Source of the DNA: Callorhinchus milii
Taxonomy: Eukaryota
Direction: 5' to 3'
Length of the DNA stretch: 64,000 nt
Assembly (NCBI RefSeq): GCF_018977255.1
Contig: NW_024704766.1
Location: 5,580,001 to 5,644,000 of the forward strand
Shown here: piece by piece, positions 1-64,000 of the stretch
How positions within the stretch are numbered: position 1 is the stretch's first letter
Layout of the letters: every line of letters starts with the position of its first letter
Program-made: the position numbers and the translations under genes
The notes under the pieces: model-generated
The model's input: only the letters and a program-made list of their open reading frames with translations
Databases searched by the model: none
Told to the model about the DNA's origin: nothing

Positions 1-445
1 TGCAACATTTCATTTCATTCCAAGTCCAAATTTATGGCTCATGTCAGTCATTTGTTTCATGGCTGTTTGTGGGACGCTGTTGTGTGCAATTGGAGAGCCG
101 CGTTCGTCAACAGATGCACAGTCACTACACTGCACGGTAAATCCCGTGAAGCGTTTCGGGCTTTCCTCACAATGTGAAAGATGTTATACCAAACGCAAGA
201 ATTATTATTTATTATTATTATGCTCTTTCCGCAACCCCCCTCCCCCCCCCCCCCGCCCAAAATAAAATCCACCAGACATCTTCCCGCTGTCCCCCACTTC
301 CAATCTTCTCTCAGCCGCAGTACCTACCGGCAAGAACTGAGGATGTTTCATCAACCTGTGATCAAAGATGAAATAATAACTAAACATTCCGAACAAAATA
401 TAGATGACGGAAGCTCCCAGGTTAGTGACGATGAGGAGGCTGATT
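1..445. repeat. Segmental duplicate, copy 1 (matches 14091-14534)
   Basis: Base-by-base identity except for a 1-nt poly-C length difference; covers intron and exon sequence. Confidence 0.95.
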
Positions 446-537
446 ATCTGGCGCAAGGCACCATCCTCTGGCCAGGAGGTGGGGTACACGAATGGGGTGA
501 AGACATAGTGGTCGGCATAATTCAGTACGATATCCAT
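328..537 (-). CDS. sc5d: Lathosterol oxidase (sterol C5-desaturase), copy A, first coding exon; the gene continues off the left edge
   Basis: MDIVLNYADHYVFTPFVYPTSWPED...FDHRLMKHPQFLP is the SC5D N-terminus. Acceptor ataacag| precedes 545 and donor |gtaggt follows 328; 210 coding nt, phase 0. Confidence 0.95.
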
Positions 538-1514
538 CTCATACCCTGTTATAACAGAAGAAGGTAAAGCGGCAGTTCAGATTTGTGTATTAAGCCGCCA
601 TCAAACACATTAATTTAGTCACCCACTTGTGGCCTCTCTTTTGCACTGAGCTTGATCTGTTCAAATAGACATTAACAGCAGGTAGCTGCGTGTGACTACG
701 CAACAGTGATCTAATGGAACAGCTCACGTAACATTGCAAAGCAAAAGCAAACCTTATCCCTTTCGTAACCACCGAATTACAAGCCACTGCATGTCCTGGT
801 ACCTCCATACCTACTCGCACCCCATTCCACTCACTACCCAACGCCTACCCTCAGCTGACTCTGGCCTCCTGCACGTCCCTCATGCCCTCAGCTCCACTAT
901 CGTCGGCCGCGTATTCAGCCACTCTGCCGCGAAATTATGAAATTCTCCATCCATCCTCATAACAATCCTCCATCGTGTCTCCTCCGTCCCCGTCTTCAGA
1001 TCATATCCGGAGACCTTTCTCTTGGTCCGTGCCTCCAGTCACCCCCGCCCTCTCCCCAGGTAGGCGTCAGGCTCCGCCACTGTTAATTGCCTGAGATGAG
1101 ACGCGCATGAAGGGTGTATGTAAAAGTTGTTGTCATTCCCCTGGTATTTACAATGGAACTTTCATCTCTTCCAGACTGGACCGGACTCCCCATCTCATCC
1201 TGACACAAGCAAGTTGATGCAAGTTTGGGCGCCTTGGGACGTCCTCCCGACGTGAAAGGCGCTCTATAAATGGAATCTTGTTGTTGTTGTTTTGATTGCC
1301 TGATGCATTTGCCCACGTAACAGTTACTACACTTCACAGTGTACCCAGTGAAGCGCTTCTAGACGTCCTGCTGACGTGAAAGGCGTTGTATCAAAGGAAG
1401 GATTGTTATTATTATGGACCTGACAGTAGCACTCCGTGGGAACCCCTAATAGTCACCACAACTTGCATTTATATAGTACCCTTCACAGGTGGTTGCAACT
1501 CGGAGCGCTTAACA

Positions 1515-2003
1515 TACACAGTCACTACACCTGACACACAGACAATCACTACGCTCGACAGACAGTCACTACATCTGACTGACAGACAGTCTCTACACCG
1601 GACAGATAGACAGATAAACAGTCAGTACACCTGACTGACTGACAGTCACTATATCTGACAGTCACTATATCAAACTGACAGGCAGTCACTAGACCTGACA
1701 GACTAACAGAGCCAGTCACAACACCTGACTGACTGACAGACAGTCACTACACCCGACAGACAGACAGATAGACAGACAGTCACTACATCTGACTGACAGA
1801 CAAACAATCACTACACCTGACAGACTGACAGACAGTCACTACACCTGACTGCCAGACAGCAAACAGACAGACAGTCAGTCACTATACCTGACTGCCAGAC
1901 AGTCACTACACCTGACAGACAGCACACAGTCACTACACCTGACCGACCGACAGACTACCAGACACTCTCTACACCTGACAGACAGACAGTCACTACACCT
2001 GAC
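1515..2003. repeat. Minisatellite cagtcactacacctga(caga)n in sc5d intron 1
   Basis: Many degenerate tandem copies are visible directly. Confidence 0.9.
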
Positions 2004-2035
2004 GGCCCCGCGCTCTGGGCCTCCTCAGAGCTCAC

Positions 2036-2130
2036 CTCCCGGAGGCGCCTCAGCTCCTAACGACTCCCCTCGCGTCGCCTCTCTCTCTCTCTCCCTCCCT
2101 CCCTCCCGCGAGGAAGCGCCGCCGCGCCGG
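2036..2130 (-). other. sc5d: Probable non-coding exon 1 of sc5d copy A
   Basis: Donor GAG|gtgag at 2035-2031 on the edge of a CpG island, just downstream of the CCAAT cluster. The 5' end is approximate. Confidence 0.6.
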
Positions 2131-2545
2131 TTACTAAGGGGACGGACACCTCCTCCCAACCGCCACCGACGCCGCGGGCCCTCAGCCCAACTGCCAATCA
2201 CCCGCCACCCCGCCAATCCCCTTCGCGCTCTCCCGCCCCGCACCCAATCACGAGCGCGGATTCCGCGTGACGCGAAGATTAGGGCGGGCCTGTTGCCAAA
2301 CAGCCAATCCGAGCCGGCGAAGGGAGGGGGGGGCGGGGGCTGGCACGCTGCGCTGTGATTGGTCAGAACCGCGTTCCGCCAGGTCACCTGCTCTGCGCTG
2401 ATTGGCTGCCAGCTGTAGCCTGACGCTCACGTCACATCACATCAGTGCACAGCGATGGAAATTTCCAATGCACGTCACGCACTGGTGGATTTAAAGGGGC
2501 AGTCCATGTGGGGGAGGGGGGCAAAGGTCACACCCCAACAACAAC
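2130..2545 (-). promoter_or_regulatory. sc5d CpG-island promoter with NF-Y, Sp1 and SRE-like sites
   Basis: CCAAT/ATTGG at 2194, 2213, 2244, 2304, 2358 and 2401; several GC boxes; SRE-like ATCACCCGCCAC (2197), TCACGTCAC (2427) and GTCACACCCCAAC (2527). This arrangement is typical of SREBP-regulated sterol genes. Confidence 0.75.
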
Positions 2546-5500
2546 AACAACAACAACTTGAATTATTATCGCCCCCCCCCACCACTCACGCAAGGTGGAG
2601 TCCCAGATCGCCAGAGGCTCCAGCGCGGACGGGAGAACCGAACCATATGGTTAACAACATGACCTGCGCGGGAGAATAATTATACAATAATAATATATAA
2701 TAATAATAATAATAATAAATCCTTGCAGTTGATATCACGTCGTTGATACGACTCAAAAGGGCTTCGCAGAATACACTGTACAGTTAACTGACTGGGTATT
2801 TGGTGAGCGAAACGCGGCGGCCAATTGCCGACGGCAGTCGTGGAACGAGTGACCAAATTATTATAATCAATAATTGGAGCCGAGTTACAGGTCACAGTGT
2901 TCCCAAAAGGAGGTGAAAGGCGTTACAAATCCAGGGCCATCCATCTATTCATGTGTGAGCCTCGAGAGGCTATTTGAAGAGATCCCAAGCCTGATAGGAA
3001 CAGGTGGAGAACATTCAGCCCCTAACCGGTGGGGGACGCGCGGGGGAGGGGGTGTGGGGAGAGGGAAGGGGCTCTGGATAGCGGACAGGGTTGGGAACCC
3101 TATCTGTTTGTTCTCACCCTCCTCCAGGGACAATAAGCATAGCCATCCTAATGCCAGAGCTCAGGTGGGGGAGGGAGACAAATAAATTGGCTGCAAGCTC
3201 ATTTGCCAATGTTGGGGGATTCCGGAGGTGGGGGCATGAAGCAGGCCTGAGGGTAGCAGAACAGGGGAAATGGGAGGAGGCGCGCATAGCTTCAGGAAGT
3301 CATAAAGGTCTGATAGATACATCACTGACTGTGTCAACAGAGAATAAAGTGTGGCATGGCGCAAACTGGGAGTGACGATTGCAGCCTTTGTGTTCGTTTT
3401 GGGGGTCGCTGTCTTGGCTCAGACAGACCCCAAACGTGACCCCACCCGCCATCGGCCACTGCCTCCGGGGAGGAACAGGAATTGAAGTGGAAAAAAACTG
3501 CCTGAAAGGGTGGTGGAAACAGATTCAATACTAACTTTCATACGGGATTGGATATGTAATAATAATAATCCTTGCATTTGATATAGCGCTTTTCACGTGG
3601 AGAGGACGTTCCAAAGCGCTTCACAGAACACACTGTAAAGTGAATTGACTGTATATTTGTGGGCAAACGCGGCAGCCAATTGCGCACAGCAGCGTCCCAC
3701 AAACACTCGTGGATTGAAGCGACCAATTTATTTATTTTTTTCTTAAGGGATTATTATCAGGCGTATGATTTTATATAAATAGGGACAAGGTAGGGTAAAC
3801 GCTGAGTGGATTTCTGCAGACGCATCTTCCATTCGCTCAGCAAGAGAGCGACAAGGCCAATGAGAACATTAAATAACGTTACAAAAACAGCCTTTAAGGT
3901 TTGTTGTGGTTACCGAGTCTGTTGAGCGGAGCTAATTCAGACCCTCGTGCACCAAGCGAGAGCCAACTGAGTCATATTGATGTGGTTTGAATCTTGACCA
4001 GACCGAACGGAGCTTTGCTCAGGAGAAATGAAGTGAAAACAGAACATAAAAATCTAAAACTGCATCGACTTGCACAGTTCAAACGGGAAAAAAACTCCAG
4101 AATGTATTGAACGCTATTGTCACAAGGAACCTGGTTGTTAATCGATTGGCGGATCACCTTTCCGGGGGTAATAATCCCTTCAAAAAAATAAGAATAATTT
4201 GGTAACTCAATCCACGACTGTTTGTGGGGACACTGCGGTATGCAATTGGCTGTTGCGTTTCGGCCACAAAATACACAATCAATTTGCTTTACACTATATT
4301 CTGTGAATGCGCTATATCAGTTGCAAAAGGAACTGGATAACTATTTTGAAGAGCGAGAAAGAACATTCGGAAATAAATAATTACTAAAGAATTGGGACTG
4401 GAGTAGAACCATAAAGATTTACAGCACAGAAGAAAACCATTCGGCCCATCGTGTTTGCGCTGACTCTTTTAAGAGCTATCCTTTCAGTCCCACTTATCTT
4501 CCCTTTTCTTATACCCATGTAGTTGACTCCTTTTAGATTTTTACCTGGTTCCCTTCAATAAGGGAACTCAATCCACGACTGTTTGTGGGACACTGCTGTC
4601 ACAATTGGCTGTTGCATTTCGCCCACAAAATATCCTGTGAACCCCTTTGAGACATCTCAACGACATGACAAGGCGCTATATCAGATGCAAGGATTATTAT
4701 TTTTTCTTCTTATTAAGATGCAGCAACTTAGTATTATGACAAAATAAAACACTTAATTTGTCAGTCTGGACCTTGTGATTTGAATAAAACCGCACCTGGG
4801 GAAGCAAACCAGGAATAAAAATGAAAGTCGTGGGAATGCTGAGAGCTTGAGAGGTCAAATCGCCTTTAGTTTTAAGACAAAATATAGATGGTGCGGCTTT
4901 AAACGAAAATAACGCTGAGCTAGGATTAATCTACTCCACTTGTGTTCTCCCCCCCCCATCCCCCCTTCCCCTGCAATCTGTTTTACAAGCTCAGTCAGTC
5001 CCACTTTTGCCCAGCAACGGTATTGGCACAGACCCAACTTAGTGTCAGACAGAAATAATGGTTCCCTCTGTGCTGGTTTGGCGTGCAGTATAAATAACTG
5101 TCTCGCTGCTCGCATTCGAGATGAATATCTCAAATGGGTTTCGTTGCATGGTGAGGCGCTGGGTTTGAGCAGATTACTTGATTCTTCATTACAGTGCTGT
5201 TGGGTTCTATTTGAAAGGAGCCAATTTTGTGTTTTATTAAAGCAGGCGGAGAAGGAGGGAGGGAAGGAGAGGGAGAGAGAGAGAGAGAAAGGAAGGTGGG
5301 GAGGGGGGAGGCATTTAGAGAGTGAGAGACAGAAAAAAAAGCCTGTGGCTAAACCAGGCGCAGAGGTCCCAGGTGAAAGGTTGCAGAGTTCAATCCTCTT
5401 ACAAAGGCAACTCTCTAAAATCTTGCAGGACCCAAAGGGAGCGAGGAGAAGGAGCTGAGACCCAGACAGGGCTGTGTGTTAGCTAGCCGTGTGTATCTCC

Positions 5501-8414
5501 CCTTTGTAGAAAGGTACATATGTGGGATAATCGATAGGTCAGAGTGCTCTGCAAACCAGCAGGGCTTTCTGCCTTGGCATCGCATCTCCCCAAAAGCTTA
5601 TTGGGATTACCCCCGCCCACACCAGCCCCCACCCGTCCCCACCTCGCTCCGACATTTCTTTGAAACACGCTCCCTTAAAGCGTTAATAAATCAGAATATA
5701 TAGCCACCGTTATTAGAAAGCCTTAGAGCTGAGAGCTAAGACTCCCAGATGTGAAACAAAGGGTTGTTTAAAACGTACACACGCACGATCACAGCACCAC
5801 AGTGCCAAGCCGCAGTGAAGTTGGGTTTTATTCGATGGTTTTGATACCGAGAAATACCTCAGTGTGTGTCTGTGCGCTAGGATTTTTTTTGCTGCACAGT
5901 TCAATTTTTAAAAAATGTCTGTGAGCAAGAGGCCACCTAAGGCTGCTTGCCTGGCCCTCCAGCAATGAGCAAATATTTACAGAGCCAACGTCCTGATTAT
6001 GGGAAAACAGCCACATCTCGTGGCCTCAATGGGTAAAGTCAGGCAGTGCAAATCAAGAGGTAACAAATCTTCCATTAAAGCCCCCTCGTGGCTCTGTGTG
6101 GGATATAAGAACATAAGCATTTGCTGGCGAAAGAAGACCACGGTGCATCTAATTCACCTTTCACCATCCTGGCTTGACGTGCCGTGTCCCAAACTATGCA
6201 CTGTATCCTGGACTATGTTTCGGTGGCATCATCATCATTATAATAATCCCAGCATTCGATATAACAGCAACAAATTACATTAGGAGAACATCCCAAGGCG
6301 CTGGACAGTCAGGAATTTGCACCCAAGCTGAGGCTTGTAATCAGGAGAGGTGGAGAGCAAGGAGGTTAGGGGTTGGAGGGTGATTGAAGGCGCGGTCGAA
6401 GAGGAGGATCTTGAGACTTGCCGTGAAGGAGGCAAGGGAGGGGGTGAGGCGAAGGGTCTGTAGGATGCAATTTCAAAGGGTGGGGGCAAAAAGGCTGAAG
6501 GCTTGACCGCCGATGGTAGGCGCACCTCCAGCCTGGCCCACAACCTCCTAACCAGAGAGCGAGAGTGCTGCACTGAGCCGACATTTGGTCTTTGGCTAGA
6601 GTTCAAACAGCGAGCGCACGAGGAAAACCTCCTTTCTCTTTCAGACCACGTGCGGTTTTTAAAAAAGGTTTCCTAAAAAAAGTCTCACGCTCGATTCACA
6701 AAAAAAAGCAAATGGTGCACTCAGGGTTAATTAGCAGACAGCACCGAGGACACAGCCTGAAACACCGGTACAATTTGCAGCTGTGGCAAATGATTGGCAG
6801 GTGCGTCAACAGACTGCTCTCATTCTCTGCAGGCAGGCAGCGGGGAAGGGTTTTGAGAGCTGTGCCACCCGTTCACTGACGGCAGCCATTTTGTGTGCAC
6901 TGATCTGCAACTGGGATGCCCGCCCGGTTGTACTGTGCATGTAACGACAGGTTTTAGATTTTCATTCGGAAGCTCACACAGCGCATTGATCTTGAAAAAA
7001 CAAAAACAAAAATGAATTCACCGCCGTCCTTTTTTTCCTTCTGTTCCTCCCGTCTGTTTGCTTAAGTTGAATTCCTACGCGAGGCAATGTTTTATATCGC
7101 TGTCAGCTTGGTGTCCTTCTTGGCTCAGGCCAAGCGCTCCCGCTACTGCGTTAGAGGGTTGTTGGGAGGGTACACAGTGGGGGGTGGGGTGGAAGAGGTC
7201 TAGCCACATGTCAAGACTTGAGCTCACAATCCAGGCCGACACTCCCTGTCCAGATGACGGCGGGAATCCAAGGTCTGTCTGTCTATCCTCTGGTGGACAT
7301 TAAAGATTAATGATTGCATTCGCAAAGCCATTCTCTCGGGGGTCCTGACCAGCAATCCTCCAGGTAAATTTGTCATTCACATGAGTGATGGTGGAGGAGG
7401 AGAGAGCTGTTGTTACATGGCTAGTGTGTCAGCCTGTTGTGCCATTTGCATCTAAGAAACCATTGCACAAAATAATCATAGGATCATAGAATCTTACCGC
7501 ACAGAAGGAGGCCATTCGGCCGATCGTGCCTATGCCGGCTCTTTGAAAGAGTTACCTACCAGTCCCACTCGCCCGCTCTGACAGAACCCTTGATAAGGTG
7601 AAGAGGCACTTTGCAGATTAAGATCAGTTTCCACCTAAAATAATGGGAACAATACATCCAGCGGAAGAACATGTGGGAAACATGCAAGAGGATATCAGAA
7701 CTGTTGATTTTTATGAAGTAGTTTCCATTTTACCCCCCCTGTGGAACAGCTCTCTCGAATCCTCAGACAACACAAGAACACAAGTACTCTTGTCAGTCTC
7801 TCAAAAATGTTATTTCCCAGCAAAGCTTCGCTGTACAATATTGGGCAAGTTCAGCATTCAACTTGCAAATTAATTTCAGTTTGTGTGTCTTTTCTCCCTC
7901 TACAGGAAAACTTGAGAGCAACCGTGTTTTGCAAAAAGTGCTCTGTTGTGCCCTGTAAAGATCTGTCTGTCTGTCACTAAGCGGGTACATGGTGGAGGAA
8001 TGAGCGCTTTTGAGAATAGGCCAAATGACACTGGAGTCTAGTTTTGCAAGATTCACAAAAGGATTTGGAAATCGTGAAGCCTCCAGGTAGCTGAGCGAGA
8101 GTCAGACAGACCCTGTGGGGTGCCCCTCAGATGCAGATTTGTTTCTGCCTCCATTGAAAATGGATTTCAGCCCAAAAGAGGCACGCTTCTGGTGACGTGC
8201 CCTCTACCTCGCAGCAAAACAACCCCTCGTGCTCAACATCACTCACCCTCCTCCTCCCACCCTCATCTCAAAACTTTTCATAAACTAACCGCATTTGAGA
8301 AACATTATGTGAGGATATTTTCAGAAATGTGTGTTACACAGGAATAAATAGCTGAGTTACTGGTCAACACCAAATCTTACCCTTTATTTCATCACATTTT
8401 CATTAGGTAAACAT

Positions 8415-8420
8415 TTTATT
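8415..8420 (-). terminator. Candidate polyadenylation signal for the sc5d 3' UTR
   Basis: AATAAA on the minus strand about 1.8 kb past the stop codon, in an AT-rich context. Confidence 0.45.
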
Positions 8421-11400
8421 AAAAAGCAGCACAGTATAGAAGGTAGGATCTCTATCATGCTCACATCTGTAGTCAATCCAATCAACAGTACCATAGACAA
8501 GCCCTAAATTCAATTCCGCAGTCAGGGCCCAAAGGGATCTTAGTTGCTAAAATGAAATTGTATAATCTAGGATTTCAGTGTCCTGTCTGCCACATCAATA
8601 GCCTTAGGATTTGCAAGATTTGCTTTTTAATAATAATAATCCTTGCATTTGATATAGTGCCTTATCACGTCATTGAGATGTCTGAAAGTGCTTCACAGAA
8701 TATATTGTAAAGTGTATTGACTGTATATTTTGTGGCAAAACACGGTACCCAATGAGCACAGCAGTGTCCCACAAACAGTTGTGGATTGAAGGACCACATT
8801 TTTGGGGGAGGGGGCTGAGGGATTACTATTCCCAGAAAGCAACCCGGCAATTGACTAACAACTGGGTTCCCATTTACTGCTAGGTTAACAGAGGCGTATG
8901 GAGTAAAGGAAACTTGTCTAAGATTTTGCCCCGACCGGGAATCGAACCCGGGACCTCTCACTTGCAAGGCGAGCGTGCTAACCACTATACTCCACGGACT
9001 CCACAACTAGGATGAACGTGGTGCTGCCAGTTAAGGGAAGACTGATGAACCACAAGGTCAGGTTTGGCAAAAATAAAACTCTCAACCCCAGCCACTGAAG
9101 GATCCCTACGAAATAACAGTTTCAATTCCTTCATTGGCCAACCGAGAGTGGGCTCTTGTAGTGATTGTTGTTCGATAAGAACTGGGAGCGGTTCCGTGCT
9201 GTGGGTTCTCGCTTGCTCGCCAATCATGGGATAAAAGAACCATCCAAACAGTGCATTTTGAATCATTTCGAGTTACAACCTGGTTTGAAGCCAAGCCCCA
9301 CTGTTCAGCCCCAGTCTGTGACCCAGTGTCCTTCACTATATTTTACTCATGCATTGTGCAATCACAAGTCACTAGATTCATTGAGGCAAGAGGATCATTT
9401 TGTGTGTGTGTGTCTCTCTCTCCACAACTCCCCCACTCATAATCTTGCACATTAGCAGCAATGTTCTAAGAAAAACACATTTATGCATGGTATTAAAGGC
9501 AGCGAACATTGATAGAACAACAACAAAAGATTACTTTTTTGAAGCATTTTTCATGTCATGAGGATGTAAACAGGACAACCTAAGGTACAAATAAAGAAGG
9601 CGGCTTGGACACTGATAAAATAGACAATCAAAAATATTCTGCTCATTAGACATATTGATTACTACTCAGCATACCAGTATTGCATTCGTTATTTTTAAAA
9701 CGTTCTTAAAACACAAAGCACTACCTTTTGACAATCCTATGGCACAGAAAATGCATCCATTAAAAAGTGCTGTTTGAATTTGTCAAAACCACAACAACCA
9801 TTCCCCTCCAACTAACGCAATTCCTAATCTGACACACCATCCACGGTTACATGCTTTAATCAAGAGTACTGAGAATACGATTCAAGTCCACAGCAAGAAT
9901 AAAGTTGTTGACTTTGTAACATGCCGAGTCCCTGACGCTTGGGGCTCTTGCAGATCTTCTGCAATGAATCTGCATGTGATTGTGCATCTGCAAATTCTTT
10001 GCCGAAAATTGCCCTTTCAACAGATCTGCAGAGAGCTGGGTGAACTTAGGCTCCCCAACCTCTCAGGGGAGTGGTAATTTGCTGCTGCTGCTTGTATTGA
10101 TTAGATATCATTGAATTATTAAATATAAGAATGCAGACAGCAGTGGTTTGCCTGGATTATGTATTGTTACAGCGTTTTGTTCAGCGGGTAAAAGACCCCT
10201 CTTTGGAATCAACGAAAGGGAATGATCAGAAATCCCTTGGATTCATTCTTCTTTGGAAGCTTTTCCGTTGGATGTGCTGTCACCAGGGCGGCCACTGCTG
10301 GGAGAGCCGTTCCTCAGTTTGGCTTCTGCTTCCATCTTCCTGAGGTAGTCATGTGGGCCCTTGCCCTCGAACGATGAAGGGTACTTGTAGGAGCCTCCAA
10401 TTCTGTCCCACAGCGTGAAGTACTGCCCGTAATTGTAGTCAAAGAATAGGTGGTGATCGGTGTGGTGGGCTGAGCCATTGATGGAATCTTCGAATAGCTT
10501 TGGGACTCGGTAGTCTCCATCATGGATGGAGATGGTCCAAATATTGACTAAGATATAGAGGCCCAGGTAGACCACTTTGTGCAGTGGGAAGAGGAACGGG
10601 TAGATGTGGTACGGGATGCTCTGCAGAAAGCCGTCCACTGGATGAAAAGCATGACTCGCAAATGGGCTAGCGATCTTCCAAACATGATGGGGCTTGTGGA
10701 AATACTATAGACAATACAAAAAACAATTGGCAATCACCTAAAACTCAATCGTCAAATGGGACCAAAGGACAAGTACATTTCTGAAGCTACTTGAACTACT
10801 TTTTTTAAAACACAAATCACTATAAGTTTCCTGGGTCTCCCGGAAAATCTGAATTGGCTAGCCCAATGATCAATTCATAGAATCATAAATCTTACAGCAC
10901 AGAGGGAAGCCATTCGGCCCATCTTGCCTGTGGCGGCTCTTTGAAAGAATTACCAACTAGCACATAAAACAAATAACTTACATTTTTATAGCACCCCTCA
11001 CGCAGGGCAGTGTCCCAGAGCGCTTGAATTAAGTATTAAAATTCCTGTAACCCCAAATTCATTGTGACCTTATCTTCTTGTCACCGGCCTTAGGTCAAGA
11101 CTATGAGAATTTTTGGCACATGATCCCGCTGTGATGGGGGGGGAAAATACAGGATAACATCAAAGTTGGAAGTCTGGGAGAGAAAAATAACGGCATGTGG
11201 GGTCACTGTCATGGAGATGCCTAAGATGGAGGTTTGATGGAGGGTGTTCACCAGCCCTCCTGGCTACACAACGTGCAGGGCCCAGACCCCACCAAGAGAG
11301 ACAACTCTGTTGTTATTTTGCAACAACATCCACAACCTGCTCTGCTTCAGGCTCATACTACAATATCCAAAGTGCACAGGAAATTAAGGTAATATATGAA

Positions 11401-11937
11401 CAAAAGCAGGAGGGATCAAACTGATGAAACCTGATGATGATAAATGAAACTTGGCTGTTTCTCTCAAGAACAAATCCTTCCTTAGCTTCTCATCTTACTT
11501 CTCTCCTTTTTTGCAAGCTTTTCTCCTGCTCACTTCTAGTATCTCAGAGTATACCCAGACTGATGCAGATGCATTCAAAACAGCGTGAATCAGAACTCAA
11601 CTAAACAAGACATGAGATATCTCAACCACCACTTAAATAAGAGATGGTTCCTCTGACCCAAAAGCTGCTCTATCAATAGTCCACTAGATCGTAGCTCACC
11701 AGGGCAATTGACATGTTCCAGAACTCTTCACTGTGGATACTCAGTACTCAATGTATCTAGCAACTCAATCAAGAAAAGGCCTTTGGCAAAAAGCTTTCCT
11801 CCCTGGGACCAAAATCTGTGACCACTTGGTGGGAAGGTTTCATTGATGACAAATAGTCTGAGCCTTCTCATCACATGTATTGTGTCTAGAGTCATGTGTT
11901 TAGAGCTATGGAGCTATGGAGTCCTGTAGCTCAGTGG

Positions 11938-12320
11938 TTAGAGCATTCGCCTCGCAAGTGAGAGAACCTGGGTTTGATTCTCAGGCAGGGCAAAGGTGGA
12001 GTCCTGTAGCTCAGTGGTTAGAGCACTCGCTTTGCAAGTGTGAGACCTGAGTTCAATTCCAGGCAGGGCGAAACCTTGGGCAAGTTTCCTTACTCCACAT
12101 GCCTAATAATAATCCCTCCAAAAAAAAAAAAACAATAATTAAATTGGTCATTTTCAATCTACGACTGTTTGTGGGACATTGCTGTGCGCAATTGGCTGCC
12201 GCGTTCGCCCACAAATATACAGTCAATTCACTTTACAGTGTGTTCTGTGAAGCGCTTTGGGACGTCCTCCCGACGTGAAAAGCGCTATATCAAATGCAAG
12301 GATTATTATTATTATTAAGG
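11938..12320 (+). mobile_element. tRNA-derived Deu-domain SINE with a duplicated head
   Basis: Two successive ggagtcctgtagctcagtggttagagca heads (A/B boxes), then the body gtgggacattgctgtgcgcaattggctgccgcgtt and a (TTA)n tail. Confidence 0.9.
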
Positions 12321-14090
12321 TAAGTTTCCTAACACCACATGCCTCTGTTCACCTAGTGGTAACTAGGAACCCGTTTGTTAGTCGATTGACGGATTGCTTT
12401 TCCGGGGGTAATAATCCCTTCAAAAACAAATCAATAATAATAATTTGGTCACTCAATGCATGATTGTTTGTGGGACACTGCTGTGCGCAATTGGGTACTG
12501 TGTTTCACCAACAAAATATACAGTGAATTCACTTTACAGTATACTCTGTGAAGCGCTTTGAGACGTCTAAAATGTGATAAGGCGCCATATGAAATGCAAG
12601 GATTATTATTATTATAGTTATTTATATAAGGAACAGCACTTTTACAAAATAAACTCTGACAACTTATAAAATCAATCCAGAGCCTTTCCCAGCTACACTC
12701 CATAAATACACAGCTGTTTAAAGCGATGCACTTCTTACCTTGTAGATGAGTTTGTGGTGAAGGAATCGATGGATCCAGTAGATGCACATGTCGGTAAAGA
12801 AGAGGAAGGAGACCATGCTTAAAATCACCCCAAACCAGCCTGACAGAAGACAAGACAGAAGATTTGGATGAAACCAGGGCAGGATAAACAGCCTGGGTTG
12901 ACAGTTGCACAGGTTTTTGGATGTCTGCTGGGTGCAGCGCTCAGCCAGCGAAAAAGAACTTACATTTTGATAAGTTACATTTTGCAACTGAAAACAACAA
13001 CAACTTCATTCAGTGCTCTTCACACGGGGCAGCATCTCGGAGCACTTAATCACCAAACTCACCAAAAGGAGAATCCTCAATATGGTCGTAGAGCTTGCTG
13101 TATCCGCGGACCTCAGCAAAAAACAGTGCGACGGTTGGAATGCTTATCCATGGCATGGAATGCATGGCACAATGTATCTCACGTCGCACTTGGTTCTACA
13201 GTGAGGAGGGGAAAAGAGAAGGAAAGGGACACTTTACTGCATTTCCTCAAATGATCAAAGAATCTTACAGCACAGAAGGAGGCCATTCAACCCATCATGC
13301 CTGTGCGGCTCTTTGAAAGAGCTACCAACTAGTCCTATTCCTCCGTTCTTTTCCCATAGACCTGCAGATTTTTCTTTTTTAAGTACCGATCCACATATCC
13401 AATTAGTTGCAATTTCTTTTTAAGTAACTTGATTTTCCCCCTCCTTCCAATAAATAACTTAAGGGTGTTGATGAAAGTAAATGTCCAAGGAGGTTTTAAA
13501 TCAGGTTTTGAAGCTAGGGGAGAAGGAGCAAGGTAAAGAGATAGTGGAAAGGAGTTGCAGAGAGCAGTATGTGAAGGTTTGGCAACCCATGGTGGGAATG
13601 ATTAACGAGCAGCACAGTACAGGAGACGTCAAATCTTTTTAAGTAAATAAAGATGCTGCTAAGGTTACAGTTAAAATCGGAAATGGGAAGATTTGATTTT
13701 GTGAGGCACAATGTACGCAGTGTTTACAAGGAAAATAGAGAGAGGATAGATAATGTGTTAAAAGGAAGGTTCAGTCACACCGTCTACCCTGCTTCCACCT
13801 GAAAGATATGACCTGTAATTAATCCCATTAATAATGGGAATTGTGAAAATAACACTAACAGCCTGTGACGGTATCCATGACTTTCCAACAATACATCAGC
13901 TATAAAGATTCTCCTTCTCTCAACACAGAGGAAGTACTGTTGAAACAATGTGCTGATCGAGCCGGTGCTGGTGCTTGTTCCCGTGCTGGAGCCAAAACTC
14001 TTAATCTCATTGCCCTGTTCTCCCACCATTCTTGTGTACAAAGGCTATTTGTCTAATTGTGCAATGGGACGTGACTTCCATAGCCACTGT

Positions 14091-14534
14091 TGCAACATTT
14101 CATTTCATTCCAAGTCCAAATTTATGGCTCATGTCAGTCATTTGTTTCATGGCTGTTTGTGGGACGCTGTTGTGTGCAATTGGAGAGCCGCGTTCGTCAA
14201 CAGATGCACAGTCACTACACTGCACGGTAAATCCCGTGAAGCGTTTCGGGCTTTCCTCACAATGTGAAAGATGTTATACCAAACGCAAGAATTATTATTT
14301 ATTATTATTATGCTCTTTCCGCAACCCCCCTCCCCCCCCCCCCGCCCAAAATAAAATCCACCAGACATCTTCCCGCTGTCCCCCACTTCCAATCTTCTCT
14401 CAGCCGCAGTACCTACCGGCAAGAACTGAGGATGTTTCATCAACCTGTGATCAAAGATGAAATAATAACTAAACATTCCGAACAAAATATAGATGACGGA
14501 AGCTCCCAGGTTAGTGACGATGAGGAGGCTGATT
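14091..14534. repeat. Segmental duplicate, copy 2 (matches 1-445)
   Basis: Identity ends at ...gaggaggctgatt, inside sc5d exon 2. Confidence 0.95.
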
Positions 14535-14790
14535 TATATTTTGTAGGCGAAACACAGCAGCCAATTGCGCACAGCCCCGGATTGAGTGACCAATTTATTA
14601 TTATTTTTTTTAAGGAATTTGTCCCCAAAAAGCGATCCGCCGATTGACTAACAACCGGGCTCCAACTTACTGCTTGGTAAATAGAGACGTTTGGAGTAAG
14701 GAACTTGCCCGACGTTTTGCCCGGCTGGGAATCAAACCCAGATGTCTCGCTTGCAAGGCCAGTGCTCTAATCACTGTGCTACAGGACTCC
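14535..14790 (-). mobile_element. 3'-truncated Deu-domain SINE at the sc5d/gkup junction
   Basis: The tRNA-like head (caggactcc at about 14790) and body are present, but the 3' tail is replaced by sc5d exon 2 sequence. Confidence 0.85.
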
Positions 14791-16100
14791 ATAATCTGGC
14801 TCATGTCGTGGATACTTAAGAGTATCAAACAATAGGCGTTATTGTTGAGTGTAATTTTACTATTTACAAACTTAACCTCAATGTTATAATAACTTGTGTT
14901 TTGTGTTTAAATAATAAGCCACCTGACAAATTTGGGGAAATAAGTTTCAAAACTATTTTGAAATGTTTTCAGAAGAACAGCATGCAGTTAAATACAGAAT
15001 GTTGACACAAACTTCTCTGTAGCCTTTTGAGTCTTGAATTTGTTTCCATGTTAAGCAAACGTTGTGCTGTGGGAATACAAATTAACCAAATGTACTTAAC
15101 TGTAATAAAAACTTCTTGCTTTCTGCAAAGAGTTAAGAAAGCTTTCATATCGTTTCCTCTCTAGTCCTGGAGATCCCAAACGACAAAACAAGGTTTGGAT
15201 TTGGTTCAAAAAGTCCTTTATTGTGAACCTCAGAACCCTTTTGCTGACAGTCAGCATCCTGCTTACTTAATTCCGGAAAGTCGTAGGTGCAGGTTGGCAA
15301 GAGCCAAAGCTTGGGGACCCTGGCGTGTAGGTTGGGGTAACTGCTGGAGTCTAACCAAGCTAAACCCAAATAGCTGCTGTTGATATCGCTATCTGGCAAG
15401 CTTTCCTGCTGCTTGTCTCGGTGGATCACCCTACCCGTTAGGGCTTTGGCTTGCATCTGAAGCCCTCTGAGATGCTACCCTGCGTGGATGGCACTATATA
15501 AGTGCAAGTTGTTTTTGTTGCTGCAGGTTTTTATAGAGCGGCTGCTTTTCCTGGCCTGTTATCCGCTCACACGAGGTTGTTTTTAATGACAAATGTTCTT
15601 CACCCAACCATAAAATGGGAGTATTTGATCAGAAACCTGGCAGCAAGCAGATAGATCCAAGCTTGCAGATCCCTTCAGGCTCAAACTTTCAGAAATGTGG
15701 GAGGCAGCTGGTGTTCCTGCAAAGCGGTTTGGCACTTCTCCACATCAATTACATTCAGACTGACAATGTATTATCGACCCCAGTTGTTTTTCTCTGCTGC
15801 CATAAAATGAATCCGCTCTAACACTGAAGTTTACAGAATGCTTTCTTCCCCCATTAAAATCAGTGCACCTCAAACTTTGCTTAAAAAAACAATGCATACT
15901 TTGAAATTTATATGTTTCAAATAGTGCAATCAGCTCAATGTTTTTTTTTGACCCTGTGTTATCGCTAAATCACTGATTCATGATTCAAGAAGGGGGCGGG
16001 AGAAAAATCCAAGATTGAGCTGGAGCCTTGTTCAGCGCCTTGGGACGTCTTTCCGACATGAAGGGCACTATACAAGTGTAATTTGTTGTTGTTATTACAG

Positions 16101-19100
16101 TGCCATTGTGTCAGCGACACTGAAATGCTTAATGAAATTCTACGATTTAACTGATGATGTGAGTATGTATGTCTGTTCTGCTGTCATTTTTCCTTTGGGC
16201 AAGGCTAGCTGTTATTTCCAGCACCTTGATCACTATGCTAAAACCCTCTATGAGCTTATATATTTTATATGTCAGGAATTTAGAGGGCGGATGTGGAGAA
16301 GTCCTTTCTCTGTGTGAAATTAGAGATGGGGGGGGGGGGTTCATTTTATTTATTCTGACTGACATTAGTTGTTAACCCAAAATAATGAAATATTTTAGAT
16401 GAAATATTCAAACAGAACTGGACTGATTCGTGATTCAAGCGGGTGGGGGGGGAGGAGAAAAGATCCAAGATTGAGCTAGAGCCAAGACAGAAATTGAGAA
16501 TGATTATGAGGCTTGAACTGTTTAAGGATACCTGTATTCTATTGAATATATATTTTACAGGAAATCCTGTGAAGTGTTTTGAGACATTCTCCTAACATGA
16601 AAGGCGTAATATAAAATCCAAGGATTATGTATTATTAAATGTTACACTGCTCAATATCCAAGGTTTCTCACAAACACTTACTCTCCCATGACGTACCATA
16701 TTTATGCATCAACATGCAGGTTATAGCCACCTTTTGAAGTTTTTGTTGTTCTGTTCCTCATATTATAAAGTATCTTTGACAGGTGGAATGCCCCAACGGG
16801 TATGGAGTGCTTCTGAGGCATACTGTTCTCATTTGTAATGTCACAAGAAACAAACTGAATCTGAGAATGATTGTGACTCAGAATGAAGTCTGACTCAAAT
16901 GGCCCCTAATTAGTTTTAAAGCAACAACAACAAATTACATTTGTATAGTGCCTTTCATTCCGGGAGGATGTCCCAAGACTCTGATATAAAACTGAGAGGG
17001 TGGAAAGTTCACGAATAGTTCAGAAATTAACTTATTTCAAAAAAATGTGGCTTAATGGAATAAGATCATGTTGATTGCTATTTGCAATCTATCAGACAAA
17101 TTGTTTCTTCCACAGGATCTGCAAAAGCCACTCAGGGCCAGCTTCATCCTGAATGTAGAGACTGAGGAGCTATTCATTACAGCAGGTCTCCAAGATCGAG
17201 TGGTTCAGGTACAATTATACTGGAAATTATAATATTGTTAAACACTTCACGTTCAGCTATTCAAGTGCATGTAGCAGTGTGGGGACATTCTTTCCCTCAT
17301 CATAATTTCCTTCATTTCAGTGGCCCAGACCCTCATATTGCCTTCACTCAGTCCTTTCTCCCCAAGTAGGCCATAAGCAAGCTTTCTTGCCAATAATTGC
17401 TTGGATGAAAATGCCATCACTGAGGTTCTAGCTAGACCTTTCTACTGGCCAACAAAACAGTTTGAATTCAAATACTAAGTGAATGTAAACGGCAATGGGT
17501 TTAAGACCCACTAATGAATGTGATCCATCATAGATATTTGTTTTCCTTATTTAGGTTTATGAGGGGCTTGTTTACATGGATTTCAGCAAGGAACTCATGG
17601 AGACTCGTGGTTATGGTAAGCAATTATTATTAAAGCTATATGAATTTGAAATTCAGTATTATTAGGTAACTAAGAAAACTTAATTACGTTTGTAAGAAAA
17701 GGCTTTGAAGAGATATACTGATTACACATTAGTCTGGGATCCATAGTTAGAAAGTTTACTGAATGAATGAATCTTTTATAAATCTTTGATTTTCCCTTTT
17801 TCCTGCCTGTAGGAAACTATCTAAACATGGATATCAGCTGTGCGCCACAGTTCTGGCTCGCTTATTTGGGAGACCCGAGTGATTCTGGGAAGATTCATAG
17901 CAATGTGCGACAGAGGTGGCTCAATGGTTAGCAACCACCTACACTGACATTTTAAAAATTTATATATATTTGACTGAACATACATACACATTCCATATCA
18001 TAAAATAATGAATCTTTCCAACAGTAAATGTACAGAGAATGTGATATTTCCGGCTTGTCCCTTTCCTCGTCCTTTCCCCAATAACCTCTGTGATATTGAG
18101 TACAGTACTAACCCAGATTATACCACTCTGGGCTACCTTGTTTGGTTCCTGCAAGCTGAGTACAGACTCTGAAATTTAGCTATTGATGTTATTCTGTTTG
18201 TTAATATTATACAAATTCACAACATGTGTTATTAATTCTTTTTACTTTCAAGGTGATTCTGATGTTGTGGCAGCAATGAAAGCTTTTGCAGAACTCACTG
18301 ATCTGGCTAAGTAAGTACTTTTGTGGCATAGAAGGGTTGCATTCATTTAGTAATTACACAGAAACATCTGAACACTATGATGTTGGGAGATTAATGGCAC
18401 AAAATAACAAGAATGACAGTGTAATTTGAGGATATGTACTTCTCAGCTTGTTTGATCTTTACCAGGAGTGATGTAGAGAGATTGCTTTTATCTTTGGAAA
18501 AGAAATGCTTGTTTTGTTACTTTGGTATTGAATATTTAACTTGGCATATTTCCTTTTCTGTCTTTCCTCTCCAGCAACTCCTCTGTAAGGAGATGCACAG
18601 TGTGCCATCTGATCTCCTCGAAGATAGAGAGTAGGTAATAGCCAGATGAGGAAGAAATACGAATTTAGGCAGGTGGTCTTTCACTTCCATATGCTCTAGA
18701 AATAGATGTAATTCATGCACTTAAGAAATAAGTCAATGGATTTGGGAAGTCTGGCTGTAAAGTAATGGGATAGCTGGTTTGCACCCTGTTATCAGTTAAT
18801 GCCACTGATAAAGATCTGAGCAATCTAAATACTCTCTCCAGTCCTTGATACTTTATAGGCATGGAGATTCCTTTAGACTGAGTGACCTGACAGAGTCATT
18901 TACCAAAGTCTACCATATTTTAAAAGAGAGAACAAATTGGTCCCTTATAATAATAATAATAATAATAATCCTTGCATTTGATATAGCGCTTTTCACGTCA
19001 GGAGGACGTCCCAAAGCGCTTCACAGAACACACTGTAAAGTGAATTGACTGTATATTTGTGGGCGAACGCGGCAGCCAATTGCGCACAGCAATGTCCCAC

Positions 19101-22100
19101 AAACAGTCGTAGATTGAAAATGACCAATATATTATTGTTTTTGGTTTTTGGAGGGATTATTATTAGGCTCTGTGTGGAGTAAGGAAACTTGCCCAAGGTT
19201 TCGCCCTCTGCCTGGAATTGAACTCATGTCTCTCACTTGCAAAGCGAGTGCTCTAACCACTGAGCTACAGGACTCCACGAATTCCTTATGTCAAATACTT
19301 TGAGAAACACGAGATAGAGGTAGCACCATCCACAAGTTATCCTGATGTGGGCCATCCTGATGGTGATGGCTTCTAATGTCAGTAAATGTACATGTGCTCC
19401 CAAACTCTTTGATATACAGTCAAGGAAATAAGAATCTTTTGTCCTGGTTTCTGTGTCATTCTCACAATCAAAATATTAGCTTGGGAAAAGACGTGCTTAG
19501 AAACTGCGTTGATTTGTTTTTAAAGTAGAGCAACATATTTGAATCAATTTTGGGTTCAACTATTTCTAGAGTGGATTTTTTCCGCAACCAACAACAAAAT
19601 TGTTTTTGTATAGCACCTTTCACATTGGGAGGACGTCCCAAGGCCCTGATGCAGACATAGTTTCGGAACCCGAGAAGTGGGGCAGGGGGGGAAGCAGGGA
19701 CATCGAAAGCACGGTCAAAGAGGATGGTCTTGAAATGGCTCTTGAAGGAGGCAAGGGAGGGGGTGAGGCAGAGGGACTGCGGGATGGAGACTGGGTCGCA
19801 GATGGACAGAATGTCATTTGTCACTTTGACCAGGGCTGTTTCTGTTCAGATTGCTGGGAGAGGAAGGAGAGAAGCTGGGAAGTAACAACTTGTTCCAGGA
19901 CTTTGGAGAGGAAAGGGAGGTTGGAGATGGGACGGTAGCTTGGGAGTAGAGATGGGCCCTGGGGGGGGTTAAGGATAGAAGTGACGATGGCGGTTTTTCA
20001 TGGGGTGGGAAAAGTACCAGTGGACAGGGAGAGGTTTTTTGATGTCCGTGAGTAGAGAGGCAAGGAGATGGAGCTGGGATGTAAAGGAGAGAGGTAAGGA
20101 TGGGGTCGAGGAAGCAGGTGGTCGGTTTCATGTGGGTTATAGTGGTGATGAGAGAGGATGGGAGACAGGTTCGAAGGTGTAGAGGGAGGGATGGGAGGTG
20201 GAGATGGGGAGGGGATAGCAATGGAAGGGCAGAGGCAGCTGAGCGGATTCTCTCAACTTTGGATTCGAAGAAGTCTAGCATCGCCTCTCAGTTGGCATTT
20301 GAGGTGAGGCGTGAGAGGATGGACGGAGAAGCTGGTTCGTGATGGAAAAGAGGAGCTTGGGGTGGTCCTTAGCCTCCAAGATTGTCTTGGAGTAGAATGA
20401 TGATTTAGCGGAGGTGAGGGCGGAGCGGTAGGATTTGATAAGATCCAGCCAGATCTGCCGTTAAGTTTGATTTAAGCCAGGTGAGCTCAGCAGCATGCAT
20501 GTGTGCTTTAAGGGAGCAGAGGTGACTGGTGTATCATGGTGACTTATGTGAATAGGAGATGGTTCAGGAAGAGAGGGGAGCAAGGGAATCAAGAAAGGAG
20601 GAGGGGGAGCTGTGGAGAAGAGTGACCGAGGAGGGAGGAAGTCCAGAGGAGAAGGAGTTCAGTTGAGTCTAAGGCAGCTGAGTAGGAGGGGGGGGAGAGA
20701 TTTTTTTTTAGGGGATGGAGGTGGATTGGGTGGCGGTGGGGAGCGCAATTGAGGAGTTAAGTGAGGTGAGGTGAAGTGATGAACTGAGATCACTTTGTCG
20801 ATGATGGTGAGGTCCCGAGTGATCACCAGGTCGAGTGGATGACCGCGGACGTATGTGGCGGAGTGGATGTGGAGGGAGAGGTTGAGGGAGGAGATAAGGG
20901 AGGAAAAGTCAACAGAGCAGGAGGGGGTGAAGTGAAGATTGAAGTCGCTTAGGATGAGGAGGTGTCGGAGCAGAGGGAGAGGGAAGATAGGAGGGTGAAG
21001 ATGTCGGGGATGAAGGTGGAGGAGTGCTTGGGGAGGGCAATAGATAAGATGGATTTTGAGGGAGGGCAATAGATAAGGATTTTGAAGGAAAGGTTGGAGG
21101 AGCTATAAAGGGTAAGGTGCTCAAAGGAGGGGAAGGTTCCAGAGCAGTAAGGGCCGAGCAGAGACCGGGAGATGAGAGCCACACTGCCACAATGGTGGTT
21201 ATGTCACGCGGTAGCCGAATGGTTTAGCCTCCGTCAGGGGGAGGGTGTTGCCTGGAGTTATCCAGGTTTCAGCGAGGGCGAGTGTCGATCTTTTCATTGA
21301 TGATGAGGTCTTGGACGGTGAGTATTTTGTTGGAGAGGAAGTGGACATTTTGTAGGCTGATGTGGAGCGGACAGTTGGTGATGGAATGTGGAGGGCGGGT
21401 GGGTGGGGGGGATGGGGAGGACTTACGGGAGGGGTGGGAATGTGGATCAAGGAGGAGAGTTTGGCCCCTGTGTTCAGGGACCGATGAGCCTTGCGTCGAG
21501 AATGGGGGAAGGACAGCCACTCTGGCTCGCTTTTTGCTGTTTGTGAAGCATTAATGGTTTCATTGTTTTCCCGAAATAAAAATGTAATTTTGGCTGGAAC
21601 GAAATGACTGAGTTTGTTTTGTTCCTGTTACTCATTTTCCCCACGAAGACGAGGATTAATTTGTTTCTTTTTTTAAAAAAGCGCTGAATTTTTGCATTAA
21701 AGAATAAATGGCACTACTTTCGACCTACTTTCCCTTCCTGTTCTAGATTATGAAAGCAACTCTAAACTCAGCCTCTCTAATAAGGAAAGCTAGCTTAGCT
21801 GGAGAAGAAATACCAAGAGTCAAAAACAGATGATCTTGAGAGGTCGGAAGAAAATAAGTTGACTGGAAAGCTACAGCAGATTAGATGGTTCAGTGCTTGT
21901 TACATAGGAACAAACAGGAATAGGTCATTCAGCCCCTCAAGCCTGTTCCGCCATTCTATTAGATCATTATTATATATTTATTATGACCAATCATAGATTA
22001 CCATCATCTTGTTAACAAACACATTGGATGAATTTCATCTCCATTTTGAGCAGCAGGGATCTCTTGCACATGCATCCATCAGATAGGGAATAAATGGGTA

Positions 22101-24399
22101 TTTCATTTTAAGTCTGAAAATGACTTATTCCTGGCCTTTGGATTGTCATAAGAGCAACATCCCCTTCAAAGGTTCTTCCAGGATAGCTGCTATGTGTTGT
22201 GAAAGGGTAGCACTGGATCTGTGACTAAATTCCATATATTGTAAATTCCATAAATAAATTATTTTGACTGGTTCTTTCCCTCTACACAGGACAGCCATGG
22301 AAACTAGGAACTTCCCTGAGCTTGCTGAGTTGATGAATAAAAATTTTGAGCTACGCAGGTAGGATGTTTAATATAACATGAACATCTCGTATTGAAACAG
22401 GTGGTTTGCGTAAGCCTTGTGCCAATGTTGAAATGTGAATGAATCCATGAAACAACATTCCTAATTTGAACTGTGATACTGGCACTGTGAAGGATCCTAA
22501 CATTGCGGTTTCATTAGACAGTGGGGCAATGCAGGAAGAGCTTTTATTGCAGTAGATAAAGAAGAACATGTGAATGATGAAAATCTGAAATTAAATACTT
22601 AATGAACATAGGGAAAATGCACAGCAAGTCAATCAGCATCTTAAAAAGACAAATAAGGTAATATCTTTAGTGGATTCTAAAGAATGGCTATGTCTCTTTC
22701 ATATGTTTTGTCTTTGGTGTCAAACTTGGACAGATTATGGAAACTGTATGTTCCTTCGGGATTGGGATAATTTTCAGTTGTCTGAACAGCAAACACAGTG
22801 AAACGACTACATTTGAGAGCATCTAAATCACTACAAATGCAACATATTCTATGGGAGGGAGGAAGGAAATTTTGTAGGTAAATGCCACTCAAATGCATAT
22901 ATAAGTACTCATTTATATTGTGCTACCTTGGCAGATGTCTTGTTGCATTTTACTTGCCCATTTTCTAAAGTGGGAATTGTCTGAGACACGAAGAAGAGTG
23001 GGAAACCAATAACAATATATATGATAAAAACTATTTTCTGTGTTTAAGGTCGATATACACAGATGCTTGTTTGGGCAATGGAAATCTGAGAATGGTGGAA
23101 CTTGGTAGAAAGGTATTGTTCAATTATAGGACACATAATATATGTATAATTTATTATATATATATGTATATATACCCATGGGTAATAACTACAAGCTAGT
23201 TTCCTTTTATCATCCCTCAAAGAAAAAAATAATAAAATTGATCACTTCAATCCACGACTGTTTGTGGGACACTGCTGCGCACAATTGGCTGCCGCGTTTG
23301 GGCCACAAACAGTCAATTCATTTTACATAATATTCTGTAAAGCGCTTTTGAGACATCTAGAAGATGTGATAAGGCGCTATATAAATGCAAGGATTATTAT
23401 CGTCAACAAGTTCTATTTAAACAAATCAAAAAGAACAGCTGAGTGGAAGTAATCAAGAATGACTGTCATTTTGAGAAGTTGCTTGAAAAATGAAATCATT
23501 GAAAAGAATTATGATTATAGATGATGGGATTGTCACAAACTTTCTGATATTAGAGATATCTGTATATTTACCGGTACATTTTTCAACGTAAGTAACAGAT
23601 GTTGCTCCTCTTCAAAATAGTGCTCTAGGATATGCCATAATATCCATCTAAATGGGCAGACGTGAATTTGGTTTAATATCTCAGAATTTTAAAATGACAA
23701 TTTACTTTTTATAGCTGAATGATTTCTGGCAATAACACTGTGATTTGTTAATTTTACATTTGCAGTATGGCTCAGCAGTAAAGCTGCCTGGCAGTGGAGG
23801 AGCAGTGATTGGTCTATGTCTGGATCCTGACAACTTGGTATGTTCAGTGTTCAAGTAGTTTCATGTGTTACTGAGCAGGACTGGTTCCTGGAGTTTGGGA
23901 GTAAAATAAATTAATTCAACTCACATTTTTTAACTATATGCAGAAACAAGCTTGCATCACAAGTTTAAGGGAACTGAACTGAATCAAACAGGGAACACAA
24001 ATGTGGTTCAATATTTTTTGCCATTAGAACTGTATTATTAATAATACTTGCATTTGGTATAGCGCCTTTTGAGGTCGTTGAGACATATCAAAGCGCTTCA
24101 CAGAATATGCTGCAAAGTGGATTGACTGTATTTTGTGGGCGAAACACAGCAGCCAGTTGCGCACAACAATAGCCAAACATTGGTTGAGTGACCAAGTTAG
24201 TATTATTGTTTTTGGAGGGATTATTATGCTGCATATAATACACTCACCAGCCATCTCAATGTTATCTTATTGGCATTGTGCAATTTCTAACTGACGCCCA
24301 TTCTCTTTCCAGGTTGATTTAAAGAAGACATTCCAGGAGTCAGGATTTGTTGTATGTGATGTTGTTCCATGCGACCCTTCAACTTCACTCAAGAAGTGA
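16101..24399 (+). CDS. gkup: Glucuronokinase (GHMP kinase), last nine exons: 16101-16158, 17116-17208, 17555-17615, 17813-17926, 18253-18310, 22290-22358, 23049-23112, 23766-23837, 24313-24399; 5' exons not found
   Basis: Spliced translation [62 protein letters not shown]...WLAYLGDPSDSGKIHSNVRQRWLNG...NFELRRSIYTDACLG...GSAVKLPGSGGAVIGLC...SLKK*. All introns are GT-AG with matching phases; AATAAA at 24687. Confidence 0.92.
18948..19277 (-). mobile_element. Full-length young SINE (short subfamily)
   Basis: Nearly identical to 26494-26820 and 38143-38465. Confidence 0.92.
19590..21520 (-). mobile_element. Degenerate L2-clade LINE with endonuclease/ORF2 remnants in a gkup intron
   Basis: Frameshifted fragments LALAETWIT, SDFNLH, GHPLDLVITR and MKPTTCFLDP; stem-loop 3' end and (TTG)n tail at about 19590. 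Confidence 0.88.
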
Positions 24400-26493
24400 A
24401 TGCAATCTTCTCAACGTGTTGGTAATAATGGTACTGACTGCAAACAGCACAATAGGCGAGAATTAGAAAGTTCAGAAAAAAGGCCAAGGAGTGAACATTT
24501 TTTAATTGCATATTGTTTAATTTAATATGCTGGAAATATTTTCTTATGAAAGATTATTCATATTGATACTGATACTGGTTTGAAAGCGGCTGATAACTAG
24601 CATGTCGCAGATTCCAAGTATATTTGAGATGAGGGAATCCCTGACACTAATTACCAATACAATCTGCAGTTCTCAACAGCTGACTCAATAAAACACGAAA
24701 GTGTTGATACACTGGTGTACCATAGAATGCTACCAGACTGGTACATTTTGGAAGTGGTCTAAGATAAATATTCGCTCAATTTCAAAAGACACAAACAACT
24801 AGGGTTGAGAACACTGAGGATACACAAGAGTGATTTACAAGTGGATATTGGATACCTATTGGATTTCTGGATGAAACTTTGAAATATCCTTTAGGTTCAG
24901 GAAATGCCAATTTATGGCATGTAACTCACTTGTCCATGTGATACAGAGCTTTAGACCTTTCACACCACAGAGAGTTTTCAATAACTTACCAAAAGTAGGG
25001 AAATATTGTGAGTTCACCATTCACCTCTTATAAATGTGTTTTATTGTAAGGTTTTCGTCTAAGCAAGAGTAATTATATTTTTTATTTGTAGAACCTATTT
25101 ATGTATCAATTTATCCGGTACAATAATACGAAGATACTGGAACAATGTAATTGTAATGTTTTTGATTGATCAGTGTTATTTTCTTTAATTGTTTCAGGAA
25201 AAGAAAAATAGCGCTGAAACCCTTCACTGTTTTGTGAAAAGTTTCATTTTGTCTTGCTTTCTAGGAAAAGGAAATATTCAATAATCATCTCATCACTAAC
25301 CAACTATCAGGTCTCTTTTGGTGGTACATCTCCCACCTCCACCCTCTCCTTGCCCTCCACCCTACTTGATTCCAACCCCCAGTTCAGGTGTAAACCCTTG
25401 ACTTGTCCAGCTCCATGGGACATACTCCCGATGTGAAAGGCGCTGTATAAATGCAATGTGTTGTTATTGATGCATCCAAAATAGAAATAGAAGCTGATGT
25501 TTTTAATATGTTTATCATCATATCTATTTTTATATGTTACAGTTCCAGAGAATGATATATTTATGGAGTTGTATAATGAAGTGAATCATTTGAGATTTTG
25601 AAATAGACTATAATTGTTTTATTATTGCATTTTTTTTCGACACGGGTATTTTGCGGTACATTTAGAAATTACGTACCATTTGCCAGAAACCTCCAGCACA
25701 CAGTGGTTCTTTGAGAAAAACCTAAAATACAAATGAAAACCTATATCTACGCGCGCCTATTTTAAAATAGCAAACACAAAATAAGGACTGGCATTTGAAT
25801 CAATGCATAAAATTCAATTTTACAGAATCGGCCACAGATGTGTGCAGCAGCTCTCTACAGGAAAATAGGAAATGTGATTTTTTTTTGCCGGTTATGTCGC
25901 ACGACATCCTTCCAGACGTTATTGAAAATAAAATATTAAGCAGACAAAAGACTTGGGAATGGGATCATCCTTTGCAATTTAACGTACATCTTACCGAATC
26001 TGGTCGTGGTTCCCCTCCCCATCCGCAGCCAACCTTGGCTCCCCATCCATCTCCGCAGCCCGGCTCGGGTGCCCAGACAGCACTCTTAAGCTCTTCGGGA
26101 CGTCTAACACCCCGTTCCCCCCCCGTCCCCCTCCTCGAACTGAAAGATCGCCGCTATGACAATGTGTAATAATAACCCTTGCATTCGATACGGCGCCTTA
26201 TCACATCGTTGAGACGTCTCAAAGCGGTTCACGGGATGTTACTGCGAAGTGGATTGAACTGTGGATTGACTTGTTTTGTGGGCAAAACGAACGTGTAAAA
26301 TTGTCCCAACGTTACCTGTAAAGGATGCCATTCCTGGTGGTTGGGGGGGAGGAGGGGAGGTGGGGGGGGCGGTTCCCATTTCACACGATGATGGAGGTAC
26401 CGCTGCCCGGTCAGGACGGCCAGAAGTCAAAATTAAGTTTGTTGACCGAATTGCTCCGAATCCACCAAATAGCCCAATAATAGGCCAATTTGG

Positions 26494-26820
26494 TGGAGTC
26501 CTGTAGCTCAGTGGTTAGAGCACTCGCTTTGCGAGTGAGAGACCTGAGTTCAATTCCAGGCAGAGGGCGAAACCTCGGGCAAGTTTCCTTACTCCACACA
26601 GAGCCTAATAATAATCCCTCCAAAACCAAAAACAATAATAAATTGGTCATTTTCAACCCACGACTGTTTGTGGGACATTGCTGTGCGCAATTGGCTGCCG
26701 TGTTCGCCCACAAATATACAGTCAATTCACTTTACAGTGTGTTCTGTGAAGCGCTTCGGGACGTCCTCCCGACGTGAAAAGCGCTATATCAAATGCAAGG
26801 ATTATTATTATTATTATTAA
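26494..26820 (+). mobile_element. Full-length young SINE just upstream of the tex12 promoter
   Basis: tRNA-like head, Deu-like body, L2-like tail and (TTA)n. Confidence 0.92.
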
Positions 26821-26859
26821 TTTAGGTTGAGTTCTTTTTTTGAAACCGTGTCGGAAAAG

Positions 26860-27330
26860 GTCTTCAACGGTGGGCGGGAGGGGTGGGGGGGGGGGAGGGG
26901 AAAAGTCACAAGATGGCGGCGGTACCACTGCCGCGGGGCGAGCGAGGAGGACACGTGGGAAGGTGTGCGCCTGCGCATGGCGGGGGGGGGTGGGCGTCAC
27001 CCAGCCTCGCGCCGCGGCCGTTGGGTTTGAATGGAGGTGCGCGGGAACCACGTGGTGCGGGCGGGCGTTGATCAGGAGGCGGCGCGTCGCATTGGGCTAC
27101 TTTTGGGGTGTGGGGCGGACTTTGGGCTGCAAGCTTTCAAGGCGCGTCGTCGTCGGACTACTTTTTGAGCTACAAGCGCGTGAGGCGCGTCATCGTCGGG
27201 CTACTTTTTGAGCTACAAGCGCGTGAGGCGCGTCATCGTCGGGCTACTTTTTGGGCGGGGCTTTGGGCTACAAAGTTTTTAATTGGGACGTTCTGATTGC
27301 TGACGACCCCTGGGACGGGCGGGAGGGAGA
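26860..27330 (+). promoter_or_regulatory. tex12 CpG-island promoter
   Basis: YY1 AAGATGGCGGC at 26910; E-boxes CACGTG at 26952 and 27049; NRF1 TGCGCCTGCGCA at 26966; E2F-type GCGGGAA at 27041; TTTGAA at 27026. A downstream donor CAG|gtaaga at about 27416 fits a non-coding exon 1. Confidence 0.75.
27141..27255. repeat. 43-bp CpG-rich tandem repeat (about 2.6 copies, plus a degenerate upstream copy)
   Basis: ggcgcgtcatcgtcgggctactttttgagctacaagcgcgtga units start at 27141, 27184 and 27227. Confidence 0.9.
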
Positions 27331-27664
27331 CAACCAACCTCTCCCCCCCTCCCACACACACAGACACACACCCCTCACCCCCTCACACACACAACCACTG
27401 CCAGAGGACCGACAGGTAAGAGAGAGAGAGAGAGACGGGGGGGGGGTGAGGGTGAGGTAGAGAGAAAAAAAATTTTTTTGAAGAGAAAAAGCCATCAATT
27501 CCCAGAGGAAATGTCCCTCATCGTCAGCCATTTTATTATGATTGATGGCATTGTGTGTGTGGAGGAGAAAGCGGAGGCGAAGGCGCCTTCAGCCCTGGGA
27601 CTCGGCGGGTAATGGCTCTCCCGCTCCGTCACGGCCGAAGCTCTTCCTCGCGAAAGAAATTCCG

Positions 27665-28095
27665 TTGTTGTTGTTGTTATTATTATTGTTTTTTATAATT
27701 ACTGTTATTAATGATGTTATTGTTATTTTACTGTTATTATTGTTTTATTGTTATTATTTTATTGTTATTATTGTTATTTTATTATTGTTGTTGTTGGTTA
27801 TTATTTTATTATTGTTTTTATTGTTATTTCTGTTATTATTGGTGTTATTATTGTTATTGTTTTATTGTTAATGTTATTGTTATTATTTTATTGTTTTTAT
27901 TGTTATTATTACTGTTATTATTGGTGTTATTGTTATTATTTTATTATTGTTATTATTATTGTTATTATTGTTGTTGTTATTGTTATTATTTTTATTGTTG
28001 ATATTGTTGTTATTATTATTGTTGTTGTTATTGTTATTATTTTATTGTTTTTATTGTTGATATTATTGTTGTTGTTATTATTGTTGTAGTTATGG
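27665..28095. repeat. (TTA/TTG)n low-complexity tract beside a SINE tail in tex12 intron 1
   Basis: About 430 bp of degenerate triplet repeat; source of the spurious Leu/Ile/Tyr ORFs. Confidence 0.95.
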
Positions 28096-28683
28096 TAATA
28101 ATTCCGGCATTTGACCCGGCGCCTTATCATCACGTTTTCGAGACGACTCAAAGCGCTTCACGGAATATACTGTCAAGTGTAGTGACTGTGTGTTTTGTGG
28201 GCGAAATGCGGCAGCCAATTGCGCACAGCGGCGGCGTCTCTCTACCCCCCCACACACCCCACACACCCCCACCCACCACAAACAGCCGTGGATTGATTGA
28301 GTGACCAAATTTTTTTTGAAGGGATGATTATTCCCGTGAAAAGCGATCCACTAGTCGACTAACAACCGGGTCCCTAGACAGAGGCGTGTGTGTGGAGTAA
28401 GGAAACGTTTCTCCCCGACCCGCCCGGGAATCGAACCCGGGTCCTCTCGCTTGCGAGGCGAGGGCTCCGACCCTTGAGCTAAACCCTTTTTTGAGCTCAA
28501 AAAACAAATCCCAACTCAACACGCCGTTGTTCTTGGGGTGAGACACTTTTCTGTTATTCCTCGTTATTGGCACTTTTTGTATTGCGCTTTTTTTTTGTTT
28601 TTTTTGTGTTTAAAAAAAAACTTAACCCTCGAAAAATGTGCATATGCATAGAGTCGGATCGCGTCTACTGCTCCTATCAAAAA

Positions 28684-30799
28684 ATGTCTGAGAACAAAGG
28701 GACAAAGCGAAGAAAGGAAATTGAGGTACATACAGTGTTGTGCAAAAAAATTGAACATTTTATTTAACTTCCCAAATACATATACGATCAGCCAGAATAG
28801 GGTTGATATGGCTGAGACTAACATTTACCTTTATCATATAATATTAATACTTGCATTTGATATAGCGCCTAAACACCTCGTTGAGACGTCTCAAAGCGCT
28901 TCACAGAGTATACTATAAAGTGAATTGACTCTATATTTGTGGGCGAAACGCAGCAGCCAATTGCGCACAGCGTCCCATAAACAGTCGTGGATTGAGTGAA
29001 CAAATTATTTTTTTTATTTGAAGGTTTATTATCTCCGAAAAGCGATCCATCAATCGACTAACAACTAATTAGTATTATTAATATTAGTATTCGGTCTTTG
29101 CAGGAATCTATATTTCCTAGGACTTGTGAACCAATGCTTGATATATTCCAAGGTTAGGATTTCCACTCTCCTATCCAAATTTTTTGCCAAGTCACAGTTT
29201 AGAATCTGTACGGACTGTAAAAATTGATTGCTTAAAGATCGTTGCAGCTCCTGGATGCTTCAAGCTTTGCACTTCAAACATAATTAAATAATTGATGTGT
29301 AGGAGCTCCCACTCGAGTTACTTGGTGTGCAATAGGGATCTTTTATATATGTACTATTTCCCAAGTCAAATTTAATCTTATTATGTTTAGCTCCTTATCA
29401 CGTCTCAAAGTGCTTCACAAAGTATCGTGTAGTGACTAAATATTTGAAATGACCGCACAGCCAATTTGCACACAGAAATAAATGGGAACACTCAGAATCA
29501 CTGATTTCACTTTCTGCTGTTCATTGCCATATTTCTTTACTATCCACAGAACGAAGGTCCCGAGTTAACTGTACAAGCCAAAAAACATGCAGCATCTGCT
29601 TCAGATGTAACAGAGTTATTTTCCAATCAAAGATCAGTGGAAACAATTTTTCAAGGTGACAATAAAACATACCGCAGCAGCAAAATGTTCAAAATAGATT
29701 GAGTAAATCAAAATTATGCGACTCTTGAATTTCACCTATCTTTGTCAAAGTTTTGCAATACTGTATTTTCAAAGCCTGCTCACATTTTTTCTCAGCACAT
29801 CAATGAACAGAATCACACATGGACAGAATACATAACATTATTCAAATATCAATAGCCAAAGAACATATTCAAATATAATGACTATGTAAATCCACATTGC
29901 AGTAGCCGCTTGTATTTGTTGGGGCGCCTGGTGATTAAACAAGAAATGGGACCTGCAAGACCTGATCTCCAGAACATAATTTTTTTAAAAAAAAGATTTT
30001 TATTGGGTAAAGTCATGCATTACCAATTCAGCAGAATAAAATAACTTTATAAATTTAATTTACTAAATAATAATCCTTGCATTTGATCTAGTGCCATAGC
30101 ACGTCTTCGAGATATACTGTAAAGTGAATTGACTGTATATTTTGTGGGTGAAATGTGGGCAGCCAATTGCACACAGCACTGTCCCACAAACAGTCATGCA
30201 TTGAGTGACCAAATTATTATTATTTTGAAGGAATTATTACCCCCGGAAAAGCGATCCGCCAATCGAACAAGCGGGTTCCTACTTACTGTTAAGTAAACAG
30301 GCTTGTGTGCAGTAAAGAAACTTGCCCAAAGTGATCATACATTTCAAAATAAAGGCCCTAAATATATATATCTAACATCCCAAAAGCAGAAAAGAAAAAA
30401 AAGGTTTAAAAAGTTGCGTGAACAGCACAACATACATTTGACGATCAAGCAGATATTGAGAACCCGATGACTGTTCATGCAGCCCCATTCCCCATGTTTT
30501 TAACAGATATAAATGAAGCAGTTAATGTTATCCTGACAGCTTATACAGAAACTTTAAGGTAAAGTAAGATCTTTCAATCATTTTAAACGTATTTAAACTC
30601 CGTAGCAATACCTTATTCTAATAAAACTCCTTTTCTTGCAACTTACAAAAGTGAGAGGACAGCAGTGAATGCCAATCATGCACATCAGCTGGATAAACTC
30701 CTGGAAGACGTCAGGGCTATGGAAATATATTTGAAACAGAAGAAAGAAGATCTACGACATAAGCTTACAATGATTGCAAGTGCCCTTCATACAGAATGA
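28684..30799 (+). CDS. tex12: Synaptonemal complex central element protein TEX12, 115 aa; exons 28684-28725, 29550-29655, 30507-30558, 30652-30799
   Basis: MSENKGTKRRKEIE-NEGPEL...ETIFQD-INEAVNVILTAYTETLS-ERTAVNANHAHQLDKLLEDVRAMEIYLKQKKEDLRHKLTMIASALHTE* resembles the TEX12 core. Phases are consistent (348 nt), and it sits next to bco2 as in tetrapods. Confidence 0.9.
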
Positions 30800-32724
30800 T
30801 TTTTTTTTGCCTGTGCCTTATATCTTTCAACAGCATTTATTAAACATTCTGTATTTATGAATGTGTTACAAATAATCGTTTACAATTTTCAAAACATTAT
30901 TTAGGTTTCGCTTGTTATTCTTTTATGTGCCACTGAAGACAGTAATTTTGTTGTTGTTGGGTTACAAGATCAGGACATTGTGCTTTCCTGAGTCTGCTAA
31001 TTGGAGAATTAGTGGGGTGTGGGGTGGATGGGGGCCCTGGTATGGACCAAGTGATCACAATGGACAAGCTGTTTATTCCATAAAGGGAGAAACCTGATAA
31101 TTCAGAAGTAACAATGGTTAGTTTTCAATGGTTTTCCTCTTGTGCAAATGACTGGTATCCATTAACTATTATCCCACTAATATTTCATCTGTGTTTATTC
31201 TGCTTATTATCGAGATATGTGTATTTTGTTCAAAATAAAATTGCTGATCAATTTTGTTCTTATTTTTCATTTGCAGTTTTAATGACACGCAATCCAAGAA
31301 CAAGTTAAAAGTTAGTACTTCTCACAACTGCCACAGGTGACCAAACCACTCACAACACTGGAATTGCAGTTCCTTTTCAGTCATACCAGTTTTTCAAGAT
31401 ATTGCAAATAGTTCTGTGTGCAAGGAAAACACAATTGTGAAAAATGCACCAAACATAATCTGGGAGCTTGAGAAAACACTTTCATATGTGTATCATCTCA
31501 AAATACAATTAATTAATTGGAGAAATTTTGATCGTCTTTCAGGCCATAACACCTCTTGCCATCAACAGCAACAACAAAATTACATTTGTATAGCGCCTTT
31601 CACGTCGGGGCAGAGTGGTTGAAGGCTGTCCCGGAACAGTATTCTGTGAAATTTAAAAAAAGACTTCTGAGCCTTCTCATGCTCTTCCTCCACAGGAATT
31701 CTCTTTATCCATAATTAACATCCATCACTGTTCCACTGACCTAAACCTTTTTTTCTTAAGGTGTTTTCCCCCACTTCCTGGCATATTTGCTCACCCAGGT
31801 TTTTCCCATCAAACTGTTTTTCACTGATCCTACTGATAGCTCTGGTTAGAGCACTTGCCATGCAAGCGAGAGACCTGGGTTCTGTTTCCAGCAGGGCGAA
31901 ACATTGGGCAAGTTTCCACACGCCTCTGTTTATCTAGCAGTAAGTAGGAATCTGGTTATCAGTCGTTTGGTGGATTGCTTTTATGGGGATAATAATCCCT
32001 CAAAAAAAAATGGTCACTCAATCCACTATCGTGAAACACTGCTGTGGGCATTTGGCCGCCATGTTTCGCCCACAAATATACAGTCAATTTACTTAAAACG
32101 TGATAAGGCGCTAAATCAAATGCTAGGATTATTCTCCCAATGGTCAACATTTAGTACAATGCGGAGTCCTGTAGCTCAGTGGTTAGAGCAAGTGAGAGAC
32201 CTGAGTTCAATTCCAGGCAGGTCAGGGCGAAACCTTGGGCAAGTTTCCTTACTCCACACACCTAATAATAATCCAAAACCAAAAATAATAATAAATTGGT
32301 CATTTTCAATCTATGACTGTTTGTGGGACATTGCTGTGCGCAATTGGCTGCCGCGTTCGCCCACAAATATAGTCAATTCACTTTACAGTGTGTTCTGTGA
32401 AGCGCTTTGGGACGTCCTCTCGACATGAAAAGTACTATATCAAATGTAAGGATTATTATTATTAATGTTTTTATTATTATTATTTTAACAATTAGCAGTC
32501 ACCAGTTGGAACGTCTCACCAGCAACTATCACTTTAGAGAAAAACCATCTGCTCCGGTGAGAAATTATTTGGGGGAAATTCTATGTGGTGGTGATGAACG
32601 AGTTTGTGAATTTAGCCAATCAGGAAAGGACAGTTTCAGTTTATCCCACGATAAATAATGCAGAAATACAGTATTGCTCTGACTGAATCTGCTTCGGGGG
32701 ACTTTTATTTTGACAGTTTTCACT

Positions 32725-32740
32725 GGTATATAAAGCCTCG
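32725..32740 (+). promoter_or_regulatory. TATA box of bco2
   Basis: TATATAAAG about 170 bp upstream of the ATG at 32898. Confidence 0.55.
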
Positions 32741-32897
32741 TACAGCCTTGCAGTACAGTATTAAGTGAAGCTAAGTTGCTATCATTGATTCGATGCGACA
32801 AAACCTGAAAATCAGACTATAAGTGACCTAGATACAGAACTGAATGCGTGGTCTGGTGATCTTGGCGAAGATATATTTACAGCTGATTTATATTAAA

Positions 32898-33601
32898 ATG
32901 GCAGATTATATTTCCTCTACATTAAAGGCTGTTCCAGGTAAGCGAATGTTCAATTCTTTACTGAATTTGATTCTAATATTATGAATGACTACTGCAAGTA
33001 ATTCTTGATTCTACGCATGATTAGATTATGCGGGATGTTTTCACAGTTAACCACAACGAACAGCTTTATAGGACAGCAAGTTCTGAAACATTAGACAACC
33101 TGTGTACAGTATACTTAAAGCAGTGCAAGCATAATTAAAACGAGAAACTGCACAGTTTATCTCTGTTTACTTTAAGGATTATTCATCGTCATATTGAGGT
33201 ACGCTTTTGATGTTTTTCCAATTTTTAAAATGACTGAAACTATCATGCAGAATTCCAGGCATAAGCTGATCTGATTTATCTTTCTTTTAAAAAAAAACTG
33301 ACAATAAGCTGAATAACTTAAATCGTTCATGACGGCTGTTTCCATTCTAAAAATGACATTCCTAGTTTTTGCCTATACTGGAACAATATGTTCCACTGGG
33401 CAGCTGATCATACACTTACTTCTGTAAACCTTAAACTCATTTTTTACTTATCTGCTTATATAAATCTTATATAAAGTAGTTAATTGACAGCTCCATTTAT
33501 TGTTTGAACATCATAAATTGTGAAATAAGAGAATACCTTCAGCTCATTTGGAGTCCGAACATTTTAGTGTAGAATCATAATAATCCTTGCATTTGCATTT
33601 G

Positions 33602-33632
<31 letters not shown>

Positions 33633-36600
33633 TCTTGCATTTGATATAGCGCTTTTCACGTCGGGAGGACGTCCCAAAGCGCTTCACAGAACACACTGTA
33701 AAGTGAATTGACTGTATATTTGTGGGCGAACGCGGCAGCCAATTGCGCACAGCAATGTCCCACAAACAGTCGTAGATTGAAAATGACCAATTTATTATTT
33801 ATTATTTATTATTGTTTTTATAGCGCGTTATCACATCTTTGAAACGTCTCAAAACACTTCACAGAATATACTGTGAAGTGAATTGACTATAGTTTGTGGG
33901 CGTAATGAAGCAGTCAATCACGTACAGCAGTGTCCCACAGTCATGGAGTGAGTGATCAAATTATTACTTTTTCCCCTGTGTAGGTGGCGTACATATGTGA
34001 GGCTCTCAACCTGCTATGCACAATATAGGTTTATACTTAATCTTTTCATATATTATGTTTAAAAAATTAGTTAATTTGAAGTGATAATTACCCCCGAAAA
34101 AGTGATCCGACAGTCGACTAACGACCGATTAATAGTGAAAGCATTTGGTGGGAAGTGCTGAGAGAAAGTAGTCCGAATGGTAGCACAGCGCATGTGGTAA
34201 GATCATAGAATGCTACAGCGTAGAAGGAGGCCATTCAGTGCATTATGCCAGTGCCGACTCTTTGAAAGAGCTACCAACTAATCCCACTTCCCGTTCTTAC
34301 CCCATATCCGTCTGCCCCACCATCAGCCTCTATGCCCCCATCCTTTGGAATTCCTTTCCTTAGCATTTCAAGATGTCCTCCCGCAAAGAAAAGTGTCCCT
34401 CATTTTTTAACACGATTTGCAGACTCGTGTTTGTATTCTGAATTCTTTCTCTTGGGGCTAAAACATCTTGGCAAACAAATCAATCAGATTTCAGACAGCT
34501 CATTACAACCGCTTTTGTTGCCTCCTTGTTGCCTTATAACCGAGTCTCATTACTTTAATGAGCTGCTGAAAATACAGAGAAATCATGCGGCTTTAATTTA
34601 GCTGCTGGGTTATGTTCTCATACTTGGAGAAGAGCCAGGTTCTCCGATTCCCTGCTGGGGAAAAGCATTGCCCGGCACATTGCTAGATTATACACCCAGA
34701 GAGGTTGCAGCTTTGAAATACGTTCTGCACTAAATTTAGTTAGCTGCTCTCAACCAGGGAATTCACCGTGTTACACCATCGACTCCATATCAACTTGTCC
34801 ACACCCTCCGCTCAGCAGGCTCTGGCCTGCTCCATGTCCTCCTTCCGGCCCGTCCTCCTTCCAGCCCGTCGGTGGTCAGGCCTTTAGCCTCTCTGCCCCA
34901 TCCTTTGGAACTCCTTCCCACAGTCACCTCCCTCCCTTGCTTCCTTCAAGGCACATCTCAAGACCCTCCTCTTCGACCGTGCCTTCAGTCAAACTCTTGC
35001 CTCAAATCTGGCCTAACGGTCCACCGGCAAATCTGGCTGGATCTCCTCAAAAATACCGCTCCACTCTAGCCTTGGCCAAGTCGTCCTTCTACTCCAGGAT
35101 AATCCTGCAGGCGAAGAACAACCCCAGGCTTCTGTTCTCCACCACATCTCGACTCCTCCGTCCCCCACCGCCACCCCGCACAGGTCATCTCCTCCAACCT
35201 TCACTGCGAGGAGATGCTGGATTTCCTTGAATCCAAGATCAGGGGAATCCGCTCCGCGGTCACTGCCCCTCCAACTTCCACCCACCCCTTCCCTCCCACA
35301 TTCCGACTCCAACCCATCCTCCCCTACACACCTTCGAACCCGTTTCCACACCCTCTGTCACCAAACTCATCCTGTCCCTTGAAACCCACCACCTGCTCCC
35401 TGGACCCATCCCCACTCCCCTCCTTATCTCCCAGCTCCACCTCCTTTCCCCACTTCTCACAGACACTATTAACCTGTCCCTCTCCTCTGGCTCTGTTCCC
35501 ATTCCCCTCAAAACTGCCACCATCACTCCCACATTGAAAAAACCCTCCCTTGATGCGTCGCAGCTATCAAGCTACCGGCCCATCTCCAACCTCCCCTTCC
35601 TGTCCAAGGTTCTCAAAAGAGTCGTCACCTCCCAACTGCGCTCTTTCCTCTCCACCCATTCACTTTTCGAACCCCTCCAGTCGGGTTTCCGTGCTGCCCA
35701 TAGCACGGAAACCACCCTGGTCAAGGTCACCATCTAGGACCAGGGCTCCCTCTGTCTCCTCGTCCTCCTCGACCTATCGGACGCATTCGATACAGTCGAC
35801 CACTCTATCCTCCTCCACCGCTTGTCCTCCCACTTCAACCTTCAAGGCCCTGTCCTTGAGTGTTTAGGTCCTACCTCTCCCACCGTCTTCATTTTGTCTC
35901 TGCAAACGGCTTTTCCTCCACCCCCCGCACTGTCTCGTGCGGTATCCCTCAGGGCTCTGTCCTCGGTCCACTCCTCGTCACCCTCCATATGCTCCCCCTT
36001 GGTGACAGCATCCACAGACATGGGGTTAACTGCCACATGTATGCGGATGACACCCAACTCTACCTTTCCTCCTCTACCCTCAACTCCACGACCCCCAATG
36101 TCCTGACAGCTGTCTGTCCGACATCGAGTCCTGAACGAGAGACAACTTTCTTCAGCTCAATGTCCGCAAAACTGAGGCCCTCCCGATTGGCTCACGTCAG
36201 CGCCTCAGCAGCTCAGGCACTGACAGCATCAGCATCCAAGACTGCACTCTCCACCTCTCAAAGCCATCAGGAACCTCCTCGTTCTGTTCGACCCTGAGCT
36301 GTCCTTTCTTCCCCACATCCGCGCCACAACTGGCACCGCCTTCCATCACCTGCTGAACATCGCCAGACTACGGCACTACCTCACCCCTCACGCGGCTGAA
36401 ACTCTGGTCCATGCCTTTATCACCTCAAGGCTGGACTATGGGAACTCTCCTCGCCGGCCTTCCGCCACCTCCCTCCACACTGCAGGTCATCCAGAACTCT
36501 GCAGCTCATGTACTGTCCCGCACCAGGCTTCGCGACCACATCACTCCCACCCTCACTCGCCTCCACTGGCTCCCCATCCCCCAGAGGATCGAATTCAAGA

Positions 36601-39600
36601 TCCTCATCCTCACCAACAAGGCTTGGGACGTCCTCCCGACGCGAAAGGCGCTCTATGAATGCAATCTTCTTCTTGTTGTTGTTGTTGCTCCTACCCTCCC
36701 TGCCCTACACCCCTCTGGATCCCAACCCCCAGCTCGAGTCTGAACCCTTGAATGTCCAGTGCCCTGGGACATCCTCCCAATGTGAAAGGTGCTGTGTAAA
36801 TGTAATTTGTTGTTGTTGTATTAAAGTTGGCCTAAGAGTTTGGGAGTGGGAAGATCACTGAGACTTCACTGCACTATCCAGACCTCGATGGTCTGCGTGT
36901 GTGGTATACAGTGTATAGTGAAAGCATCAGTGAGAACAGGATTTGTCTCAGGCATGGGATTCCCCCATTGGTCAAGTAAAAAAAAATCCTTAGATTTAGT
37001 ACAACCTCTTTCATATTGGGAAGATTTCTGCAAAGTGTATTGGTTGTTTTGCAGGTAGTTTTATCACCTTGCACTGACCGTGACGAACATGAATAATTGC
37101 TAGAGCAGGTGTCTTTAATCCAAGCCTGGAACTTTTCCAAGCTGGAAGGGAATCGCCCAAAAATTATGCAAGCAGTTTTAAATATAATAAGAATCAAACA
37201 GTTAAAAGCAAAATTTTAACAGCACCAATTGCAAACTTATAATCGAAAAATAAAGCACGTTTCGCCCACAAAACACACAGTCAATTCACTTTACAGTGTG
37301 TTCTGTGAAGCGCTTTGGGATGTCCTCCCGACGTAAAAAGCGCTGTATCAAATGCAAGGATTATTATTATTATTATTTACGATATGAAGCGCTTTGAGAT
37401 GCCTCAATGACATGATAAGGCACTGCATCAAATGCAAGGTTATAATTAGAAGTTATACTTATTGGTGTATGATTACATTCACCAGGGGAGACGGGTGCAA
37501 TTCCATATGTAATTGTAGGTCAGAAGCAAGTGGGGGGTTGGAGGGGGTGTAAATCGAATTCAGTTGAATTCGCAAATAAAGGTTAACATTAAAATAAGCA
37601 AATCCTGGATTTCTCGGTGTTGGTCAAGAAAAATGAAACAAAGAAGTTGAAGTTCCTTTTTTTTTCTCATCATGAGAGTGCATCTGAAATTGAAAGTCGA
37701 CCCGTTTATTTTCAACTCAGTTCAGCCGCACGCCACAAGGCAGTTGTGGGTTCCACTCTTGCAGTGAGTGAGTTTCTTGTGATGTTTGCTCAGCGCTGTC
37801 ATTTGCCAAGTTCCTGAAACTCAGTGCAGAACAGGCAGTTTCAATCACATCAGTTGGTCACCACAATAAGTTTTTCTGGTTTAATGTCACCACATTCTTA
37901 GTGTGCAGTCACCCAGTCTCGGATGCCTGCGGTTCGCCATATGCCAGTCAGTGGAGGAAAGCCATTAACAGAAAAAACAGAGCACTTATTTATTAAAATA
38001 CCATCACCCCTCAACCCCCCTCCGTTTTGTTTAAATGTGTTCTTAATAATAATCCTTGTATTTGACATAGCGCCTCATCACATCAATGAGACGTCTCTTT
38101 TTTTAAAATTAAACAGAAAACGTTTAAATGACAAACGACAAGTGGAGTCCTGTAGCTCAGTGGTTAGAGCACTCGCTTTGCAAGTGAGAGACCTGAGTTC
38201 AATTCCAGGCAGAGGGCGAAACCTTGGGCAAGTTTCCTTACTCCACACAGAGCCTAATAATAATCCTCCAAAACCAAAAGCAATAATAAATTGGTCATTT
38301 TCAATCTACGACTGTTTGTGGGACATTGCTGTGCGCAATTGGCTGCCGCGTTCGCCCACAAATATACAGTCAATTCACTTTACAGTGTGTTCTGTGAAGC
38401 GCTTTGGGACGTCCTCCCGACGTGAAAAGCGCTATATCAAATGCAAGGATTATTATTATTATTAAACACACGGCCACACACTTGACAGTATTTCTTGGAG
38501 CCAAACGATTGTCCAGTGCCCTGGGACGTCTTGCCGACATGAACAACAACAAAATTAAATTTGTATAGCGTCTTTCATGTCGGGAGGATGTCCCAAGGCT
38601 GCTGGACAATCAGTGTTTCGGACCCGAGCTGGTGGTCGGGATGGAGGAGTGTGCAGGGCAGGGGAGGAAGGCACAGTCAAAGCCACAGTCGAAGAGGAGG
38701 GTCTTGAGACGGGTCTTGAAGGAGGCAGGGGAAGGGGCGAGGCCGAAGGACTGCGGGATGGAGTTCCAGAGGGTGGGAGCAGAGTGGCTGAAGCACCGCC
38801 TGCCAATGGTGGGGCGAGCAAAGCATGGAATGTGAAGCAGGCCGGAGCCCGCTGAGCGTTGTTAGTGGGCAGGTTGGTAGGGGGTTAGGAGTAGAGGTAG
38901 GGGGTAGCAAGACCATGAAGGGCATTGAAAGTGAGGGCCAGGATCTTGAACTGTATCCTCTGTGATGCGAAGCCAGTGGAGTCAGGCGAGGATGGGGGTG
39001 GTAGGGTCACAGTGCTTGGTGCGGGAGAGGACACAGGCTGCAGAATTCTGGATGATTTGCAGCCTATGAGGAGGAAGGAGTTGGGGGCTTGACACGGAGG
39101 GAGTTTGCGTAGTTGATCCTGGATGTTATGAATATATCTATGAGGGTCTTGATGACCTACAGTGTGAGACAATGGCAGAGCCGAGCGATGTTGCGGAGGT
39201 GAGGAAAGGCGGAGCGGGTTATGGCACGGATGTGGGGTATGAAGGACAGTTGAGGGTTGAACAGGACCCCGAGGTATCGGCTACGTGAGATATAGGGCCC
39301 ATCCGTTGAGGGAGATGCTGTCAGTGCCCGAGTTATGGAGGCAACTGAAGCCAAGCAGGAGGGTCTCGGTCTTGTGAAGGGTGCCATACAAATGTAATTG
39401 GTGGTTGTTGTTGCTGTTTCTCTCTGTCAAGCCCTTTTGGGGGATTGAATTTACAAGGGGCTACATCAAATGCAAAGATTGTTATTATGGCAGCAGAACG
39501 GATCAAATCACTTGTCACAGGAAGCTTTTAGGAAAACAGGCAAACTTAGGGTTACAACAACAACAACAACAAGATTCCATTTATTGAGCGCCTTTCACGT

Positions 39601-42600
39601 CGGGAGGACGTCCCAAGGCGCTGTACAGTTGGGTCAGGACCCAAGCAGTGGGGAAATGGTCAGGGTGAGGGGAGGGAAGGGAGGGAGCGAGGAGGGGGAA
39701 ATGGTCAGGGTGAGGGGAGGGAAGGGAGGGAGCGAGGAGGGGGAAATGGTCAGGGTGAGGGGAGGGAGGGAAGGGAGCGAGGAGGGGGAAATGGTCAGGG
39801 TGAGGGGAGGGAAGGGAGGGAGCGAGGAGGGGGTAGAGAGTCGAGAGTGGAGCTGAAGGCTCGGTCAAAGAGAAAGGTCTTGAGACCGGCCTTGAAGGAG
39901 GAAAGGGAGGAAGCGGCGAAGGCACTGGGGGATGGAGTTCCAGAGCCGAGGTTAGGGTTAGGACTGTGTGATCATGACAGAATCCGGTACAAAGTCTGAA
40001 ACCCACACAGTCGGTCTGCTTCCTCGTAAAATCCCAGACTTTGAACTTTCCCTTTTTAATCACAAAGGGGCCACGGCAGCGCTAGTCAGTGATGCATTGA
40101 AGCTTTCAGTTCTGTTTAGTTACAGGATATTATAATCCTCATTGAGGCCACTACTCAGTAGAAGCATTTGGATATAAAGGAGAAGTCACTTGCTGGCACA
40201 CAGACTTTTTTTTTACTGTACGGTCTGCCCGGCTGCACTCACGTGATACACCATGATCAAATTTAAAGTGGTAAAAAGTAAGTAAGGAAATGCTGTATGT
40301 ACAAATCTGCATGTGTTCGTTCTAGAATTAATCAAAACTTGGCACTTTTCACCCTCTGTCTGAAAGTGTAAGAATGCCGTAGAAATTTTGGAACCTTTTA
40401 AAGAAACTTTTGAGAAACTTTTCAAATTTGTAACCAGGTGCTTTTCAAGAACCGTGGAAAAGAGGCTCCTGAATTAACAACAACAACAACAAGATTCCTT
40501 TTATAGAGCGCCTTTCATGTCGGGAGGACGTCCCAAGGCGCTGTACAGTTGGGTCAGGACCCGAGCATTGGGGGGAAATGGTCAGGGTGAGGGGAGGGAA
40601 GGGAGGGAGCGAGGAGGGGGAAATGGTCAGGGTGAGGGGAGGGAAGGGAGGGAGCGAGGAGGGGGTAGAGAGTCGAGAGGGGAGCTGAAGGCTCGGTCAA
40701 AGAGAAAGGTCTTGAGACCGGCCTTGAAGGAGGAAAGGGAGGAAGCGGCGAAGGCACTGGAGGATGGAGTTCCAGAGCCTCGGGGCTGAGAGGCTGAAGG
40801 CCCGGCCACCAATGGTCGGGCGGTTGGGGCGAGGGATGTGAAGCAGACCGGAGCCAGAGGAACGGAGGGTACGGGCAGGTAGGTAGGGGGATAGTAGGTT
40901 GGAGAGGTAGGAGGGAGCAAGGCCGTGAATGGCCTTGTAGGTGAGGACGAGGATCTTGAATTCGATCCTCTGGGGGATGGGGAGCCAGTGGAGGCGAGCG
41001 AGGGTGGGAGTGATGTGGTCCGGTGTCTGGTGCGGGACAGTACACGAGCTGCAGAGTTCTGAATGACCTGCAGCTTGTGGAGGGAGGGCTGGAAAGGCCG
41101 GCGAGGAGAGAGTTCCCACAGTCCAGCCTTGAGGTGTATTATAATAATAATAATAATCCTTGCATTTGATATGGCACCTTATCACATCGTTGAGACGTCT
41201 CAAAGCGCTTCACAGGATGTACTGTGAAATGAATTGATTGTATTTTGTGGGTGAAACGCGGCAGCCAATTGTGCACAGCAGCGTCCCACAAACAATCATG
41301 GATTGAGTGACCAAGGTATTATTTCTTAGTTCATTTTTTTGAACGGATTATTACCCCCAGAAAAGCTATCTGCCAATCGACTAAAACCGGGTTCCTTCTT
41401 AATTAAGATGAAATTTAAACACAAAGCATAACAAATATCCATTATTTGTATGTCAGTCTCAGTCACTCTGTAGACACACGTATAAATACAATACATAAAT
41501 AAATGTGGACGGTATATTGACAGCATGATAACTTAAGTAAGTGGTAGTGACAGGTTAAGCCAGGGTTGAGTTATCATGATTACTGTATGACTAATTCCAT
41601 TTAAATCCTGCTGAATTCTTGCTCAAATACAATACAAATTTTGTACAAATAGTACAACCAGGAGTCTTGAAGCAAGAGAGACCTGGGTTTGGTTCCCGGC
41701 AGGGGGAAATGTTGGGCAAGTTTCCTTACTCCACACTCCCCTGTTTACAGTAAGTAGGAACCCAGTTGTTAGTCGATTGGCGGATCACTTTTCCAGGGGT
41801 AATAATTCCTTAAAATAAAAATAATAATAAATTGGTCACTCAATCTAGGACTGTGTGTGCAATTGTCTGCTGAGTTTCACCCACAAAATATCCAGTTAAT
41901 TCACTTTACAGTATATTCGGTGAAGCGCTTTGAGACGTCTCAAAGACATGATAAGGCGCTGTATCAAATGCAAGGATTATTATTATTAAACTTTGACTGG
42001 GGACTGCAATTATTTCTCAAGGCCGTGTATCCTTTTTAATGACATATGTATGTATCTTTTACTAGTCTTGAAGCAACTGTTTCGCAACACAGAAAAGGAA
42101 CCAGTATATTACAGCAGGAAAAAGGGACTGGAATGTATTGCTCCGCTGATGACAACTGTGGAGGAAACTCCAGAACCAGTTACAGCGACAGTCAAAGGCA
42201 AAATTCCAAACTGGTTAAGAGGCAACTTCCTGAGAAACGGTCCTGGAAAATTTGAGTTTGGAAATGAAAGTATGTGTTGAATTCGATTTGAAAGTCTTGG
42301 AGTCCTGTAGTTCAGTGGTTGGAGCACTCGCCTCGCGAGCGAGAGGACCCGGGTCGATTCCCGGGTCGGGCGAAACGTTTACTGTTTACCAAGCAGATTC
42401 TTCGAGCAATTGGATGTTTCTTGGATCGTTAGTCGATCAGCAGATTGCATTCCCGGGGGTACTAATCCCTTCCAAAAATAATAAAAATAGCAGTTTGATC
42501 ACTCAATCCATGACTGTTTATGCGACTCCGCTGTGCGCAATTGGCTGCCGTGTTTTGCCCACAAAATACACAGTCACTTCACCTTACAGTATATTGTGTG

Positions 42601-45600
42601 AAGCGCTTTGAGACGTGTCGGCGCTGTATCAAATGCAAGAATTAATATTTATTATTGGGTGGGTGCTCAGGAAAGATGAAACTAAATGGGTTGAAGGGAC
42701 CTTCTGAATCTATCGAATATACAGATCTGATGAGCATTGGATTCAGTTGTATGACTATCCCAAACAGCAATGCAGTCTGTTACACTGGTGGTCGATTAAC
42801 TCTTTAGGTACAACCACTGGTTTGATGGCATGGCGCTCATGCACCAGTTCAGAATTGCCGAGGGCAGCGTCACCTACATGAGCAAGTTCCTCCGCAGCGA
42901 ATCGTACAAGACCAACAGCGCCTACAACCGCATCATGGTGTCAGAGTTTGGAACGCTTGCCATGCCAGACCCCTGCAAGAGCATCTTCGAACGCTTTATG
43001 AGTCGATTTGAAATGTTAAGTACGTTCAGTACCCCATTGCTCTCTAAACGCATCGTTCTTTGACGCCGCATGAAAGATTAAAGGATGTTTTCTGATAACA
43101 CTTTTGTTTTGTTTAAAGAACCGACTGACAACGACAATGTGAACTTTGTCCTGTACAAAGGTGACTACTATGTGAGCACTGAGACTAATTTCATGCATAA
43201 AGTCAACCCGAATACCCTTGAAACAGGAGAGAAGGTAAGCTTGACTCAATTGCTTGCTCCTCTTTGACTTGCTCTGCTGGTACCAAGTGGATTGATTGAC
43301 TTTGTGAGCAATTCTTGACTTTCAAAAGCCTTTACGGTCTCTCCTCTGCCTAGTTCTCGTCCAGCTCCATTCCCCAGCCCCCACTCTCTGATCCAGGAGT
43401 ACAGCTCATTCCTCAATGCCTTTCCCCCAAAAAACTGTAACCTTCTGGAACCCTCTTCCAAAATCCTTTCTCTCCCTCCTTCTTTAAAACCCTCCGAAAA
43501 ACTTATCCTTTCTGTTTTCTCACTCGGTGATTGCTATCATATGCTAAGGAGTGAGATCAAGAGACATTTTTTCACACTGGAATCTGGAATTCTCCCTCTT
43601 TCCCAAAGTCTGTGGATACAGGATCTGATCAAAATTTTCAAGACTGAGGTGGATAGATTTTGTTAGGTCAGGGATATAAGGCAAAGGTAATTGGAGTTGA
43701 GGTACGGATCATCCATAATTTAATAGAATGGCGGAACAGGCTTGAGGGGCTGAATGACCTTCTCCCGTTCCTATGTTCCTGTTCAGCACTTTGTGAAAGG
43801 TGCTTATCTAAGCTGTTGGCAAACGAAGGCTTCTGATTATATTCCATTGAGTGTTTTTCCTCAGAAACCCAAGGTGAAACACCGCTTTAGCTCCAATTCT
43901 CTCAAAAATTGTGAAAAACAAGTACAGTTCAATGCAATAGATATAACATTTAAAAATAGTTTCTTACATAATACTGAAGGATTTGGCTTTTTTGACATTT
44001 TTAGTTTAAACAGATGTGTTTCTGTTGACGTGGTTTCATTATTTTGTGATTTTTGGCCTCAGGATATCAGAGCCAATTTTCAGACCAAGTGAGCTGTCAG
44101 GCTTTGCTGTTTATGCCTTAACCTTCTGGAGGCCAGGAGCCTGGATCTAACAAAGGAGTGGGTGAGGTGGGAGGACATCTCAAAGCACTTCATAGAATTT
44201 TACTGTAAACTGTAGTGACCGTATTTGTAATAACAGCAACAAGTTACATTTATAGAGAGCTCTTTACGCAGGGTATCATCCCGGAGCACTTGAGACTTGT
44301 AGGCGAGGAATGGTAAAGAACAGGGAATTGGAATTAGCTCCAGTGGAGGAACAAGAACCTACACAAACACTGAAGTGAATGATCTCTTTGTCTTATAGCA
44401 GCCCCAGTGCTATCCTGCCTCAGCAAACAGTCTGGCGCTTTATTAATGCACGTTGTAAATAAATTGTGGCATTGGTTTGTCTGTGCTCCTAGGTTGACTG
44501 GAGCAAATACATTGCAGTAAATGGAGCAACAGCCCATCCACATTATGACCCTGATGGAACTAGCTACAACATGGGCAATTCATACGGCAAAAATGGTATG
44601 TTTATAATAATAATAATAATCCTACATTTATTATAGCATCTCTCAAAGCGCTTCACAGGAAATACTGTAAAGTGAATTGACTGTATATGTTGTGGGTGAA
44701 ACGCGGCAGCCAATTGCGCACAGCAGCGTCCCACAAACTCATAATACTCCCTCAATTTTATATTTTGAGGGATCATGCCTCCAGAAAGCGATCCACCAAT
44801 CGAATAACAACCGGGTTCCTACTTACTGCAAGGTAAACAGAGGCGTATTCAGTAAGGAAACTTGCCTAAGGTTTCGTCCCGCCCAAATTGAACCCGTGTT
44901 TTCTCGCTTGCGAGACCACTATGCTACAGAACTCTCATCATATAATATACAGCATAAAGGAATATTTAAATCACTGAGAGGACTTCCAGGCAACCCTACT
45001 CTTGCATTATAATTTGCAACATCTTCTACTTCCTCAAGATCCTCAATTTCCAGCCAGTGTAAAAAGGCTGGAAATCGAAGTCATGAAACAAAGAAAGTTC
45101 ACTGCCTTGTAATAGTGACAAACACAGCATTTCCTTAACAAATACAAACTACAAGATTTCAGGACAAAGGCATTTTATGGGTGCAATGGATCCCATCCTA
45201 TTTGTGTTCGGAGCCCTTGCAAAATGGGAAATTTCCATTCCGATCGGGATTACGACTCTACAAAAGAGGAATTTGCTGAGCCGTAAGTGAGAAAATGAGA
45301 ATCTCTTTGAACTTTAGGCGTAAGTGATGTTTAGTGATTTGCAAGATTATCGTCTTTGAAGCGGCCCTTTGTAAACTTGTCAAAGCAATCGTTTCCAATC
45401 AAGCCACAACGTGCAGTCAGTCGGCTTTGTTCATGTTCGTGGTATTGGCTCATTTGTGAGTGTTATTACCAGATTACATCTGACTCATCAGTTTTTGGCT
45501 TAGCTATCCTCTGCAATGCAGTTCAGCCCAAATCTCTCCTGTTCATTGGTGGAAACTGCTTTGTTTGGAAATTCCAAAAGCTAAATTTATGGACATCTCA

Positions 45601-48600
45601 ATTGTAAAAGGTCTTTCTCAATGAGTATCTTGTTTCCCCATTTGACTCTCCACGAACTCCAATTCATCCAAAGCTCTGCCGTCCACATTCTCTCCCACTC
45701 TGTACACCCAGAACCCTCGTGCTTCCATCGAGCCCTCCGCCTTGCCCACCCCCCTCCCCGCCTTCAAATCCCACCTAAAGACCTCCCGTGCTTACGGTCA
45801 CCTTTCCCTTGGCTCGTTGGCAGACCCTCCACCATTGTGAAATGCTCCTGGACGCTCCCCTGCGTGAAGGGCACTATATAAGTGCATGTTGTTGCTGTTG
45901 TTGCAGGTACGATGTACAACATTATCGAGGTTCCTGTGCAGAAGTCAGAAGATGAGGACAAACTCGAGGGGGCCAGAATTGTGTGTAGTATCCCACCACA
46001 GGATAAGATGCGACCTTCCTATTACCACAGCTTCGGTACGTGTTGACTGCTTGTAGCTAAGTTTAGAGAATGCTCGGAGTTATGTCTTAATTCGCTGAGA
46101 AAATTGGACTCAATATTTTTGCAGCCTGAAATACATTTCTATATTAGGTTCATAATGTGTATCACAGGGCTTTATTTTTAAAATTGACTGAGGACTCAGG
46201 CTTTAACCATAACCAATTTCACAAAGCGTTACCAGAGAGGCGAATAATTCATGTGTGTTGCCTTGCCACACAACTCAAATGCAATTAAAAGTCACATTGC
46301 ATTTTCCAAGCAAAACAAGTCACTGTGGAGCCCTGTAGCTCAGTGGATTTGCCTCGCAAGTGAGGGGACACGGGTTCAATTCCCAGGCAAAACCTTAGGC
46401 AAGTTTCCTTACTGAATACACCTCTGTTTAACTCGCAGTAAGTAGGAAGTTGTTAGTCCATTGGCAGATGGATTTTGCGGGGCTAATAATGCCTCCAAAA
46501 GTCACTCAATCCACGAATATTGTTGGACGCTGCTGTGGGCAATTGGCTGCAGCATTTCACCCACAAAATATACAGTCAATTCACTTTACAATACATACTG
46601 TGAAGCGCTTTGAGACGTCTTGAAGACATGATAAGACGCTGTATCAAATTATTATTATTGAATCGTAAGGGGTCGACTGTTTTCAGCTCTGTACCTTTTT
46701 TAGANTTTTTTTTGACGCTGCACAGCACTGCACCAATCAGAAAGCGGCATTAACTCTTCACGTGCTCTCCATAACAGGAATGTCCAAAAACTACATCATC
46801 TTCATTGAGCAACCGTTGAAGATTAATATCATGAAAATTCTCACAGCCAAGTTAAGAGGAAAAAGCTTGAGCTCGGCGCTCACTTGGGAACCAGAGACCA
46901 ACACCGTTATCCACGTGGCTCATAAACACACGGGGCAGGTACTTTACTGACCCTTTTCACCTCTAAAGTAATAACAACTTGGTCACTCAATCCACGGCTG
47001 TTTGTGGTGACGCTGCTGTGCGCAATTGGCTGCTGCGTTTCTCCCACAAAATATACAGTCAATTCACTTTACAGTATATCCTGTGAAGCGCTTTGAGACG
47101 TCTCAATGACGTGATAAGGTGGTATATCAAATGCAAGGATTATTTTTTTATTATTACAAAATACAGTCACCATGCTTCACAGTGAAGCCTATTTTAGATG
47201 TCCTCCTGACATGAAAGATGTTATTTAAATGTAAGCATTATTATTATATCTGTTAAATCGAATTTTTAACACAGGGCGAAAGAAATGGACTGAATAGACC
47301 ATTGGAAATTTAAGTTTGCTGAAGTCGAGGCTTGTAAGATACTTAACCCCAAGCCTTGGCTTGGTCAGTCGGAGGCACCCTATTTCGGATGAGACATTAA
47401 GCTCAGATGGTACATTAAGGATCCTATGACAGTATTTACAAGGAGAAGGGAGTTCTCCATGTGGAAGACTGGTACACAATGATTCTACAATGATCTAAAA
47501 CTCCGCCGCCCGCATACTCGCCCGTGCTAAACTTCATACCCATGTCACACCAGTTCTAGCCGGGCTCCACTAGCTCTCGATCGCCAAACGGATCGATTTC
47601 AAAATCCTCACGCTCGTTTTCAAGCCCCTTCACGCCCTGGCACCTCCCTGCCTCTCCGACCTGCTTACTTACCCCCCAAAACCACTACCCTCTGCCTCCG
47701 CTCGACTGGCTCCGGCCTCCTGCATGTCCCTCGTGCCCTCCGTTTCACCAATGGTGGCCACGGTTTCAGCCACTGCGCCCCGAAACTCTGGAACACTCTC
47801 CCGCTATCCCTCGACCTTGCCCCTTCCTTCCCCATTTTCAGGTCGCGCCTGAAGACAACAACAACAAACAGCAAATTACATTTGTGTAGCGCCTTTCACG
47901 TCAGGAGGACGATCTTCCAATTCGACCGTGCCTACGGTCACCTCCCCCCACCGGCTCGGTGTTGTGCCCTGCCACTGTCAAGCGCTTTGCGACGCTGCCC
48001 TGCATGAGGGTCGCTGTGTAAATGCAAATTGTAGTTGTTGTTGTGCACTCTCATTTCCATGGTTTGAATAGAATAAAAGCCAGAGGCAGAATGAATGTGT
48101 AAAGTATAATTTAGGGCTTCCTGCCTCATGTTATTTGGATGCTGGAAGTGAAATGGCTTAACTCCAGCATTATGAGCAAAGGCATGGAAGTATTCACTGG
48201 TTCACATGAAGCAATAACAGATTAACTGTCCAAAACACTGGCAAGGATTGAATTATTTTGGTGACACTGTAAATTGCCATTTTGTTTCAGATATGGATAA
48301 CATAACAACAACAACAACAACAAGATTCCATTTATAGAGCGTCTTTCACGTCGGGAGAACGTCCCAAGGCGCTGTACAGTTGGGTCAGGACCCGAGCATT
48401 GGGGGGAAATGGTCAGGGTGAGGGGAGGGAAGGGAGGGAGCGAGGAGGGGGTAGAGAGTCGAGAGGGGAGCTGAAGGCACGGTCAAAGAGAAAGGTCTTG
48501 AGACCGACCTTGAAGGAGGAAAGGGAGGAGGCGGCGAAGGCACTGGGGGATAGAGTTCCAGAGTCATAACATAACATAACATAACATAACATAACATAAC

Positions 48601-51600
48601 ATAACATAACATAACATAACATAACATGCAGGAGCAAGAGTAGGCCATTCGGCCCTTCGAGCCTGCCCCGCCATTCAATCATGGCTGATCTTCTAAAATA
48701 ATAAAGAAGACTGTGAATGAATAAATCAGTGTGTTTTGACAGACTGATTAACCCTGCAATTAAGGCCTGTTTGAATTATTAACCAGGGTTTATTTGAAAA
48801 TTTCTTTGCAGATACTTCCTGTGAAATATTACTCCAAACCGCTTACAACTTTCCACCAGATCAACGCCTTTGAAGACAATGGATTTATTGTCTTCGATCT
48901 TTGCAGTTTCGACGACGGAAATATTGTGCACACTTTAACTATGCAAAACCTGCACAAATCTGGAGAGGCACTGGACGAGGCAACCATTTGACTTCTTCTT
49001 TTGATTGGTTTGAATGTTAACCCTGCAAGCCACAGAGGGTAGGGTGGTCCTAGGTGGACAAGCTCCGGGAAAGCTTGCCAGACAGTGCTTTCAATGGTTA
49101 GCTGGTTAGACTCCAGCAGTTACCCCCAACGCACACTCTGGGCTTCCCCAAAAACCTTGGTTCTTGCCAACCTGCGCTTAATACTTTCCAAAATTAGGTT
49201 AAGCGGATGCATCCCTCCAGAGAGAGAGAGAGGGGGAGAGAGCGCATTCCATTCCAACAATCTCTCTCTAGGATTTCCATGTGTAGGAGGGATGTCTGGA
49301 AATCTCAGCTTCATTTGGAAACTCTTAAGCAACAATGATGGATTTCCGCGTGTGTCAGACACCCGGCTGACCCCACCCAACAAAAAAATACTTGGAAGCA
49401 ACAATTTGAATTTATGTAGCGCACTTCACACAGAATAATGCTTCAGAGTTCTTTATATTGGCGGTGTGGACACTGAGTATTGGAGGAGGGGAGGGGGGAG
49501 TGGGGGAGAGAAACACTGACAGAGACAGATACTGAGGGGAGGGGTCAGCAGGGTTGAGTTTCCAAAGGTTAGGGGCGTAGAATTGGAAAGTTTGACCACT
49601 GATGGTGGTGCGTGTAGAGTTGGGAAACGTGTAGCAAGTCTGAGTTAGTGGTGGGAGCAGAGGAGTGGAGTAGGAGAGACGTTGTCACAATATGTTGTCA
49701 TATTAAATGGTTACTGATCTGTAAAATATGTGGGGTTGGGAAGGCATTATTTTGCAGTTCCGAGATGCGTCCTAATGCTTTCGAATTTATTTTGTCTTTC
49801 AGCTGTACAACACAATTCCCAAGCCAACCCCGATCAGGTTTGTTTTACCGTTGAGCATCAAATCAGACACACCGATTGAGCAGAACCTGAACACTTTGCC
49901 TTACAGCACTGCCGTTGCAATCAGAAAAGCTGATGGAAAAGTATGTTTGTAGTTAAACAACAACAACAATTTGCACTTACATAGCACCCTCCACCAGGGA
50001 GCGTCTCAGAGTGCTTAACGGTAGCGGAGCCTGACTCCGATCCGGGGGTGGTGTGAGCAGGTAGCTGTAAGCGCGGTCGAAGAGGAAGGTTTTCAGGCAG
50101 GACTTGAAAAATGGGAGAGAGGGGGCAAGGTGGAGGGATTGAGGGAGAGCGTTCCAGAGTTTTGGGGCTTAATGGCTGAAAGTGCGACCTCCGATGGTGA
50201 GGCGGAGGGTGCGAGGGACGAGCAGGAGCTGGTGCCAGTTCTGCTGAGGCACCGCGGGTGGATTGGGGAGTCAGGAGGTCGGAGAAGGTGAGAGGTGCCA
50301 GGGAGTGAAGGGATTTGAACACGAGTGAGCATCTTGAAGTCGATCCGTTTGGTGATGGGGAGCCAGTGGAGCCTGGGCCAGAACTGGGGAGATGGGGGTT
50401 AATTCAATGCAGAGGCGCCATTTACTCACCGAGTATCATTCCCCGGTGGGACAACATAGTCGCATGAAATATTTGGGGAGTTGTTTGTTTATGGTTAATT
50501 CACTACCAAAGACAGTACTTGATCTCACAGTACACGATACAAAAGGCAATCCACTTTAAGATTGCACCATGATCCTTGTTTTTATGCATTATTAGTTTTA
50601 GTAGGTCCTTCAAAACAAAAATAAATAGACTGGTCGCTTAATTGCTGCTGCGTTTCCCCCACAAAATAAAGAATCAATTCACTTTACTGTAACCTTTGAG
50701 ATGTCTCAACAAATGATGGGGCACTATATCTAACGCAAGGATTATTATTATTATTATTATTATTATTATCAAACTCCGAGAAGGATGGGTGAAGTGCGGT
50801 GAAGAGGAACCTATTGATTTTGTTCCCGCAGATCTGGTGCAAGTCCGAGAACCTATACGATGCTGATATGATGCATGAAGTCAACCTGGAGTTCCCACAG
50901 ATTAACTACAAATCGTACAACACAAAAAAATACACTTTCCTCTATGGCTGCGGACTAAGCAGTTTGATTCCGACTTCTCTCCTAAAGCTGGATGTCAACA
51001 CAAAGGAACTGAAGGTGTGAATGTTAGTCTTCCAGCCTGTCGGGATATGGCGCCTCGCAACTGGAAACAAACTCCTCGGGAAGTAAAATCCATCTCCTCC
51101 AGGCAGCCGTGTGTGATCCACACTGTTCCTTTAAAATGTTTTAAGATATCATTAATGTCTCTTAGCATAGTGGTTAGAGCGCTCTCCTCACAAGCGAGAG
51201 GACCCGGGTTCGATTCCAGGGCGGGGTGAAACCATAGGCAGGTTTCCTTACTCCACACACCTTACCAGCAGTAAGTAGGAACCTGGTTGTTAGTCGATTG
51301 GTGGATTGTTTCCTGGAGTTAATAATCCCTCAAAAAAAAATTTCAGATTGGTCACTCAAAGATTGGTCACTCAATCCACGACTGTTTGTGGGACACTGCT
51401 GTGCGCAATTGGCTGCTGTGTGGAAAGTCAATGCACTTTACATTATATTCTGTGAAGCGCTTTGAGACGACATCTCAATGATGTGATAAGGCACTATATC
51501 AAATGCAAGGATTTTTATTAGAATTATAGTCCTACATGAAAGGCGCTATATAAACTCACACTCTTGCAAAACACGACCCCACTTTCCAGATAACCATTTC

Positions 51601-52896
51601 CTTGGGGAAAATGCTTGTTCCTTCAGCGTAGTTTCCACCGGGTCTCCAAAGTGCAGCGCTGTTTGTGGTTTCTTCACTGAATCTCTCTGATCTTCTCAGG
51701 TGTGGAAGGAGGAAGGCTACTACCCCTCAGAGCCTATCTTTGTTCCGTCTCCTCAAGGCACCGAAGAAGATGACGGGGTGATCTTATCCACAGTGCTTTC
51801 ACCTAACCAGGTAACTGGAAACCAACTTAGAATCACAGAATCATGTGAAGTCCTGTAGCTCAGTGGTTAGAGCACTCGCCTCGCAAGCGAGACACCTGGG
51901 TTCAATTCCAGGCAGGGTGAATCCTTGGGCAAGTTTTGTTACTCCACACGCCTGATAATAATCGCTCCATAAAACAAAACAATAATAAATTGGTCATTTT
52001 CGATCCACGACTGTTTGTGGGACACTGCTGTGCGCAATTGGCTGCTGCATTTTGCCCACAATATACGGTCAATTCACTTTACAATGTATTCTGTGAAGCG
52101 CTTTGAGACGTCTAGAAGAGTGAAAAACGCTATATCAAATGCAAGGATTATTATTATTATTAATCCTACAACACAAAAAGCAGCCATTTGGCCCATTGTG
52201 CCTGTGCCGGCTCTTTGAAAGAGCTACCAACTAGTCCCACTCCCCCATAGTTCTTGCACATTTAATTCAGATTGGAGAGGATACTAGCAAATAACAGTTA
52301 AATCCGGGTTAAATCCATTTATGATGCCTTACCCTTTCCCTTTAAATCCATCTTCGTACAATACAGTCAGTTCGCAACCCCAAAAATACACAGTCACTTC
52401 ATTTGGTAGCAACCCCCTGTGAAAAGTTTCAGAATTATAGGCAAATAGAAGGACATAGAAACATAGGAATGGGAGGAGGCCATTCAGCCTCTTGAGCCTG
52501 CCCCACCATTCATGGCTGATCTGTACCTCAACTCCAATCACCCGCTCGCTTGCCCTATATCCCTTAATACCCCCTGACCTAACAAATTTCTATCTATCTC
52601 CGTCTTGAAGAGAGATCTTTTCTCCTCTCTTGCTGTCACGAATCGCGATACGTTGTCTCTGTGATCCATTCCACGTCCCCAATTGCTAACATCATGAATC
52701 GTAATTATTCTCAAACTGGGATTTCTCTCTCTCTCTCTCTATCTGTCTCTCTCTCTCTATAAACATCACTCTGTTGCCTTGTCAGGACAAGAACTTCCTG
52801 CTTGTGCTGGACGCAAAGAGCTTCACTGAGGTTAGCAGGGCCGAGGTACCCATCCAGATTCCCTTCGGATTTCATGGAGTCTTCACCCAGCGCTAG
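32898..52896 (+). CDS. bco2: Beta-carotene 9',10'-oxygenase; exons 32898-32937, 42066-42269, 42808-43019, 43119-43234, 44493-44595, 45907-46035, 46778-46938, 48812-48979, 49803-49940, 50832-51014, 51700-51810, 52786-52896
   Basis: Carotenoid-oxygenase motifs [38 protein letters not shown] and PSEPIFVP, plus four Fe-ligand histidines (TAHPH, YYHSF, FHQIN, GFHG). Exon 1 is less certain, and there is a 1-nt phase conflict at exon 2/3. AATAAA at 53705. Confidence 0.93.
34790..36820 (+). mobile_element. Degenerate L2-clade LINE with reverse transcriptase remnant in bco2 intron 1
   Basis: [45 protein letters not shown] and [15 protein letters not shown], broken by frameshifts; (TTG)n tails. Confidence 0.93.
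38143..38465 (+). mobile_element. Full-length young SINE
   Basis: Same structure as above. Other family copies lie at about 8630-9003(-), 28095-28480(-), 32163-32470(+), 42298-42655(+), 44605-44935(-), 46325-46660(+), 51165-51520(+), 51846-52160(+), 56505-56870(+), 59605-59935(+) and 62790-63150(+), plus many headless fragments. Confidence 0.92.
38550..39390 (-). mobile_element. L2 LINE 3' fragment
   Basis: [15 protein letters not shown] and [11 protein letters not shown] remnants with the shared 3' tail. Confidence 0.85.
39555..39950 (-). mobile_element. Young L2 3' end with four 45-bp G-rich units
   Basis: aaatggtcagggtgagg... recurs at 39654, 39699, 39744 and 39789; nearly identical to 40476-40780. 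Confidence 0.9.
40476..41135 (-). mobile_element. Young 5'-truncated L2 with ORF2 C-terminus and two 45-bp units
   Basis: [39 protein letters not shown]...[10 protein letters not shown]. Confidence 0.92.
43545..43782 (+). mobile_element. CR1-clade LINE 3' end
   Basis: ggaatctggaattctctc...tttcaagactgaggtggatagatttt...aggcttgaggggctgaatgacct...cctatgttcct. Related CR1 ends are at about 4410, 7480, 10876, 13260, 21900, 34203, 52165, 52455 and 57210. Confidence 0.8.
48303..48563 (-). mobile_element. Young L2 3' end with one 45-bp unit, abutting a CR1 end that has a (CATAA)n tail at 48565-48627
   Basis: Same sequence family as 39555-39950. Confidence 0.88.
49020..49235 (+). repeat. Unclassified dispersed repeat of about 200 bp (other copies 15245-15450 minus, 58230-58440 plus)
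   Basis: Shared core ggaaagcttgccagacag...ggttagactccagcagttaccccaacgcacac...gccaacctgcgctt...aattaggt-aagcggatgc. Confidence 0.8.
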
Positions 52897-53359
52897 AGCC
52901 AATCGAGGCGCTCTGCTTATGCCTGGATCTCACAACGTTTCAATTACAACTCAACTAACGTTTCTGCCTGTACTGAGGGAAATGACAAGATCAAATCCGT
53001 ACAGTTAACCTTACTCTATCATGATTCATTATTCAGGTTGTGTGTTAAGTGTAAATGTCGAACTACATCTAGGCTTTTGGATGACCCAAGAACCAAATGA
53101 TGGTGTTCGCAAGCTGGTAAGAGGGTCTAGGGGAGAGATCCATAAGCAGCAATCACCGTCAGTTGAGTAATGATCCCAGTTATTAATTGCTTATTAACGC
53201 TTGTGCAGAAATATACCAGTCTTCAAATAGGTAATTAAAGACCACGCTTTATATTCAGTTGCTTTATATGGCCATTGGCTACAGGGCATACATACTTAAT
53301 AGGTTTAGCAAAACGAAGTAACTAGAGCTTGATAATGAGTTTGCCATCAATATGAGAGC

Positions 53360-53620
53360 CATGGCTGACGTTCCAGTGAAGTGCTGAGGGGGAGCGAAGC
53401 ATTGTCGGAGGTGCCATCCTTTAGGACCAGACGTTAAACCGAGATCCCTTCTGCGCCTGTTCAGGTGGACGTTAAAGATCCCGAATCAAAGAGAGAAAGG
53501 AGTGTCTGACTGGCCAATAGTCCTCATTATATTTGTCTGCGTATCGTGATTGTGGGCAAAGTGCCTACAATACACAGTCACTACATTTGACAGCAGTTGG
53601 CTGTCAAGGTTTTTGCTGTA
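53360..53620 (+). mobile_element. Old SacSINE1/AmnSINE1-like Deu-domain SINE remnant in the bco2 3' UTR
   Basis: ctgagggggagcgaagcattgtcggaggtgccatcctt...gacgttaaaccgag...caggtggacgttaaagatccc resembles the DeuSINE core as recalled. Similar remnants lie at about 7210-7360, 47360-47480 and 54720-54980. Confidence 0.7.
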
Positions 53621-54039
53621 TAATAATTTGAGATAATCATTCCATTATTTCTACCTTTTATACAATATTTGTATCTTGTCAGTTAAAATGTCACACTGTT
53701 TGTAAATAAAAGCTGTATAAAATACCCACACGATTTCTTGCTCTCGTCTTCCACAGGAAGAGAGATAACATTGACCGGAAACTATCATTTTTTCAATCAC
53801 TGAAATGAAGAGCATTTGCTGAGGGAGGGAAAGCAACTCGCGAGCTCTGCTTATCCATTGCATTCGTGAACCAAACTCCCAGGTCTAACTGAAGAGTGAG
53901 GATTTGTTTTCTGATAGGAAGCATCTGGTATCACCCCAGTTGTCCACAGTTGGAGTTGGAAGCTTACTGTGTGAGGCGCTGTGAGCTGTCTATGTGATCC
54001 GCTGTATATCCGCACTGATCACATCTCCGAGTCCTTGAT

Positions 54040-57000
54040 TCATGCACTGGCCTTGTGTATTGAAACATATACAACGTCTTGGTAGTTGTCCATTGGCTCA
54101 TTCTGCTCGGAGCCTCTACTCAGGTTCTGAATGCATGCGTAGGTGATCTCTTCGCTGTCACTCAGTGCCGAGGCAGGGGTTGTGTTGTACTTTTGTGACA
54201 TGGAGTCTGCCGTTTCATTACTAAAGCACTCTGTCACCCCGGACTGCTGAACCTGCTGATGTATATGGCAGAAACAGTGTATGAGAGTCCCGTAGCCTTG
54301 TGGTTAGAGCGTTCTCCTCACAAGGAAGAGGACCCGGGTTTGAGCAAACCAATATTTCCCCCGATCAATCTCTACAGACCATCTAGCAGTATCTATCAAT
54401 CAATTGATTGATCAATCAATATGATCAACCAACCAATCAATTAATCAATCGAGAAGCTTTGAGGAGTGAAGGAACATTGAATATCATATTGTCTACAGGC
54501 ATTGTGGAGAGTGAGACTGGCTTCCTAGTTGAGATGGAGGGGAACAGTCAGCAAGTTCCAAGTTTTTTTTTAAACACAATTAATCTCCCTTTATTTAAAA
54601 TGCCCGGCTCATTTGGTACCACCAAGTTCAGATTTTGAGCTCCTTTAACACTTCCGCACAATACTGATGGGTGGGGTGGTGGGGAAGGGGAGAGGGATGG
54701 GTGGGGGAGACATTGCATTTCATAGGAATCACCCTAAACATGAATCTGAGACTCTGACCGTGCCTGTACAGGTGGACATCGAAGATACCCAAGACCTGAT
54801 TGGATTGGAAGAAGAGAAGGTGTGTCATTTCCTGATGCGTTGACCAACAACCTCTCCGATAAATTGAACAGTGACTTCGCGGTTGTGAGTGGGATGTTTG
54901 CTACGTTCAAAATAGCTGTTGCTTTTTCCTACCAAAAGCACAGTCACTCCATCAGGCAGTGATTACTGTGAAGAGCTTTGAAGAGCTTTTAGCTTATCTA
55001 ACTGAGCCCTGGTCAATCCGGAGGTTGTGCAAGGCCCTAGAGGCAGTGTGGTTGAGAGCAACAAGGATGATCCGCAGAGATGGAAAAGGGGAAGGTATGA
55101 GAATTGGTTAATACTTTGTGGATTCCTGTAGCGTAGTGGTTAGAACACTCGCCTCGCAGAGGAACTGGACTCAATCCCAGGACAGGGTGAAACCTTAGGC
55201 AATTTGCTTTACGCATACACCTCTAATTTACCTAGCAATAAGTAGGAACCCTTATTAATAGGATTATTATTATCATTATTACTTCAGAAACTTGTTGAAA
55301 CGTGAAAAACTAACCTGAGACTCAAAGCTAACAGTCTGGTCTGAAGATCCCCTGGAAAGGAAAGGAAGGAGTTATTTTAGGTTCAGCAAAATGAGTTGAG
55401 CTACATAGTAATAATAATAATACTCCTTCCATTTGATATAGCGCCATATCAGGTCTGCGATACGTCTCAAAGCGCTTCACCGAATAAACTGTAAAGTGAA
55501 TTGACTGTTTTTTGTGGGCGAAACGTAGACTTGCCTTGGGACGTCCTCCCGGCGTGAAAGGTGCTTTACAAAGGCACCTCCCTACCCCTCCAAATACCCC
55601 AAATTGGTTGCTGTGTGTGTGTGTGAGGAGCATTGATAGCACCGATTAGCTGCCGCACTCACCTGTACAACTATTCGGTATCTCGGTCTTCACTTCCCAT
55701 TGACTTTACTTTATAAAAGTAGTGAGACATACAGTTTGTGGGGAGGGACGTTGCTGTGCGCAATTGGCTGCCGTGACTTGCCCACAAAATACACAGGTCA
55801 CTCTGCAGTATATTCTGTGAAGCGCTTTGAGACGTCTCTACGATGTGATAATGTGCTGTATCAAATACAAGGATTCTTCTTTGCATTGTCGCAAAGAGCT
55901 TCACGGGTGTTTATTTTGTGTGAATGACACTGTCTGTAAGTGCAAATTTTTATTGAGTTATCGATCTCAGTTGGGTGGGGGGGTGTGGGGTGGGGGGAGA
56001 ATGGTGCTGCAGTAAAGTTTTTCTGATTAACCTCAGTGTCTTCTCCACTCTCCATCCTTCTGTAAAAGGCAGAGATTGAGAATGTTTTAGCCCAATTATT
56101 TTCCGAGCGTGGTGACCCCGAGATACGAGTCGTGTTGACAATGGAAGATGGCTCTTGGCCCTCCGCAAACAGAAGCGAAATTTCCCACAAGCTGTGATTT
56201 ACTCTATAAACCCCGTCCCACCAGTAACCAGAGTCAGTGGGAAGCTCTAGATCTGGAGAGAGAGCAGAGCATAACAATTCGCCACACCTTAGCAACAGCG
56301 ACCCCTGTTGCTGAGAAAGATAGCGAGAAGGTGGATTTCTCTGCAGTCCAATGTCAGGACTGGAGCTGATCTGACTCCATGTCCTGGAAAGTGCAGCAAC
56401 TTTGACAACTCCGACAAAATCCCTCACTGTAACTTCAACAGGAACCGTCTGTCAAGTGCTTCGAGATGCCTCGATGTTATAGGGGCTGTGTACGGAACCC
56501 GTAGTGGAGTCCTGTAGCTCCTTGGTTAGAAGAGCACTCGACTCGCAAGCGAGAGGCCCCGGGTTCAATTCCCAGCCGGGCGGGGAGAAACGTTGGGCAA
56601 GTTTCCTTACTCCACGCACCTCTCTTTGCCTAGCACTAAGTAGGAACACGGTTGTTAATTGATTGGCGGATCGATTTCTGGAGGTAATAACATTTTGGTC
56701 ATTCGATCCACGACTGTTTATAGGACTCGTGCTGTGCACAATATGCTGCTGAGTTTTGTCCACAAAATACGCCATCAATCCACTTTATAGTATATTCTGT
56801 GAAGCGCTTTGAGACGTCTCAACGACATGATAAGGCACTGTATCAAATGCAAGGGTTATCATTATAATTAACCAAAGATCAGCACAGCCAATGAATCTAC
56901 CGACTGTGAAATAAAACTCGACCAGAGGTGAAATGTTTCTCTTATTAGAGCGAAAGTTTAAAGCTTTTGAAATATCACTCGAATCCTACCTTGACGCTCG

Positions 57001-59247
57001 CACCAGATTCCTGATGTTTGGCAGCGAATGAATGAAAAAAACTGTCGGGAGCAGCACAAAGACTAACAGAAGAATAACGCTGATTTCTACAATCTTCAGG
57101 TCACGCGATGTTGTCTTATTTGAATGACCTGCGATAAACAAAAGTAGGATTGGAGTCAGAGACAGCACACACAAGTCACGACTTATTGATAACCCTGAGA
57201 TTTCATACAATGTATTTCACTGCAAACAAATCTGCGGAAAGACTATTTCAGTGAGCGAGTAGTAAACATATGGAACAGGCTCCCGAGGGAGACAGATGGT
57301 GGAAGCAGAAAGTTTCGATTCTTTCAAGAACAAATGAGATAGATTTCTGTTAGGAAATAATATCTGAGGGATGCAGTAGATAGTTTGGGACATAAATGTA
57401 CCACGATGGTAGAAGGCAAACTGGATGGACTTGTTTCATCTAGCAAATTCTTATGCTCTTCTGTTGGGAGGATGTCTCAAACCGCCTCACGGGATTCATG
57501 TAATGTGTAGTGACTGGTCTTTGCAGGTAAACTTACATGGGCAAATCCCAGAAATTGGCTATTTGTCCCATCGGGTCTGTGCTGGTGTTTTTCCCCGACT
57601 TGAGCTCCCTGGTGAGATTCCGCTCTCCTGCTCGCTCTCCCCCTCCCCGCACCTCCCCCCGCCCCAGCCCACGCCTTCCGATATTCCTCCTCTTCAAGTA
57701 TCTGTCAGATACTAATCCACGAATCACACAGTCACCACTCTTCACAGTAAATGCCGTGGAGCACTTTGAGATGCCTTCTGCATGTAAAAAGGCATAGTAA
57801 ATGGTATTTCAATTCACTTTACATCAGGATATTCTGTGAAGCGCTTTGAGATGTCTTGACACTGCGATAAGGTGCTATGTTGAATGCAAGGATTATTATT
57901 ATTTACACGGAACAGTGTAAGTACAGACCTGTGATGTCCTCGGTCACAGTGGATAGAGTGGCAGGAATCCAGGTGGTAAACTTGTCATCTGAAGGCAAAT
58001 CAAACTATTAAACAAAATTCACATTCCTCTCCTCCCCCACCCCCCTGCACACACACACACACACGCGCCACCACCAACCCACCCCTATCAGGCATAATCA
58101 TTTATTCCAACATTCAAAAAAATTCCTCTTCCAGATGAATCTAAGTCTGTCCGTCCGTCCATTCGTCCGTCTGTCTGGCCACTGCCCGTCCAACCTGTGC
58201 CTAATACACTCCAGAATTAGGTGAGCACATGCATTCCTCCAGTGAGACAAGCAGCGGGAAAGCTTGGCCAGACAGCGCTCCCAATGGCAAGCTCTGTGGG
58301 TTTAACTGGTTAGACTCTAGCAGTTACCCCAACGCACACTCTGGGGTCCCCAAAAGCCTTGGCTCTCGCCAACCTGCGCTTAAAATTTTCGGAATTAGGT
58401 AAGCGGAATGCATCCTTCCAGGGAGAGAGAGAGAGCGAGAGAGAGCGAATGCTGCCTGGACCGCCCCACCATTGGCGGTTGGACCTTCAGCCTCTCCGCT
58501 CCCACCCTTTGGAACTTCATACCACAGTCCCTTCGCCTCGCCCCCTCCTTTGCCGCCTTCAAAGGCCTGTCTCAAGTCTCTCCTCTTTGGTCATCCTGTC
58601 CCCTACCCTGCTCGCCCTCCACTCTTCCCTGACCCTGACTGTCCAGCGCTTTGGGAGATCCTCCCGATGTGTAGATGTCATTTGTTGTTGTTGTTTGGAG
58701 ACGGGGTGGGGTGGGGCGGGAGAGAGAGTTGCCCACCTTGCTTGACGCTGAGAGTCACGACGTTCTGATAATGAGCTGCTCCCTGCTTGATCTTACAGTG
58801 ATAATTGCCGCTGTCGTTTAGCTCCAGGGACCTGATGTACAGGGAAGCGTTTCCTGCCCAGACATTGTTCGAGGCAAAGGAGAATCTCTCGCTCTTCGGA
58901 GGGGAAAGGCAATTGTAAACTACTCCACCGCTGAACATCATTATCTGCAAGAAAATAGGATCGAAGGCTTTCATTAATAGTCCTCGCATTCCAACAGAGA
59001 CCATCGCGCATCGGGAGCTTAACCATTCCCCCCCCAACATTTTCTCTCCAACACTTTACACATAATAATAACAGTGGCTTTTTCTACAACTGCATTCTCA
59101 CCACAGGAGACGTGACGTTTCCAACAAGCATCCATTCGATGTCGAGGTGGTTTTTGGTGTCGACCCCCATGTCAGCCCAACACGGCAACCTCACACCCCT
59201 TCCCTCCACCGCCTGAATCCTCGTGTGGTTCTTAGTCTCCACTACCA
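54040..59247 (-). CDS. CTX-family (CLMP/CAR-like) single V-Ig type I membrane receptor with an ITIM-bearing tail; exons 59102-59247, 58737-58944, 57929-57988, 56990-57128, probably 55315-55351, and 54040-54255; leader exon not identified
   Basis: The V domain is split by a phase-0 intron: ...[10 protein letters not shown]...LDIEWML.../[10 protein letters not shown]...[34 protein letters not shown]. It is followed by a Thr-rich stalk, a TM segment [18 protein letters not shown], and a last exon with ITYACI and VVYVSI. Phases 1/0/1/1/2/0 join in frame. Confidence 0.78.
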
Positions 59248-60367
59248 CTGTGTCAAGAGGAACACAGGACACAACGGGTTAAATAATAATAATAATAATT
59301 ATTATCCTTGCATTTGATTCAGCGCCTGTATTTTTTTGAGGGATTATTGTCCATGGAAAGTGAGTGGGTGCTTTCTAGCCAGGGTTCCACAGTGAAGGGG
59401 AGGAGGGGGGGACGTTTCCATCAACAGACATTCATCACGCACACCCACAGGAATTCTCAAAGCCGTCACATTACCCACTGTGAAGTGTAGTGACTGCGTA
59501 TTTTGCGGACAGTTCAGTACCTTTAAGATTAATATTCATCTCATAGATTTTTTTTAGAACCATAGAAATTGGTGGCACAGAAATAGGCCATTCGGGCCAT
59601 CGCAGGAGTCCTGTAGCTCAGTGGTTAGAGCTCTCGCTTTGCAAGCGAGAGATCTGAGTTCAATTCCAGGCAGGACGAAACCTTGGGCAAGTTTCCTTAC
59701 TCCACACGCCTAATAATAATCCCTCCAAAAAAAAAAAACAAAACAATAATAAATTGGTCATTTTCAATCTACGACTGTTTGTGGGACATTGCTGTGCGCA
59801 ATTGGCTGCCGCGTTCGCCCACAAATATACAGTCAATTCACTTTACAGTCTATTCTGTGAAGCGCTTTGGGACGTCCTCCCGACGTGAAAAGCGCTATAT
59901 CAAATGCAAGGATTATTATTATTATTATTATTATCGAGTTTCAGAACAAAACCAATGTTAAACCAATGTACAGAGTGGCCATAAAGTCCTGTTATCCCTT
60001 GGCCTGAATACAATTAAGTGCTGTACTGTACATCTAAACACACTGACCATCTTTGTTCCACATGTTTTCAATTGTTGGTGAATACCATGAGGGTAACAGG
60101 ACTTTGTGGCCACCTTGTACACAAACAACTAATAATAATCTTATAATAATAATTGCATTTGATATAGCGCCTCATCACGTCTTCAAGACGTCTCAAAGCG
60201 CTTCACAGGATACACTGTACAGTGAATTGACTGTGTATTTTGTGGGCGAAATTACATTGATATAGTACTTTTCATGTCGGCTGTTACAGTTTACTTTGAC
60301 GCGTTCCACTTTATCAGCGATGCTTTACATAAGTGCGATACCTCTGTGAGGCCATTTTGTTTCAGCG

Positions 60368-60540
60368 ATGTGTGTCTGAGAGTGTGTGTGTGTGAGTATG
60401 AGAATGTGTGTGTGTGTGAGTGTGTGTGTTTGAGAGTGTGTGTGAGAATCTGTGTGAGTGTGTGTGTGAGAGTGTGTGAGAGAATGTGTCTGAATATGTG
60501 AGTGTGTGAGTGTGTGTGAGGATGTGTGTGTGCGTGTGGG
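60368..60540. repeat. Degenerate (TG)n/(TGAG) microsatellite
   Basis: Seen directly in the sequence. Confidence 0.95.
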
Positions 60541-63500
60541 AGAACTGAAACCGTTTCAGTGTGTTGTTAAACACCTTCAATCACGGTTAACAAAAAAAAA
60601 AAAAATTCTTCTTGAAATGTTGTTTCACATCTCTCGCGTTCTCCCCATCACACCAACGAACTTTGGCTCATTGGCCCTTCTCTCTCTCTCTCTCTCTCTC
60701 TCTGCCTTCACAGCCGGTCCAAACGCCTATCTCTTTGACCGCTTAACAAGCTCATTCGTCCCCCTTTTCTCACGCCTGCTCCAACTGCTCCCCGGGTGGA
60801 AGGCGCCGTGTTATTTTGACCTCAGCAAACAAATCGCAGCAAGTGCTAAAAATAATAATAACCCCGAAAACTGCACTAGCGACGCAAGGCGATTGCAAAA
60901 AAAAAACACACAGACCCCGACACAAATCGTCCACCCGACAAAACTAGGCGTTCGCAACCATTAAGAGATAAGAAATAAGTAAAAAAAATTGTGTGTGTTT
61001 GTGTTTTGTTACGACAAAAACACATACACACACGTCTCACCGGGTGTCCAGCAGAAGAAACAGAATATTATCAGAAAACACCTTTCGTCCATTGTGTTCA
61101 TTCTCCACCGTTCGACTGCGATTACGCTTTGCAGCTTGGATTTCCGCTACTTGGATAGTTTTTTGGGGGGCCGGGCGGGGGGGAGGGGTGGGGTGGAATC
61201 GCCTTTTTCTGGTCGAAGGAGGGCGAGGGGAGGAGGAGTTGGGGCGGGTGGGGGGGCGGGTGGTGCAAACCGTGCTTGAGTTCCCACGGTTCGGTTGATA
61301 GGCTGAGACACGTACAGAGGTTCTGATACCTGGGAGCTTCTCTGGAGGACTGAGTTCAACCGGTGTAGACGCCTTATCTCGATGATGTTGTAAAAAAAAC
61401 CCACATCCGTTTGTTTCATGACGAACGTGTTCCAGAAGTGACCTGGAAAAGCAGGCTCTGATCAGACCTCTGCCTCAACCACAAAGATCCTTGTCTTCGA
61501 CTGTGCCTTCGGCCTCCACCCTTCCTGCCCTCCACCCCTCCTGAACCCAACCCCCAGCTCGGGTTCAGATCCCTGACCGTCCAGCGCCTTGGGACGTCCT
61601 CCTGACGTGAAAGGCGCCGTGTAAATGTCATTTGTTGTTGTTGTTGCTGTCCTCCGGGTCCTGTTGTTGTTTCGTTCGCTCAATTTGTACTGAAACAATA
61701 CTATATAGATATAAAGACTATAAAACGTGTAAAAAACAGAAAAATTCCCACATTCTGCTTTCTACACGTCAAACACTGTTCTTTCTATCCATCCCCACCC
61801 AAAAAAAATTTGGTCACATCTGTTTGTGGGGCACTGCTGTGCACAATTGGCTATCACTTCACTCACAATAAACCCAATCAATTCACTTTACAGTAGATTT
61901 ACAGTAGATCTTGTGAAGCACTTTGAGATGTCTCAACGACGTGATAAGGCACTATATCAAACTCCAGGATTATTATTATTTTCATTATTATTACTGGGGA
62001 AGTAGAGAGAGAGGGGAGGAGGGAGAGAGGAGAGTGCACAATCCTAGTCCAGCACCAGACAACGAGACCAGCAGTGGAGGAGAGGACATTAGATGAAGTA
62101 GAGCAACCGAAATGTCACGCTGTGTGTTAAAAAAACAAATCACCTCTTCTTGCAGAGACGTATTTGCTGTTATTCATCATAGCATTGGTGTGAAACTTTT
62201 ACATTAATTCTATTTGTCTGTGGCTTTCACAGGACGAGCAACTGATGAACTCTGTAGCGGGTAAGTCTTCATACATATTTCACCCACAGCCAGTGTCTTT
62301 CTTTCTGCAACGAATAGATTTGCAAAACCCCTTGCAAGAAGAAGACGGTGGAGAGGGTTACGAAAGAGAAAGTGACCTGTCAGCACAGAGTGATTCACTG
62401 TTAGCGCTTTGTTGGCAGTTGCTCTGATGGTACCTCGCGTGAAGAGTGTGATATAGTATAAATGCTGTGCCTCGTTGTTGGCGTCTCGTTTGTGGGATAC
62501 TGTTGTGTGCAACTGACTGACGCCCACAAGATACACAGTCAATTCACTTTGCACTATATCCTGTGTTGAAGCGACTTGAGATATCTTAATGATGTGTGTG
62601 ATAAGGCGCTATATTATATGGAAGACTTATATTATTATTATGTCATCTTCATCACATCTGACGGACGGATAAATGGGGGGAGGATGTGGTGGTGGAATTA
62701 TAAAAAAATTAAAACCCTGAACTTTTTTTTGGAGTGGGGAGTGGTGTCTTGCAGAATAAAAACTGTCTGATGCGAAATGAGGACATCCTGTGGAGATCTG
62801 CAGGGTAGGGGTTAGCGCGCTCGTCTTGCAAGCGTGAGGACCGGGGTTCGATTCCCAGCCAGGGGGCGAAACACTGGGCAAGTTTCCTTCACTCCACACG
62901 CCTCTGCTTACCTTGCAGTGAGTAGGAACCCGGTTGTTAGTCGATTGGGGTATTGTGATAACCCCTTCAAAAATAACTGATAATAATTTGGTTATTCAAT
63001 CCACCACTGTTTGCTGTGCCCAACTGACTGCCTTGTTCTACCCACAAAATATGCAGTCCATTCACTTTACGCTATGTTGTGTGAAGCGCTTTGAGACGGC
63101 GATCGGACGTGATGAGGCGCTGCATCAAATGTAAGGATTATTATTATTTAATCACCCGTTTAACCGGCTTGTGACTGTCATGTTTCTGCACCGCCACCAG
63201 GTGACGCTACAGCATCACCACTTGCCCCGGGGACCCACACATCATGCGAACAACTTGACATAACGTCTGCAAAGTGTAGTGACTGGGTGTTTTGGAGATG
63301 AACCTGGCAACCGATTCGAGCACAGCGATGGACTGGACGCCACACAAAGAGCCACGGAGTGAGTGGTGAGTGGTGTTATCCGGGGGGAATTGTTGGCCAG
63401 GACACCGGGAGAGAGAAACTCTCTCCTCGTTCTCTTCTCCAAGTTCTGTCGAACGCAAGTAATAATAATATGGAGACTTATCACATCGTTGAGATGTCCC

Positions 63501-63859
63501 AAAGCTCCTTCACAGGATATAATAATCCTTGGGATTTGGTTAAACTGCACATAAGAAAGCATTGTAATAAATTGCCAATAAACGGGGATCAGAGCACAGG
63601 TGATACTGTCACAATCAATATAATCCTCGCATTTGATCCAACGCCTTATCACGTCTTCGCGACGTCTCAAAGCGCTTCACAGGATACACGGTCAAGTGCA
63701 TTCATTCACTGTGCATCTTGTGGGCGAAACGCGGCGGCCAATTGCGTACGGCAGCGTCCCACAAACAGTCGTGGATTGAAAACGACCAATTTGCTTTCTG
63801 TATTTCATTTAGATTAAAAAAAATAATTCTGTAGCCATTCCACATAGATTTATATTTCT

Positions 63860-64000
63860 TAGGCTCTGGAACTCCATCCCCAGTGCCTTCGCCGCTTCTT
63901 CCCTTTCCTCCTTCAAGGCCGGTCTCAAGACCTTTCTCTTTGACCGTCAGCCTTCAGCTCCCTCTCGACTCTCTACCCCCTCCTCGCTCCCTCCCTCCCC
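63860..64000 (+). mobile_element. Young L2 3' fragment running off the right edge
   Basis: Reverse complement of the 39830-39950 family sequence. Confidence 0.85.

Follow-up and report, generated by a model that had tools for sequence, protein, structure and literature searches.

The stretch of Callorhinchus milii DNA analysed here (64,000 nt, hereafter the window) carries on its minus strand a seven-exon gene (61101-54040) that is intact and transcribed, and that codes for a protein with one split V domain, a stalk, a transmembrane (TM) helix and two ITIM-like motifs, without a C2 domain. RefSeq labels the 287/288-aa product 'uncharacterized LOC103190787'. Judged by its sequence, LOC103190787 is likely to be a receptor of CAR/CLMP descent that inhibits by recruiting SHP-1/2, and the presence of shark and ray relatives, along with near-identical short-tailed twins, suggests that it probably forms the braking side of an ancient family of paired immune receptors in cartilaginous fishes. 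The core of the original prediction, a V domain of the CAR/CLMP type placed on a two-ITIM tail without a C2 domain, agrees with the sequence, the RefSeq model and an RNA-type contig.

Gene Structure and Transcription

The seven exons (all on the minus strand) read through as a single open frame of 288 aa, identical to RefSeq XP_007909867.1 (isoform X1). Exon 1 (61101-61041; 20 aa) begins with an ATG, ends in a phase 1 GT donor, specifies a predicted signal peptide matching residues 1-20 of RefSeq isoforms X1 and X2, and has a hydrophobic helix at residues 4-17 in the structure model. Two half-exons, joined in phase 0 as predicted, make up the V domain: exon 2 (59247-59102; phase 1 to 0) with Cys43 of the B strand and LDIEW (59146-59132) of the C strand, and exon 3 (58944-58737; phase 0 to 1) with AGNASL (58857-58840), DSG.Y.C (58815-58795; Cys119 of the F strand), CKIK and an extra Cys81. 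These motifs lie where the original prediction had placed them, as do the 60-nt, Thr-rich stalk exon (exon 4, 57988-57929), which is present in both RefSeq isoforms, and the TM exon (exon 5, 57128-56990), which carries the end of the stalk, the TM helix and the start of the tail. The exons of the V halves, stalk, TM helix and terminus have AG/GT borders. The leader exon and a 37-nt cytoplasmic exon (exon 6, 55351-55315) had been missed in the original prediction; the latter is required because the TM exon ends in phase 2 and the terminal exon is in phase 0. Exon 7 (54255-54040; stop codon 54042-54040) has NAGNAG acceptors at 54255 and 54252, and use of the second gives RefSeq isoform X2 (287 aa). 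An open stretch at 55864-56451 with a candidate acceptor near 56252 was considered as a tail exon and rejected, as it contains an in-frame stop and is absent from RefSeq.

A C2 exon, which the original prediction had also failed to find, was not detected. Searches of the window with CLMP and CAR proteins (tblastn) gave no C2 match at E<0.5, inspection by eye revealed nothing Ig-like in the 15 open phase-1/phase-1 stretches (150 nt or longer) of the two introns between exon 3 and the TM exon, and isoforms X1 and X2 lack a C2 domain, with a single Pfam Ig stretch in the whole protein.

Parts of the gene are covered by contigs from four runs that are presumed, but not recorded, to be RNA; these contigs carry no information on tissue, strand or expression level. 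Record 3 of run X1 runs from the TM exon into the ITIM exon (495 nt, internal place 173), a length that fits only the TM exon plus the 37-nt exon and acceptor 54252, as the two other models give 498 and 461 nt. Record 5 of the same run (193 nt) spans 59243-59102 and continues for 51 further letters, and from these letters and a matching bin depth (5.1) we infer the join of the two V half-exons. The terminal exon lies under contigs from both runs X1 and X2. The 3' untranslated region extends at least over 54039-53804 according to contigs that give neither its strand nor its true end (X1 record 3 reaches 53927, and X2 record 9 reaches 53804), and heads toward the 3' end of a convergent BCO2-like gene. 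The RNA pieces seen span the first V half-exon, the TM-to-terminal region and the 3' untranslated region, and the V-stalk-TM and leader joins are taken from the gene model. Repeats crowd the contig joints and the stretch covered by contigs excludes the leader exon; the missing pieces speak neither for nor against these joins.

Affinity of the V Domain

The whole protein matches Pfam V-set (E 8.3e-12), and the best PDB sequence match of the V domain is CAR D1 (E 2.9e-9), which is also its top fold match; CLMP is missing among the solved-structure matches and so has no rank there. In a family profile search, CAR (E 3e-29) scored well ahead of JAML (3e-10) and MPZL1 (3e-8). The original prediction regarded the split V exon as a mark of the CTX family, and the CLMP and CAR-like genes of C. 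milii are indeed split at the same phase-0 point as LOC103190787; a split V exon is also found in the P0/MPZ family, so the feature is not exclusive to CTX proteins and the family assignment rests on the sequence and structure searches.

True CLMP of C. milii is a separate gene on the same contig (C25:2.51 Mb, 3.1 Mb away), with V, C2 and TM regions and a PDZ-type end. The CLMP profile gives it 182 bits, compared to 90 for LOC103190787, and LOC103190787 was therefore rejected as the CLMP orthologue. A V-domain tree, drawn without TIGIT, PD-1, MPZL1, VSIG4 and JAML, places LOC103190787 on the CLMP side of a 96/92 branch, where it joins a shark/ray clade weakly (58/31) and on a long branch (1.06, versus 0.19 for C. 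milii CLMP). The V domain is closest to CAR and CLMP; the tree by itself places the gene weakly. Profile scores of CLMP (90.3 bits) and of the shark/ray family (86.9 bits) tie on LOC103190787, and a grouping with shark CLMP stays unrejected (p-AU 0.058). In V-domain identity, LOC103190787 reaches 37-44% with family members and 35% with the CLMP of the same species.

Cytoplasmic Tail and ITIM-like Motifs

The TM helix (about residues 171-193 in the structure model; hydropathy 2.76) is atypical in containing Glu173 and Pro186, and neither it nor the stalk shows a clear likeness to the shark forms. The predicted pair of tail motifs was confirmed, with ITYACI (54147-54130) centred on Tyr256 and VVYVSI (54075-54058) on Tyr280, 24 residues further on. 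The strict ITIM consensus ends in L or V, and as both motifs end in Ile, they fit only the loose form. With this form, (S/I/V/L)xYxx(I/V/L) as written in PMC5071834, shuffling the 94-aa tail 100,000 times gave two or more ITIMs by chance in 1,065 cases. By the usual consensus, there is no class I PDZ end at the C-terminus, as the original prediction had supposed.

The flanks of the motifs are held in common with relatives from Heptranchias (9 of 29 free positions; 0/20,000 shuffles) and Heterodontus (8 of 29; 3/20,000 shuffles), where about 1.7 matches are expected, and the 24-residue spacing is the same in all three. Of the 7 relatives screened, only 2 retain the exact ITIM pair; the tails of the remaining five are less similar, and 5 to 183 of 500 shuffles do as well.

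Relatives in Sharks, Rays and Other Fishes

A single-sequence search returned only the LOC103190787 protein itself (1 of 512 candidates), and relatives were retrieved by a representative search (best 150 of 303) and a profile search (13 of 6,505 candidates). All are gene predictions and were judged at the protein level. One V domain without a C2 domain is also the plan of named relatives in 11 elasmobranch species, and all seven of the ITIM-form proteins screened carry 2-5 tail ITIMs. The V-TM-ITIM build of LOC103190787 is not a local oddity, since it recurs in sharks and rays. A catshark member finds LOC103190787 as its top match in the C. milii genome (E 3.3e-7; CLMP, 0.0016). D-I-E-W is present in 16/16 of the V-containing family proteins, a count that is partly due to selection because the motif served to cut out the domains, and C-K-x-K in 14/16. 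In Chiloscyllium, the family gene and CLMP are on records of equal size (93,515,396 bp). Since database entries call family members 'CLMP', 'CAR homolog' or 'uncharacterized', the present assignment corrects these labels. No published description was found in the literature searched.

Among the best 150 of the 303 matches, 44 have a D/E-I-E-W motif. Those among them that combine it with a TM helix and lack a C2 start are the query and proteins of chondrichthyans, lungfish, gar and sturgeon; several fragments with the motif and without a TM helix were also seen among the matches listed. The pattern used for the family tails found no ITIM in the lungfish, gar and sturgeon look-alikes, and a monophyletic group of all V-only proteins that includes them was neither shown nor rejected (p-AU 0.33).

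An ITIM-less, short-tailed twin occurs in addition to the ITIM form in 2 of the 11 elasmobranch species, both of them sharks. A search for activating partner genes had been suggested in the original prediction; the C. milii genome yielded none, and LOC103190787 is single-copy there. Within a species, the V domains of the twins share 97% and 98% identity, and across species the figure is 59-60%; in one shark, only 2-3 V residues differ while the tails are unlike. Beyond the V domain, each short form is homologous to the other short form (z 32, 0/300 shuffles) and not to the ITIM form of the other species, and a V-domain clade of short forms was rejected (p-AU 4e-65). Such near-identity suggests the signature of paired receptors matched by gene conversion. 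No ITAM is present in the tails of either twin, and both have an Arg or Lys at the outer TM edge, an arrangement that may resemble that of FcR-gamma-coupled receptors.

Comparison with Known Receptors

MPZL1/PZR has a domain plan like that of LOC103190787 and similar tyrosine spacing. Its V domain differs, that of LOC103190787 being nearer to CAR, and LOC103190787 also has a stalk and, in sharks, twinned relatives. A single V domain with two ITIMs is an already known architecture, as is the pairing pattern, which tempers the surprise of finding them here. With CLMP and CAR (CXADR), LOC103190787 shares the phase-0 V split, D-I-E-W and C-K-x-K, but it has a stalk in place of C2, an unrelated TM helix, an ITIM tail and a longer branch, and it lacks the class I PDZ C-terminus that PMC9866089 describes for CAR. 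The combination of an adhesion-family V domain (nectin/PVR) with an inhibitory tail is seen in TIGIT, as outlined in PMC9520664. In contrast to TIGIT, which has ITT and ITIM motifs, the V domain of LOC103190787 comes from the CAR/CLMP lineage and is spread over two exons; with CAR leading the searches and TIGIT and PD-1 absent from the 60 profile matches shown of 61, it does not look to be of the nectin/PVR or CD28 type of TIGIT, PD-1 and CD28.

CEACAM1/CEACAM3 and the Ceacams of Xenopus are inhibitory and activating adhesion receptors with V exons matched by gene conversion, in the account of PMC5112662. The shark twins suggest a similar matching in a different Ig lineage; the tail of the twin has no ITAM, and there are just basic residues at the outer TM edge. 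Lamprey NICIP recruits SHP-1/2 by two ITIMs with tyrosines 23 residues apart (PMC5071834), close to the 24 of LOC103190787, but it is a V + C2 protein of a jawless fish. Mouse VSIG4 offers a precedent for C2 loss in a CTX-related protein; it is a complement receptor, and the description in PMC9520664 gives its tail kinase sites, not ITIMs.

Alternative Explanations

None of the findings by which the original prediction said it could be refuted (transcripts that bypass the terminal exon, a C2 exon in the mRNA, clear one-to-one orthology with a described receptor) turned up. Three other readings of the gene were weighed against an inhibitory receptor of CAR/CLMP origin. LOC103190787 might instead signal cell adhesion in epithelium, endothelium or thrombocytes, like PZR/MPZL1, PECAM-1 or G6b, its tail using SHP-2 to adjust contact, migration or clotting rather than acting as an immune brake; PZR itself has a single V domain and two ITIMs that bind SHP-2. 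The CAR-type residues kept in the V domain and the single copy in C. milii would suit such a role, and PMC9866089 treats CAR and CLMP as junctional proteins of non-immune cells. We find it rather unlikely given the fast divergence of the V domain (the 1.06 branch), the variable ITIM number and the homogenised twins in sharks, features that PMC5112662 presents as typical under pathogen pressure.

Independent origin of the V-TM-ITIM plan in a chimaera-specific CLMP derivative, apart from the shark/ray family, is consistent with the 58/31 placement, the p-AU of 0.058 and the TM and stalk regions without clear likeness to shark forms. It appears improbable, as tail flanks and spacing are common to two sharks beyond chance, LOC103190787 is the top genome match of a shark member, its V domain is closer to the family than to its own CLMP, and the Chiloscyllium family gene and CLMP lie on records of equal size. 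Very improbable is a diverged orthologue of a named receptor (TIGIT, PD-1/CD28HL3, MPZL1, VSIG4 or JAML). An Atlas feature search does rank a 'TIGIT-like' cluster highest for LOC103190787 and, for the Heptranchias relative, JAML (0.96 in both cases), and the matching human region holds JAML and MPZL genes; the Atlas scores are nearly flat (0.94-0.96) over many V-TM-tyrosine receptors, however, sequence and fold searches rank CAR far above JAML and MPZL1, and TIGIT and PD-1 do not occur among the 60 profile matches shown of 61 (E<=1e-5). CD28HL3, an ITIM/ITSM member, has other neighbours and was not found in Chondrichthyes, according to PMC11599192.

Proposed Mechanism and Significance

For an inhibitory receptor of CAR/CLMP descent, the following course may be proposed. 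A CLMP/CAR-type gene on the same chromosome would have been duplicated. Before chimaeras and sharks diverged, the copy would have given up its C2 domain and exchanged the PDZ tail for one with tyrosine repeats. The V domain may recognise a member of the CTX family (itself, CLMP or CAR) on a neighbouring cell, with contact made by the face that bears the kept D-I-E and K-x-K residues, which we take to lie on the CAR dimer interface. Proteins of the CTX/CAR subgroup (CAR, CLMP, ESAM, BT-IgSF) bind homophilically or heterophilically by their GFCC' face, and what the sequence shows of this is the conservation of these motifs. Src-family kinases would then phosphorylate the tail at Tyr256 and Tyr280, allowing SHP-1 or SHP-2 to dock there by its two SH2 domains and damp activation. 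In some sharks, gene conversion may have kept the V domain of the twin matched, so that the twin could act, as an activating partner or as a decoy, against microbes that take advantage of the inhibitory form.

More tentatively, these parts may be combined into a single picture of unnamed paired immune receptors, over 400 million years old, built on the virus-receptor fold of CAR/CLMP. The inhibitory member would read CTX-family adhesion proteins as 'self', while the twin would pair with an activating adaptor via its TM arginine, and counter microbes that bind the V face, with gene conversion renewing the match independently in different shark lineages. Altered versions of the family would have come down to lungfish, gar and sturgeon, whereas tetrapods would have lost it and the chimaera would have lost the twin.

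That early immune receptors of vertebrates may stem from the CTX/CAR family is a long-standing idea; to our knowledge, the members of this family in jawed vertebrates are mostly junction proteins. The two proteins of one shark, so alike in the V domain and unlike in the tail, provide a simple test pair. If the proposed reading is true, LOC103190787 and its relatives would exemplify how a CAR/CLMP-type domain came to serve in an inhibitory receptor that has an activating-type twin, in parallel to the derivation of TIGIT from nectins and to CEACAM1/3.

Gene Structure and Transcripts

The receptor gene LOC103190787 occupies window 61101-54040 on the minus strand and comprises seven coding exons. 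Exons for the two V halves (V1, 59247-59102; V2, 58944-58737), a stalk (57988-57929), a transmembrane segment (TM, 57128-56990) and the terminal tail (54255-54040) had been recognized in the original prediction and are retained, as are its sequence motifs, all of which lie on the minus strand where it placed them, but a leader exon (61101-61041) and a 37-nt exon (55351-55315) had been missed. AG/GT is present at every exon border, and the phases chain into a single open frame of 288 aa. A search with the V2 half returned, with query-wide identity, the 287-aa RefSeq entry 'uncharacterized protein LOC103190787 isoform X2' of Callorhinchus milii, and RefSeq isoform X1 (288 aa) is the seven-exon model. 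LOC103190787 is a real gene. Pfam detects one V-set stretch in the protein; in the predicted structure the V fold is confident, residues 171-193 form a helix, and stalk and tail are disordered. Residue 81 (exon 58737-58944) is an additional cysteine that appears to be unpaired and is absent from the aligned relatives; it could form an inter-chain disulfide.

Four sequencing runs (X1, X2, X3 and X9, labels unrelated to those of the isoforms) were compared as contigs; they were guessed to be RNA, and none is on record as such. In a 495-nt record of run X1, letters 1-133 fall on the TM exon and letters 173-495 match the terminal exon with its 3' UTR. A length of exactly 495 nt, with place 173, is what results from the 37-nt exon combined with an acceptor at 54252, whereas the other terminal-exon acceptor would give 498 nt and omission of the 37-nt exon 461 nt. 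Since length and internal place both fit, the TM exon is spliced to the ITIM exon, and the join to 54040-54255 that had been proposed is borne out. A second run X1 record stops at the V1 donor and has 51 further letters, which fits entry into V2, and run X2 contigs cover the terminal exon. Among the matches listed, runs X3 and X9 have no piece on the coding exons. The V2-stalk-TM joins are those predicted by the RefSeq model and the relatives.

Relationship to CLMP and CAR

A tblastn search of the window with shark CLMP and mouse CAR gave V matches only, in agreement with the earlier claim that a C2 exon is absent. At 2.51 Mb of the same contig (C25), 3.1 Mb away, tblastn detected a full CLMP-type gene with V1, V2, two C2 halves, TM and a PDZ-type end, so LOC103190787 is not CLMP itself. 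The V of that gene is divided in phase 0 at an identical place, a CAR-like gene on contig C4 shows the V1 donor in the corresponding position, and the closest solved relative of the LOC103190787 V, by sequence and by fold, is CAR D1. The gene derives from the CTX/CAR-subgroup lineage, and because it lacks both the C2 domain and the PDZ end of that subgroup, it is not a canonical member. Mouse VSIG4 offers a precedent for C2 loss (PMC9520664). A V second-half exon of CTX/A33-like appearance was also seen on a small scaffold (G000:C724:8690-8878, minus strand; stretch L017), with a weak match to both of the queries run against the whole genome.

Genomic Neighbourhood

LOC103190787 lies tail to tail with an RPE65-family gene on the plus strand (about 42809-53723), and a fatty-acid-hydroxylase-family gene is found at the left end of the window. 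Beyond the window, G000:C25:5.66-5.76 Mb (stretches L023:8848 onward and L032-L033) carries a BTB gene (+) and two ligand-gated channel genes (-). We take these neighbours to be BCO2, SC5D, ZBTB16 and HTR3A/B, respectively, all of which, like CLMP, are presumably at human 11q23-24. The ZBTB16-like (+) and HTR3-like (-) genes face each other; in human they are same-strand neighbours. An AATAAA motif occurs at 53705 on the plus strand, at the end of the BCO2-like gene. On the LOC103190787 strand there is none before 53300, and run X1 contigs continue through the gap between the two genes, so their 3' ends may abut or overlap. About 11 kb to the left of the window (G000:C25:5569188-5580000; L034, L035) is 99% identical to window 2942-14090, part of the stretch window 1-14534, and the identity takes in the last exon of the SC5D-like gene. 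The likeness reflects either tandem duplication of recent date or an artefact of assembly.

Related Proteins of Sharks and Rays

Proteins with one CAR/CLMP-type V and no C2 were retrieved from at least 11 elasmobranch species by a representative search (best 150 of 303 matches) and a profile search: Heptranchias, Mustelus, Heterodontus, Scyliorhinus, Chiloscyllium, Narcine, two Mobula, Hemitrygon, Hypanus and Pristis, the model of the last ending ahead of any TM. Their database labels are 'uncharacterized', 'CAR homolog' or 'CLMP', and the seven ITIM-form proteins screened all carry 2-5 tail ITIMs. A tree built from 39 V domains, with the CLMP/CAR labels of unnamed rows assigned in this analysis, groups 11 elasmobranch rows in a starred clade (99/95) whose order follows the species. 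C2-less CAR/CLMP-type look-alikes were also seen among basal bony fish, in sturgeons (P0011/P0155/P0156, the sturgeon form having two tandem V domains), gar (P0091) and lungfish (P0074), none with ITIMs by the pattern used on elasmobranch tails. A hagfish protein labelled CLMP (P0126/P0177) has a CAR/CLMP-type V-C2-TM arrangement, several tail tyrosines and an ITIM-like motif at the end, a possible jawless-fish parallel.

In Heptranchias and Scyliorhinus, the record that holds the ITIM form also holds another gene, which encodes a short, ITIM-less tail and an Arg/Lys at the outer TM edge, a putative likeness to FcR-gamma-coupled receptors. The V of this twin is 97% (Heptranchias) or 98% (Scyliorhinus) identical to that of the same-species ITIM form, and V identity between the two species is 59–60%. 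The two short forms have homologous stalk-TM parts (z 32) that show no relation to the ITIM form of the other shark, and monophyly of the short forms is rejected on the V tree (p-AU 4e-65). Together, the stalk-TM homology, the within-species V identity and the rejected clade argue that the pair is older than the Heptranchias-Scyliorhinus split and that the V domains were rematched afterwards. The same pattern is described for paired Ceacams (PMC5112662). A search for charged-TM partners had been suggested originally; these two sharks have twins, but a DNA search, two protein searches and a motif scan of 5.52-5.76 Mb revealed none in the elephant shark.

Kinship and Proposed Function

LOC103190787 joins the elasmobranch clade weakly (58/31) and on a long branch, the CLMP and elasmobranch-family profiles score its V about equally, and a topology that places it with shark CLMP is not rejected (p-AU 0.058). 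The best match of a catshark family member in the elephant shark genome is LOC103190787. Its tail aligns with those of Heptranchias and Heterodontus (0/500 shuffles each), the three share a tyrosine spacing of 24 residues, and matches outside the ITIM consensus positions number 9/29 and 8/29, respectively, with about 1.7 expected. Mustelus and Scyliorhinus keep 5/29 and 6/29 flank matches and have lost the first tyrosine, the second is gone in Chiloscyllium, and ray tails have different endings. The tail supplies evidence, independent of the V tree, for kinship with the elasmobranch family; weighing it against the profile tie and the unrejected CLMP grouping, we regard a CLMP derivative that arose independently of that family as improbable. 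Still less credible is a diverged form of an already named receptor. Passages of the CD28-family survey (PMC11599192) do not describe LOC103190787, and targeted searches of the main texts of open papers turned up none on the gene or family.

The V domain keeps the D-I-E and K-x-K residues common to CAR and CLMP, charged residues that are presumably part of the CAR GFCC' face. Self-binding and adenovirus fibre binding by CAR both use that face (PMC9866089). Such a V domain above a tyrosine-bearing tail could also belong to a non-immune SHP-2 adhesion receptor, which we consider unlikely; LOC103190787 is probably an inhibitory receptor, the best-favoured reading. As an inhibitory receptor, it would contact a putative CTX-family ligand through its V domain, Tyr256 and Tyr280 would then become phosphorylated, and SHP-1/2 would dock at the phosphorylated residues, by analogy with lamprey NICIP, for which SHP-1/2 docking at tyrosines 23 residues apart is described (PMC5071834). 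What it binds, which cells bear it and its docking of phosphatases are inferred here, and the working plan would be like that of TIGIT, PZR or CEACAM1.
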